DNA of 53,165 nucleotides from a virus (lineage: Duplodnaviria > Caudoviricetes). Location of the stretch: IMG/VR virus record IMGVR_UViG_3300032225_001816, positions 1-53,165 of that record; one strand, given 5' to 3'. The first letter of the stretch is position 1, and every line of letters begins with the position of its first letter. Position numbers and translations under genes: made by a program. The notes beneath the pieces were generated by a model that was not told where the DNA came from, searched no databases, and worked only from the letters and a program-made list of their open reading frames with translations. Below, piece by piece: positions 1 to 53,165 of the stretch.

Positions 1-2
1 AC

Positions 3-215
3 ACCAACAAAATCAATTTCACATTACCAACATCACTATCCGCTATTCCAGGTGTACAAATTAAATTTCCAATAGCAGAGTTCGGTGAAATATTAGCGGC
101 AAATAAGGAAATAGCAACAGGAACATTAAGTGTATCCGAAGATGGATTGCTCAAGATTAAATTTACTAATGAAGAAGGTGTTAAAGTAACTTATTTGCTT
201 GTCGGCAGGGAGTAG
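3..215 (+). CDS. C-terminal part of a probable DNA polymerase sliding clamp (gp45/PCNA-like), truncated by the window start
   Basis: Open frame TNKINFTLP...EILAANKEIATGTLSVSEDGLLKIKF...YLLVGRE* read by hand; resembles phage clamp C-termini; clamp-loader genes lie 2 kb downstream. Confidence 0.55.
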   Translation, partial: TNKINFTLPTSLSAIPGVQIKFPIAEFGEILAANKEIATGTLSVSEDGLLKIKFTNEEGVKVTYLLVGRE

Positions 216-304
216 AATCCTCATATACGTATATACGAACAATATATAGTATGCACTCGAAATTTTACAAATTAAAATATATAGAACATTTAAAAACCAA
301 GTAC

Positions 305-595
305 ATGAACATTAAACCGTTACACAATCACGTAGTGATTAAGCAACAAGACGAAACAGAAACAATGTATGGAAACATCATTGTACCAGATGCAGGTAAA
401 GAAAAACCACTAATGGGTGAAGTAATAGCTACAGGCCCCGGCATTGTTAACATTAATGGAACTTTGATTCCAAACACAGTGGAAGTAGGTGCAACAGTAG
501 TATTCCCAGCATTTGGAGGACAACGTATCACTGTAGATGGTGAAGAATACGTTGTATGTAAAGAACAAGATTTATTAGTAATTATAGAAAAATAA
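305..595 (+). CDS. groES: Co-chaperonin GroES
   Basis: MNIKPLHNHVVI...GNIIVPDAGKEKP..GEVIATGPG; start placed at ATG 305 rather than 251; adjacent to groEL. Confidence 0.95.
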   Translation: MNIKPLHNHVVIKQQDETETMYGNIIVPDAGKEKPLMGEVIATGPGIVNINGTLIPNTVEVGATVVFPAFGGQRITVDGEEYVVCKEQDLLVIIEK

Positions 596-604
596 AAAAC
601 AAAT

Positions 605-2242
605 ATGAGTAAAATAATCAGTTTTAACAGAGAAGCTAAAGAGAAATTAAAAGCCGGTATTGACAAGGTCAATAACGCCGTATCAGTAACAATGGGTCCG
701 TTTGGACGTAATGTATTGATTGAAAAAGAACATGGACAAGTAGCATCAACAAAAGATGGTGTTACAGTAGCTAAAACAGTAGTATTGGAAGATCCAATCG
801 AGAACATGGCTGCAACAGTAATTAAGCAAGCAGCTGAAAAAACTGTAGATGCCGCTGGTGATGGTACAACAACATCAACTGTGTTAGCACACTCAATCGC
901 AACGCAAGCACTTGAAGCAACATCGTATGCATCAACAAATGCAACACAAGTAAAAAAAGGTATTGAAGCCGCTGTAAAATCAGTAGTAGCAGAATTAAAG
1001 AAAATGTCTACTCCTGTATCAGATGATAGTCAAATTAGACAAATTGCAACATTGTCAGCTAATGGCGACACTGAAATTGGTGAACTGGTAGCTACCGCTA
1101 TTGATAAAGTAGGCAGAGATGGAGTTGTAACTGTTGAAGAATCTAAAACAGGTGAAACATCACTTGAAGTAGTAGAGGGTATGCAGTTTGATAGAGGATA
1201 TAAGTCACCATACATGGTTACAGACAATAACTCAATGACAGCTGTGTTGGATAATCCATTGATCTTACTTATGGATGGTAGAATCAATGCTGTAAAAGAT
1301 TTGTTACCTATTCTAGAAGCAGTATCAGTACAGAATAAATCATTATTAATTGTAGCTGAAGATATTGATGGTGAAGCATTAGCAACACTTATTGTAAATA
1401 AAATGAGAGGTATCTTGAAAGTAGCTGCTGTTAAAGCACCTGACTTTGGTGAGCGTAGAACATTAATTTTAGAGGATATAGCTATTCTGACTGGTGGTGT
1501 TGTGGTATCAAGCCAAAAAGGTATGAAACTAGAACGTTTTAATAAAGATTGGTTTGGTGAAGCTAGAACAGTAACAGTAGGTAAAGATACAACTACTATT
1601 GTTGATGGTAAAGGCGAAACTACAGCTATTGAAAATCGTCTTACAGAATTGAAAGCACAAATTGATATTTCAAGTTCACCATATGAAATTGAAAAACTAC
1701 AAGAGCGCTTATCTAAATTGATTGGTGGTGTAGCTATCATTAATGTGGGTGGTGGTACTGAAATTGAAATGAAGGAAAAGAAAGATAGATTGGATGATGC
1801 TTTACAAGCAACCAAAGCTGCTCTTGATGAAGGTATCTTACCAGGTGCTGGTGTAGCATTATTGCATGCTAGACAAGCAATTAGTTATGCTAAAGTAGAT
1901 GGTGATGATTTCAATAAAGGTAAACGCATTGTGTCTGCAGCGTGTAAAGCACCATTTGAGCAAATACTATTTAATGCTGGGGAAAATCATTATGAATGGC
2001 TAACAGCATTAGATAAAGAATTAGATACTCCAAATCTAGTACCTGGATTAGCAGAGGAAAGATTAGTAGATGCTTATGCCTCAGGTATTATTGATCCAAC
2101 CAAAGTAGTACGCTCAGCAATTGAAAATGCAGCTGCAGCAGCAGTAACATTATTGATGACTGAATGCGTTATTCATGAAAAACCATCTGATAAGAAAAAT
2201 GATGGTGGTATGGGAATGGATATGATGGGTGGAATGATGTAA
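605..2242 (+). CDS. groEL: Chaperonin GroEL
   Basis: [42 protein letters not shown] motifs; GGM-rich C-terminus. Confidence 0.98.
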
Positions 2243-2279
2243 TTTTGGAAATGCAAAATAAAGGTTATAAATTTAAGTT

Positions 2280-3203
2280 ATGAAAAAACAACACACACTC
2301 TGGATAGAAAAATATCGAAGCCAAACACTCGAACAATACATCGGCAATGATGCGGTTAAAGACCGCATCGCCGGTTGTATTGAATCAAACGATATACCGC
2401 ATTTTATCTTTTCCGGTACTGCAGGTACTGGTAAAACAACCCTAGCCAAATTAATAGTATCCAACATCAAATGTGATTATCTCTACCTAAACGCTTCGGA
2501 CGAGAATGGTATTGATATGATCAGAGAGAAAGTAAAGGGATTTGCTTCATCTGCTACATTTAACCCCCTTAAAGTAGTGATATTAGATGAAGCAGATTTC
2601 CTTACTCAACCAGCACAAGCAGCACTCCGTAATATTATTGAAGAATATTCAATCAACACTCGTTTTATATTAACATGTAATTATATTGAGCGTTTAATTG
2701 AACCACTAACATCACGTTGTGAGATTCATTTATTGAAACCACCATCAATGCCTGATGTAGCTAGACACGTTTGTAAAAACATTCTAGATGTAGAAGGTGT
2801 TACATATGACATCAAGAATGTAGCTATGCTAATTAAGGAATATTATCCTGATATTAGATCAGTTATTAAGTATTTACAAGCAGGTACTAAAGATGGTAAA
2901 TACGAGTGGATAGCATTAAATACAGATTGGTTATCTAGCGTTATAGAAACGTTAAAAGCGCGTGACAAGAAAGCTTGGTATATTATTCGTCAAATAGTAG
3001 CCGACGCTCAAATCGATGATTTTCAAGTTGCTTATCGCTATATGTTTGATAATCTAGACAAATACAGCTACGGACACGATGCTGAAATATCAGTTATATT
3101 AGATGATTTCATTTGGAGATCAGGTGTAGTACCAGATAAAGAAATTAATTTTGCAGCGTGTATTGCTAAAATATTAGAAACAAATAAAAAACAAATATTA
3201 TAA
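2280..3203 (+). CDS. Clamp loader AAA+ subunit (RFC small subunit / T4 gp44-like)
   Basis: WIEKYR, Walker A GTAGTGKT, LNASDENG, Walker B ILDEAD, SRC motif. Confidence 0.93.
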   Translation: MKKQHTLWIEKYRSQTLEQYIGNDAVKDRIAGCIESNDIPHFIFSGTAGTGKTTLAKLIVSNIKCDYLYLNASDENGIDMIREKVKGFASSATFNPLKVVILDEADFLTQPAQAALRNIIEEYSINTRFILTCNYIERLIEPLTSRCEIHLLKPPSMPDVARHVCKNILDVEGVTYDIKNVAMLIKEYYPDIRSVIKYLQAGTKDGKYEWIALNTDWLSSVIETLKARDKKAWYIIRQIVADAQIDDFQVAYRYMFDNLDKYSYGHDAEISVILDDFIWRSGVVPDKEINFAACIAKILETNKKQIL

Positions 3204-3463
3204 TGGAACAATTTAATGAACAAGAACAACAAGTAAGAGTAGATTTAAAATCAACACTACCTGTACTATGTGAGTGCGGTAATAATACTTTTCAAGAAGT
3301 ATCTATGATTCGTAAAGTATCTCGCTTTTCACATCCTGGCCTTCCAATGGATCAATATCTTCCAATTTCATTGATGGCGTGTACTAAATGTGGAGAAATA
3401 CATAAAGAATCACTTCCACCAATGATAAAAGCATTATTAGAAAATGAAACAGAAAATAATTAG
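3203..3463 (+). CDS. Small zinc-ribbon protein
   Basis: CECG and CTKCG cysteine pairs; translationally coupled to the previous gene. Confidence 0.7.
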   Translation: MEQFNEQEQQVRVDLKSTLPVLCECGNNTFQEVSMIRKVSRFSHPGLPMDQYLPISLMACTKCGEIHKESLPPMIKALLENETENN

Positions 3464-3731
3464 TATCTTTCAAAAAATAAAACACATAATGATGAAAAAA
3501 GAAGAATTAGAACAGCAGTTGAATGATGCTATAGCTGTAGCACAAAGATTGGGTGCTGAAAATAAACAATTAAGACAAGCTAATGAGGATCTTCAATCAG
3601 CTAATATTAAATTAACAGAAGATTTTAACTCAGCTATTGAGCGAGTAAGGTATTTAGCCGATCAACTTAAAATGAGAGAGGCACAACAAGTAGCATCAAA
3701 TAGATTTAACGATAAAGAGAGAAATTACTAA
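3444..3731 (+). CDS. Hypothetical coiled-coil protein (start may be 3489)
   Basis: Heptad-like Q/E/L-rich sequence; tiles with neighbours. Confidence 0.6.
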   Translation: MKQKIISIFQKIKHIMMKKEELEQQLNDAIAVAQRLGAENKQLRQANEDLQSANIKLTEDFNSAIERVRYLADQLKMREAQQVASNRFNDKERNY

Positions 3732-4108
3732 TGAATATATTCGATCATATTAAGAATATTACAACTACAAAGGGTCCGTACTTAGGTGACGAGGGCTGGA
3801 ATAATTGGATGGTCAATCGCTATCTAAGTATGGATCAAGAGTATTGTGAGGTAGTAAATTATGTCCAAAAGAATACTTGGCAAATGAAAGGAGAATACCT
3901 ATACAACTTGTATAAGGATCTCATTCCACAGCAATATAAGTATCTTAAGTATATTAAAGCTACTAATAAGAAAGAATATAAGATTGAAGATATAGAAGCC
4001 GTACAAGCATACTTTGAAATTAGCAAAAAAGAAGCTAAGGAATACATTAATATGATTGATAAATCCGAATTAGAAACTATCAAACAACAAATTAATGGGG
4101 TATATTAG
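3731..4108 (+). CDS. Clamp loader subunit A (T4 gp62-like)
   Basis: MNIFDHIKNIT...WMVNRYLSM...KYLKYIK pattern typical of gp62-like proteins; near the gp44-like gene. Confidence 0.7.
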   Translation: MNIFDHIKNITTTKGPYLGDEGWNNWMVNRYLSMDQEYCEVVNYVQKNTWQMKGEYLYNLYKDLIPQQYKYLKYIKATNKKEYKIEDIEAVQAYFEISKKEAKEYINMIDKSELETIKQQINGVY

Positions 4109-4421
4109 TGATGCAAAATCATTTCAAGAATTTACAAAATACATAGAGAAAAAGAATATGATAACAAAAGACGTAATTACAAATCTGGTAATAGAAGATT
4201 TAACATCTAGAGCAGAACGTGGATATAAAAAATACAATACAACACTAGGTGAAAATAATCATCAAAATATGCTTCAACATGCATATGAAGAAGCATTAGA
4301 TTTAGCTCAATATCTTAAAAAAGAAATTGTAACAATGAATACAATTCAAGATTTATTAGAAAATCATCCAAACGATTCTGAATTAGGATATGTAATTAGA
4401 GGAATATATGGCAAAAAGTAA
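4095..4421 (+). CDS. Phage protein, possibly all-alpha NTP-pyrophosphatase (MazG-like) fold
   Basis: RGYKKYNTTL...LQHAYEEALDLAQYL (EExxD motif). Confidence 0.5.
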   Translation: MGYISDAKSFQEFTKYIEKKNMITKDVITNLVIEDLTSRAERGYKKYNTTLGENNHQNMLQHAYEEALDLAQYLKKEIVTMNTIQDLLENHPNDSELGYVIRGIYGKK

Positions 4422-5352
4422 ATTATCAGAAATTGAAATACGAATTAAGAATCATACACCTCCAGAAATAAACTATGCTTATCAACGGAATGTATCTTAT
4501 TCACAATATTCAATTTATGCTACCTGCCCCCATCAATGGTATCTCTCATATGTAGAGAATAAAAACCCATATCAGGCATCAATACACACAGTGTTTGGAA
4601 CTGCGTTTCATGAAACACTACAGAAATATATTGATGTAATGTACAATGAGAGTGGAGCGGCTGCTGATAGAATAAATTTAGAAGAAATATTTACTGAGCG
4701 TTTTAGAGAAACGTATTCTAAAGAATACGAGAGCACTAAAGAACATTTTAGTAATCCAATTGAAATGAGAGATTTCTTTGATGATGGAATAGCAATATTA
4801 AATTGGATTCAAAAACGTAGGAATAAATTATTTACCCTTCGTAAAGTAAAACTATTAGGAATAGAAATGCCTATTCTAGTAGGATTATCTAAAAACGTAT
4901 ATTTAAAAGGCTTTATTGACTTTGTATTATACGATGAAGATTTACAAAAAGTTTACATATATGATATCAAAACCTCGACGCGTGGGTGGAGCGACAGAGA
5001 AAAGAAAGACGATACAAAAATCGCTCAAATCCTCCTTTATAAAGAGTATTTCGGAAAACAGTTTGGATTCGACCCAGATAGAATCGAAGTTGAATACTTT
5101 ATTGTCAAAAGAAAAATTTATGAAGAATCTGAGTTCCCAATTCCCCGGGTTCAATCCTTTAGACCCGCTTCCGGAAAAACCAAAAGACGACAAGCAGTAG
5201 AAAGTCTTAATATCTTTATTAAAGATTGCTTCGATGAAAGTGGAAAACCACAAATAAAGTCATACCTTAAAAATACAGGTGAAAAAAGTTGCAAATGGTG
5301 TCCTTACACAGATAAACCAGAACTTTGCAATAAAACAGCGGTTTCTGTATAG
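4408..5352 (+). CDS. PD-(D/E)XK nuclease (RecB/Cas4-like exonuclease)
   Basis: SYSQ..CP, GTAFHE, KGFID..IYDIKT, QILLY, C-terminal CKWCPY...C. Confidence 0.85.
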   Translation: MAKSKLSEIEIRIKNHTPPEINYAYQRNVSYSQYSIYATCPHQWYLSYVENKNPYQASIHTVFGTAFHETLQKYIDVMYNESGAAADRINLEEIFTERFRETYSKEYESTKEHFSNPIEMRDFFDDGIAILNWIQKRRNKLFTLRKVKLLGIEMPILVGLSKNVYLKGFIDFVLYDEDLQKVYIYDIKTSTRGWSDREKKDDTKIAQILLYKEYFGKQFGFDPDRIEVEYFIVKRKIYEESEFPIPRVQSFRPASGKTKRRQAVESLNIFIKDCFDESGKPQIKSYLKNTGEKSCKWCPYTDKPELCNKTAVSV

Positions 5353-5381
5353 TCGTATATATTTATATCAAATAATATATT

Positions 5382-5573
5382 ATGGCAAAAATGCAATTAA
5401 CATCCGTAAAGATCCCTGAAGATCTATTCGAACAATTTAAGATTGCGTGTGTTAAGTATAAATTTAGCGTGCAAAAATTAACAGAACGTTCAATGTATCT
5501 ATACTTAACAGACGAGGAATACAGAAAAAATATTCATAACACATTAGACACACAATTTACAGGAAGTATTTAA
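5382..5573 (+). CDS. Ribbon-helix-helix-like DNA-binding protein
   Basis: LTSVKIPEDLFEQFK N-terminal strand followed by helices. Confidence 0.5.
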   Translation: MAKMQLTSVKIPEDLFEQFKIACVKYKFSVQKLTERSMYLYLTDEEYRKNIHNTLDTQFTGSI

Positions 5574-5583
5574 AATCAGTTAC

Positions 5584-7044
5584 ATGAAAGAAGGTTACAT
5601 TCCCCAAGCGCAACGTAAAAAAATCCTGTTACTCTGCGACGACATTAGAATGACATCAGGTATCTCTACAATGGCTAGAGAAATAGTATTAGGCACAGCC
5701 CACCATTACAATTGGGTAAATTTAGGTGGAGCTATTAATCACCCAGATCAAGGTAAACGATTTGACCTTAATGGAGATACAAATACACATGCTGGTATAG
5801 ATGATGCTAGTGTTATATTGTATCCAATTAATGGGTATGGTGATCCTATATTATTAAAACAAATAATCCAAATGGAACAACCAGATGCATTAATGATGTT
5901 TACTGATCCAAGATATTGGGTTTGGTTATTTCAAATGGAACATGAAATTAGAAAACAAATGCCTATTATTTATCTTAACATTTGGGATGATTTGCCTTAT
6001 CCAATGTATAATAAGTCATTCTATGAATCATGTGATACATTACTAGCAATCAGCAAACAAACAGAAAATATTAATCATTGTGTATTAGGAGCAGAGTTAT
6101 CAGCTGAAAAAACAATTAAATATGTTCCACACGGTATTAATGAGAAATTTTTCTTCCCTATCACAACTGAACATCCTGAATATTTAGCATTACAAGAATT
6201 TAAAAAACAATTATATGGAAATAAATCGTACGATTTTGCTTTACTATATAATGCGCGTAACATCCGTCGCAAATGCGTTCCTGATCTAATGCTTGCCTGG
6301 AAGATATTCATTGATGAATTACCAGAAGATAAAGCAAGCAAAACAGTTTTAGTATTACATACTGAAGTAAGAGATGAAAATGGAACTGATCTTCAAGCAG
6401 TAAAGGATATGTTGTTTGGTAATGAAACAAAATACAATATTATATTTGATTCAAACAAATACCCATCAAACATAATGAATTTACTTTATAACGCTACTGA
6501 TGGATGTGCTTTAATCAGCTCAAACGAAGGATGGGGATTATCACTTACTGAAGCAATGATTTGTGGAAAACCAATTATTGCAACAGTAACAGGTGGTATG
6601 CAAGACCAAATGCGCTTTGAAGATGAAAATGGTAATTGGATCAAATTCACTGAAGAATTTGGATCAAACCATAGGGGTAAATATAAAATGCACGGTAAAT
6701 GGGCTTACCCAGTATTCCCAAGTAATCTATCAATTGTAGGATCGATTCCAACACCTTATATTTTTGATGATAGAGCAGAACCATTTGATATTGCAGAACA
6801 AATTAGTAAATTATACTATCATAAAACAGAATACCCTGAAATATATGCTGAAAACTGCAAAGCAGCTCATGAGTGGGTACATTCAAAAGAATCAATGATG
6901 ACAGCAAAACATATGTCAGATAATGTGATAGAGGGTATTGATGCTACTTTTGCTAAGTGGACTCCTCGTCATAGATTCGAATTAATTCAAGTAGAAACTC
7001 CAAAACAACCAAAACATTACGTAAAACACGCAATCGCAAAATAA
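5584..7044 (+). CDS. Glycosyltransferase (GT-B, family 4-like)
   Basis: VPHGI, NARNIRRK, EGWGLSLTEAM (Ex7E) motif. Confidence 0.9.
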   Translation: MKEGYIPQAQRKKILLLCDDIRMTSGISTMAREIVLGTAHHYNWVNLGGAINHPDQGKRFDLNGDTNTHAGIDDASVILYPINGYGDPILLKQIIQMEQPDALMMFTDPRYWVWLFQMEHEIRKQMPIIYLNIWDDLPYPMYNKSFYESCDTLLAISKQTENINHCVLGAELSAEKTIKYVPHGINEKFFFPITTEHPEYLALQEFKKQLYGNKSYDFALLYNARNIRRKCVPDLMLAWKIFIDELPEDKASKTVLVLHTEVRDENGTDLQAVKDMLFGNETKYNIIFDSNKYPSNIMNLLYNATDGCALISSNEGWGLSLTEAMICGKPIIATVTGGMQDQMRFEDENGNWIKFTEEFGSNHRGKYKMHGKWAYPVFPSNLSIVGSIPTPYIFDDRAEPFDIAEQISKLYYHKTEYPEIYAENCKAAHEWVHSKESMMTAKHMSDNVIEGIDATFAKWTPRHRFELIQVETPKQPKHYVKHAIAK

Positions 7045-7049
7045 GTTAT

Positions 7050-8354
7050 ATGAAACCACTATTTTTTATTAGCTGTCCAATTGACACGTACAGCGGCTAC
7101 GGAGCACGTAGTAGAGATATTGTAAAAGCACTTTTAAAATCAGATAAATACGATATTAAAATTATTCCCCAAAGATGGGGATCTACTCCATTTGGATTTT
7201 TACAAGTAGATAATCCTGAGCATAGACAGATATTAGAATGTATTTGGAATCAACCCCAATTACCACGTCAACCAGATGTTTGGATGCAAATTACAGTACC
7301 AAATGAATTTCAACCAATAGGAAAATTTAATATTGGTATGACTGCAGGTATTGAAACTACCGTTTGTGATCCTAGTTGGTTAGAAGGACTAAATAGAATG
7401 AATTTAAATTTAGTTTCATCCGAACATGCTAAAAAAGTATTTGAAAGTGCTGCTTTTGAACAACGTGATAAAAATACAAATCAAGTAATTGCTAATATTA
7501 AATTAGAAAAACCAATAGAAGTATTATTTGAAGGAGCAGATACTAATATATACCAAAAAATAGATGCAATAGCAGGTGATAGTGAGGTAAATGATGTATT
7601 AAATACTATTGATGAAGATTTTAATTTCCTATTTGTAGGTCACTGGTTGCAAGGTGAAATGGGACAAGATAGAAAAGATGTAGGTATGTTAATTAAAACA
7701 TTCCTTGAAACATTTAAAGATAAAAAACAAAAACCAGGACTTATTCTTAAAACATCTTCAGCAACATATTCTATAATGGATAGAGATGATATGTTAGATA
7801 GGATTCAACAAATTAGATCTTTTGTAGGAGATAATGATTTACCAAATGTTTATTTATTACATGGGGAATTAGAAGATGGAGAAGTAAATGAATTATATAA
7901 TCATCCTAAAGTAAAAGCACATGTATCTTTTACTAAAGGTGAAGGATATGGCCGACCATTACTTGAAGCATCTATCAGTCAAAAACCAGTAATTGTATCT
8001 AATTGGAGTGGACATATTGATTTTCTTGATTCTGAAATGTCAGTACTATTACCAGGAGAAATAAAGCAAATTCATTCTTCCGCTGTGGTACAAAATATGC
8101 TTATTCCTGAGTCAGGTTGGTTTACTGTTGATTATAAAAAATCCTCTGAAACACTAGAAGATGTTTATAAGAATTATAACAAATATCTTGATGGGGCAAA
8201 AAGACAAGCGTATCGTTCACGTACTGAATTTAGTTTAGATAAAATGAGTGAAAAGTTAATTTCAATAATTGATGAAAAAGTACCTAAACAAGTAGCTCTT
8301 AAATTACCACAATTAAAGAAAATTGAATTACCTAAACTTCAAAAAGTAGATTAA
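7050..8354 (+). CDS. Glycosyltransferase (GT-B, family 4-like)
   Basis: SGYG N-terminus, RKDV, EGYGRPLLEA (Ex7E), SGHIDF. Confidence 0.88.
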   Translation: MKPLFFISCPIDTYSGYGARSRDIVKALLKSDKYDIKIIPQRWGSTPFGFLQVDNPEHRQILECIWNQPQLPRQPDVWMQITVPNEFQPIGKFNIGMTAGIETTVCDPSWLEGLNRMNLNLVSSEHAKKVFESAAFEQRDKNTNQVIANIKLEKPIEVLFEGADTNIYQKIDAIAGDSEVNDVLNTIDEDFNFLFVGHWLQGEMGQDRKDVGMLIKTFLETFKDKKQKPGLILKTSSATYSIMDRDDMLDRIQQIRSFVGDNDLPNVYLLHGELEDGEVNELYNHPKVKAHVSFTKGEGYGRPLLEASISQKPVIVSNWSGHIDFLDSEMSVLLPGEIKQIHSSAVVQNMLIPESGWFTVDYKKSSETLEDVYKNYNKYLDGAKRQAYRSRTEFSLDKMSEKLISIIDEKVPKQVALKLPQLKKIELPKLQKVD

Positions 8355-8355
8355 T

Positions 8356-8589
8356 ATGACATCACATGAATTTGTAATATGGTTTAAAGGATTTGCTCAA
8401 GCAGCAAGTGATTATACTCTTACACCAGCACAATGGGATATTGTTAAAGATCAACTAGATAAAGTAAATAATAACACAGCACTTAAATATACCTTAGAAG
8501 GTAATAGCAGTGTATCATTATCAAACTTAGGACTTAGATCTGATATAACTTATAAAACAGACGAATTAACAACAAATACAGTATTTTAA
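8356..8589 (+). CDS. Hypothetical protein
   Basis: ORF tiles in operon; EFVIWFKGF...QWDIVKDQL. Confidence 0.6.
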   Translation: MTSHEFVIWFKGFAQAASDYTLTPAQWDIVKDQLDKVNNNTALKYTLEGNSSVSLSNLGLRSDITYKTDELTTNTVF

Positions 8590-8976
8590 ATGACAGAAAA
8601 ATTAATAGACTGCTCTAGATGTGGATCAAATGCATGTAGTGAAATGTCAAATGGTACAGTAACTATTTGGATTTGTATGGGATGTGGCTTTACATCTAAT
8701 AATACTATTATTGATAGTAATGCAGAACAGATGGAAGAAACACTTCCTGAATTATATAAAGCACTTAAATATAAAGACCAAGATGGAAAATATTGGTATC
8801 CAAACAGCGTAGTACTAGAAGATAAATCAATGGTGTTTGCTGAAGGTACATCAGTAGATGATTGGAAATGGTCAGCTGTACAATCTAAAGATGGTAAAGC
8901 GGATATGACTACAAAACAAGAGTTTCCTGAACGCGAATTTATGGATGCGTTAGAATATATTGGTTATTTTAAATAA
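8590..8976 (+). CDS. Zinc-ribbon hypothetical protein
   Basis: CSRCG and CMGCG pairs. Confidence 0.65.
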   Translation: MTEKLIDCSRCGSNACSEMSNGTVTIWICMGCGFTSNNTIIDSNAEQMEETLPELYKALKYKDQDGKYWYPNSVVLEDKSMVFAEGTSVDDWKWSAVQSKDGKADMTTKQEFPEREFMDALEYIGYFK

Positions 8977-8981
8977 AATTT

Positions 8982-9605
8982 ATGTCTTCAATTAGTTATG
9001 CAATTACAGCATGTAATGAACATGTTGAATTAGAACGTTTATTAGATCAACTACATGAATATATTCGTCCTGAAGATGAAATAGTAGTTCAATTAGATAG
9101 TACTGCTACTCCTGAAGTAAAAAAAGTAGCTGAGAAATACAATGTAGGTAATCTTTATCACTACCATAGGATTATATTCGGATTAAATGGTGATTTTGCT
9201 TCATTTAAGAATAATTTAAAAGAACATTGTTCTAAAGATTATATCTTTCAAATTGACGCTGATGAATACTTATCAGAAACATTATTAGAATATCTTACCG
9301 CTATATTAGAAAATAATACCCACATTGAAATGTTATCAGTACCACGTATCAATACAGTTGAAGGTTTAACTGAACAACATATTAAACAATGGGGTTGGAA
9401 TATTAATGAAGAGGGATGGGTGAATTATCCTGATTATCAAAATCGCATATTCAAAAATAAACCAGAGATTTATTGGGTGAATAAAGTACATGAAAAAATA
9501 ATTGGTGCTATAACAACTGCTGAACTGCCTTATGGGCTAGATTTAATCCATCCAAAAACAATTACACGTCAAGAAAAACAAAATAACTTTTATGCCCAAT
9601 TATAA
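8982..9605 (+). CDS. Glycosyltransferase (GT-A, family 2)
   Basis: ISYAITACNE, IDADE (DxD), PDYQNR, VHE. Confidence 0.88.
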   Translation: MSSISYAITACNEHVELERLLDQLHEYIRPEDEIVVQLDSTATPEVKKVAEKYNVGNLYHYHRIIFGLNGDFASFKNNLKEHCSKDYIFQIDADEYLSETLLEYLTAILENNTHIEMLSVPRINTVEGLTEQHIKQWGWNINEEGWVNYPDYQNRIFKNKPEIYWVNKVHEKIIGAITTAELPYGLDLIHPKTITRQEKQNNFYAQL

Positions 9606-10440
9606 TAATCCAATAACTTTTTGTATATCAACCTATAATAATTTAAATTACATTAAATTAGCAATTGAATCTGTTAGAGAAAATAGTTATTATAAAGATT
9701 CTCCTTTTATTATACATGCTGAGAATTGTGATGATGGTACAGATGAATGGTTAGAAGAAAATAAAGAAAAATACGATTTAGAAATTTATATAGACCATAA
9801 TGATGCTCCTATCGGAATAGGAGGAGGAATGAATTTCTGTGCTGATAAGGTAAAAACAGAATATATAATGTTTTTACATTCTGATTTTTATGTTTCTAAA
9901 AATTGGGATTTAGAATGTTTAAATATATTTGATAAATACCCTAACACCCCAATGTGGGTATTCAGTCAAAGAATTCAACCTAATATATTTAATGAACCCT
10001 CTCGCCCAGGTACTTTAATAGTACCTAATGAATATTTTGGAGAATATCATTATAATTTTAATAAAGAACTATTTTTAGAGTATGCTAAAGAATTAGCTGA
10101 ATTAAATGATTTTGAAATAAAAATAGGAGAGGGAGTATCAGGATTAATTAGAAAAAAAGATTGGGACTTTATAGGGGGAAATGATCCTATATTTTCTCCT
10201 ACTAGTTGGGAAGATAAAGATTTATTCATCAGAATGTTAATGAATAACTATAAATTTGTTTTAACTAGTAAATCTATTGTGTGGCATTTTGGAGCAAGAG
10301 GAAGTCATAGACTAGAAGAAAATAATGGAAAATCAGCCCAACGTCAAATAGAAGCAGAACAAAAAAATATAATAAATTGGTTAAATAAATGGAAAAAAAT
10401 GCCTATATTTGACGAAAATAACTTTATAAAACTCTGGTAA
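9592..10440 (+). CDS. Glycosyltransferase (GT-A, family 2)
   Basis: TFCISTYN, DDGT, LHSD, IGGND..WEDKD, VWH. Confidence 0.88.
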   Translation: MPNYNNPITFCISTYNNLNYIKLAIESVRENSYYKDSPFIIHAENCDDGTDEWLEENKEKYDLEIYIDHNDAPIGIGGGMNFCADKVKTEYIMFLHSDFYVSKNWDLECLNIFDKYPNTPMWVFSQRIQPNIFNEPSRPGTLIVPNEYFGEYHYNFNKELFLEYAKELAELNDFEIKIGEGVSGLIRKKDWDFIGGNDPIFSPTSWEDKDLFIRMLMNNYKFVLTSKSIVWHFGARGSHRLEENNGKSAQRQIEAEQKNIINWLNKWKKMPIFDENNFIKLW

Positions 10441-10441
10441 T

Positions 10442-11053
10442 ATGGCAAAATACTTTATAGATTGTGGAGCACATTGTGGTGAATCCATTCTAATGGCTAA
10501 ACAAAGATTTGGTTACGATATTAATACTATATCATTTGAACCAGTTCCTTTTTTAGCTAATCAACTTATTGAAATACATAAAGAAGATCCTACTGTTCAA
10601 ATTCAAAATTCAGCAGTATGGATTGAGAATACAACTAAGAAATTTTATATATGTGATCTATATACTGATGGTTCATCTTTATTAAATAGTTTAAATGAAT
10701 TAAAAGAAGATCAATATATTGAAATTCCTTGTTTTGATTTATCTTCCTGGATAAAAAATACATTTACTTCTGAAGATTATATTATATTAAAACTTGATAT
10801 TGAAGGAGCAGAATATGAAGTACTTAATAAAATGATAGATAATGGAACTATAGGATTAATAAATGAATTTTGGGGTGAATGGCATGATATAAAAATATCT
10901 GATCAAAGAACAAAAGATTTAGCTCAGAAAGTTTATTCTTACTTAAAAGATAATAATATTAATTTTAAAGAATGGGAAATTCATATTCCTACTTATGGAA
11001 AATCTCATCCTAAATTAGCTTTTCGTCCTAATAATTTAATAAATAATGAATAA
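10442..11053 (+). CDS. FkbM-family SAM methyltransferase
   Basis: DCGAHCG, SFEP, LKLDIEGAE. Confidence 0.9.
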   Translation: MAKYFIDCGAHCGESILMAKQRFGYDINTISFEPVPFLANQLIEIHKEDPTVQIQNSAVWIENTTKKFYICDLYTDGSSLLNSLNELKEDQYIEIPCFDLSSWIKNTFTSEDYIILKLDIEGAEYEVLNKMIDNGTIGLINEFWGEWHDIKISDQRTKDLAQKVYSYLKDNNINFKEWEIHIPTYGKSHPKLAFRPNNLINNE

Positions 11054-11867
11054 ACCAATAACAAGTGATACTTTTAGAAATATAAGTGGAATAGTTTGTG
11101 ATTATAAAAATTCATGTAAAACTGATTTAATAAATAATGGATATGATTTCAATTCCCTTCCTGAAGAGGATGTAATTCTATATAAAAAATCAGATAATGA
11201 TATTATATTTTGTCATCCCTTATTTTTAGATCAATTATTACAACAAATTGATATATCGGATAAAATTCTTATTACTCATAATAGTGATGCTACTATTGTA
11301 TCATATAAAGAAGGAAACGTTACTTTTAAATTTTTAACAGGACAAGAATGGAGTATTTCTAATGTAACTCCTAAAAGATGGCTAGCCCAAAATAATCTTG
11401 CAGATATAATAGAATCAATCCCACTAGGAACACATTCTGGTAATCCTATTCATTCCCCAAAATATATAAAAACATCGAATGTATATGTAAATTTTGGATT
11501 AAACACAAATCCTTCAGCTAGGTTAGAATGTCAAAATAAAATTAATCTTCCAAATTTATACAACACCAATAAATCTCAATCTGATTTCCTAAATGAATTA
11601 TCCAGTCATAGATTTATAATATCACCAGAAGGATTTGGGATTGATTGTCATAGACATTGGGAAAGTCTTTACGTAGGAACTATTCCTATTGTATTAAAGA
11701 ATAAATTAACAGAAAATTTATCTAAAATTTTTCCTATTGTTGTATTAAATGATTGGGATAACTTTAAAATTGAGGAGTATAATGAAGATACATATCAAAC
11801 TATTTTATCTAAGTATGATCTATCATTATTAGACGCAGAAAAATATATTAGTTTTTTAAATTTATAA
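11046..11867 (+). CDS. Exostosin (GT47)-like glycosyltransferase
   Basis: FIISPEGFGIDCHRHWESLYVGTIPI. Confidence 0.7.
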   Translation: MNKPITSDTFRNISGIVCDYKNSCKTDLINNGYDFNSLPEEDVILYKKSDNDIIFCHPLFLDQLLQQIDISDKILITHNSDATIVSYKEGNVTFKFLTGQEWSISNVTPKRWLAQNNLADIIESIPLGTHSGNPIHSPKYIKTSNVYVNFGLNTNPSARLECQNKINLPNLYNTNKSQSDFLNELSSHRFIISPEGFGIDCHRHWESLYVGTIPIVLKNKLTENLSKIFPIVVLNDWDNFKIEEYNEDTYQTILSKYDLSLLDAEKYISFLNL

Positions 11868-11868
11868 A

Positions 11869-13017
11869 ATGAAAAAGAAAATATTAATATTTGTTTCTGA
11901 AGATAGAGGATATAATGAAATATGCAATGTAGTAAAAGAATTATCAAAATCAGAATGCGATTATGTTTTTATATATCCTATTAAAGGAAATTTTACTTAT
12001 GAATCTAATGTAGATTATAATGCTTATGAAAATTTTGAATCCAAAACAATAGGATTTACTCTTCCTTTTAAACCTGATATATTATTAATTACTAAAGAGT
12101 CATGGTTACCAGAAACTAACTTAATTATAGAATTTAAACAAGCTGGGACTATAGTATGTAATTTAGAAAATTCATCTTGGTTATATAATAACATAAAAAC
12201 TAGGTTAGAAATAATAAGTAGAATGAAATTTCCTACTAATATGATTGATGTATTTTTTGATCATAGTGAATGGGTATATGAAACAAAAATTAAAGCAGGG
12301 TGGATTAATAATAAAAGTATTATAACAGGTATTCCTAAATTTGATTTATTAAAAGAAACAAATACAGAGGATATAATACAAAAATATAATATTACAAAAC
12401 CCATTATAATTCTTTATGGTTCAATGGAGTCTAATATTAGATGTAACATTTTGAATATTGCTGAAGAAATAAAAAATAAATATAACAATGATTATCATTT
12501 ATTTTACAAACCCCATCCTAAAGAATTTATAGATTATTTTGATAGTTTTAATAATGGAGTTTTAACTTCATTTACTGTTATACAAGATGAAAAAGAAATG
12601 TTTTCATTTGCTAAATTAGGAAACATTCATATTGGTATTATTTCTTCTATAATGTATTATCCTTTATATTTTAATAAATCTATATATTATATTGATTCTG
12701 ATGATAGTGGGGTTTTATTTGATATGGATTTTAATAATTTTAAAGGTCAAGAATATGCTTTTTGGGCTCCTATAATAAATGTTAGATCATGGAATGAATT
12801 TGTAAATAAAATAGGTGAAAATAGGATAAATGAATTTAAAGAAAGATATGAATATTTTATAAACAAGTATAAAAATACTTTGAAATCATATAAAAATTCA
12901 TTAGATTTAGAGGAATATTCTTATAATAATGATATATTATTGTCATTTTATGATGAATTTAATGATGGAAATGCTTCAAAACGAATAGTTAATTATTTAA
13001 TAAATTTATATGTTTAA
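11869..13017 (+). CDS. GT-B fold protein (sialyl/glycerophospho-transferase-like or nucleotide-sugar hydrolase-like)
   Basis: TGIPKFD, KPHP, ISS, C-terminal DGNASKRIV. Confidence 0.55.
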   Translation: MKKKILIFVSEDRGYNEICNVVKELSKSECDYVFIYPIKGNFTYESNVDYNAYENFESKTIGFTLPFKPDILLITKESWLPETNLIIEFKQAGTIVCNLENSSWLYNNIKTRLEIISRMKFPTNMIDVFFDHSEWVYETKIKAGWINNKSIITGIPKFDLLKETNTEDIIQKYNITKPIIILYGSMESNIRCNILNIAEEIKNKYNNDYHLFYKPHPKEFIDYFDSFNNGVLTSFTVIQDEKEMFSFAKLGNIHIGIISSIMYYPLYFNKSIYYIDSDDSGVLFDMDFNNFKGQEYAFWAPIINVRSWNEFVNKIGENRINEFKERYEYFINKYKNTLKSYKNSLDLEEYSYNNDILLSFYDEFNDGNASKRIVNYLINLYV

Positions 13018-14011
13018 TAATAAAACAGTATTAATTACCGGAGGTACGGGATCACTAGGAAGAGCAATAATTCAAAGATTAAAGCAATATAATTGTAAAA
13101 TTATTGTTTATAGTAGAGATGAAGGTAAACAGGCTTTATATTTTGGACAAGATAATACTATAGTTAGAGTAATAGGTGATATTAGAGATTATGAACAACT
13201 ACTCAAAACATTTAAAAAGCATAAACCTCACTATGTTATCCACACAGCTGCTCTAAAACGAATAGATGATATGGAATACTATCCAGAAGAATGCGTTAAA
13301 ACAAATATTCAGGGTTCTATTAATGTAGCTAATGCTTGTATGGAAAGTAATGTAGATAAATGTATTTTAGTATCTACCGATAAAGCATGTATTCCTATCA
13401 ATGTATATGGAGCTTCAAAATTCACAGCTGAAAGATTATTTACTAATTTTGATTATAATTCCCCTAACACCATTTTTAGTTCTGTAAGATACGGAAATGT
13501 AATTGCTAGTAGGGGATCATTTATACCATTGTGGTTAGATTTAATTAATCGAGATAAAGAAATAAATGTAACTTCTTTAGATTGTACTAGATTTTTATTT
13601 ACATTAGAAGATGCTGTTAATACTGTACTTTCTTCATTAGTTAATAGCATTGGAGGTGAAGTTTTTATTCCATATTTCGATTCATTTAATATGGATACTA
13701 TAATAAAAACTTTATCTAAAAAAATAAATAAAGAAATCAAATACAATGTTATAGGAATGAGACCAGGAGAAAAGTTTCATGAAGATATGATAGCTAAAAC
13801 AGAGCTTCCATTTACATATGAATCTCATTTTATTTCCGGATTTACCACTTCTCATTGTGATAAATTACTTTGTATAATACCTCAATATTCTAATAAACAA
13901 TATGAACTACAAAAATATAATGGCCCTGAATTTAACTCCAGTATATTTTTAAATAATGACACTGAATATTTATTAAATTTAATCAATAAAGGACTACAAG
14001 ATGCCAATTAA
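13010..14011 (+). CDS. UDP-GlcNAc 4,6-dehydratase (PseB/FlaA1-like)
   Basis: ITGGTGSLG, YSRDE, HTAALK, STDKA, YGASK, RYGNVIASRGS, RPGEKFHE. Confidence 0.9.
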   Translation: MFNNKTVLITGGTGSLGRAIIQRLKQYNCKIIVYSRDEGKQALYFGQDNTIVRVIGDIRDYEQLLKTFKKHKPHYVIHTAALKRIDDMEYYPEECVKTNIQGSINVANACMESNVDKCILVSTDKACIPINVYGASKFTAERLFTNFDYNSPNTIFSSVRYGNVIASRGSFIPLWLDLINRDKEINVTSLDCTRFLFTLEDAVNTVLSSLVNSIGGEVFIPYFDSFNMDTIIKTLSKKINKEIKYNVIGMRPGEKFHEDMIAKTELPFTYESHFISGFTTSHCDKLLCIIPQYSNKQYELQKYNGPEFNSSIFLNNDTEYLLNLINKGLQDAN

Positions 14012-15278
14012 AAAGAAAATGAACGAACAAGAATTATGGGATAGAGCAGTTGAATTAATGCCAAGAGGTACTCAAACAATGAGTAAGTGTCCCGATCAAT
14101 TTGTAGATGGGGTTTACCCTAAATTTGTAAAATCGGGTAAGGGAGCTTATTTAACAGGATTAGATGAAAAGAAGTATCTTGATTATATGTGTGGGTTAGG
14201 ACCTATTATATTAGGATATAATCATACTAAAACAAACAAAGCTATTTCAAAACAACTTGAAGATGGAATTATATTTTCTTTTCCTACATTATTAGAGCAA
14301 GAATTAGCTGAGTTGATATGTGAAGTAGTACCATGCGCTGAACAAGTTCGTTTTGGAAAAAACGGTACTGATGTTAATTTAGCTTCTGTAAGAATAGCTC
14401 GTTCATATACTGGAAAAGAAAAAATATTAAAACCTAAAGGAGGATATCATGGATGGGGTGATTGGCATGCTATTACAATGAGACCATATGGTGTTCCTAA
14501 ATGTTTGAAAAAACTAATTGATGAATTTGAATTTAATAATCTTGATAGCTTAGAAAATTTACTTAAAAAAGATGATGTTGCTGCTGTTATAATTGAACCA
14601 CAAGCCCTTACAGCACCAGCACCTGGTTTTTTACAAGGTGTAAGAGATTTATGTGATAAGTACAAAGCAGTATTAATATTTGATGAAGTAGTAACAGGAT
14701 TCAGATGGGATTTGGGAGGAGCACAATCTTATTTTGGAGTAACCCCAGATTTATGTTGTTTAGGAAAAGCTATTGCTAATGGAATGCCATTAGCCGCTAT
14801 AGCAGGAAAAAAAGAATATATGAAAGAATTAGATCATGCTTTTTATTCTATGACTTTTGGAGGTGAGTGTTTATCTTTAGCAGCAGCTATAGCTACTATA
14901 AAAGAATTAAAAACTAAAGACTATAATCACATATGGAATTTAGGAAATATGCTAGATAAAGGAATAAAAGAATTAGCTAAAAAACATAATTTAGATGTTA
15001 TATTTGCAGGTAGCGCCCCTAGACATAATTTATCATTTAATCCAGAAACTTATAAAGATGCTGATGGATTAAAAGCTTTATTCTATCAGGAAATGGTTAA
15101 ACAAAACATTTTATTTCCAAATGTTATTTATATTCAATTCTCTCATACAGAGAAAGATATTCAAAAAACAATTAAAGCCGCTGATAAGGCATTTAAATTT
15201 GTAAGTGAGAATCTAAATAATATAGATGCAGTATTAGAGGGAAAAAGAAGTGTAGCTATTTTTAGAAAAAATAATTAA
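14001..15278 (+). CDS. Class III PLP aminotransferase (GSA-aminomutase-like, in a sugar pathway)
   Basis: LGPIILG, YHGW, FDEVVTGFR, GKAIANG, TFGG. Confidence 0.88.
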   Translation: MPIKKKMNEQELWDRAVELMPRGTQTMSKCPDQFVDGVYPKFVKSGKGAYLTGLDEKKYLDYMCGLGPIILGYNHTKTNKAISKQLEDGIIFSFPTLLEQELAELICEVVPCAEQVRFGKNGTDVNLASVRIARSYTGKEKILKPKGGYHGWGDWHAITMRPYGVPKCLKKLIDEFEFNNLDSLENLLKKDDVAAVIIEPQALTAPAPGFLQGVRDLCDKYKAVLIFDEVVTGFRWDLGGAQSYFGVTPDLCCLGKAIANGMPLAAIAGKKEYMKELDHAFYSMTFGGECLSLAAAIATIKELKTKDYNHIWNLGNMLDKGIKELAKKHNLDVIFAGSAPRHNLSFNPETYKDADGLKALFYQEMVKQNILFPNVIYIQFSHTEKDIQKTIKAADKAFKFVSENLNNIDAVLEGKRSVAIFRKNN

Positions 15279-15288
15279 AAAAAATCAT

Positions 15289-16140
15289 ATGAATAACGAA
15301 CAAAAAATCCAAGAGGTATTAAATCAATTAAATACTACGGGTTATTACAAAGGTAATATAATTAATTTATTAGATTCTGATGGTATTAATAATTTTAATA
15401 AAGTTAGTGAGTTTTTTGACCAAATGTTAAATAACCCAACAATTCAATATCGATTAGAAGCTATTAAACAAGGAATAAATACTACTAATAAAGATAAATT
15501 TTATGAAATAACGCATTATGATCATTTAGATCGAGGCCTTAATTTATCAGATGGTGGATTATTTGATTTATATTTAAATGATTTTTTTACAGAATTAGCA
15601 ACTAGATTTTTAGAGATAGATCCTTTAATATACAATGCTTTATTTTGGATACATGGTCAACAATCATTGGATAGAAGTGGATCTCAAAATTGGCATAGAG
15701 ATCCTGAAGATATTAAAATAATGAAAATATTCATATATTATTGTGATGTAACTGAGAAAAATGGAGCTTTACAATATGTGCCTTACAGTTATTGTGGTGG
15801 TGATTTTGTATTAAATAAAGGAAAAAATAATTATTCTGAATATCAAACGGGGCGCCTTAATCAGGAAGACTCCGACATATGTACACAAAATGCAGTTACT
15901 TTTGAAGGCACAGTAGGAGATATTATTATTACTAATAATACAGGTTTTCATAGAGGTGGATTTGTAAGAGAAGGATTTAGATGTATGAGTCATGCCTTAT
16001 ATATGAGACCAGATGCTGTTACTGTATTAGATGGTAGATTAGGAAATATTAATTATGACCCTAAAGTTAATTATATTGATCCTACATCAGATAGCTATAA
16101 AAATTTAAATAAAAAACAAAAATACATAAAAATTTACTAA
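15289..16140 (+). CDS. 2OG-Fe(II) dioxygenase (PhyH-like)
   Basis: WHRD (HxD), NGALQYVP, distal FHRG and R. Confidence 0.8.
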   Translation: MNNEQKIQEVLNQLNTTGYYKGNIINLLDSDGINNFNKVSEFFDQMLNNPTIQYRLEAIKQGINTTNKDKFYEITHYDHLDRGLNLSDGGLFDLYLNDFFTELATRFLEIDPLIYNALFWIHGQQSLDRSGSQNWHRDPEDIKIMKIFIYYCDVTEKNGALQYVPYSYCGGDFVLNKGKNNYSEYQTGRLNQEDSDICTQNAVTFEGTVGDIIITNNTGFHRGGFVREGFRCMSHALYMRPDAVTVLDGRLGNINYDPKVNYIDPTSDSYKNLNKKQKYIKIY

Positions 16141-17082
16141 ATGGAAAAAAGTTTACTACAATTAAGTTTAATTAATTTATTATCTAATAGATCAATTAGA
16201 GTTGATAGATTCGATGCGGATTATATTGATGATCTTGAATTTATCTTAAATGAAAATCATAATATATATGATATTAATGATGATAGTAATGAAGATTTTA
16301 ATAATATTAAAAAAAGTTTCCCATCAACAGCTACATCTTTAACAGAATATTGTAATGAAATTAAAAATTTAAAATTACCTTTAATTGGATGTGCTCCTTT
16401 ACGTTCATCTAATGATACTAAGCATGAACATAATTATGATTCTACTAGTGGATGGAAAGATAGTGAAGGAGTAATACTTTCACCAGATAAAAAATCAATT
16501 GAAATTATTAATAATTTACAAGCCCAATATTCTATTCAGAGTGGTGGAAGTAATGTTGATCATCCTAATCCTTGGGGAGGGGGTAGATTATTTGAGGAAC
16601 AAAATAAATTACTAGATACTTTAAGAAAAGAAAAAAAACTAAATATCCTAACTATAGGTCCAAGATGGATTTCAGAAGTAAAATTTATTCGTGAAAGATT
16701 TGATTCTGATGTTATAGGACTTGATTTGTTTACACATGACGAAAATTATATTGTTGTAGGAGATATGCATAATATGCATTTTGAAGACAATACATTTGAT
16801 GTTGTATATCAAAGAAATACATTTAATAAATCATATGATATTAGAAAAGCATTATCAGAAACTATTAGAGTATTAAAACCTGGAGGAGTTATGATTTCTA
16901 ATGAATGTATAGATTATACTATAGGTGTTAATGAAATTGCTAGAACTAATATTACTAGTAATGAATGGTACACAATGTGTTTAAGGAAGAATGTGGATGA
17001 AGTATTAATGAATGTAGAAATCCCATCAGGTAATAATTGGATTAAAAAAGAAGGAACATATGGAGTTAGAATTAAAAAATAA
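16141..17082 (+). CDS. Class I SAM-dependent methyltransferase
   Basis: GLDL, GDMHNMHFEDNTFDVV, RVLKPGG. Confidence 0.75.
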   Translation: MEKSLLQLSLINLLSNRSIRVDRFDADYIDDLEFILNENHNIYDINDDSNEDFNNIKKSFPSTATSLTEYCNEIKNLKLPLIGCAPLRSSNDTKHEHNYDSTSGWKDSEGVILSPDKKSIEIINNLQAQYSIQSGGSNVDHPNPWGGGRLFEEQNKLLDTLRKEKKLNILTIGPRWISEVKFIRERFDSDVIGLDLFTHDENYIVVGDMHNMHFEDNTFDVVYQRNTFNKSYDIRKALSETIRVLKPGGVMISNECIDYTIGVNEIARTNITSNEWYTMCLRKNVDEVLMNVEIPSGNNWIKKEGTYGVRIKK

Positions 17083-17767
17083 AAATATAAAGGATGTAGT
17101 TTTTGTTATTCAAGCAAGAACTCAATCTACTAGGGTTCCTAATAAAATGCTTAGACCATTTGCTGATTCATCTTTATTTGAAATAGCAATTCAAAAAATA
17201 TTACAATCTTCTATTATTCCTAAAGATAATTTTTATTTATCTGTAATGGATCAAGAATTAATAGATATAGCTAATAAATATAGTATTAATTATTTTGTAC
17301 GAAGCGAAGAATCCACTCAAGAACCAGTTACAATTCAAAAAGTATTTGAATGGTATGATAAATTACCTTTTAAACATTTTGTATTAATTAATGCTTGTAA
17401 TCCTTTACTTAAAATAGAAACTATTGATAGTTTTGTCAAACAATTTTTAGAGACAAATTCAAATGGATTATTTGGAGTATTCGAAAAGAAAACATTTCTA
17501 TTTAATAGTGAAGGAGTAATGATAAATCGTTTCTTTGGAGAAGATAAATATTTAGCTACTTTAGAAACTAAGTTTGTAGAAACTTGTTATGAAGCTGCTC
17601 ATTCATTATATGCTGGCTCTATAGAAGATATTCATAATGGAATATATATGGGGACATTTAAAGAAGCAGGTAATCCTGATTTCTTTATTATGGATGAAAT
17701 TGAATGTTTTGATATTGATTGGCCTTGGCAATTTGAGATAGCTGAAAAATTATATTTACATAAATGA
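17060..17767 (+). CDS. Acylneuraminate cytidylyltransferase (NeuA/PseF-like)
   Basis: IQARTQSTRVPNKM, CNPLL, DIDWPWQF. Confidence 0.88.
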   Translation: MELELKNKNIKDVVFVIQARTQSTRVPNKMLRPFADSSLFEIAIQKILQSSIIPKDNFYLSVMDQELIDIANKYSINYFVRSEESTQEPVTIQKVFEWYDKLPFKHFVLINACNPLLKIETIDSFVKQFLETNSNGLFGVFEKKTFLFNSEGVMINRFFGEDKYLATLETKFVETCYEAAHSLYAGSIEDIHNGIYMGTFKEAGNPDFFIMDEIECFDIDWPWQFEIAEKLYLHK

Positions 17768-18573
17768 AAGCAATAATAATAGGAGGAGGATCTATTGGGA
17801 AACGTCATTCTACTAATTTAAATAATTTAGGAATACAAACTCGTATTGTTGATATAGATGAAATTAGTAGTATAGATGATATACTAAAGGAAAATTATGA
17901 TATTGGTTTAGTTTGTACTCCAAATATTAACCACATTGAACATTGTATTAAATTATCTCAAAATGGTATTCCCATATTTTGTGAAAAACCTTTTTATTCT
18001 TCTTTAGAAGGAATTGATGAATTATTATCTATAATTAGGGAAAAGAAATTAATAACTATGGTAGGATGTAATTTACGATTTACTTCCGAAGTAGAAAATA
18101 TCAATTCAGATTCAAAATATATTAATGTTTATTTTGGGTATAATCTTAAAAAATGGAGACCAAATACTAACCATTTAGAATCATATAGTGCAAATAAACA
18201 TTTAGGAGGAGGAATATTATTAGATGCTATACATGAATTAGATTATCTTTATTATAAATTTGGTTCTATAAAAAATATTACTTATCTTAAAAATAAAATA
18301 TCAAATATAACAAATGATGTTGAGGATTTAACCACAGGAAGAATTGAATTTGAATCAGGAACTATAGCTGATTTTACTTTAAATTATCTTTCCGAGGAAT
18401 ATCAGCGATATTATGATATATTAGAAGAAGATACATTAAAAAGAATTTATTTTAATTTGGATAATCAAATGTATATTGATGAAATAGAATATTTCATTAA
18501 TCAAGTTAAAAATAACCAACAATGTATGAATAATTTTGAGGAAGCAAATTACTTATTAAGACATTTATTATGA
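17764..18573 (+). CDS. Gfo/Idh/MocA-family oxidoreductase
   Basis: IIGGGSIGKRH, CEKP, GGGILLDAIHELD. Confidence 0.88.
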   Translation: MKAIIIGGGSIGKRHSTNLNNLGIQTRIVDIDEISSIDDILKENYDIGLVCTPNINHIEHCIKLSQNGIPIFCEKPFYSSLEGIDELLSIIREKKLITMVGCNLRFTSEVENINSDSKYINVYFGYNLKKWRPNTNHLESYSANKHLGGGILLDAIHELDYLYYKFGSIKNITYLKNKISNITNDVEDLTTGRIEFESGTIADFTLNYLSEEYQRYYDILEEDTLKRIYFNLDNQMYIDEIEYFINQVKNNQQCMNNFEEANYLLRHLL

Positions 18574-19541
18574 AAACTTTTATAATTGCTGAAGCAGGGG
18601 CTAATCATGATAGAAAATTTGATCAAGCAATAAGCTTGATTGATATAGCTAAAAAAGCAGGAGCAGATGCATGCAAATTTCAAACATATTCCTCAGAAAC
18701 TCTCTATAGTAAAAATACTCCTGACTTTGCTGGGTATCAAAATATCAATCAGTTAATAAAAGATATAGAATTACCTCGTGAATGGCAGAAAGATTTAAAA
18801 CAGTATTGTGATGAAGTAGGAATTGAATTTATGTCTACTCCTTTTGATGAAAAGGCAGTTGATGAATTAGTATTATTAGGTGTTAAAAGATTAAAAATAG
18901 CTGGATTTGAATCTACTGATTTTAGATTTGTAGATATGGTAGCATCCTCTAAATTACCATTAATTATATCTTTAGGTATAGGATTTAAAGATGAATATTT
19001 AGATAAATTATTTAATATAACTTCTAAATATGGTAATGATTTAACTTTATTACATTGTAATAATGCATATCCAACACCATTAATAGATGTTGATTTGAAT
19101 AAAATTAAAAGATTATCTATAAATACAAACTATAAAACCGGATTTTCAGATCATACTCTTTCCACATTTACACCAGCATTAGCTGTTATTGCTGGTGCTA
19201 CGGTTATAGAAAAACATTTTACTTTAGATAAAACATTCCCTGGACCTGATCATCCTTTTGCTTTGGAACCAAAACAATTAGAAGAAATGGTTTATTTTAT
19301 TAGGCAAGCAGAAATGACATTAACTGACCAACCAGATGAATATACCAATTCTGAAATTAATTTTATTAAAGCAAGACGATCAATAGTTTCAAAATCCCCT
19401 ATTAAAAAAGGAGAGATTTTTACTGTAGATAATATTACTACAAAACGTCCTTTTTTAGAGGGATATATTTCTGCTAGTGAATTTGAAAATATATTAGGAA
19501 AAATAGCTGATAAAGACTATAATGAAGATGATTTTATATGA
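18570..19541 (+). CDS. neuB: Nonulosonic acid synthase (NeuB/PseI/LegI family) with C-terminal SAF/AFP domain
   Basis: IIAEAGANH, KFQT, STPFD, LHC..AYP, GFSDHT, IEKHFT..GPDH, RRSI..KRP. Confidence 0.92.
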   Translation: MKTFIIAEAGANHDRKFDQAISLIDIAKKAGADACKFQTYSSETLYSKNTPDFAGYQNINQLIKDIELPREWQKDLKQYCDEVGIEFMSTPFDEKAVDELVLLGVKRLKIAGFESTDFRFVDMVASSKLPLIISLGIGFKDEYLDKLFNITSKYGNDLTLLHCNNAYPTPLIDVDLNKIKRLSINTNYKTGFSDHTLSTFTPALAVIAGATVIEKHFTLDKTFPGPDHPFALEPKQLEEMVYFIRQAEMTLTDQPDEYTNSEINFIKARRSIVSKSPIKKGEIFTVDNITTKRPFLEGYISASEFENILGKIADKDYNEDDFI

Positions 19542-20191
19542 ATATACTAATATCAAAAGATAATTCATGGTCAAATGAATTATTTAATTTATTAAAATCG
19601 GATAATTTCATATGGCTTACAGAGCTTAATAAAAACACACTGGATTACTACAATCCAGAATGGATATTTTTCTTCCATTGGTCTGATATTGTTCCCGAAT
19701 CTATTTTTACAAAATATAAATGTGTTGTTACACATACAGGAAATTTACCTGAAGGAAGAGGTGGAAGTCCTTTACAGAATCAAATATTAGATGGTATTGT
19801 ATCTTCTCAAGTTAATCTTATTGAAATGTGTAATGAAATAGATGGTGGAGGAATATATTGTAGTGCTCCTGTAACTCTTCAAGGTAATTTGGATGATATA
19901 TGGAGAGCAATAACTAAAATTACTTTTAATTTAATTACAAAATGTGCATCAGAATCTCCTATTCCTACTCCTCAAAAAGGTACACCTAAAATATATAAAA
20001 GAAGAAAAACAACCAAAATTGACTTTGGTAACTCAGATAATTTATCATACATTTATGATCAAATAAGAATGTTAGATTCTGATGATTATCAAAAATCTCA
20101 TATAGAAATAGGTGATTTTGTTTTAGAATTTAGTAGAGCTAAAATGAATAATAATAAAATACTAGCTGATGTTATCATTACAAAAAAATAA
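19538..20191 (+). CDS. Sugar N-formyltransferase (Fmt-like)
   Basis: HTGNLPEGRGGSP, IDGG, IRMLD. Confidence 0.85.
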   Translation: MNILISKDNSWSNELFNLLKSDNFIWLTELNKNTLDYYNPEWIFFFHWSDIVPESIFTKYKCVVTHTGNLPEGRGGSPLQNQILDGIVSSQVNLIEMCNEIDGGGIYCSAPVTLQGNLDDIWRAITKITFNLITKCASESPIPTPQKGTPKIYKRRKTTKIDFGNSDNLSYIYDQIRMLDSDDYQKSHIEIGDFVLEFSRAKMNNNKILADVIITKK

Positions 20192-20834
20192 AAAAATATT
20201 AGTACTAGCTGCTCATCCTGATGATGAAACTTTAGGATGTGGTGGAACTATATATAAATTATCTAATAAAGGACATCAAATACACTTATTAACATTTACT
20301 GATGGAGTTGGAAGTAGAAATAATAATGAAGAAAATAGAAACTCTAAATTAGAACAAATATCCAGTATATTAGGTATAAAAAAAACTAATTCAGGAAATT
20401 TTCCTGATAATGCAATGGATTCTGTTCCTCTATTAGAAGTATGTCAGTTTATAGAAAATAATGTTAACTACAATCCAGATATTATATTTACTCATTTTAA
20501 TAATGATTTAAATGTAGATCATCAAATAGTAACTAAAGCGGCTTTATCTGCTTTTAGACCACAGTATGGATTTAAAAATAAAATTTATTCTTATTTTATT
20601 CCATCTTCAACTGATTATAACCCTTTATTTCAATTTGATGGAAATTCATATATTGAATTATCAGAAAAAGAAGTACAAACTAAAATAAGTGCTCTGCAAA
20701 TATATGATAAAGAAATGAGATCTTATCCTCATACTAGAAGTTATCAAAATGTAGAAAATCTAATGAAAGTATGGGGAAGTGAAGTTGGTACTTATTATTG
20801 TGAAAAATTTAAATTGATACGAGAAATAATATGA
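20169..20834 (+). CDS. PIG-L/LmbE-family deacetylase
   Basis: AAHPDDE, TH..DLNVDH. Confidence 0.9.
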   Translation: MLSLQKNKKILVLAAHPDDETLGCGGTIYKLSNKGHQIHLLTFTDGVGSRNNNEENRNSKLEQISSILGIKKTNSGNFPDNAMDSVPLLEVCQFIENNVNYNPDIIFTHFNNDLNVDHQIVTKAALSAFRPQYGFKNKIYSYFIPSSTDYNPLFQFDGNSYIELSEKEVQTKISALQIYDKEMRSYPHTRSYQNVENLMKVWGSEVGTYYCEKFKLIREII

Positions 20835-21367
20835 TTAAAGGAAATTTAGTTTATTTGGTAAAACCTCAAAGAGAGGATATGCCTAAATTATTAGAATGGA
20901 GAAATGATCCTAATAATAGAAAATATTATAGAGAATATAAAGAATCTAATTTAGAAGATCAAATAAAATGGTATGAAAATACTATGATGGTTGATCCAAC
21001 ATGGCATCATTTTGTAGTAAAACCAATAAATGATCCTAATAAAATAATAGGAGTTACTTTTTTAAATCATATTCATCCTATATATAGAACTGGAGAATTT
21101 GGAATTACATTAGGAGACCCAGAATATAGAGGAAAAGGATATGGTAAAGACATGTTATTAACCTTAATTAAATATGGTTTTGAGCAATTAAATTTAAATA
21201 GAATATGGTGTGAGGTTTATTCAAATAATGATTCTGTCCATGTTTATAGAAATATAGGATTTAAAGATGAAGGTGTATTAAGACAACATGTATTTAAAGA
21301 TAATAAATATTTAGATTCTTATATGTTAGGAATGTTAAAATCAGAATATGAACAATTATATAAATAA
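20831..21367 (+). CDS. GNAT acetyltransferase (PseH/RimL-like)
   Basis: WRND, RGKGYG, LNLNRI..V..NN..YRNIGF..EG. Confidence 0.88.
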   Translation: MIKGNLVYLVKPQREDMPKLLEWRNDPNNRKYYREYKESNLEDQIKWYENTMMVDPTWHHFVVKPINDPNKIIGVTFLNHIHPIYRTGEFGITLGDPEYRGKGYGKDMLLTLIKYGFEQLNLNRIWCEVYSNNDSVHVYRNIGFKDEGVLRQHVFKDNKYLDSYMLGMLKSEYEQLYK

Positions 21368-21370
21368 CAA

Positions 21371-22552
21371 ATGGAAAAAATAACATTTTGCATACCAAGC
21401 AAATCAAATTTACGATATCTTAAAACATGTATTCCTTCTATTAGAGAAAATGCTTTTAGAAAAGACCATGATATTATTGTATTTGTTGATTCTGATGAAG
21501 ATGGAACAGTTGAATGGTTAGAACAAGTTAAAGATCAATACAATTTAACATATTACATCAACCCAGAATTAGGTAAACGTTTGTTTGGTATTGGTAAAGC
21601 ATACGATCATTGCATTGAAAAATCAACCACTAAAGTGTTTATGATTTTCCATGCTGATATGATGTTGGGAGAATATGCTGATTTGAAAGCTTATAATCAT
21701 TTAAAATCTAAAACAGTAGTGTGTTCTACTCGTATTGAACCTCCTATTCATCCTAATGATGGAGAAAAAATCCAAATTGATTTTGGAATGTGGCCTGAAG
21801 AATTTAAAAAAGATGAATTTAATAAATATATTGAATCACAGTTAGATGAAACTAAAACTACGAATGGTGTATTTGCTCCTTGGATGATGTATAGAGATGA
21901 ATTTTTAGCCATTGGTGGACATGACCCAATAATGCACTCATGTAGAGAAGATTCGGATGTATTTAATAGAATGAAACTAGCAGGATTTGAATTTATTCAG
22001 CCTTGGAATTCATTGGTATATCATTTAACAGGAAGAGGAGCTGGTAGTTTTGGAGGTGATGAAAAACGTCATGAACAATGGAAACGTGATATGAATAACT
22101 CAACCAAAGAATTTATTCGTAAATGGGGTTCAAATGTTAAACATTCTCCATTAATGGATCCTATTATATCACCTAAATATAATATTGGTTTTGTAGTACA
22201 TAATTGTAATTTACAAATATTAGAAGCATTAGAACCATGGTGTGATAGAATATACACTAATGAAACTTATAGAATAGGTAGAATGTGGGATTTTGTTGAA
22301 ATAGAACAAGCTAATACTAGTTTTGATTTAAGTAAACGTGTATTAACAGTTGAACATAATGATCCTATAGCAGAAAATAATATAGTAATTGAATTTGATG
22401 GAACTAAATTAACAAACGAAAATTTCCAATTACTCCAACGATTACCCGAAATTATACATGACTCCGGTGAGATTGGACAATTTGAATTAGATATATTTAA
22501 ACTTACTATTAATAGTTTAGAAACTTATGAACATACTTTAATAAAAATTTAG
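21371..22552 (+). CDS. Glycosyltransferase (GT-A, family 2) with C-terminal extension
   Basis: TFCIPS, DGT, FHAD, IGGHD..REDSD, VYH; similar to 9592..10440. Confidence 0.85.
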   Translation: MEKITFCIPSKSNLRYLKTCIPSIRENAFRKDHDIIVFVDSDEDGTVEWLEQVKDQYNLTYYINPELGKRLFGIGKAYDHCIEKSTTKVFMIFHADMMLGEYADLKAYNHLKSKTVVCSTRIEPPIHPNDGEKIQIDFGMWPEEFKKDEFNKYIESQLDETKTTNGVFAPWMMYRDEFLAIGGHDPIMHSCREDSDVFNRMKLAGFEFIQPWNSLVYHLTGRGAGSFGGDEKRHEQWKRDMNNSTKEFIRKWGSNVKHSPLMDPIISPKYNIGFVVHNCNLQILEALEPWCDRIYTNETYRIGRMWDFVEIEQANTSFDLSKRVLTVEHNDPIAENNIVIEFDGTKLTNENFQLLQRLPEIIHDSGEIGQFELDIFKLTINSLETYEHTLIKI

Positions 22553-22577
22553 TATTTATTGGAGAAAATATAACCAT

Positions 22578-23117
22578 ATGGCTTCTCCAAAAAAATCAAC
22601 AAAACCAACGGGTCGGATCATGTCATTAGGTGACATTGAGATAGACAATGTTAATGAAATAATAGAAGTTATATACGAAATCAACGAAGAAGACGCGAAA
22701 AAAACGCAAAAAGAACCAATAAAGCTAATAGTTAACTCACCTGGTGGAGATGTTTATCACGGATTTGCCTTAGTTGATGTTATTTCAAATTCACAGACTC
22801 CCATCCATACAATATGCCATGGCCATGTCATGTCGGCTGCATTAGTAGTATACGCGGCTGGACATAAACGATTTGCAAGTCAACGTGCAACATTCATGTA
22901 TCATGAAATAGCATGGTCAATGCAACAAGAAAAACTACAACTACATTTCCAAGAAGTAAAAGAAGGGGAGAGGATGTGGAAAATATATGATGACTACTTA
23001 CTTTCCAGAACGAAATTCACAACAAAACAATTGAATGAAGTTAAGAAAACACGTGGTGAGTGGTATATGGATGTGAAAACAGCCATAAAATATGGGCTGG
23101 TAGATGAAGAAATTTAA
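22578..23117 (+). CDS. clpP: ClpP-family protease subunit
   Basis: VNSPGGDV, VMSAA (catalytic Ser), FMYHE (His), YGLVDE; third triad position appears to be E (RGEWY). Confidence 0.85.
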   Translation: MASPKKSTKPTGRIMSLGDIEIDNVNEIIEVIYEINEEDAKKTQKEPIKLIVNSPGGDVYHGFALVDVISNSQTPIHTICHGHVMSAALVVYAAGHKRFASQRATFMYHEIAWSMQQEKLQLHFQEVKEGERMWKIYDDYLLSRTKFTTKQLNEVKKTRGEWYMDVKTAIKYGLVDEEI

Positions 23118-23139
23118 TATTTATACGTAAACGATATCA

Positions 23140-23526
23140 ATGGCAATCAAACCAAAATTAGTAGTAGATGTGAACCATAATCCAACTAAAAAGGGTATTA
23201 AGGTTCAATTTGCGTTACCTCAAACAATTGAGGGTGATAAGAAAGCAGAAGCAGCACAAAAATTACAATCTAAATTAAATCAAGGTTTAGAACAATATAA
23301 TTTAACTGTATCTCAAGATACAGACGTTCCGTATAGCAACGTAATTGGTTTTTTAATTCCAATCGCTGATATTAAATTATTGATTAAGAAGGCATTAGGA
23401 ATGGGAGAAGAAGGACAAGGTGAACCAGCACCAGAAGAAATACCTGCTCCTGAAGAAGCACCTGCACCTGAAGAACCAGTTAAAGAGGTAAAAAGAATGC
23501 AGGAGTTAGCTAAAATAAAAAAATAA
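23140..23526 (+). CDS. Hypothetical protein with PAPEE repeats and RMQELA tail
   Basis: ORF; four PAPEE-like repeats; preceded by ATATTTAT. Confidence 0.7.
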   Translation: MAIKPKLVVDVNHNPTKKGIKVQFALPQTIEGDKKAEAAQKLQSKLNQGLEQYNLTVSQDTDVPYSNVIGFLIPIADIKLLIKKALGMGEEGQGEPAPEEIPAPEEAPAPEEPVKEVKRMQELAKIKK

Positions 23527-23543
23527 CTTATATTATAAAGGTT

Positions 23544-23864
23544 ATGATTAAAACTAGAAAGAAAATGAGAAGAAAAGTTCCTGTATTTAGGGTAACAGCT
23601 GAGCCAGGGGCAGATTATTCTGTATTATCGAATGCTCCCGAAATAAGGAAGGCAGTACTAGACGAAACAATCTATGCCATAAAAGATGGTATTGAAAAGC
23701 ATAAAGCATCAATCTCTCTCTTTGAAGTAGCAGACTCAGATTATTATATTGAGTTAAGTAAAGACAAATGGAAACCCACTCTTGAACATTTAATCGAATA
23801 TTACGCTGAAAAAGAAGAATACGATAAATGTGTTGAAGTTAGGGATTTAATTAGCAAACTATAA
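23544..23864 (+). CDS. Hypothetical protein with C-terminal UVR-like motif
   Basis: EEYDKCVEVRDL; resembles 26424..26738. Confidence 0.6.
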   Translation: MIKTRKKMRRKVPVFRVTAEPGADYSVLSNAPEIRKAVLDETIYAIKDGIEKHKASISLFEVADSDYYIELSKDKWKPTLEHLIEYYAEKEEYDKCVEVRDLISKL

Positions 23865-23867
23865 TTT

Positions 23868-24302
23868 ATGGAAAATAACGAAAACCATGTTAATGGAGTT
23901 AAAAAATCCATTGACGATATCCTAGGTACTGATACTTTCTTAAAACGCAAGAAAAAATCAGAAGATGATATTAATCGCGAACGATTTGAAAAAATCATTA
24001 CTACACTAGAAGAGGTTGAAGTACGTGGAATGATATTAGGAAATGATTTGAATTTAGATTTTACTGGGTATGATGAAAAATTTTACTTTGTAATTGATTC
24101 ATTGTTTCATATGCATTTTGGTAAAGAAGCAGCAGAATTAATATTCTTTTACTTATATGACCGAATCAATCCCGATGGAACCGCAAATGGCTTACAAAAT
24201 GATGAAGGGGAAATAATAGAATTATCGTCTCCAACAGATCTTTGGTATTTATTGAAAGCTATACAAGATAGAGAAAAAGGTGGAAAGGCAAAGAAAAAAT
24301 AA
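23868..24302 (+). CDS. Hypothetical protein
   Basis: 144-aa ORF tiling in operon. Confidence 0.7.
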   Translation: MENNENHVNGVKKSIDDILGTDTFLKRKKKSEDDINRERFEKIITTLEEVEVRGMILGNDLNLDFTGYDEKFYFVIDSLFHMHFGKEAAELIFFYLYDRINPDGTANGLQNDEGEIIELSSPTDLWYLLKAIQDREKGGKAKKK

Positions 24303-24333
24303 TAATTTAATAGTAAATAAAAAAACAAAAAAC

Positions 24334-24510
24334 ATGAAAAAAACAATTGCAATCGTTGCATTAGCAGCAACCCTAGCATCTTGTGGTGGTAACAGCACTA
24401 GTGAGACTCCAAAGACTGATTCTACATCAGTAAAATGTGATTCTACTAAATGCGACAGCACAAAAGGCGACAGCACTAAAGTAGTAGACACTACTAAAAA
24501 AGCAAAGTAA
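24334..24510 (+). CDS. Small lipoprotein rich in D-S/T-T repeats
   Basis: MKKTIAIVALAATLAS-C lipobox; KTDST..CDSTKCDSTKGDSTKVVDTT. Confidence 0.8.
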   Translation: MKKTIAIVALAATLASCGGNSTSETPKTDSTSVKCDSTKCDSTKGDSTKVVDTTKKAK

Positions 24511-24529
24511 TCCGGATTTAATATCCCCC

Positions 24530-24558
24530 AACTGGGACCCAGTGTCCCAGTTTTTTTT
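24530..24558 (+). terminator. Intrinsic terminator
   Basis: AACTGGGAC-ccagt-GTCCCAGTT followed by T run. Confidence 0.85.
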
Positions 24559-24570
24559 AATTTAATCGTT

Positions 24571-25173
24571 ATGCCAGCAGCCAAACCACTTTCAAAAGAA
24601 AATATCTTAAAAGCAATGCGGTTTACTAAATCAAATCGTGCCGCTGCTAAGTATTTAGGTTGCTCATATCAACACTATAAGCCGTTTGCTAAACTATTTA
24701 GAATAGATGAAAGTGATCCCAACTCACCAACACTATTCGATGCTCACAAAAACCAAAGCGGAAAAGGTATCCCCAAATTCCTACCTAATAGACGTAAAGA
24801 ACCAAATGTAAAACGTATATTTGAAGAAGGATTAGGATGGGAATCATTTACCCCTGAAAAAATAAGAGCAAGGGGTATTGCTGAAGGTTATTTGCGTGAT
24901 GAATGTTATACCTGTGGATTCAATGAACGCCGCGTTACAGACTACAAAGTACCACTCCTATTAAACTTCAAGGATGGTAATAAATGCAACTATATAGTTG
25001 ATAATTTAGAATCATTATGCTACAACTGTTACTTTTTGTATGTTGGAGATGTATTATCCCCAGATCAAATAAGATCAGTAGAAGATAATCAAACTGTCAA
25101 AGCAAAATCATTTGATTGGGACTTAGATGATGACCAATTAGATAATATGAGAGCATTAGGACTTTTGGATTAG
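24571..25173 (+). CDS. HTH plus degenerate HNH/Zn-finger protein
   Basis: SNRAAAKYLGCSY (HTH); CYTCG...LNFKDGNKCN..DNLESLCYNC (HNH-like, His residues substituted). Confidence 0.65.
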   Translation: MPAAKPLSKENILKAMRFTKSNRAAAKYLGCSYQHYKPFAKLFRIDESDPNSPTLFDAHKNQSGKGIPKFLPNRRKEPNVKRIFEEGLGWESFTPEKIRARGIAEGYLRDECYTCGFNERRVTDYKVPLLLNFKDGNKCNYIVDNLESLCYNCYFLYVGDVLSPDQIRSVEDNQTVKAKSFDWDLDDDQLDNMRALGLLD

Positions 25174-25215
25174 GCAAAATAAAGTTGTATATTCACCTCA
25201 AATAAAAAATAAAAT

Positions 25216-25476
25216 ATGGTTTCAGAACTCGCTCAAAAATTCGCTAACTACAAATTACCCTCTGAATACAAGGTAAGAACAAATTTTGTTAAAACGTTGG
25301 TTTTTACCCATGAAAATCAAGTTAATAACGATGCTATTGATTATTATATGGCTTGTCCACCATACAGAATGGAGGATGAATCGTATGATGATATGAAAGC
25401 AAGAACACGCTTCGCTAAAAAATTACTTAAATGTAGAGCATATCTCTATGATTACTCAGTTTACGAAAATAATTAA
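25216..25476 (+). CDS. Hypothetical protein
   Basis: ORF downstream of a GGCA motif. Confidence 0.6.
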   Translation: MVSELAQKFANYKLPSEYKVRTNFVKTLVFTHENQVNNDAIDYYMACPPYRMEDESYDDMKARTRFAKKLLKCRAYLYDYSVYENN

Positions 25477-25478
25477 TT

Positions 25479-25682
25479 ATGTCACAACATAAATGTTATT
25501 TAGTAGTGGGAGAATGTGATTATGAACCTCATGATTTTAGTTATGCTAAAATATTTCTTGATAAACTATCTGCTGAAGAATATGTTCAAGAGATAAAAAA
25601 TAGAGGAGATTTCTATACAAATAAAGAAAATGGATATTATGGATATCCAGAAGTTATAGAATTAGATTTAATAAATAAATAA
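25479..25682 (+). CDS. Hypothetical protein
   Basis: ORF tiling. Confidence 0.55.
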   Translation: MSQHKCYLVVGECDYEPHDFSYAKIFLDKLSAEEYVQEIKNRGDFYTNKENGYYGYPEVIELDLINK

Positions 25683-25689
25683 AATAATA

Positions 25690-25902
25690 ATGGCATCATA
25701 TTTCCAAGTAAAAGTACAATTCACTATTGAAGACAGTAAAGGTAAAGTAAAAAAACAAAACGTATTATATCTAGTAGACGCAATGTCAGTGACAGAAGCT
25801 GAAGCTAGAATGGTACAGCATCTAACAGAGCAAGGTGAGAATGAATTTGAGGTTAAAGCGGTATCCGAATCGCCAATTGCTTCTGTAGTTGTAGGTAAGT
25901 AA
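25690..25902 (+). CDS. DUF4494-like protein (Bacteroidota-type)
   Basis: YFQVKV...KVKK..YLVDAMSVTEAEAR. Confidence 0.7.
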   Translation: MASYFQVKVQFTIEDSKGKVKKQNVLYLVDAMSVTEAEARMVQHLTEQGENEFEVKAVSESPIASVVVGK

Positions 25903-25907
25903 CCTAT

Positions 25908-25993
25908 AGTCGAGTGGTGGAACTGGTAGACACGCAGGACTTAAAATCCTGTTCGCCGCAACGCGAGTGTGGGTTCGATTCCCATCTCGACTA
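25908..25993 (+). tRNA. tRNA-Leu (TAA)
   Basis: Acceptor AGTCGAG/CTCGACT; anticodon arm CAGGA-CTTAAAA-TCCTG; long variable arm; GGTTCGATT T-loop; CCA not encoded. Confidence 0.92.
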
Positions 25994-26063
25994 CGCAAAA
26001 ACTTTCCGGACGTTGGATTAAGTTCCTTACCTCAATCGTGAGATGGGTTTATAGATCCTATAT

Positions 26064-26134
26064 TGTGACATGGTGTAGCGGTAACACTACAGATTTTGAT
26101 TCTGTCATCTATGGTTCGAATCCATGTGTCACAT
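26064..26134 (+). tRNA. tRNA-Gln (TTG)
   Basis: Acceptor TGTGACA/TGTCACA; anticodon arm ACAGA-TTTTGAT-TCTGT; GGTTCGAATCC. Confidence 0.9.
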
Positions 26135-26139
26135 CTGAT

Positions 26140-26212
26140 AGTCAGGTGGCGAAACTGGTTAAACGCTACGAGCGCTTGCTCTATTGTATAGGTTCAAATC
26201 CTATTCTGACTA
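26140..26212 (+). ncRNA. tRNA-like RNA without a canonical anticodon arm
   Basis: Acceptor AGTCAGG/TCTGACT, D arm GCG..CGC, T arm ATAGG-TTCAAAT-CCTAT; middle region gives only GAGC-gctt-GCTC. Confidence 0.65.
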
Positions 26213-26336
26213 CTTGATCAACAGATCACTCATGTTAACCCGGACTTGTGGGGTGGTCTGAAAAACAAACAAGAAAGGGAGTGCCGTTATTTTACTGGTT
26301 TTGAAGATTCGGTATGCTCAATAAATCAGTAGCGCT

Positions 26337-26408
26337 GCCGCGGTGGTCAAGGGGTTAAGACGCTTCCCTTTCACGGAAGAGTCACGGGTTCGATTCCCGT
26401 CCGTGGTA
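26337..26408 (+). tRNA. tRNA-Glu (TTC)
   Basis: Acceptor GCCGCGG/CCGTGGT; anticodon arm CTTCC-CTTTCAC-GGAAG; GGTTCGATT. Confidence 0.92.
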
Positions 26409-26423
26409 CTAATATTTATGGTT

Positions 26424-26738
26424 ATGGCATGTCATTGTTTATATCTTAAAGATCAACGCGAGTTCTTCACATTAATGAAGCAACGCGACCCAGACTTAGT
26501 CTTAAAAATGGTTAAGTGTGTATTGAGTGCATCTAAGCGAAATAAAACGAAAATAGATATATTCGATATTTCATTCAAAGATATGAGTTCAATGTTGTTT
26601 ACAATTGAAAAATCGCAATATAATGACATGTTAAGTAATTGTTTGAATGATCTAATTAAAATAGAAGAATATGAGTTATGTGCTGAGATTAAGAAGCAAT
26701 TAGATAAAAAAACTAGAAAGAAAAAAGAAGTTCTTTAA
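26424..26738 (+). CDS. Hypothetical protein with C-terminal UVR-like motif
   Basis: EEYELCAEIKKQL; start moved downstream of tRNA-Glu (26418 or 26424). Confidence 0.65.
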   Translation: MACHCLYLKDQREFFTLMKQRDPDLVLKMVKCVLSASKRNKTKIDIFDISFKDMSSMLFTIEKSQYNDMLSNCLNDLIKIEEYELCAEIKKQLDKKTRKKKEVL

Positions 26739-26743
26739 AATAT

Positions 26744-27164
26744 GGGGGTGCCTTGGATTTGCTCCGAATCAAAGGATAGTATTACATGTAGTGAGATGGT
26801 TCTAACTCACTTTAATCAATGGGCAAACAAATAAACGACAATCAAGAATTATCTGATTGGACCTTCGAAGACGCTATGGCGTTTGTCGGAGCTGACGAGT
26901 ACGCTTTAGCGGCTTAGTCACCAGGGGTAACTGAAACCTTGCAACAGAACAGTACAGCTGGGGTACGCTTATGCCACTAGCGGAAGATACGAGTAAGCAG
27001 TTTTTGGACTTAAACCAAATGGTGGAGCCGGTGATCATCACTGGTTAGTTCCCTACGGTGCAGAATGTGTTTGGGATCTTTCCAGCACAAACAGTACTAA
27101 ACATGTGAGACGTTAATGCTATTGCTTTTTTACGGAAACACGGGTTCGACTCCCGTCACCTCCA
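26744..27164 (+). ncRNA. ssrA: tmRNA
   Basis: Acceptor GGGGGTG/CACCTCC with G3-U70, 3' T arm ACGGG-TTCGACT-CCCGT, internal tag frame 26837..26917 DNQELSDWTFEDAMAFVGADEYALAA*. Confidence 0.93.
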
Positions 27165-27167
27165 CAA

Positions 27168-27552
27168 CAGTTACTGTTCTTTGACATATAGGAGAAATAA
27201 AACATGAATACACAATTAGCATTTGCTTTTGGTATGCTTGCGATGGTTGCTATCACAATGTTGGTAGTGATTGTTGTAGGTATAGTTAAGGTAATCAAAT
27301 TAGAAAAATCACTCAAAGATCTTGATAGAGCATGTTCAAAAGAAGCTGAATTTATACATAGGCATATGACAGATAATGAGCGAGCTATTTACTCAGAGAT
27401 TAACGAAACTCGAAATAAATTTGATCAGTTTACAATCGATCTTAGAAAAGAACTTCAAGCATATACAGACTCAAGAATTGATAAAGCATTAGGAACAACA
27501 ACAAAGAAACAAATTTTAAAAGACTAAAAAATTAGTCAAAGAACAGTAACTG
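27168..27552. repeat. Perfect 18-bp inverted repeat (27168..27185 / 27535..27552) enclosing one gene
   Basis: CAGTTACTGTTCTTTGAC ... GTCAAAGAACAGTAACTG. Confidence 0.9.
27204..27527 (+). CDS. Membrane-anchored coiled-coil protein
   Basis: N-terminal hydrophobic helix (LAFAFGMLAMVAITMLVVIVVGIV) then a helical soluble region. Confidence 0.75.
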   Translation: MNTQLAFAFGMLAMVAITMLVVIVVGIVKVIKLEKSLKDLDRACSKEAEFIHRHMTDNERAIYSEINETRNKFDQFTIDLRKELQAYTDSRIDKALGTTTKKQILKD

Positions 27553-27581
27553 ATTTTATATTTATGTAAAATACTTAAACT

Positions 27582-28109
27582 ATGGCAGACTTTAAAAAAT
27601 ACTTTCCAACATTAGTCAAATGGGAAGGTTCATCATTCGAAGTTGTACCTGGAGATGCAGGTGGACCAACTAAATATGGGGTTATATTAGCAGAATGGAA
27701 AGCTAAAGGTTGGGATAAAGATGGAGATAAAGATATTGATGTTAATGATCTTAAATTAATTACAGCAGATGATGCTGCTAGTATAGCAAAAACTCACTAT
27801 TGGGATAAACTAAAAGCAGACGATATTAAAAATCAGTCAATAGCTGAATTTTTAATTGATTTTGCTTATAACTGTGGTGTAGGAACTGCAGCTAAAAAAA
27901 TTCAAGAATGCTTAGGAGTAATAATTGATGGTAATATTGGTCCTAAATCAATAAAAGCTATTAATGAAGCAGATCAAAAACAACTATTTAATAATTTAAA
28001 AACAAAAAGAAGAAATTATTATTTAGGTATTGTTGCTAGAAATCCACTTCAAATTAAGTTTTTAAAGGGATGGTTAAGAAGAAATGATTCTTTTAAGTTT
28101 ATAGCCTAA
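27582..28109 (+). CDS. Endolysin, glycoside hydrolase family 108 with peptidoglycan-binding domain
   Basis: WEG...DAGGPTKYGV, YWD, DFAYNCG, DGNIGPKS, FLKGWLRR. Confidence 0.9.
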   Translation: MADFKKYFPTLVKWEGSSFEVVPGDAGGPTKYGVILAEWKAKGWDKDGDKDIDVNDLKLITADDAASIAKTHYWDKLKADDIKNQSIAEFLIDFAYNCGVGTAAKKIQECLGVIIDGNIGPKSIKAINEADQKQLFNNLKTKRRNYYLGIVARNPLQIKFLKGWLRRNDSFKFIA

Positions 28110-28146
28110 TTTCGGAAAGGCAAAATTCGGATCTTATCTTTATCGT

Positions 28147-28605
28147 ATGAGTTACGTTAGAGATAAGATTTCTACTTTTACACCAGTTAAATACAATAAA
28201 TTTTTTTGGTGGCGCAGATTTAAAATGCGCGAAACATTACATCCATATAAACCATTATATGATAAAATAATAAATGGCGATTATGATGTGAGTGATTACT
28301 TCTACCAATCCAAGTATGAATTGGAATTGATGGAAGCAGAATTAGCCAAAATTAAAAATGAAGAAGATAAACACGAAAAAAGAGGGTTATGGATGGAGCG
28401 TTATAGACGTTTAAATGAAGATTACGCTAAGGATGAAGCTAACATAATGAAAAATCTATATAAAGACTTCAGAACAACTTTTAGGGTTACTGAAGAGGAA
28501 TTAGATGCCTATATGGAACAATGTGATGGTGATTTATTATGCTTATACAATACAGTAAAACAAGATTATTTAACTAAACGACCCGATTGTGCGCACCTGG
28601 TATAA
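28147..28605 (+). CDS. Hypothetical protein
   Basis: ORF downstream of a GGCA motif. Confidence 0.7.
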   Translation: MSYVRDKISTFTPVKYNKFFWWRRFKMRETLHPYKPLYDKIINGDYDVSDYFYQSKYELELMEAELAKIKNEEDKHEKRGLWMERYRRLNEDYAKDEANIMKNLYKDFRTTFRVTEEELDAYMEQCDGDLLCLYNTVKQDYLTKRPDCAHLV

Positions 28606-28939
28606 AAGAATAAAAAATATAATTCGTTGGATTCCAATACTATGGAAAGATAGAGATTGGGATTATTGGCATACTTTTGAAATATTAAAAACTAAACTTA
28701 AGTTTCAAAGTGAACATTTTCGTAAGCATGGTTACCATGAATCATCAGAACGTGACGCTGAAAAAATGGAGTTATGTATTAGATTGATTGATAAAGTTCA
28801 AAATGAATATTATTTAGATAAAGCACTAAGACAAGATTTTACTGATGAAGTAATGATTAGTGCTGTTATTAAACACGATAAAGCAAAACGAATATTATTT
28901 AAATTACTAGAACAAAATATTGAATCATGGTGGGATTAA
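28589..28939 (+). CDS. Hypothetical phage protein
   Basis: WIPILWKDRDWD...SWWD terminus. Confidence 0.7.
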   Translation: MRTWYKRIKNIIRWIPILWKDRDWDYWHTFEILKTKLKFQSEHFRKHGYHESSERDAEKMELCIRLIDKVQNEYYLDKALRQDFTDEVMISAVIKHDKAKRILFKLLEQNIESWWD

Positions 28940-29073
28940 TTTTAGCAGCTGCTATATCAGTTATAGTAGGTATTATATCATTTCTATGGGTGGAAGGAAT
29001 TGATAATATGAAACAAAATCACCCTGACTATAAAGGAAAAGATTTTTTAGATTTTGGAAACGAAGACGAATAA
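28927..29073 (+). CDS. Small membrane protein (48 aa, not in ORF track)
   Basis: MVGLILAAAISVIVGIISFLWVEGIDNMKQNHPDYKGKDFL. Confidence 0.6.
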   Translation: MVGLILAAAISVIVGIISFLWVEGIDNMKQNHPDYKGKDFLDFGNEDE

Positions 29074-29076
29074 ATT

Positions 29077-29199
29077 ATGGATACAATTCTACATATATTA
29101 GGTGTTTGTGGTGATCATAATTCTCACACTAATCTAATTTCATTATTAACAAGCGAAATGCAATACGCATTATCGTATATCAAAAACTATTTTAAATGA
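29077..29199 (+). CDS. Small hypothetical protein (40 aa, not in ORF track)
   Basis: MDTILHILGVCGDHNSH...; stop overlaps next ATG. Confidence 0.5.
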   Translation: MDTILHILGVCGDHNSHTNLISLLTSEMQYALSYIKNYFK

Positions 29200-29534
29200 A
29201 TATAATCTGGGGGATATTGTGGGGATTAGCAGCACAAATAGTTACTTTTATTCAACTACAAGGACAACTAAAGTATGACTTTTTAAAACAAAATACTTGG
29301 TTTACAGTATTAATGGGTATTCCTATCTCATTTATGTTTATGCAATCAGTAAAAAATTTTGTTGCTGGGTTTCATGGACAAATATGGCCTTCACGTTTGA
29401 TTGGATTTGGTATTGGTGTAATTGTATTTACATTAATGTCTGAAATATTATTTAAAGAACCATTCACAACTAAAACAGGTGTTTGTTTGTTTTTGGGACT
29501 ATGCATCATAGCTATTCAGGTATTTTGGAAATAA
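29196..29534 (+). CDS. Four-TM membrane protein (SMR/DMT-like size)
   Basis: Four hydrophobic segments; FKEP..K motif before last helix. Confidence 0.65.
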   Translation: MNIIWGILWGLAAQIVTFIQLQGQLKYDFLKQNTWFTVLMGIPISFMFMQSVKNFVAGFHGQIWPSRLIGFGIGVIVFTLMSEILFKEPFTTKTGVCLFLGLCIIAIQVFWK

Positions 29535-29598
29535 TGTGAATATTCTTGCTCTGAGTTATATTTATTCCCGACCAATTAACCCATTAAACTTTAAAACT

Positions 29599-29778
29599 AT
29601 GAAAGCGAATTTAAGAACCACCATCGGTGGTATTCTAGCTGCTGTTGGTGGTTACCTTGTAACCCAAACAGGAGATTTGCATTTGGTTGGACAAATCTTA
29701 CAAGCAGTAGGTATATTCTTTTTAGGATACTCTGCTCAAGATGCCCCACCAATGACTCTAGACAAGAAAGAAGATTAA
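29599..29778 (+). CDS. Small two-TM protein, holin-like (paralog of 37407..37571)
   Basis: MKANLRTTIGGILAAVG...GIFFLGYSAQD; ATATTTAT upstream, terminator downstream. Confidence 0.65.
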   Translation: MKANLRTTIGGILAAVGGYLVTQTGDLHLVGQILQAVGIFFLGYSAQDAPPMTLDKKED

Positions 29779-29785
29779 TTTCTCC

Positions 29786-29810
29786 AACCCAGCTATAAGC
29801 TGGGTTTTTT
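29786..29810 (+). terminator. Intrinsic terminator
   Basis: AACCCAGC-tataa-GCTGGGTT plus T run. Confidence 0.85.
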
Positions 29811-29843
29811 GTTTTGGCAAAATAAAAGTTATATATTCACATT

Positions 29844-30047
29844 ATGAAACAATTAATAATCGATCCTCCAGGTGGTTGGAAGTATGGTTTTCCAAAACCT
29901 ATTCCTGAAGATAAAAGAAAAGATTCTTTAACCTGGTTAGTAGAACAGGGATATCCTCAAGAAATAATAGATGAATTAGGTGAATATTTTTATTGTAGAT
30001 ACTGGGAAACAGATACAAATGAAACGAACGAAACAGAAGGACGATAA
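29844..30047 (+). CDS. Hypothetical protein
   Basis: IDPPGGWKYGFPK; follows a GGCA motif. Confidence 0.65.
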   Translation: MKQLIIDPPGGWKYGFPKPIPEDKRKDSLTWLVEQGYPQEIIDELGEYFYCRYWETDTNETNETEGR

Positions 30048-30228
30048 ACGTGAGTGGTTTATAGTTATGAACTCTAAATTAGAATATTACTGCGGTATGA
30101 TGTACGGTGGTGAGTTAGTATGGAGTGGTGACTATAAAGAAGCTAAGCCATTAGATGATGAAGCTAAATTTAGAGCATTAAAGTCTCTTTCGTATGGTGA
30201 AGAGCTCATTTTAGATTATATTGAATGA
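30019..30228 (+). CDS. Hypothetical protein
   Basis: Start placed at ATG 30019. Confidence 0.55.
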   Translation: MKRTKQKDDKREWFIVMNSKLEYYCGMMYGGELVWSGDYKEAKPLDDEAKFRALKSLSYGEELILDYIE

Positions 30229-30353
30229 AAAAACTAAAAAAATGGTTGTGTTGCATATTTTTAACAGGGCATAAATGGGAAACCACTTATACTTATAATG
30301 GCGTTACTTATTTTAGGTGTAGAAAATGTGGATCTCGAAGAAGTAAATCGTAA
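30225..30353 (+). CDS. Small Cys/His protein (DUF1660-like; 42 aa, not in ORF track)
   Basis: WLCCIFLTGHKW...CRKCG. Confidence 0.5.
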   Translation: MKKLKKWLCCIFLTGHKWETTYTYNGVTYFRCRKCGSRRSKS

Positions 30354-30365
30354 ATTTAATTTGTT

Positions 30366-30581
30366 ATGGAAAATAATTATCCACCACCGGTTTATCCAAA
30401 ACCAAATCCTGAATATGATGCTTGGCGTAAAGCACGTTTTCTAGAACAAGTAAAAAATACTAAATGGGATGCTTGTGACCCTAATGAATATCAGGGTAAA
30501 CCACGTGGCCGTAAAGCTAAAGTAATAGAACGTCCCAAAGCACAACCTAGATTAGGTGAAAGATATAATTGGTTAGATTAA
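30366..30581 (+). CDS. Hypothetical basic protein
   Basis: Contains KPRGRK (AT-hook-like). Confidence 0.55.
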   Translation: MENNYPPPVYPKPNPEYDAWRKARFLEQVKNTKWDACDPNEYQGKPRGRKAKVIERPKAQPRLGERYNWLD

Positions 30582-30601
30582 TAAACTAAAAATAACAATA
30601 T

Positions 30602-30844
30602 ATGGCAATACAATTAGAATTACCTTTTAAAGAGTATAAAATGGATAAATACAAAGCATTAAACGACAAATACTTTAACTTTGAAATATTTGAAGATATC
30701 TTCAAAGCAATAAATGAAATGAGACACCCAGAACATGATATGTTTAATGCTGGTATTGCTAGTGCTGATGGTGCTATTAGACGCTTGAGAGAACAATATT
30801 ATGATTCAATAAAGAAAATGTATGATCAAGAAGATACTAACTAA
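30602..30844 (+). CDS. Hypothetical protein
   Basis: ORF; N-terminal QLELPF resembles a clamp-binding motif. Confidence 0.55.
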   Translation: MAIQLELPFKEYKMDKYKALNDKYFNFEIFEDIFKAINEMRHPEHDMFNAGIASADGAIRRLREQYYDSIKKMYDQEDTN

Positions 30845-30941
30845 CTTTGAGCAGTGGTTCAATAAGGAATTTGGATGGTTTTTTACAAACGGAAATAAGA
30901 AGGCAAAATAATAATCGTATATTTATTCAAAACAATTAAGT

Positions 30942-31136
30942 ATGACAACTAAAGAAGAAATGTACATGAAATGCCTAATGATTGAAGCATTCGTGAAATC
31001 AGCAGTAATTAATGGTATGACTGATAATGCAACATTAGTATCAATGGTTGATGGAGCATTTCATCCTGAAACCAGTGATGAAATGGAAGCGTATTCTGAA
31101 GCAATCATATACGCTAAGTTTTCAATATTAAATTAA
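30942..31136 (+). CDS. Hypothetical protein
   Basis: Single gene between a GGCA motif and a terminator. Confidence 0.6.
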   Translation: MTTKEEMYMKCLMIEAFVKSAVINGMTDNATLVSMVDGAFHPETSDEMEAYSEAIIYAKFSILN

Positions 31137-31162
31137 TATTAAATCTCCATATAAATTTAATT

Positions 31163-31188
31163 AAGCCCTCATTTTGAGGGCTTTTTTT
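31163..31188 (+). terminator. Intrinsic terminator
   Basis: AAGCCCTCA-ttt-TGAGGGCTT plus T run. Confidence 0.85.
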
Positions 31189-31217
31189 ATCATATTTATT
31201 GGAAATCGATTAAAAGT

Positions 31218-31802
31218 ATGAAACAGTTCCTTAGTGTACTGTTCCTATTAACCATTTTTTTTTATCCAAAAGCACAAACACTCGATACAGTAGAATACCA
31301 TTCGACTAATGTTATATACCAAGTAACAAATATCCCTGGTAACACCTACACCTGGACAGTTGCCACACCCGGCACAATAACAAATGGTCAAGGAACAAAC
31401 CAAATAACAGTAAATTGGAACTCAGCAGGTCCTGGATATATCCCAAATGCTGTATCTGTATATGCAACCAATCAATTTGGCTGTATTAGCCCTACAGTAT
31501 TACTGAATTTATTTATACCAGTTCCTCCTTCATCTATCTTTTATCCAAATGCTTTTACACCTAATGGTGATGGAATTAATGATGGGTGGTCACCAATTCC
31601 ATTTAATATAATTAAAATAAGATGGGAAATATATAATCGATGGGGTGAAAGAGTATATCAATGCTACGATATAGGAAAAAAATGGAATGGAATATATAAA
31701 GGAGCACCACAGGGAACATTTAATTTTGTTTATATTTGTTGGTGGCGTGGTATTGATGGAAAAACAGGATTTGATAAAGGAAATTTAATATTAATACGAT
31801 GA
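31218..31802 (+). CDS. Secreted protein: signal peptide, PKD-like domain, T9SS type B (gliding motility-associated) C-terminal domain
   Basis: YTWTV..G.I..GQGTNQITVNW; YPNAFTPNGDGIND..IYNRWGERVY..WNG.YKG..G.LILIR. Confidence 0.88.
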   Translation: MKQFLSVLFLLTIFFYPKAQTLDTVEYHSTNVIYQVTNIPGNTYTWTVATPGTITNGQGTNQITVNWNSAGPGYIPNAVSVYATNQFGCISPTVLLNLFIPVPPSSIFYPNAFTPNGDGINDGWSPIPFNIIKIRWEIYNRWGERVYQCYDIGKKWNGIYKGAPQGTFNFVYICWWRGIDGKTGFDKGNLILIR

Positions 31803-31939
31803 AACCATTATTAAAAAAGTATGCTATAAGAGCTATTATATTAATATTGCTCTTTTTATTAGCAATGATATTTAATGGGTGTAATAGATACTATTCACCT
31901 GAAAGATATGCTAATCCTAGACATAAGTTTAGAGCTTAA
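31799..31939 (+). CDS. Small lipoprotein (46 aa, not in ORF track)
   Basis: MKPLLKKYAIRAIILILLFLLAMIFNG-C; start overlaps previous stop and stop abuts next ATG. Confidence 0.6.
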   Translation: MKPLLKKYAIRAIILILLFLLAMIFNGCNRYYSPERYANPRHKFRA

Positions 31940-33295
31940 ATGAAAAAAACCATAGTTACAATATTATTATTACTAGTTTCAATTTTGAGTTATTCACAAT
32001 GTGGTAACTTAGATTTTGAGACAGGTAATTTTACTGGATGGTATGGTAAATTGGGTACTTGTTGTCCTATTGCTTTACCAACAAATGGTTTTGGTAATAC
32101 AAGACAAACCATAATGACTCAAGGTATTGATCCCCATTCATGTGGTGGATTAAGAACAGTATATGCAGGAACATACTCAGCAAGATTAGGTAATGATAGA
32201 GTAGGAGCACAAGCAGAAGGATTATATTATCAATTCACTGTAACACCATCTACAACAATTATCAGATATGCTTACGCTGTAGTATTTCAGGATCCAGGAC
32301 ACTCCCCATCAGATCAACCCCGATTTCAATCACGCGTTAGATTAGCGAATGGTTCTGTAATACCATGTACTGATTATACAGTAACAGCAGCATCTAATTT
32401 ACCTGGATTTCAGTATTGTCCACCACCACCACCTGATACATCAAATGTTGCTTGGAGAGACTGGACTGAAGTTGCTTTAGATTTATCTGCTTATGTAGGA
32501 CAAACAGTAACACTTGAATTTGAAACGGGTGATTGTAAATTAAGAGGTCACTATGGATATGCCTATATAGATGCTGTTCAATGTGGACAAGTAGATACTC
32601 ATGTAACATATTGTGAAAATGATACTACATTAACAATAAATGGAATGGGTGGGTTTGCTAGTTATCTTTGGGAAACTGGAGATACAACTCAAAATATAAC
32701 TGTTAATCCACAACTATATGACACAATAACATGTCAAGTAACTACATTTTTAGGATGTCAACTAACATTATATTACATATTAGATATGGCTCCTGGTCAT
32801 CCCAATTTTATTTGGGGTACTGATTGTAATGGGTTAACTCAACTTACAAATACAAGTAATGCTAGTTATTCGCCAATAAATTATTTATGGACATTTCCTA
32901 ATGGCACAACATCTACATTACAGAACCCAACTATAACATTAGCACCTGGTACCTATAATGTGACATTACAAATATCATCTAATTTAGGATGTGGTAGAGA
33001 TACAACTATTCAAATAACAGTACCACAATTACCTAACCCTAGATTTACAGCTCCAAACGTCTGCTTGGGAAATCCAACTCAGTTTAGTAACTTATCAGCA
33101 CAAGGTAATATACTGTATAATTGGAATTTTGGTGATAATAATACGTCTACTATATTTTCACCTTCTCATACCTATTTATCAGTAGGAACATATAATGTAA
33201 CTTTAACTGCTACAAGCGGACCATGTACCTCTTCAACTCAAGGACAAGTAACAATATATCCATTACCAACAATAACCCCAATTATACATAACTAA
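31940..33295 (+). CDS. Secreted PKD-domain protein
   Basis: Signal peptide; NLDFETGNFTGW domain; PKD signatures WNFGD..STIFSPSHTY..GTYNVTL. Confidence 0.85.
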   Translation: MKKTIVTILLLLVSILSYSQCGNLDFETGNFTGWYGKLGTCCPIALPTNGFGNTRQTIMTQGIDPHSCGGLRTVYAGTYSARLGNDRVGAQAEGLYYQFTVTPSTTIIRYAYAVVFQDPGHSPSDQPRFQSRVRLANGSVIPCTDYTVTAASNLPGFQYCPPPPPDTSNVAWRDWTEVALDLSAYVGQTVTLEFETGDCKLRGHYGYAYIDAVQCGQVDTHVTYCENDTTLTINGMGGFASYLWETGDTTQNITVNPQLYDTITCQVTTFLGCQLTLYYILDMAPGHPNFIWGTDCNGLTQLTNTSNASYSPINYLWTFPNGTTSTLQNPTITLAPGTYNVTLQISSNLGCGRDTTIQITVPQLPNPRFTAPNVCLGNPTQFSNLSAQGNILYNWNFGDNNTSTIFSPSHTYLSVGTYNVTLTATSGPCTSSTQGQVTIYPLPTITPIIHN

Positions 33296-33307
33296 ACCAT
33301 TACAATT

Positions 33308-35077
33308 ATGAGAATAATATTTACTTTAATATTTGTTTTATTAAGTTTCTTTTTAAATGCAAAGAACACCACAGTTAATACTTTATCTCAACTACAAACT
33401 ACATTCTCCGCCGCCGTTGCTAATGATACTATAACAATAACAAATGGTACTTATAATTGGGGGCAAATAAACTTAGTAAACACAAGAACTACTTCTACTA
33501 GTGCATGGATTGTAGTGAAAGCACAAACACCACTTGGAGTTACTTTTACTGGCTCAACATATTTGGGATTTTCAGGTAAAAGAATATTAATTACTGGCTT
33601 TAGATTTGCTAATGGTAATTCAGGCACAAATGCGGTAATTGCTTTTAGATCATCTTCATCTGTGCTAGCTGACTATTGTAGAGTTAGTAATATAAGAATA
33701 GACAATTATAACACACCAGACAGTGCAATTGAAAATGAATGGGTAGCTATATATGGAATACGAAATAGATTAGACCATTGTTCATTTATTAATAAATCAA
33801 ATGCTAGAGCAACAGTAGTTGTTTGGTACAGCACAGCAACCTTCCCTGCAAAATCAACTTCAACCTATCATATAATTGATTCAAATGCTTTCGTTCATAG
33901 AAGCTATATGGGTGGAAATGGTGGTGAGAGTCTTCGTGTTGGGGTGGGAAATAATTCCAGAACTGATGGATATAATATAATTGAATATAATTTATTTGAA
34001 GATTGTATTCAAACTGAACCAGAAATTGTATCAAATAAATCTGCTCGTAACATATATCGTTACAATACCTTTCATAATTGTAATGGTGGATTAACATTAA
34101 GAATGGGTAAATACTCTACAGTTTATTCTAATTTTTTTATAAACAATGATCCAACAAAAACAGGTTCTTATGGTATAAGAATTATTGATAAGGGACACAC
34201 TGTGTTTAATAATTATTGTGAAGGATTATTAGGTACAAGTAACTCTACAAGTTCAATGAGATGTCCAATAGTAATTTATAATGGTTCATTTGCTACAGCT
34301 GATAGTCTAAATCCACTTATTTTGAATGGAGCATATCTACCAGCAGATAGTGCAGTTGTTATATTTAATACAATTGTAAATTGTCCAGGTGGACCAGGTA
34401 TTAGAATAGGACATACTGATAATGGAGCTGCAACTAATCAACCAAAAGGACTAAAGATATCAAATAATCTAATTAAAATGAGTAGTGGTCAAGCCGCATA
34501 TAAAGATTCTAAAAATACTACTCTTACTTATACAGCAGAAGGAAATAGGTATAGTGCTCCAAATGGTTTAGGACTAACTAGTATTACTGGTTTTACTAAC
34601 ACAACATTATCTTTTAGTAATAGAGCAAATGGTATACTAACAGCACCTGTTATAATTAGAGATGCTTCTGTTAATACATCTAAGTATACTAGTACTTTAT
34701 TAGGTCTAGATATACAAGGACAAACACGATCTTCTATTTATGATGTTGGATGTGATGAAATAAATGGTAGTGGATTAGTAAAAGCAATACCAGTAGATAC
34801 TACAAAAGTTGGAGCTTCATCAAGCACAATAACATACGCAAAATCAACTTCAACTGTAGTGATTATAGAACCTGTTTTTCAATATGATATAGCTAAAAAA
34901 GCCATTCGTATAGATTCTAAACTAGCAGGAGAAATAATGATCACAAATGTATTAGGAAATATTAGATTTATAGCAAAATATAATGCGGGTGGTCAATGGA
35001 TAAATTTAAATACATTACCAAGTGGATATTATTTTGCAAAAACATACAATAATATAATCACCTTTTTTATTAATTAA
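33308..35077 (+). CDS. Polysaccharide lyase family 6 (chondroitinase B/alginate lyase-like) with T9SS type A-like CTD
   Basis: Signal peptide; NRLDHC, NGGESLRVG, IEYNLFE, EPEIVSNKS, GLTLR; C-terminal ITNVLG..INL..LPSGYYF. Confidence 0.85.
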   Translation: MRIIFTLIFVLLSFFLNAKNTTVNTLSQLQTTFSAAVANDTITITNGTYNWGQINLVNTRTTSTSAWIVVKAQTPLGVTFTGSTYLGFSGKRILITGFRFANGNSGTNAVIAFRSSSSVLADYCRVSNIRIDNYNTPDSAIENEWVAIYGIRNRLDHCSFINKSNARATVVVWYSTATFPAKSTSTYHIIDSNAFVHRSYMGGNGGESLRVGVGNNSRTDGYNIIEYNLFEDCIQTEPEIVSNKSARNIYRYNTFHNCNGGLTLRMGKYSTVYSNFFINNDPTKTGSYGIRIIDKGHTVFNNYCEGLLGTSNSTSSMRCPIVIYNGSFATADSLNPLILNGAYLPADSAVVIFNTIVNCPGGPGIRIGHTDNGAATNQPKGLKISNNLIKMSSGQAAYKDSKNTTLTYTAEGNRYSAPNGLGLTSITGFTNTTLSFSNRANGILTAPVIIRDASVNTSKYTSTLLGLDIQGQTRSSIYDVGCDEINGSGLVKAIPVDTTKVGASSSTITYAKSTSTVVIIEPVFQYDIAKKAIRIDSKLAGEIMITNVLGNIRFIAKYNAGGQWINLNTLPSGYYFAKTYNNIITFFIN

Positions 35078-35086
35078 AAAGAAAAC

Positions 35087-37375
35087 ATGAAAAAACTCGT
35101 TTTATTATTAACACTGTTATTTACAGTAGCATTCGCTAATGCTAGGAAATTTTATTTTAGTTCTTCAACTGGCAACGACAGTTACACTACAACACAAGCA
35201 CAAAACCAAGCTACACCTTGGGCAACATTAAGGAAATTAACACAACTTACTACTAACACAAATGGCACAACTGTATTTAGAGCAGGCGATTCCATTTGCT
35301 TTAAACGTGGCGATGTATTCGCTAATGGTATGGCAAATGGGTATTGTTCAGCTTATTGGTGGAATGTACAAGGTGATGCTTATTTCACAGCACCAAGTGG
35401 CACACCAGGTAATCCAATAGTAATTACTAATTATGGTGATCCAACTTTACCATTACCAAACTGGCTATATCCGACAGCTACCTATCCTGTATCGACTTGG
35501 AATAGTAGAGAAGGTAGAGCAATAATTGAATTTAGTGGGGTACATGATATTGTTGTAGATGGTATTCAATCAAATGACTACAGAGTACCTGAATGGGATA
35601 AAGCAAATCCTGGGTATACAGGTGGTTGGATATTAGGAGAACCTACACGCTCACCCGCTTATGGTCAAGCAGGTTGTGTTTCAGATACTAATTTAAGAAA
35701 ACAATTCGTAAGAAGGTTTACACTCAAGAATTGTGTATTCAATAATTGTATGTACGGTATTCAAGATTGTGCAATGTGGGATAGTAAAATAACTAATTGC
35801 ACATTTACAAACTTTAAGTCATCAGCGGATACAGCCGGTACACACGACATAATGGCAGGTTCATTAGATGGATTATGTGGATTTAATCTTGAAATTAGTC
35901 ATAACCTTATCAAAGGAGCTTGGGGTAAATCAGGTAGGATTGGTTCATGTAGCGGTCTTGGAGGTGTAGCATTAGATATATTTTGTTTACAAGATTCAAG
36001 AGTATGTTACAACACGGTAATAGATTGTGATGGTTTTATTGAAATAGGTAACCTAGACCACAACGATACATTAAGCGGAGCTCAAAGAGATACATTCGCT
36101 TTTAATAAAATAATTAATTGTGGGCAATTTGCATACATTCACGGCTCAGTAGGAGACCCATTCGCAGGTAACAATCATCATTTAGCATTTTGGAATAATG
36201 TATGTATATCAAATAACAAAGATAGATTTATAGGTTGGGGATTCGGCAAAGATGTTTACGGAGATGGACAAGGATTTGGACCAGGTACACGTCAACCGTG
36301 GTGGTTTTTAAGAAATCCATTTAATACGTTAAATGTTGATCCAATGAGACCAATTGTAAGTACTACACAAGGTTCAAATATTATTACTGTTAGCACAAAT
36401 GCAGGAATATCAATTGGATCAGTTTGGTTTACTGATGATGATAATTTAGCGAGTAACGATTATAAAACTGTCACAGTTACAAATATCAATGGTAATATAA
36501 TCACATTAAGTGATGCATCTACAAGAACCGTATCAGGATATACTAATGGTAAATTTTATCTTCCTGTATCCGATCAATCATGGAGTAATCCTGATAATGG
36601 TGCTTGGAATAATTATGGTGGTACAAGATTTACAGTACAGTATGCGGGAGATGCTTATGTTCATGGCAATCAATATGATACTCTATTTGATATGAGAAAT
36701 AATATCTTTTATTGGACTACTGGTATACAAGGTTTATATGACAGAAATAGATTCAAAAGAAACAATAATATATATATGCCAATTGGTGGATGTAGATATC
36801 CATCAGCATTAGGAGGTACTTTAAATTCAAATGAAAGAATAATTTCATCAAAAATATTTGCTGACACAACAGCAATATATCCTGAAAATTGGGACTTACA
36901 CCCAGTAGATACAAGCTATGCTTATAGAGGAGGAACTCCAATCTCAGGATTTACTTATGATTTTGAAGGACATCCTATTACTACTCCGTTTATAGGATTA
37001 TATACTAAATTAGGTACTGTTAGTATTGATTCATGTATATTTGCTTATGGTCAGTGGTCAGCATGTAATGGTTCATATCAAACTAGACCATATACTTCTA
37101 GCCCTGCTAGCTGTATTGGTAATCCTCCATTAGATAGTATTCAAAGAACATGTAATACTGGAATTGTAATTACTTACTTTTATTACAGTCCAGATAGAAA
37201 AAGTATATTTATTAATTGTAATACACCCGGTACTATGATTATAACTAATGTATTAGCTAATATTGTTAGAAGATATAATTATGTAGCAGGTGGTCAGTGG
37301 ATTAATGTTAAACAATTACCTACTGGAACATATTTTGCAGTAACATATAATCAGAGTATAACATTTATAAGATAG
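35087..37375 (+). CDS. Secreted right-handed beta-helix protein with T9SS type A-like CTD
   Basis: Signal peptide; FYFSSSTGND..PWAT..GDSICFKRGD; N/C-ladder repeats; C-terminal ITNVLA..INV..LPTGTYF. Confidence 0.75.
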   Translation: MKKLVLLLTLLFTVAFANARKFYFSSSTGNDSYTTTQAQNQATPWATLRKLTQLTTNTNGTTVFRAGDSICFKRGDVFANGMANGYCSAYWWNVQGDAYFTAPSGTPGNPIVITNYGDPTLPLPNWLYPTATYPVSTWNSREGRAIIEFSGVHDIVVDGIQSNDYRVPEWDKANPGYTGGWILGEPTRSPAYGQAGCVSDTNLRKQFVRRFTLKNCVFNNCMYGIQDCAMWDSKITNCTFTNFKSSADTAGTHDIMAGSLDGLCGFNLEISHNLIKGAWGKSGRIGSCSGLGGVALDIFCLQDSRVCYNTVIDCDGFIEIGNLDHNDTLSGAQRDTFAFNKIINCGQFAYIHGSVGDPFAGNNHHLAFWNNVCISNNKDRFIGWGFGKDVYGDGQGFGPGTRQPWWFLRNPFNTLNVDPMRPIVSTTQGSNIITVSTNAGISIGSVWFTDDDNLASNDYKTVTVTNINGNIITLSDASTRTVSGYTNGKFYLPVSDQSWSNPDNGAWNNYGGTRFTVQYAGDAYVHGNQYDTLFDMRNNIFYWTTGIQGLYDRNRFKRNNNIYMPIGGCRYPSALGGTLNSNERIISSKIFADTTAIYPENWDLHPVDTSYAYRGGTPISGFTYDFEGHPITTPFIGLYTKLGTVSIDSCIFAYGQWSACNGSYQTRPYTSSPASCIGNPPLDSIQRTCNTGIVITYFYYSPDRKSIFINCNTPGTMIITNVLANIVRRYNYVAGGQWINVKQLPTGTYFAVTYNQSITFIR

Positions 37376-37406
37376 TTTTTTATTTTTAAACCAAACCAAT
37401 TCAATT

Positions 37407-37571
37407 ATGAAAGCAAATTGGAAAACAACCGTAGGTGGTATTTTAGCCGCTGTAGGTAGCTACTTAGTAAACTCTCAAACAGGAGTATTAAACTTAGTAG
37501 GACAAGTATGTCAGGCAGTTGGATTATTCTTCTTAGGATACTCTGCTCAGGATGCTAAAAAAGCAGCCTAA
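37407..37571 (+). CDS. Small two-TM protein, holin-like (54 aa, not in ORF track; paralog of 29599..29778)
   Basis: MKANWKTTVGGILAAVGSYLV...GLFFLGYSAQDAKKAA. Confidence 0.7.
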   Translation: MKANWKTTVGGILAAVGSYLVNSQTGVLNLVGQVCQAVGLFFLGYSAQDAKKAA

Positions 37572-37595
37572 TCAGGACATTAAAAAAATCAGAAT

Positions 37596-37621
37596 AGGGC
37601 TCGAGAAATCGAGCCCTTTTT
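37596..37621 (+). terminator. Intrinsic terminator
   Basis: AGGGCTCGA-gaaa-TCGAGCCCT plus T run. Confidence 0.88.
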
Positions 37622-37652
37622 GATATTTATTGCCGACCATGAATTAACAAGT

Positions 37653-38297
37653 ATGAAGAAGCTATTGCTGACTTTCTTATTCTTTATACCTTTTTGTCTC
37701 AGTTCATCCCGCATTATCAAAAGACCAAGTTTCGAAAGAGTCTATTTACGTGTTTTTAAATTGGAAAAAAAGCTAGAACTTTGGACTAGCGATTCGGACA
37801 CTGGTTCTTTTGTATTATACAAAACGTATAATATTTGTATGTTGAGCGGAAAATTAGGACCCAAAAGGAAAGAAGGTGATCTCCAAGTACCAGAAGGGTA
37901 TTATGAAATAGTTGACTTTAACTATCACAGCAAGTACGTATTAAGTTTAGGAATAAATTATCCTAACGAATCAGATAAAATACTTAGTAAATATTCTAAA
38001 TTAGGAGGAAATATATACATTCATGGTAATTGTGTATCTGTAGGATGTATAGCTATGGGAAATGAAAATATAAAAGAAATATTTTCTATATGTGAAATAG
38101 CTAAAAGTAAAGGACAACATATACCAGTTCACATATATCCTATTAATTATAATAATACACCTATATTAAGTGTAATTAAAAATGAAGATTTAAAATTTGA
38201 ATATAATTTGAAGGAAGGGTTTGATTTATTTGAAAAAAATAAGTATTTACCTTTTGTTAGGATAGATAGTATAGGACAATATTTATATTCGCAATAA
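37653..38297 (+). CDS. L,D-transpeptidase-family protein (YkuD fold, YafK/DpaA-like)
   Basis: Signal peptide; GPKRKEGDLQVPEGYY, INYPN, GGNIYIHGNCVSVGCIAM. Confidence 0.88.
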   Translation: MKKLLLTFLFFIPFCLSSSRIIKRPSFERVYLRVFKLEKKLELWTSDSDTGSFVLYKTYNICMLSGKLGPKRKEGDLQVPEGYYEIVDFNYHSKYVLSLGINYPNESDKILSKYSKLGGNIYIHGNCVSVGCIAMGNENIKEIFSICEIAKSKGQHIPVHIYPINYNNTPILSVIKNEDLKFEYNLKEGFDLFEKNKYLPFVRIDSIGQYLYSQ

Positions 38298-38304
38298 CCA
38301 TTGT

Positions 38305-39303
38305 ATGAAAAAATTATTAGTATACCTAGTGTTATGGGCCATCTCCATAAGCGCTAATGCCCAATGTATTGATATATATGGGAGGGAAGCTGATTGTCCC
38401 ACAGAAAATGACTCATTAGTAGTATACAATAGTGCATTAAAGGTTTACGATTTCTACGAAAAAAATCCCGATTACGTTAAATTAAAATCTGTTAGATTAA
38501 AAACTAGACAGGATGTAATTAACTGTTTTTATTCATTACAAGAAGCTGTTGATAGTTTCCAAATAAGATGGCAGTTAAGAGAACGTGTACTAAAAGGAGA
38601 AGATATTCCTAGTGTTTTACTTCCAAGAGATGGTAAAAATATTCCAATAGACCAATACTACCAATACATTGATATGTACAGGTTTTATCAGCGTGAATTA
38701 GAAAGTGGGATATTAAATGTTAATTCTCCATTTCCTATTTACGATATAAGAATAGCTCCTCTAGTAGTTAATTCATATGAAAACAGATATAGTAGTGATG
38801 GATATAATGGAGACTTTGTGAACGTAGCTTTATATATCCCTGTTGTTGTTAAACCATATAGATTACTTACTGACTCAGAAAAAGTAGTTAGAGAAAAAAT
38901 ATTAAAAGGTGTTGTACCAAACAAAGTAATTCCAAAAACTAAAAAGGTAGTTACACCAACACCACCTTCAAAAGAGGTAGTTAAAAAATTAATAAAAGAT
39001 ACTACTTTATTAGCTAGTGCAAATATAGATTTTGTATTACCTCCAATTGGTCAAACAGTAATAATAAATAAAAAACCAAAACCAATACCTTGGGGTGCAA
39101 CTCCAATTTACTATCAACACCCTACAGGCTCTGGTTGGTTAATGGGTTGGATGGTAGGTCGTAAGTTTAGAAAATTTTTACCTGAAGATGAATTTTATTC
39201 GTCGCTTCCAAAATGGATGGTTGATTTTTTAAATAATGATATTGAATTAGAAAAATATCTAAGAATAAAATGGGGTGGTTATTATGATGGAATTTATGAA
39301 TAA
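38305..39303 (+). CDS. Secreted hypothetical protein
   Basis: Signal peptide MKKLLVYLVLWAISISANA-Q. Confidence 0.7.
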   Translation: MKKLLVYLVLWAISISANAQCIDIYGREADCPTENDSLVVYNSALKVYDFYEKNPDYVKLKSVRLKTRQDVINCFYSLQEAVDSFQIRWQLRERVLKGEDIPSVLLPRDGKNIPIDQYYQYIDMYRFYQRELESGILNVNSPFPIYDIRIAPLVVNSYENRYSSDGYNGDFVNVALYIPVVVKPYRLLTDSEKVVREKILKGVVPNKVIPKTKKVVTPTPPSKEVVKKLIKDTTLLASANIDFVLPPIGQTVIINKKPKPIPWGATPIYYQHPTGSGWLMGWMVGRKFRKFLPEDEFYSSLPKWMVDFLNNDIELEKYLRIKWGGYYDGIYE

Positions 39304-39321
39304 ACTATTAAAAACTAAAAT

Positions 39322-40668
39322 ATGAAACAATTATTTAATTTATTAATTTTATCTATCTTTACAATAGGTGGAGTTAATGCTCAATCATTAAGGACTAAAA
39401 ATTTAGGTCCAAAAGTAAATTCAATACACCATGAAATTAGACCTATAGTGTCTGAAGATGGTGGTGTATTATTTTTTACTGTAGAAGGTAATCCAAAAAA
39501 CAGAAAAGGACAAGACATCTGGATGTCAATAAGAACAGACAGTGGATGGAGAGAAGCTGAAAGATTACCTGACTACATTAATAGCCAAAAATATAATGGT
39601 GTATATTGGTGCTCACCAGATGGTAGAAGATTATTATTACGTGGTACATACCAAGACAATACTCGTGGCTTTTCTATGACTGAAAGAAGAGATGGTAGAT
39701 GGGTAATACCAAGTCCAATAACTGTAAAAGATTATAGCAATATGTCTCGTGGTATATATACTGGTGCTACTTTATCACCTGATGAAAAAACATTAATAAT
39801 GTATTTCTCAGATGAAACAAATAGTGATATAAATGATTTATGGATTAGTAAATTAGATTCAACCACAGGTGAATACTCAACTCCAGTTAAATTAAATATT
39901 AGTAGAGAAGATGATGATGAAATTAGTCCATATATTTCACCTGATAATAAAACATTATTCTTCGCTTCAGATAGAAGAGGTGGATTTGGTAGCTTTGATA
40001 TTTGGATGACTAAAAGATTAGATTCAACATGGATGAATTGGTCTGATCCTGTAAATATAGGAGCTCCATTTAACACTAGAGGTTGGGATGCTTATTTCTC
40101 AATTGGTGATAATGGATTGATTGGTTATTCATCATCAAATCGTAAACACAGTTTACCAAGTGATTGTGGTGGTGCTGATATTGTGAGTGATACTTTAGCT
40201 GATTGGTTACAACCAGAAAAACCAGTTGAACCAATTCATGATACTGTTTATATCTACATTCACGATACAACTACTATTACTATTCCTTGTAATTCATTAG
40301 ATACAATGAATAATGAGCAGTTAAAAGAAAAATTAAAGCATGGCAGAATATTATTTGATTTTGGTAGATCAGATTTAAGAAGCGATGCTTATACTACATT
40401 AGATATAGTAGCTGAATTGATGAAGAGAAATCCTAATATGACTATAGAAGTAGGTGGCAACACAGACGCAATAGGTGTTAGTATTAGAAACCAGAAACAA
40501 TCAGATGAACGTGCTCAATCAGCTAAGAGTTACTTAATATCTAAAGGTATAAGTAATAATAGAATAGCTGCTAAAGGATATTCAAACACTAGACCAGTGG
40601 CAAATAATAAAACAGACGAGGGTCGTCAGTTGAATAGACGTGTTGATATAATAGTGATAAGTGAATAA
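39322..40668 (+). CDS. PD40 beta-propeller plus OmpA_C peptidoglycan-binding protein (PorE-like, lacking TPR and lipobox)
   Basis: SPDNKTLFFASDRRGGFGSFDIW repeats; ILFDFG..GNTD..N..SDERA..GY...N.T.EGRQLNRRV. Confidence 0.85.
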   Translation: MKQLFNLLILSIFTIGGVNAQSLRTKNLGPKVNSIHHEIRPIVSEDGGVLFFTVEGNPKNRKGQDIWMSIRTDSGWREAERLPDYINSQKYNGVYWCSPDGRRLLLRGTYQDNTRGFSMTERRDGRWVIPSPITVKDYSNMSRGIYTGATLSPDEKTLIMYFSDETNSDINDLWISKLDSTTGEYSTPVKLNISREDDDEISPYISPDNKTLFFASDRRGGFGSFDIWMTKRLDSTWMNWSDPVNIGAPFNTRGWDAYFSIGDNGLIGYSSSNRKHSLPSDCGGADIVSDTLADWLQPEKPVEPIHDTVYIYIHDTTTITIPCNSLDTMNNEQLKEKLKHGRILFDFGRSDLRSDAYTTLDIVAELMKRNPNMTIEVGGNTDAIGVSIRNQKQSDERAQSAKSYLISKGISNNRIAAKGYSNTRPVANNKTDEGRQLNRRVDIIVISE

Positions 40669-40741
40669 AGTAGCTTTTGGAGGGCAAAATCTAGATTGTA
40701 TCTTCATCGTGTTAAAAAATTAAAACCAAAAACAATAAGTT

Positions 40742-41530
40742 ATGTCACAAGAATTAAACACGAATGCAGTAATGAGTAATAATAATTACTCACTTGATCA
40801 GATTAGAATGATGGCCCCATCAGTATTCACTACTGAAAAAGCCGCTCACTTAACAGACAAATACATCCAAACACCAACATCACGTGTGGTTGAGGATTTG
40901 ATGGCTCTAGGTTGGCAAGTAACTAAAGCACAAGAAGTTAAGTCGCGTAAATATAAAGGGTTCCAAAAACACATTGTCGTATTTAGACACCCAGACATTC
41001 AAATTAAGGGTAAAAATGGTGATGATGCGTTTCCACAGATCCTATTAACAAATAGCCATGATGGTAAAGCGGCATTTAACTTTAGAGTAGGTATATTTCG
41101 TCTTGTATGTAGTAATGGATTGGTTGTTAGTGATGCTGATTTTAATAATGTGAGCATCCGCCATATGAATTACACATTCGAATCATTACAAGCGAAAGTA
41201 AATGAGGTAATTGAGAAGTTACCTGGATTGGTACAGAAGATTAATCTGTTTAAATCAACCAAGTTAACTGAAGATCAAATGACTGAGTTTGCTTATAAAG
41301 CAGCTACACTCAGAACCAAAGCTAGAGTTAATGCAATGGAATTGCTTGAAGCAACTCGTAATGAAGACCAAGGTAATGATTTGTGGGCTGTATTTAACAG
41401 AGTACAAGAGAAAATACTTGGTGGTTCATTCAGAAGCGGTAAGCGTAAATCACGTTCAGTAACATCGTTCCAAAAGGACATTGAGATTAATGAGCAACTG
41501 TTTGAATTAGCTGGTTCATATTTAGGATAA
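40742..41530 (+). CDS. DUF932-family protein
   Basis: LLTNSHDG, GIFRLVCSNG, LWAVFNRVQE. Confidence 0.85.
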   Translation: MSQELNTNAVMSNNNYSLDQIRMMAPSVFTTEKAAHLTDKYIQTPTSRVVEDLMALGWQVTKAQEVKSRKYKGFQKHIVVFRHPDIQIKGKNGDDAFPQILLTNSHDGKAAFNFRVGIFRLVCSNGLVVSDADFNNVSIRHMNYTFESLQAKVNEVIEKLPGLVQKINLFKSTKLTEDQMTEFAYKAATLRTKARVNAMELLEATRNEDQGNDLWAVFNRVQEKILGGSFRSGKRKSRSVTSFQKDIEINEQLFELAGSYLG

Positions 41531-41537
41531 ATAAATT

Positions 41538-41555
41538 GGGGGAGGCAACTCCCCC
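41538..41555 (+). terminator. GC-rich hairpin with GCAA tetraloop overlapping a promoter motif
   Basis: GGGGGAG-GCAA-CTCCCCC then TTCTT. Confidence 0.6.
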
Positions 41556-41572
41556 TTCTTATATTTACGGTT

Positions 41573-42061
41573 ATGGAACAAATATACAAGTGCCCTAAAT
41601 GCGGCGAAAAAGAAAATTTACATTTTAATTACGATCTAACCCAACAACACAGACCAGTACTAGATGTCCTGTGTAATATGTGTGGAGAATTTTTTGATGG
41701 TAACATGCCTGTAGCTGAGTTAATAGTTAAAAATAAGATAAAGAAACTAACTGAAGAAGAATGGGTAGCATTAAATAATACTGTACCACCAAAACAAGAA
41801 TATCCTGAATTAGAAGGAACACTAGCTATTTGTAACGAAATTATTAATAAAGGAGAAATGAATAAAGGAAAATTATTTAAAACAGGATGGGATAATTGGT
41901 TATTAAAAGTAAATGGCGTATCATATCCAATTCATGAGCAACATTCTTTTTGGTTAACAATATGGGGTGAAGAAGGGATGGAATTAAACTTTGAAAGGCA
42001 AGGTAGTGAAGTTATCTTAAAGGCAAACGGACCAGATACACACGAATACACTCAAGATTAA
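41573..42061 (+). CDS. Zn-ribbon hypothetical protein
   Basis: CPKCG..CNMCG. Confidence 0.6.
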   Translation: MEQIYKCPKCGEKENLHFNYDLTQQHRPVLDVLCNMCGEFFDGNMPVAELIVKNKIKKLTEEEWVALNNTVPPKQEYPELEGTLAICNEIINKGEMNKGKLFKTGWDNWLLKVNGVSYPIHEQHSFWLTIWGEEGMELNFERQGSEVILKANGPDTHEYTQD

Positions 42062-42064
42062 GTT

Positions 42065-42229
42065 ATGATAACAAATGAAAATCTTAGTATTACACCACCA
42101 AATGTGATTTTGGATTGTGGAAACGCTCAAATAGTTTTTGATAAACAGGAGATACAGTTAGATGATATTCTTGATGTTTATATTAAACTTAAAAATTATT
42201 TAAACACATTTGATAGTGTGTATGTATAA
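42065..42229 (+). CDS. Small hypothetical protein (54 aa, not in ORF track)
   Basis: AAGTT-ATG start like neighbours; motif at 41997 upstream. Confidence 0.45.
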   Translation: MITNENLSITPPNVILDCGNAQIVFDKQEIQLDDILDVYIKLKNYLNTFDSVYV

Positions 42230-42246
42230 ATAACTAAAACAAAGTT

Positions 42247-42534
42247 ATGAAGAAAAATAAAGACGATATCATTGTTGAAACGATGATTAATAAAATGTTT
42301 GAACTAGCAGGTCATCAGGTAACATATAACGACATTATAGGTCGAACTGATAATTGGTATCAGCAATGGACTATGACTGAAGCTCAAAACAAAGAGTGGA
42401 GAGATTGGGGTATAAAATACCTTAAAAAACAGAAAGGTTTATATAAGCATTACGCTGAAAGACAAATGGCTATGTTTGATTTAATGTATGGATTAAAATT
42501 AGAACAACAATTAGAAACAAATAAAACAATATAA
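42247..42534 (+). CDS. Hypothetical protein
   Basis: ORF with AAGTTATG start context. Confidence 0.65.
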   Translation: MKKNKDDIIVETMINKMFELAGHQVTYNDIIGRTDNWYQQWTMTEAQNKEWRDWGIKYLKKQKGLYKHYAERQMAMFDLMYGLKLEQQLETNKTI

Positions 42535-42536
42535 CA

Positions 42537-42827
42537 ATGGCAAGAGCTAAAAAAACAATCGTACAGGAATTTAAGGAATTGATTGATGCAACTCCTAAAG
42601 CAAAAACATTAACTGAAACTCAGTTTAAAACACTTGAAAAAATCTATGAAAAATTGTCAGATGTAAGACGTGGTTTGGGTGGATTAGAAGGTGAAGAAAA
42701 TGTTAGTACAATTATGTTTAAAGTAGGATCAGTATTTAATAATGCTGATTGGTGTGAAGATGAAATAAGAGATATTATTAATTCATTTGATGAAGATGAA
42801 TGTGATAATTGTGATGACAATTTTTAA
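42537..42827 (+). CDS. Hypothetical protein
   Basis: ORF, acidic C-terminus. Confidence 0.6.
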   Translation: MARAKKTIVQEFKELIDATPKAKTLTETQFKTLEKIYEKLSDVRRGLGGLEGEENVSTIMFKVGSVFNNADWCEDEIRDIINSFDEDECDNCDDNF

Positions 42828-42855
42828 GGCAAAACAATAATCGTACATTCACGTT

Positions 42856-43419
42856 ATGAAAATATTTAAAGGTAAAAAACGTAAATACATTCACACTAGA
42901 GATATTCATTTAAAGGATATTCGCGCTATATTTTTTCCAAAGAATTTCCATGAAAAGTATCAATACTTAGGTTCAATACCTTGGAATGAAGATGGAGATA
43001 TATTTAAAGCAATGGAACCGCTAGTAATCTTCATGGACTATAAAGCCAAACCTAAATGGTGTCCAAGGTGGTTTCTTAGATTTTTACAGCTATTTGGAAA
43101 TGATAATTCAATTGTAAGAGTTAGGAATAGACGTTTAAGTAATTTAAAACGCAAACTAACTAAAGGTATCCAACTCACTGATTACAAAACCAAGTGGTAT
43201 GACTACGATTTGAGAATATCAATTAGTGGTACTGATCAAATGATAGATTTGTCTGATGCTATTGAATGGAAGTACTTTAATAAAGGACGTAGACAATCAC
43301 TAGCAGAACAAATCAAAGAATTAGACCCAAACACTAAGTATCATGCTGGATACGATACTGATTCATTAAAAGAAGAATTAAATAGATTAGAAGATGGAAC
43401 AGGAGAGACTGATAGTTAA
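42856..43419 (+). CDS. Hypothetical protein
   Basis: ORF just after a promoter motif. Confidence 0.7.
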   Translation: MKIFKGKKRKYIHTRDIHLKDIRAIFFPKNFHEKYQYLGSIPWNEDGDIFKAMEPLVIFMDYKAKPKWCPRWFLRFLQLFGNDNSIVRVRNRRLSNLKRKLTKGIQLTDYKTKWYDYDLRISISGTDQMIDLSDAIEWKYFNKGRRQSLAEQIKELDPNTKYHAGYDTDSLKEELNRLEDGTGETDS

Positions 43420-43591
43420 ATTTAATGGTGGTAGAGGAGCTATTCTCTGCTCAGGATGTAGAAGAATTATTAAGGAAGGATCTGAGTTTACTCCTGAAGA
43501 AACACAATACATTAGAGGAGAGATAGACTACCTACCAATACAATTTTGTGAACAATGTAAATTAAAACAAGATGATGACATCAATGGATAA
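43394..43591 (+). CDS. Small Zn-binding hypothetical protein
   Basis: KFNGGRGAILCSGC...CEQC. Confidence 0.6.
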   Translation: MEQERLIVKFNGGRGAILCSGCRRIIKEGSEFTPEETQYIRGEIDYLPIQFCEQCKLKQDDDING

Positions 43592-43796
43592 AGCACAAGC
43601 GCTTTATACTCGAGCATATAGTAGATGGTGTTTTGAATTATCACACGAGAAGAATTATATAACTGCTAAAGATATTGCTATCAATATTTGTAATGAAGTG
43701 TTGGGAGATATGGGAGCAGATAGAGGATATGAGTTTTGGACTGAAGTAAAAAATATTCTTAATCAATCTAATCATCAGGAATTATATAAAAGATAA
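43572..43796 (+). CDS. Hypothetical protein
   Basis: ORF tiling. Confidence 0.55.
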   Translation: MMTSMDKAQALYTRAYSRWCFELSHEKNYITAKDIAINICNEVLGDMGADRGYEFWTEVKNILNQSNHQELYKR

Positions 43797-43836
43797 GTTA
43801 TGGCTAGGTCGTATATTCAATTCAAATAAATAAGTT

Positions 43837-44394
43837 ATGAAGATATTAGTAATACATCCAAAAGACAACACAACGGATTTTTTAATTCCGATTTACATGA
43901 ATTTAAAATCATTTCCTGATTTTGATGATGTAACAATCATTAGAGGTGGAAGTAAAGAGGAAGTTGATGAACAAATTCAATTACACGATCGTATTATGAT
44001 GATGGGTCACGGTTCACCACAAGGATTATTCGCTGTAGGGCAATTTGGAATGCAAGGAATGATTATTGGTCATTCTACAGTTCCATTATTAGAAAATAAA
44101 GAATGTATATTCATTTGGTGTAACGCAGATAAATTTGTTGAAAGATATAATTTAAAAGGTTTATACAGTGGAATGTTTATATCAGAGGTAAGTGAAGCAT
44201 ATGGATGTGGACTACCAGGCACACCACAAGAAGTGGTTGATGAATCGAATGATTTCTTCGCTGCTGAATTTGGATTAGTATCAGATAAACCACTAACTGA
44301 AATATATAATACAGTAAAATACAACTACAATATACTAGCTGAAAATAATCCAATAGCAGAGTATAACTCAGAGCGTTTATATTTAAACTCGTAA
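43837..44394 (+). CDS. Hypothetical protein, possible His-Cys (clan CD-like) peptidase
   Basis: MMMGHGS ... IFIWCNA. Confidence 0.45.
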   Translation: MKILVIHPKDNTTDFLIPIYMNLKSFPDFDDVTIIRGGSKEEVDEQIQLHDRIMMMGHGSPQGLFAVGQFGMQGMIIGHSTVPLLENKECIFIWCNADKFVERYNLKGLYSGMFISEVSEAYGCGLPGTPQEVVDESNDFFAAEFGLVSDKPLTEIYNTVKYNYNILAENNPIAEYNSERLYLNS

Positions 44395-44413
44395 TCAAAA
44401 ACCAAAAACATAA

Positions 44414-44602
44414 ATGGCAATCCAAACCAAGGACGACGCACAATCTAAAGCAGACAAACGAATAGATAGAAACCTATTCAAACCGGCAAAACCAAAGAAG
44501 TATATTCCATTAATAGAAAGAAAGTTTAGTGATTTAGTGTCATTAGAAGATCAATTGAAATGGGTTGAATTGAAGAAAAAACAAAAAGATAAAGAAATAT
44601 GA
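44414..44602 (+). CDS. Hypothetical basic protein
   Basis: ORF. Confidence 0.5.
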   Translation: MAIQTKDDAQSKADKRIDRNLFKPAKPKKYIPLIERKFSDLVSLEDQLKWVELKKKQKDKEI

Positions 44603-44871
44603 TTACCATTATACTAGCAGGAGTACTTGGATTAACAATTCTATTCCTATTGATAGCTCATCTTCATATTCATAAATTACAACAACAAGTTAATTTATTA
44701 GATAAAGAACAACATGTTCAAAATAAGGAAATAATGGAGTTAATGAAAAATAATATGCAGCATGGAGAAATGCTTCTTCAACACATTGAAATACTTAAAT
44801 ACTTGGTTGAGCAAGACCCCAAACTAAATTCAAGTAAACTATACTTCACAGGACCTGTAGGAGAGGCATAG
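44599..44871 (+). CDS. Membrane-anchored hypothetical protein
   Basis: N-terminal TM helix then coiled coil. Confidence 0.6.
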   Translation: MITIILAGVLGLTILFLLIAHLHIHKLQQQVNLLDKEQHVQNKEIMELMKNNMQHGEMLLQHIEILKYLVEQDPKLNSSKLYFTGPVGEA

Positions 44872-44903
44872 TACGTTATATTTATGATTAAAAATTAAAA
44901 AAC

Positions 44904-45071
44904 ATGTCAGCACAAACAGAAATGAAAGTAATTAGCGTCTTATTAGACGAAGCAATGAATGAAGGTTTAGAAGTAGAGGTTATCTATTCTGCTTTGAAAT
45001 ATATGAGAGAAGAAGAAACAATGACTCCATCTCAAGCATTTCAAGAAGCAATGAATGAATGGATAAAATAA
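44904..45071 (+). CDS. Small hypothetical protein (55 aa, not in ORF track)
   Basis: MSAQTEMKVISVLLDEAMNEGLEVEVIYSALKYM...EWIK; ATATTTAT upstream. Confidence 0.6.
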   Translation: MSAQTEMKVISVLLDEAMNEGLEVEVIYSALKYMREEETMTPSQAFQEAMNEWIK

Positions 45072-45144
45072 CGATTTTGATTTTTGGTTATAATAGATGG
45101 GTAAGGCAAAATGCTTTACCTATCTTTATTTCAAATAAAAAGTT

Positions 45145-45555
45145 ATGAACAAAGAATTTATCCCTTACAAACAAGCATTAGAACTTAAAGAACTTGGGTT
45201 TGATGAACCTTGTTTAGCATTTTACGATGGTAAAGAAACTAACCAAGTCTATTATAATAGTATAAGAAATGGGTCGGCTGATTATGAACCATTTAAAAAT
45301 AACGAAAGGCTTAAATGGTTTGGAGCACCCCTATACCAACAAGCATTTAGATGGTTTAGAGAGAAGTATAACATCCTTGCAACAGTATACTCTAATGCAT
45401 CAGGTTATCTGTATGAATGGAGTGACAATGTAGGTGGTACTAATAGAGGTTGGTCTGATTATGAAGGACCAAATGATAGTGGTGTATGGGATACCTACGA
45501 AGAAGCAGAACTTGCTTGTTTAAATAGGTTGATTGAAATAGTAAAGGCAAAATAA
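45145..45555 (+). CDS. Hypothetical phage protein
   Basis: EFIPY.QALELKELGFDEPC...APLYQQAFRWFREKY...TYEEAE. Confidence 0.7.
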   Translation: MNKEFIPYKQALELKELGFDEPCLAFYDGKETNQVYYNSIRNGSADYEPFKNNERLKWFGAPLYQQAFRWFREKYNILATVYSNASGYLYEWSDNVGGTNRGWSDYEGPNDSGVWDTYEEAELACLNRLIEIVKAK

Positions 45556-45592
45556 TAATCGTACATTCACGTTAACCAAAAATAAATAAGTT

Positions 45593-46399
45593 ATGAAAAA
45601 AAGAGGCAGACCACCATTAAACAACGTTACACACGTTCCTTCATTAATCGATTTCGGACAAATCACAATGCTCAATCAGTTAAACATTGACCAACGAATG
45701 TTGGAATCAATGGAAACAGAAAGCGAAGTAATTAATCAACTATTCAGTGAGGAAGGAGGCATTCCATGTGCATCAAATTACATGATGATTGGAGATCCTG
45801 GTGTAGGTAAAACTACAGTATTACTTGATGTAGTTGCTATGGTTCAGAACTATAATCTACAACGCAAATGTTTGTTCATTAGTGGTGAGATGGGACGTAA
45901 GCAAATGTTCAAATACACAGAGCGTTTCCCGCAGTTCGGATTTATTAAAACACTATTCATGGCTGATTATCTTGAATACAACACTAAAGATGTGTTTGAG
46001 CAAATATTAGCACAAGGATGGGATTTGATTCTAATTGATAGTGCTGCTGAAATTATTGATGGTGTTAGAGATGATAATAACTGGGATAGAAAAACTGCTG
46101 AAGCATGGTTTGTTGACATATGCATCAAGCATAATAAGGGTGAGAATAGAGAAAGAAAATATACATCGTTTTTAGCTATTCAGCAAGTGACTAAACAAGG
46201 CGAATTCGTAGGTAGCAACAAACTAAAACACCTTTTTGATGCAATGGGAGAGATGCGTCGTGAGTCTGATCGTAACGGAGGAGGTACATACATTACATTT
46301 ACTAAGAATAGAAACGGAAATGTAGGTATTAAGTTTAGTTACCAATTAGAGAATGGAAACATATCTTATGGTGTAATGAATGAAGAAGTAGATGCTTAG
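45593..46399 (+). CDS. RecA-superfamily ATPase (RadA/Sms-like) with N-terminal AT-hook
   Basis: KKRGRPP; GDPGVGKT, ISGE, LIDS, QVTKQGEFVGSNKLKH..D, KNRNG. Confidence 0.8.
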   Translation: MKKRGRPPLNNVTHVPSLIDFGQITMLNQLNIDQRMLESMETESEVINQLFSEEGGIPCASNYMMIGDPGVGKTTVLLDVVAMVQNYNLQRKCLFISGEMGRKQMFKYTERFPQFGFIKTLFMADYLEYNTKDVFEQILAQGWDLILIDSAAEIIDGVRDDNNWDRKTAEAWFVDICIKHNKGENRERKYTSFLAIQQVTKQGEFVGSNKLKHLFDAMGEMRRESDRNGGGTYITFTKNRNGNVGIKFSYQLENGNISYGVMNEEVDA

Positions 46400-46442
46400 G
46401 CACTACTTCTTTTGTACATTCACATCACACAAATAATTAGTT

Positions 46443-46643
46443 ATGACACAAGAACAAATAGAACAACGCATTAGAGATTTATTAACAGCAGAAGGTGATA
46501 TATCAATTGGTTATATAGACGGATACATTGATTGTATATTATCTTATAGTTCATTTGAAGATTATAATGGTATAACAGATGAAGCTATTCTCAATGATTG
46601 GTCTGAATGGATGGATGAAGATGGGGAGTGGAAGGCAAAATAA
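46443..46643 (+). CDS. Small acidic hypothetical protein
   Basis: ORF between two promoter motifs. Confidence 0.55.
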   Translation: MTQEQIEQRIRDLLTAEGDISIGYIDGYIDCILSYSSFEDYNGITDEAILNDWSEWMDEDGEWKAK

Positions 46644-46665
46644 CAAGCGTATATTCACATTATAA

Positions 46666-46780
46666 AGTTAGGTGGCGAAATAGAGCAGACGCACCGTGCC
46701 GAAAGCCCCCGCAATAAAGAACGGCAATACGGAGAGAGCATTGGGCGACTTTCATACAGGTTCAAGTCCTGTCCTAACTA
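46666..46780 (+). ncRNA. tRNA-like RNA with an expanded structured insert replacing the anticodon arm
   Basis: Acceptor AGTTAGG/CCTAACT, D arm GCG..CGC, T arm ACAGG-TTCAAGT-CCTGT; starts just after the motif at 46634. Confidence 0.7.
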
Positions 46781-46794
46781 CAAAAATAAACGTT

Positions 46795-47085
46795 ATGCAA
46801 AGTATTTACAAATCACCACTAGGACTCTCAGTTGAAAAGTATGATTGGGATAAGAACTTCACCATTACAGGTAAGTTACTCAAATCAATGACAATGAAGG
46901 AATTTGATGGCGCTTACGAAGTAGAAGATTTTATACAAGCAAAAATCAACTGCAAAGGAATAGAATTTGATAGTGAATATTGTCAGTTTTTTGCATATGC
47001 AAAGACTAAAACACGTGCACTTAGTTTTGTTAAGGAAATAGAAGATTATTTCGTTAGGGTAAGAGAGATGTTGACGGCAAAATAA
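46795..47085 (+). CDS. Hypothetical protein
   Basis: Start placed at ATG 46795, downstream of the tRNA-like RNA. Confidence 0.65.
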   Translation: MQSIYKSPLGLSVEKYDWDKNFTITGKLLKSMTMKEFDGAYEVEDFIQAKINCKGIEFDSEYCQFFAYAKTKTRALSFVKEIEDYFVRVREMLTAK

Positions 47086-47136
47086 AAATCGTACATTCAC
47101 GTTATACAAATAATTAAAAACCAAAAACAAATCGTT

Positions 47137-47454
47137 ATGACAAAGCAATCAACAATCGAGTTATTAGAAAAACAATTACCTGGATTTTATTCAGTAGAAC
47201 AAGTTATTAAACTAATTAATGACATTGAAGAATCAGATTCATTTGAAATTACAGATGAAATGGTTAATTCATTAAGTAGTAATATTTCTGAAGCGCTTGA
47301 AAATGAAGGAACAGATCTTATTGATGATTATGATTTGAGTATGAATTATAAAGAAGTTGAATTAGATAGTATTAGTCTTAATGAAGGTAGAATTAGAGCA
47401 GCAGTTAAAGATGCTATTGAAGAATATATTGATTACAATAAAGCAGATGCCTAA
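47137..47454 (+). CDS. Acidic hypothetical protein
   Basis: ORF between motifs. Confidence 0.65.
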   Translation: MTKQSTIELLEKQLPGFYSVEQVIKLINDIEESDSFEITDEMVNSLSSNISEALENEGTDLIDDYDLSMNYKEVELDSISLNEGRIRAAVKDAIEEYIDYNKADA

Positions 47455-47497
47455 CGGCACTGCTTCCTACGTATATTCACTTTATAAATAAAAGATT

Positions 47498-47782
47498 ATG
47501 AAAAAAATAATCACAACAGCCGCTATAATGTTTTATATTGTAAGTGGTAAGGCACAAACAAGAAATTACATTGAAAAGGATACAATTGAAATATTAACCT
47601 ACGATTCATTAGGAAATGAATATCACTACAATCCACCCCATTATCTTATTAGGCGAGTTGAAGTAGGAGATCCAGCATACTGGAAACGCAAACACAAACG
47701 TGATAGGAGATGGAGTAGAATTAGTTTAGGTTTGTTCGTTATAGGAACAACAACAATATTTTTAATAACCAAAATAAAATAA
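47498..47782 (+). CDS. Membrane protein (signal peptide plus C-terminal TM)
   Basis: Hydrophobic ends. Confidence 0.55.
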   Translation: MKKIITTAAIMFYIVSGKAQTRNYIEKDTIEILTYDSLGNEYHYNPPHYLIRRVEVGDPAYWKRKHKRDRRWSRISLGLFVIGTTTIFLITKIK

Positions 47783-47783
47783 T

Positions 47784-48041
47784 ATGGCTGAATTTAGTAA
47801 ACAATTTTGTGAAACACACGACATGGGTTTTGATGGTGACTTTGATGTATATGAAGAATGGTCTAAATTAACACCTGGCTACGCAGTAGCTTATATATGT
47901 GAAGGATTTGGTTTTAGTATGATTGGTAAGAAAGAACATAGTGATGATGTGATTGTGTATATGAATGATTATAATAATCCTGAGAATAGTAAATGGGTTA
48001 ATTTTGATGATTTAGTTTTGAAGGCAAAATCAGAAGCGTAA
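47784..48041 (+). CDS. Hypothetical protein
   Basis: MAEFSKQFCE...ICEGFG. Confidence 0.6.
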   Translation: MAEFSKQFCETHDMGFDGDFDVYEEWSKLTPGYAVAYICEGFGFSMIGKKEHSDDVIVYMNDYNNPENSKWVNFDDLVLKAKSEA

Positions 48042-48064
48042 ATTAATGTTATAAAATTAAAAAT

Positions 48065-48259
48065 ATGAAAATAGAATTCGTTAAAGAAACAAAAGCAGAT
48101 GGTGATATATTATATTACACTAATGTTGATGGGAAATTTGCTGATAAAAGTTTATCATTTAGTATAGATAAAGCAAAAACAATATATAATAATATTGTAA
48201 ATAATAAGGGTAAATATACTAGTACCGAAATACTCGAGTCAGTTGAAGTGGCAGAGTAA
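48065..48259 (+). CDS. Hypothetical protein
   Basis: ORF between motifs. Confidence 0.6.
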   Translation: MKIEFVKETKADGDILYYTNVDGKFADKSLSFSIDKAKTIYNNIVNNKGKYTSTEILESVEVAE

Positions 48260-48295
48260 TATTTATATATTCACATTAACCAAAAATTAATAAAC

Positions 48296-48751
48296 ATGGG
48301 AACAGTAATTGACTACATCGAATGTCCAAACTGCGGACACGAAGCTTACAGCGATTTTTACTACAAAACAGGTGAACAATACGTTAACTGTCAGAATTGC
48401 GGTTACCACTACTCAGCCACATATAAAACGGATGGTAATGGTGAATATGTTACTAAAGACGGAACTGATAACTACACATTTGATAATCTGATAATGGAGA
48501 CAAATGAATTAAAGAACCCATACGGTGCCTATCGACTCAAGTATCATGATTCAGTTGGATATGAATGTGGTTCATTAGAAAATGAACAGAATTGTGTAGA
48601 GTTATTAGCAGAAGTAAGAGAACTGAATAATGTAGAATACTTTGGTATTAATCGTTTCGTTAATGGTGAAATAGTAACTATGGATGTTATTGATAATGGA
48701 CCAAAAGTAGACGGAGCAGGATTTAGTGTAGAAGATAGAGTGGCAGAATAG
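48296..48751 (+). CDS. Zn-ribbon hypothetical protein with DGAGFSxEDR tail
   Basis: CPNCG..CQNCG. Confidence 0.65.
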   Translation: MGTVIDYIECPNCGHEAYSDFYYKTGEQYVNCQNCGYHYSATYKTDGNGEYVTKDGTDNYTFDNLIMETNELKNPYGAYRLKYHDSVGYECGSLENEQNCVELLAEVRELNNVEYFGINRFVNGEIVTMDVIDNGPKVDGAGFSVEDRVAE

Positions 48752-48802
48752 CAGTCGTATATTCACATCACAAAACAATACGTATATACTAAATTAAATA
48801 TT

Positions 48803-49033
48803 ATGGCAATTTACGGAGACGGTAAACACAACGAAAATATGGAATACACACCTAATACAAGCGAATCAGAAATGATATTTTGGAAAGATGGCGATTACGA
48901 TGCAGAAGGTGGTTATTTCGTTAGAAGCGAACTAAAAACATTCATTAATAAACTAATTGAAGCAGGACACAAACCAGTAGGCATTAAGATTGATTTAGAT
49001 TCGTTCAATATAGAAGTATTTGTAGAAATGTAA
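48803..49033 (+). CDS. Hypothetical protein
   Basis: ORF between motifs. Confidence 0.6.
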   Translation: MAIYGDGKHNENMEYTPNTSESEMIFWKDGDYDAEGGYFVRSELKTFINKLIEAGHKPVGIKIDLDSFNIEVFVEM

Positions 49034-49082
49034 GTTGGCAAAGTAATAAGCGTATATTCATTCAAACCAAAAATAAACAGTT

Positions 49083-49268
49083 ATGAATAGTATTGACCAA
49101 TTAAGAGAATTATTAGAACAAGCATCCGCTATTTGCGAAGACAATCTGTATAAGGCAGAAAATATCGATTTACATTCAATGATGGAGACATTAGACGAAT
49201 TTATTGATGAATTAAATGCAGCAGAAAACTTTGAAGTGTATAATGATGAAGTAGATGATTATGAGTAA
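49083..49268 (+). CDS. Small acidic hypothetical protein
   Basis: ORF flanked by an exact 25-bp direct repeat GGCAAAGTAATAAGCGTATATTCAT. Confidence 0.6.
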   Translation: MNSIDQLRELLEQASAICEDNLYKAENIDLHSMMETLDEFIDELNAAENFEVYNDEVDDYE

Positions 49269-49312
49269 GGCAAAGTAATAAGCGTATATTCATGTTAACC
49301 AAATAAATAATC

Positions 49313-49507
49313 ATGGACCAATCAAAAGTACAACAAGTAATCGAAACGCTACGTGAAATAGAAGTAGACGGCGAAACAATGCAACACATATTGGAAGAGG
49401 TAGATATGGAGTGGCAAATGTTAAGACAACTAATGTTATCAATGCCTATCGAACAAATTAAATATCTAATGGAAGAACGAGAAGATTTGTTCGGCAAGGG
49501 ATTTTAA
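49313..49507 (+). CDS. Hypothetical protein
   Basis: ORF between motifs. Confidence 0.6.
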   Translation: MDQSKVQQVIETLREIEVDGETMQHILEEVDMEWQMLRQLMLSMPIEQIKYLMEEREDLFGKGF

Positions 49508-49538
49508 CTAAATTCACATTAACCAAAAAATAAACACA

Positions 49539-49787
49539 ATGGTATCAGCAGGTCAAATTCTAAAAGCAGTTATTAACAGCGAACACGGTTGGGCTGTAGC
49601 AGAACAATTCGAAGATACGTTCAATGGCGAATCATTTGAAGAACAAAACATGAACGCATTGGGTTATATCAAAAATTGTTTGAAATATGATGTGATAAAT
49701 AGTGGTGTGTTTAATGATGAAGCGATGGAGGAAATAAATGAATACTACGATAAATTAGTAAAGTACTTAGAAGAGGCAGGACAGTAG
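49539..49787 (+). CDS. Hypothetical protein
   Basis: ORF between motifs. Confidence 0.6.
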   Translation: MVSAGQILKAVINSEHGWAVAEQFEDTFNGESFEEQNMNALGYIKNCLKYDVINSGVFNDEAMEEINEYYDKLVKYLEEAGQ

Positions 49788-49822
49788 TCGTAGATTTATG
49801 TTAACCAAAAAATAATAAAGTT

Positions 49823-50104
49823 ATGAGATTAAAAATGAGCGATTACGAAGCAATGAGCACCGAAGATTTGCGTGCAATGAACAAAATGATTGTTGAAATA
49901 ATTAGAGGTAGACAGAGAGATAAAATCGAAGATATCAAGGACCAAATCAGGGTCGGTTCTAAAGTGATAGTAAATCACGCTAGAACGCAAGGTGAAGTGT
50001 TTATCATTACAGAAATTAGACGCAAACGCGCTACAGTTAAGAGTCAATATGGTAGTTCACTTAATGTGCCGATTGCGTTAGTATCGCTTTATTCGGCAAA
50101 GTAA
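49823..50104 (+). CDS. Hypothetical protein, possible KOW/SH3-like C-terminal domain
   Basis: IRVGSKVIV...ITEIRRKRATV. Confidence 0.55.
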   Translation: MRLKMSDYEAMSTEDLRAMNKMIVEIIRGRQRDKIEDIKDQIRVGSKVIVNHARTQGEVFIITEIRRKRATVKSQYGSSLNVPIALVSLYSAK

Positions 50105-50170
50105 GGATTGTACATTTATTACGCACGATTGCATGATGCAATATAGTGTATTAAAACCAAAAATTAAAAC

Positions 50171-50473
50171 ATGCGTAAAACAGAAAAATCAATCAGAGGT
50201 ACATCATTTCACGACACAATTATTCATACAACAGTACACACACTGAGAAAAATAATGGGTAAACCATTATACATTAGTAATGATGGTACAGGTAAAACGA
50301 ATTATCAATGGGTAATGGAGACAAATAATGGTGATGTTTTTTGTGTGTATGATTATAAAGAGTATAAAGTATTGGACGAACACGAAATAATTGAGTTTCA
50401 TATTGGTGGTCATAATAAAGCCGTGACAGACCAAGCTAAGGATGAATTGTACGAGGCATTAGCGAATAGTTAG
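50171..50473 (+). CDS. Hypothetical protein
   Basis: GKTNYQW...VYDYK...FHIGG. Confidence 0.65.
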   Translation: MRKTEKSIRGTSFHDTIIHTTVHTLRKIMGKPLYISNDGTGKTNYQWVMETNNGDVFCVYDYKEYKVLDEHEIIEFHIGGHNKAVTDQAKDELYEALANS

Positions 50474-50542
50474 TAGTTTTTTTGTACAACATTTTTTTGT
50501 CACAATTTTTTACATACATTCACATTAACCAAATAATTTTTT

Positions 50543-50725
50543 ATGCCAAAATTTACAATAACAGAAACAGTACCTTGTGTTCAAATATGGACATATGAAG
50601 TAGAAGCCACTAATCAATCCGAAGCATTATTAATGGTTATAAATGGTAAAGTCGAAGCAACAGATACAATCGTGGATGAATATGATTATGACGAAACACA
50701 ATATGATATAGAGGATAGTGAGTAG
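50543..50725 (+). CDS. Hypothetical protein
   Basis: YEVEATNQSEAL. Confidence 0.55.
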   Translation: MPKFTITETVPCVQIWTYEVEATNQSEALLMVINGKVEATDTIVDEYDYDETQYDIEDSE

Positions 50726-50776
50726 TTTTTTTGTGCACAATTTTTTACATAAATTTAATTAACCAAATAATTTTTT

Positions 50777-51127
50777 ATGCCAAACATGAGTTACTGCCGT
50801 TTCGAAAACACATACAAAGATTTGTTACAATGCTTAAGCGCTATGAATGATGAATTAAGCGAAGATGAACAAGCATATAAACGCCGTTTAGTTGATGTTT
50901 GTAAAGAAATCATTGAAGAATATGAACTGAATAAAATAAGTGATAATGTGTGGGGTGATGATGAATGGGGATTTGATATAGTAGAATTGGAACGTGGCGA
51001 AGAAGAACCTGAATATGACGGAGCAGGGTTTAGTGAAGAAGATAGGATAGTGAATGGAGAATATAGGATAATAGATACTCAGAATAATAATAACGACGAT
51101 ATACCATGGGATACTCAGACAAGATAA
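50777..51127 (+). CDS. Acidic hypothetical phage protein with DGAGFSxEDR motif
   Basis: MPNMSYCRFENT N-terminus. Confidence 0.65.
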   Translation: MPNMSYCRFENTYKDLLQCLSAMNDELSEDEQAYKRRLVDVCKEIIEEYELNKISDNVWGDDEWGFDIVELERGEEEPEYDGAGFSEEDRIVNGEYRIIDTQNNNNDDIPWDTQTR

Positions 51128-51363
51128 GAGTTGTATGGCAAGGTTTTTTGTGTAAATTTATTTCAATCAAAACATAATATATGCAATACGTAGCCGGATT
51201 AGTAATAGTTTTTTTGTTCGTCGTTTGTATATACGGCCTAATAGATGTAATAATACAAATAAATAAAATGGATTAATATGAATACATTTTGGGTTATATA
51301 TTATGGGCTAATTTGTATAATAGGACTATATGTTGCGATTAAACAATTAAAAAATAAATAACA

Positions 51364-51567
51364 ATGAATATAGAAATAGTACAATCGATACAAACGGCGG
51401 CTAATATAGTTGGATGGTTTTTTTTAGTTGCGTCGTGGATAGTACCGAGTTTTTTTAAGCAAGATAAACATAAGGGACATACGTTAGGAATATCATTTGC
51501 TATAACAGCAATTGTGTTTTGTTTATTAGCTCTTGGTATTGGAGTTGGTTTGTGGGCGACGAGATAG
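51364..51567 (+). CDS. Small two-TM membrane protein
   Basis: Two hydrophobic segments. Confidence 0.5.
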   Translation: MNIEIVQSIQTAANIVGWFFLVASWIVPSFFKQDKHKGHTLGISFAITAIVFCLLALGIGVGLWATR

Positions 51568-51851
51568 TAGTTTTTTTGCGCCTTTACTGCGCTTATATGC
51601 GGTTTTTTTGTATAAGGTATAGATTGGTTTATGTATTAAATGGGTGTCAAACGTAAACGCATCTATAATATAGTCCGGTCTATGATATAGACCATATATA
51701 TGAACCGCCATGTATGTGGAATGATGTGAATGTAGGTGGTATGATTAGTGGTGATGAATTTGTTTTTGCCCTGCCCCACCACGTTTCTTTTTTATAAAGC
51801 ATTTTTTTAGGCACAACTCATATCATAGATTTAAGTATAAAATTAAAAGTT

Positions 51852-52061
51852 ATGGTGTTACTTTGGTCATCTGTCGACACATGGACATACGACGACACAA
51901 ATGGTTTAGCAATGCTTGTAGTTTTTTTTGTGGTGTTTTTATTAAGAGACACATCACCATTGTTACGAACTGTCTGGGATATAATGAAATTAATTATATT
52001 TGTTATATTAGTAATTACCACAGCAGGACTTGCAATTAAGTGGTTGAAGAAAATATTTTAA
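51852..52061 (+). CDS. Small membrane protein
   Basis: Two hydrophobic segments; between motifs. Confidence 0.5.
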   Translation: MVLLWSSVDTWTYDDTNGLAMLVVFFVVFLLRDTSPLLRTVWDIMKLIIFVILVITTAGLAIKWLKKIF

Positions 52062-52106
52062 TGGCAAAGTTTTTTTTGTATATTTACATCAACCAAATAA
52101 ATAAAA

Positions 52107-52358
52107 ATGAGTAAAAAATTAAAAATAAAACCACAACGCGGCGTCACGTATGAGTGTTATATGGGCTTCACCGACATAACAGACACTAGAGCGCGTCGCG
52201 GCAGACGATATGTTTTTTTAGCGGATAGTTTTAGAGATGACTGGTTTATGTTTCCAGCGAGCAATAGGGGGGTGGCGGTGATGGTACCGAAGGAAAAGTT
52301 TGCGTCGCACTTCATACCACTAAACCCACTCGACGCACATTATCTACCCAACGATTAG
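52107..52358 (+). CDS. Hypothetical basic protein
   Basis: ORF after a motif. Confidence 0.5.
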   Translation: MSKKLKIKPQRGVTYECYMGFTDITDTRARRGRRYVFLADSFRDDWFMFPASNRGVAVMVPKEKFASHFIPLNPLDAHYLPND

Positions 52359-52522
52359 ATTATTTTTTGGTTAATATAACGGGATGAGTCAAAGCTAGAG
52401 CGCACAAGTTTCGCTCCGCACCGACTCGCCCGTTTTTTTATGCGCGCGCGTAAGAAATCTTAAGCAGCCTACCTCTGATCTCTCCAGGTATTGGTGTTTT
52501 ACCCGCCCGCAAACTCGCAACA

Positions 52523-52546
52523 TGAATATACGTGAATTATTTTGCC
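52523..52546 (-). promoter_or_regulatory. Minus-strand copy of the GGCA-N12-TATATTCA motif (divergent from the copy at 52564)
   Basis: Reverse complement reads GGCA-aaataattcacg-TATATTCA. Confidence 0.7.
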
Positions 52547-52605
52547 CAACACATTTTTTGCCCGGCACAATTGTGTTTATATATTCACGATATAAAAATT
52601 AAAAT

Positions 52606-53165
52606 ATGAAAGTAAACGAACGAGATTGGATGATGGGTGAACACAAAATAGGCACCCAGCTTTTTTATACAGACGTTGAGCCAGAATTGGTTGCAACGGT
52701 CCCCGGCACCCGTGTTTTACCAGCGGTGTTTTTTTATGAAAAGAGCGTACGGTGTGAGTTACTCAAACGTTGGGAACCAGGCGAATACCGTCTGATGCCC
52801 AATGGTGGATTTGAGGTGTGGGTTGAAGATGGTGGACGAAGATATTTTGAGCTGGACCAGGTAATCGTACACCCACTAGTTATTAAGCACCAGAAGTCAC
52901 TAGATAAGATGAAGCGTAAGGCTGAGAAGGAGCAAGCGAAGCGTGATCGCCAATATAATAAAGCGAAGCGTGAGGCTCAAAAATCAAACGGTACAGGTAA
53001 GCGAGGTAGACGTCCACTAGATCCAGCTGAGAAGACTCGTCGTGAGCAGGAAAAGTCCGCGCGCGCGATTAAATCCGGGGGTAAGAGGGGACGTCCGAAG
53101 AGTGAGACGGTTTCAACACCCAAGACACCCAAGAGCCCCACGGGCGGTAAGCGTGGGAGACGTCC
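52606..53165 (+). CDS. Basic protein with repeated AT-hook-like motifs, truncated by the window end
   Basis: Hand-translated open frame MKVNERDW...GKRGRRP...GKRGRPK...GKRGRR. Confidence 0.7.
   Translation, partial: MKVNERDWMMGEHKIGTQLFYTDVEPELVATVPGTRVLPAVFFYEKSVRCELLKRWEPGEYRLMPNGGFEVWVEDGGRRYFELDQVIVHPLVIKHQKSLDKMKRKAEKEQAKRDRQYNKAKREAQKSNGTGKRGRRPLDPAEKTRREQEKSARAIKSGGKRGRPKSETVSTPKTPKSPTGGKRGRR

Follow-up and report, generated by a model that had tools for sequence, protein, structure and literature searches.

A probable accessory 'secretome island' with predicted Type IX secretion cargo in a T4-like phage

[quoted passage not shown] Bellas et al. 2020 (PMC7468147), in the part of that report drawn on here, described a 76-kb Bacteroidetes phage with genes for T9SS type A cargo and, from metagenomic data, proposed hijacking of the host secretion system. 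De Jonge et al. 2019 (PMC6949934), again in the part used here, describe crAss-like contigs on which T9SS sorting-domain ORFs neighbour BACON ORFs. An earlier note on the DNA analysed here knew of no description of such a system; given the 2020 report, phage-encoded T9SS cargo as such is not new. The locus that we describe is reasonably likely to be an accessory 'secretome island' of a ~170-kb T4-like phage.

The window, by which we mean the whole 53,165-nucleotide stretch analysed, is probably part of a T4-like phage of this size, with freshwater Bacteroidota probably as its hosts. We assign it a phage context because of its synteny with a complete relative, G001, a 170,255-bp phage record with direct terminal repeats that is rated 100% complete and encodes a terminase, a Gp23 (T4-type) capsid and a tail sheath. 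Colinearity between the two runs from position 113,751 of G001 to the end of that record and then on to position 1,078 (50-96% amino-acid identity), and outside the island the gene order is colinear over 53 kb. G001 carries its own version of the island, and both island flanks together with A, B, D, F and G (Table 1) are common to the window, the independently assembled G001 and G007. The earlier note had looked to capsid and terminase genes as a check; none lies within the window itself, which is rated 33% complete, but they are present in the colinear complete relative, and this colinearity argues for a phage context rather than a chimera with host DNA. A variable 17-kb glycan synthesis cluster also lies within the window.

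The island comprises nine consecutive genes with signal-peptide-like N-termini between 31218 and 40668, all on the + strand; no window ORF outside these limits has such an N-terminus. The leaders, of Sec type, were called with a crude signal-peptide rule and not with SignalP; the rule flagged 7 of 96 non-overlapping + strand ORFs of the window, all seven inside the island. E was judged by eye and passes if read from the ATG at 37653. In G001, the ORFs of at least 170 aa flagged by the crude rule all lie at 146.4-158.9 kb. The run of signal-peptide proteins described by the earlier note is borne out, with every named gene in its place and on the + strand. Terminators divide these genes into two units, both with the phage's ATATTTAT upstream element at their head; the second unit also holds the DUF932 gene, itself without a signal peptide. 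Genes of the cassette recur in related phages, A, B, F and G each in three phage records and E and D in two each, and the island's content differs even among close relatives. GC skew drops to ~0 over 31-35 kb of the window.

Table 1. Features of the island and its borders (positions in the window)
Feature	Position	Strand	Remark
Terminator-like hairpin then T run	31163..31183	+	9 pairs, 5 G-C; closes upstream unit
ATATTTAT promoter-like element	31192..31199	+	26 nt ahead of A
A, 194 aa: signal peptide, PKD-like domain, predicted T9SS type B C-terminal sorting domain	31218..31802	+
a2, 46 aa, lipoprotein-like ORF	31799..31939	+
B: signal peptide, Cys-rich N-domain (residues ~20-290), 2 PKD domains	31940..33295	+
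C: signal peptide, PL6 polysaccharide lyase, predicted phage-type type A sorting domain (residues ~512-587)	33308..35077	+
D: signal peptide, right-handed beta-helix, predicted phage-type type A sorting domain (residues ~683-762)	35087..37375	+
tm, 54 aa, Gly-rich, hydrophobic small protein	37407..37571	+	often after D in relatives
Terminator-like hairpin	37596..37617	+	9 pairs, 6 G-C; end of unit 1
ATATTTAT element	37623..37630	+	30 nt ahead of E's ATG
E: exported-type YkuD-fold, YafK/DpaA-like enzyme	37653..38297	+	H...GC motif retained
F: leader-bearing protein, fold not assigned	38305..39303	+
G: leader, PD40 beta-propeller, OmpA-type peptidoglycan-binding domain	39322..40668	+
DUF932 gene	40742..41530	+	conserved phage gene, island right border
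Terminator-like hairpin	41538..41555	+	end of unit 2

ATATTTAT is a real upstream element. As had been pointed out before, the motif ahead of the cassette also stands ahead of the endolysin gene, at 27558, and 10 of the 13 + strand copies in the window sit 23-37 nt before ORF starts. In G001, 33 of 59 copies are placed in this way before ORF starts, those of the terminase and tail-sheath genes included, which makes late expression of the island plausible and strengthens the earlier hint at such timing. Late timing would fit virion proteins too.

The type B domain previously ascribed to A lies above both curated cut-offs (TIGR04131, 42.7 bits against 35; CHU_C, 46.7 bits against 27), and A matches PKD_6 as well. 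These HMM cut-offs support A, in silico, as T9SS type B cargo. TIGR04131 is above its cut-off in three out of three phage records, and the FTPNGDGxNDGW motif and ...ILIR end of A are conserved in three phages; a PorP/SprF-like partner for type B cargo is encoded in none of the three records. The neighbouring a2 has a partial homolog in L069 (79% over residues 26-44). B has no sorting domain of its own; it has 287 relatives, with 2 of the 120 listed fused to CHU_C, and is adjoined by an A-like gene in L107, L108 and L109.

The PL6 lyase and the beta-helix protein were also found as expected: C matches PF14592 (Chondroitinase_B, PL6 family) with an E-value of 1.5e-59, and D, without a Pfam match, has an AlphaFold model with a right-handed beta-helix and, after it, a C-terminal beta-sandwich. 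The catalytic part of C resembles lyases that are apparently bacterial, two of which are named Chitinophagaceae in their sources. Against TIGR04183 (cut-off 23), C scores 25.2 bits in a six-frame search and 20.2 bits, under the cut-off, in a whole-protein scan, while D reaches 18.7 bits, with no match in the D-family scan; the model matches 16 of 35 D-family members at E <= 0.01. Aligned by hhalign with the tails of PF18962-flagged PL6 homologs, the phage tail gave a probability of 84% (E 7e-6, 39 columns only; reversed control 0.2%). Searched against the PDB, the tail profile finds T9SS sorting-domain chains (8glk_D, E 0.0036), its top matches being WD40 proteins. A tail HMM finds D-family proteins as well as C and its 5 close orthologs, with a weak match on 3 of the other 115 listed PL6 homologs. 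The type A-like domains proposed earlier for C and D are supported in silico as one divergent, clade-specific domain shared by the two, D being under the TIGR04183 cut-off, and C has had its own tail replaced by that of D. The crude rule flags a leader in 94 of 120 D relatives and, among the 27 copies of D from viral loci, in 24. Copies of tm, 68-90% identical, occur in L001, L002, L005, L006, L013 and L014.

In the second unit, E is confirmed as a YkuD-fold, YafK-like protein, matching NF040599 over residues 40-223 at 129 bits (equivalog cut-off 365). F gave no family match in domain searches; its N-domain recurs in long proteins carrying cell-wall hydrolase domains (lysozyme, SLT) or crAss cargo domains. 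The PD40 plus OmpA protein is present as G. We rejected PorE as its identity, since G scores 130.9 bits where the cut-off is 600, and among solved structures G matches through its OmpA domain only, with that of PorE ranking ~18th, so the PorE-like reading of this protein does not stand. Nor does the view of E, F and G as secretion helpers: no link to secretion was found and their relatives point to peptidoglycan, at which, judging from sequence, they look directed.

The host is likely a low-GC member of the Chitinophagaceae. PL6 homologs with 52-70% identity to C come from contigs as long as 5 Mb; two of these homologs carry the name Chitinophagaceae or Ferruginibacter. Longer D-like proteins, some ending in type-A-like tails, are found in Chitinophagaceae MAGs among cellular-looking genes, and these MAGs have SprA in four of four cases and 6-10 PorP/SprF matches each.

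This block of exported-type proteins, several of them T9SS-tagged, suggests that the phage probably reshapes the host surface and cell wall late in infection. At that stage the island proteins would cross the inner membrane via Sec, after which the host T9SS would carry A, C and D through the outer membrane. Outside the infected cell, the lyase and helix protein could cut surface or matrix polysaccharide, which may ease progeny release or destroy receptors. E (whose YafK-like fold is that of an amidase or transpeptidase), F and G (a predicted peptidoglycan binder) would remain periplasmic, their targets being the wall and its connections to the outer membrane. We regard this overall explanation, late T9SS export of A, C and D with periplasmic E, F and G, as fairly probable.

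Exported proteins of this kind may instead serve superinfection exclusion or receptor masking, remodelling surface glycans and wall so that adsorption or injection by other phages or the phage's own progeny is blocked, with matrix clearing for release not the main role. The highly variable island content among close relatives and the variable glycan cluster in the same window would fit, as would F, which in ~17 of 30 other phage loci is the lone + strand gene between - strand portal/terminase and primase genes, a typical moron position, and whose domain keeps company with lysozyme, SLT or crAss cargo domains. Exclusion genes are usually expressed early, however, whereas the island shares ATATTTAT with the terminase and sheath genes of G001, and D, being conserved in 27 viral loci, does not look like a fast-changing exclusion gene. 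We consider this reading unlikely.

It appears distinctly improbable that the lyase and helix protein are host-captured metabolic helpers that nourish the infected cell and take no part in release or exclusion, E, F and G being unrelated passengers. The identity of the PL6 catalytic part to homologs on such long contigs is in its favour, this window is the only one of the phage records examined in which PL6 was found, and the GC skew near 0 hints at a more recent gain; but D is conserved widely across the phage clade, C carries the tail of D in place of its own, a late-type promoter would leave little time for feeding, and other phages also have E, F and G together.

We judge it very unlikely that D, and perhaps C, A and B, are tail spikes or fibres of the virion, the C-terminal sandwich being an Ig-like binding module and not a secretion signal. 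A Sec-type leader is retained in nearly all D relatives despite drift of the leader sequence, longer D-like proteins that share this leader have cellular-looking genes as neighbours on Chitinophagaceae MAG contigs, a virion-attachment domain at the N-terminus was not seen, and the island of G001 is ~85 kb away from the capsid, sheath and terminase genes. The fold of D does match tailspikes and phage depolymerases (6f7k, HK620 entries, K64-1), but also many cellular glycanases. Consistent with virion parts are the late-type promoter motif, the D copy in L003 directly after a 2072-aa ORF matching tail-spike PHROGs, and the D copy in L002 near ORFs matching C-terminal parts of PHROGs named virion structural, minor tail and baseplate hub. 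An assembly chimera, or host DNA misjoined to a phage contig, is close to refuted: a window without structural genes, rated one-third complete, and the apparently cellular relatives of C and D would suit it, but the flanks and genes shared with the independent, complete G001 and with G007, and the colinearity outside the island, do not.

G resembles PorE (PG1058), the T9SS peptidoglycan anchor, in combining a beta-propeller with an OmpA-type domain, but no TPR or carboxypeptidase-regulatory-like domain was detected in G and its OmpA domain is nearer to OprF and OmpA. E. coli YafK/DpaA (LdtF) releases Braun lipoprotein from peptidoglycan; E has the NF040599 match and the H...GC active-site motif in common with it, but scores far below the equivalog cut-off and is phage-encoded. 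Like the tailspike depolymerases of HK620, Det7 and K64-1, D is a right-handed beta-helix with a likely polysaccharide substrate; it differs in its cleavable-type leader and predicted secretion tail, in lacking a recognisable virion-attachment domain and in lying outside the structural module of G001. Chitinophagaceae T9SS cargo (PL6 lyases and long beta-helix proteins with PF18962 tails) has the same layout of leader, catalytic part and sorting domain, the phage proteins being 52-70% identical for PL6 and 43-46% for the helix domain, but shorter, with a distinct tail variant, and encoded in a phage genome, downstream of a phage promoter motif. The crAss-like contigs (PMC6949934), so far as the part used here describes them, are similar in carrying T9SS sorting-domain genes on Bacteroidetes phage contigs. 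'Cryophage' (PMC7468147), in the part of its description considered here, is likewise a Bacteroidetes phage with variable glycan-active genes bearing T9SS type A sorting domains. By that description it is a circular 76-kb genome with three separate variable genes (endoglucanase, GH39 and PA14), whereas the phage described here is T4-like, of ~170 kb, and gathers in one island a predicted type B cargo with a partner gene, a PL6 lyase, a late-type promoter motif, a divergent clade-specific type A tail on two genes, and three predicted periplasmic, wall-directed proteins.

The window contains 122 ORFs of at least 60 aa, the long ones all on the + strand, and nine consecutive genes between 31218 and 40668 are arranged head to tail in an island. 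Using our own crude hydropathy rule, we predicted putative Sec-type leaders in 7 of 96 non-overlapping window ORFs, all seven of which fall within the island, in agreement with the run of signal-peptide proteins described in the earlier note; E, read from the ATG at 37653, was judged by eye to have one too. Three terminator-like hairpins divide the region in two, with A to tm in unit 1 and E, F, G and a DUF932 gene in unit 2.

Genes of the island and the hairpins that bound its two units (window positions)
Feature	Position	Strand	Description
terminator-like hairpin	31163-31183		unit boundary
A	31218-31802	+	194 aa; PKD_6; CHU_C 46.7 bits (cut-off 27); TIGR04131 42.7 bits (cut-off 35)
a2	31799-31939	+	46 aa; lipoprotein-like
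B	31940-33295	+	451 aa; two PKD domains
C	33308-35077	+	589 aa; PF14592 (PL6), E 1.5e-59
D	35087-37375	+	762 aa; without Pfam match
tm	37407-37571	+	54 aa; Gly-rich, hydrophobic
terminator-like hairpin	37596-37617		unit boundary
E	37653-38297	+	214 aa; YkuD; YafK-like, 129 bits vs cut-off 365
F	38305-39303	+	332 aa; without family match
G	39322-40668	+	448 aa; PD40 + OmpA
terminator-like hairpin	41538-41555		unit boundary

The small protein tm is 72-90% conserved, and its gene directly follows D in four relatives (L002, L005, L006, L013); it may be a membrane partner of D or else holin-like. GC skew is close to zero over the stretch from A to C (31001-35000; -0.013 to 0.030), compared with 0.10-0.24 in the flanks, which is consistent with later gain of the A-C part.

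The record is linear and rated 33% complete, and its phage-like genes include GroES/GroEL, a T4-type clamp loader, a PD-(D/E)XK nuclease, a GH108 endolysin, four tRNAs, a tmRNA and many small ORFs without assignment. The closest viral homolog of D (86-87% identical) is found in G001, a T4-like phage genome of 170,255 bp with direct terminal repeats that is rated 100% complete. The earlier note had proposed a check for capsid and terminase genes; the window itself gave no terminase match, and it is the complete relative that has a terminase match, a Gp23 capsid gene (E 6e-77) and a tail sheath gene. Gene order in the window follows that of G001 from 113,751 through the end of that record and on to 1,078, at 50-96% amino-acid identity, with three stretches in which the two differ: a glycan-synthesis cluster, the endolysin region and the island. 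Given this colinearity outside the three stretches, a chimera with host DNA is very unlikely.

Several features of this backbone are worth recording. The GroES and GroEL genes (251-2242) are 86-88% identical to the G001 copies. The four tRNAs (Leu-taa, Gln-ttg, Arg-acg, Glu-ttc) lie at 25908-26409 and the tmRNA at 26744-27167 (Rfam 65.2 bits, gathering score 47; ARAGORN tag peptide ending ...YALAA). The GH108 + PG_binding_3 endolysin gene (27582-28109) is without counterpart at the matching G001 site, so the lysis region is variable too. The glycan-synthesis cluster covers ~17 kb (5584-22552), differs in content from G001 between 8982 and 21371, and encodes six glycosyltransferases, methyltransferases and a nonulosonic-acid-type set (NeuB, cytidylyltransferase, PseB-like dehydratase, aminotransferase, GNAT, PIG-L deacetylase and a formyltransferase C-domain). 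Taken with the island, this places genes for building and for cutting surface glycans in one phage.

Versions of the island, differing in gene content, were found in two related phages when we searched for it as the earlier note had suggested. The G001 island shares G (57% identical), tm, A (42%), B (72%), D (86%) and F (64%) with the window and lacks C and E. It also encodes an outer-membrane barrel protein, a metallophosphoesterase, an SPFH protein and a lipoprotein in which Big_7 and papain domains are combined. In G007 (107,775 bp, with Gp23), A, a2, B, F, G and E stand in a row without C and D. All predicted-leader ORFs of at least 170 aa in G001 are located at 146.4-158.9 kb. These contents indicate a variable island of predicted exported proteins, with recurring members, between conserved phage genes. 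A megablast search of 50,697 phage records with the island as query gave no match. The Big_7 lipoprotein of G001 (152195-153739; L001 6673-8217) carries a papain-type (C1) peptidase and is headed by the promoter-like motif ATATTTAT; it is a predicted exported protease in the place of the lyase.

The first island protein was confirmed as a bearer of a type B C-terminal domain by running the TIGR04131 model, since A scores above both curated cut-offs (TIGR04131 and PF13585, CHU_C). Exactly one TIGR04131 match over the cut-off was found in each of three phage records, in every case the A gene. Its FTPNGDGxNDGW motif and ...ILIR end are conserved among the phages, and its leader MKQFLSVLFLLTIFFYPKAQ is predicted to be Sec-type by the hydropathy rule. 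Work on Flavobacterium johnsoniae indicates that type B cargo requires its own PorP/SprF-like partner in the outer membrane, the gene for which often adjoins that of the cargo. A search for such a partner (PF11751) gave no match in the three phage records and 6-10 matches in each of the four candidate-host MAGs, and A would therefore need a host partner. The downstream PKD protein B has a Cys-rich N-domain that hardly varies between three phages. B has 287 relatives, and fusion to a type B domain is seen in 2 of the 120 listed. Three other viral loci, from contigs as long as 294 kb, also have an A-like gene adjoining B, and A and B are probably a working pair.

C is a PL6 lyase, as had been proposed: it matches PF14592 at 202.6 bits (cut-off 24) and retains the motifs NGGESLRVG, EPEIVSNKS and LTLRMG, which align to their counterparts in the solved enzyme 7o77 and contain what we take to be the Ca-binding and Lys/Arg catalytic residues of PL6. 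K244 and R265 are invariant across 19 homologs. Among solved PL6 enzymes the matches are 7o77 (E 1.3e-50), AlyGC (7e-49) and chondroitinase B (2e-22), and the best of these, being poly-mannuronate and alginate lyases, give a hint as to the predicted substrate type, alginate versus dermatan/chondroitin. PL6 homologs are 52-70% identical over ~85% of C and occur on contigs as long as 5 Mb. PF18962 is present in most of these proteins, and for two of them the source gives the name Chitinophagaceae or Ferruginibacter. Neither C nor E was found in a single-protein scan of viral contigs, a scan sensitive to near-identical relatives only.

C and D have in common a C-terminal stretch of ~80 residues (42% identical) that reaches the last residues of the protein, for which type A-like sorting domains had been proposed. 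Against TIGR04183 (cut-off 23), C scored 25.2 bits in a six-frame search and 20.2 bits in the protein scan; D scored 18.7 bits in the six-frame search and gave no match in the scan of D-family members, 16 of 35 of which matched the model at E <= 0.01. Comparison by hhalign of the phage tail with the tails of 51 PF18962-flagged PL6 homologs gave a probability of 84% (E 7e-6, 39 columns), with 0.2% for the reversed control. The tail profile also matched solved sorting-domain chains (8glk_D, E 0.0036; 8glj_D, E 0.5), below two WD40 entries. Residues 686-762 of D form 7-8 strands at pLDDT about 87-93 in a model of the whole protein, the tail having been compared with sorting domains by sequence profile only. 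We read the tail, from its sequence, as a divergent type A domain that passes the curated cut-off in one of two scorings for C and falls short of it in D.

To follow the tail, we built an HMM from the tails of 68 of 120 D-family proteins plus those of D and C. In the window, the proteins detected by this HMM were C and D and no others; in G001 it detected D alone, and among 1,409 ORFs from viral loci nothing but D-family proteins. Among 120 listed PL6 homologs it was strong in the five closest orthologs of C (587-590 aa, 76-81% identical), with weak matches in 3 of the other 115. From this distribution C looks like a PL6 catalytic domain joined to the tail of D. In some relatives of D (P0005, P0031, P0046, P0064, P0103, P0106 and others) the tail is replaced: one group has SprB repeats and ends in ...SRRNRNC or ...SSVTCP, and others have short basic ends (...IKSRLKFKN, ...RTRKKFVNNN). 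These alternative ends may be other sorting or anchoring signals.

D itself is modelled as a right-handed beta-helix (pLDDT 82.5) with many invariant residues. It has 199 relatives, nearly all metagenomic and many on contigs of 100-320 kb, and is present in 27 viral loci. Leader proteins that adjoin D in relatives include a non-specific endonuclease, a YkuD_2 protein, an SPFH protein and a 567-aa PF18962 protein. That D is a part of the virion, similar to a tailspike, is a reading that keeps some weight, since its fold resembles tailspikes and its copies in L003 and L002 lie near ORFs matching virion-named PHROGs, the L003 copy next to a tail-spike-like ORF. The tailspike and depolymerase matches (6f7k, HK620 tailspikes, K64-1 depolymerase) are, however, outranked in Foldseek by glycosidases, with GH136 lacto-N-biosidases first and GH120 XylC second, and PL9 and PL6 lyases also appear after these. 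Further evidence against a virion role is the leader, which is present and conserved (predicted in 94 of 120 relatives and 24 of 27 viral copies, its sequence drifting), the occurrence of D-like proteins on MAG contigs, and the ~85 kb that separate the D gene in G001 from the structural module with its sheath, capsid and terminase genes.

In species-representative genomes, matches over most of the D helix domain (43-46% identical) were found in nine genomes, all MAGs, and in no isolate genome; seven are labelled Chitinophagaceae, Chitinophaga or uncultured Chitinophagaceae, one Streptomyces griseus and one Chitinophaga pinensis. Mis-binned phage was considered for these contigs and rejected: D is the only gene they have in common with G001 and its neighbours look cellular, and we therefore take them as host DNA. 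The MAG proteins are 763-1629 aa long, three of them minimum lengths because they reach a contig end, and start with RKFYFSS as D does; the tails of the two complete ones (both in L029) are type-A-like by eye. SprA was present in all four D-like-bearing MAGs examined. Judged by sequence comparison, the island includes proteins homologous to those of the likely host lineage.

The second unit encodes candidate periplasmic proteins. E has the YkuD fold (PF03734, 37.4 bits, cut-off 23.4; match to 8ikr, a solved YkuD protein, at E 1.5e-26) with the IHGNCVSVGCIAM motif (H...GC) retained, so that the YkuD half of its earlier description as a YkuD/YafK-like enzyme stands; as a YafK/DpaA equivalog (NF040599) it falls short, at 129.3 bits against a cut-off of 365. 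The comparison of G with PorE did not hold. G scored 130.9 bits against the PorE model NF052230 (cut-off 600), the best stretch being the OmpA domain alone, and its matches to solved structures run via that domain only, with OprF first and the PorE OmpA domain about 18th. PorE combines TPR, beta-propeller, CRD and OmpA_C; PD40 and OmpA are the only domains detected in the 448 aa of G, compared with 648 positions in the PorE model.

F has a confident model (pLDDT 85.8) that gave no Foldseek match in the PDB at E <= 0.001; in a wider structure search the best Z was 3.0, over residues 256-332 only, and this does not imply a novel fold. Its N-domain (residues ~30-220; invariant D36, S37, Q129, D147, R149, D170, K183, E192 and R196) is embedded in proteins of 600-2900 aa (P0145-P0270), beside LysM, SLT, glucosaminidase, lysozyme, tail-lysozyme or crAss cargo domains. 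An alignment-based search placed F in 32 viral loci, and in ~17 of 30 it is the lone + strand gene between - strand portal/terminase and primase genes.

The motif ATATTTAT was taken for noise in our first reading, because its raw count in the window is not enriched (18 found, 21.3 expected). That reading was overturned by its position relative to ORF starts: 10 of the 13 + strand copies lie 23-37 nt before a start (binomial p ~3e-7 versus composition-matched 8-mers). Genes with such a copy ahead of them include A, E, F and that of the endolysin, and no copy precedes the GroES/GroEL, clamp-loader or nuclease genes of the window. In G001, 33 of 59 + strand copies are so placed, with 21 copies in total on the - strand, and the motif precedes the terminase gene, the sheath-match ORF and many of their neighbours in a module at 43-110 kb. 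No -35-like partner was found, and the pattern fits a T4-style late promoter, the motif itself differing from that of T4. The earlier suggestion that the motif hints at late expression is thus strengthened as to position, and late timing is what we infer from it. The Bacteroidota -7 box, TANNTTTG (78 matches, 86 expected), and a sigma-70-type promoter scan (71 found, 89 expected) both fell under expectation and were not informative.

Overall these results reveal a phage island of leader-bearing proteins, three of them with T9SS sorting domains, that recurs with variable content and has a common upstream motif. We propose that the leader-bearing proteins would be exported by Sec late in infection, that A, C and D would then pass through the T9SS, with glycans being cut outside the cell, and that E, F and G may act on the wall from the periplasm. 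A bolder reading, which we regard as doubtful, is that T4-like Chitinophagaceae phages run a two-arm late 'exit programme', with T9SS cargo as the outer arm and wall-loosening as the inner arm. In the outer arm, D and a captured PL6 enzyme bearing the D tail would be exported by the host T9SS as glycan-cutting cargo, as would the type B surface protein pair A and B, the sorting-domain variant being phage-adapted. The inner arm would consist of a YafK-like amidase, the unknown-fold protein F and a soluble wall binder of PD40-OmpA type, which might loosen the attachment of the outer membrane to peptidoglycan, a job done by spanins in other phages.

If the tails work as read, a lytic phage places its own enzymes outside the cell before lysis by means of the host secretion machine, a use for which there is one earlier proposal, from metagenomes. 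As a small type B cargo, A is a clean test piece, and C and D, two enzymes with one divergent type A tail, could reveal what the T9SS recognises. D represents a conserved beta-helix family whose close relatives are almost entirely on metagenomic and viral contigs, and F is a widespread predicted exported phage protein with a confident model and no solved structural neighbour. The island bears on how Bacteroidota phages breach the outer membrane and on the clearing of capsule or biofilm by phages in freshwater communities.

The earlier note knew of no description of phage T9SS cargo as a system, and this does not stand as written. Bellas et al. 2020 (PMC7468147) describe a Bacteroidetes phage of 76 kb in which three variable genes encode T9SS type A cargo, and they propose that the host system is hijacked, so the idea is already in print as a proposal; de Jonge et al. 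2019 (PMC6949934) note that crAss-like contigs contain ORFs with sorting domains. A survey from 2026 (PMC13507307) finds leaders on 5% of prophage CAZymes, and the portion of its text available to us does not use 'T9SS' or 'type IX'. Beyond PMC7468147 and PMC6949934, we found no phage T9SS cargo, and no description of this island, in the openly accessible literature searched. Compared with these reports, what is new here is the organised island, the type B pair A and B, the apparent transfer of a clade-specific tail to a captured lyase, the connection with a late-type motif, and the periplasmic trio E, F and G.
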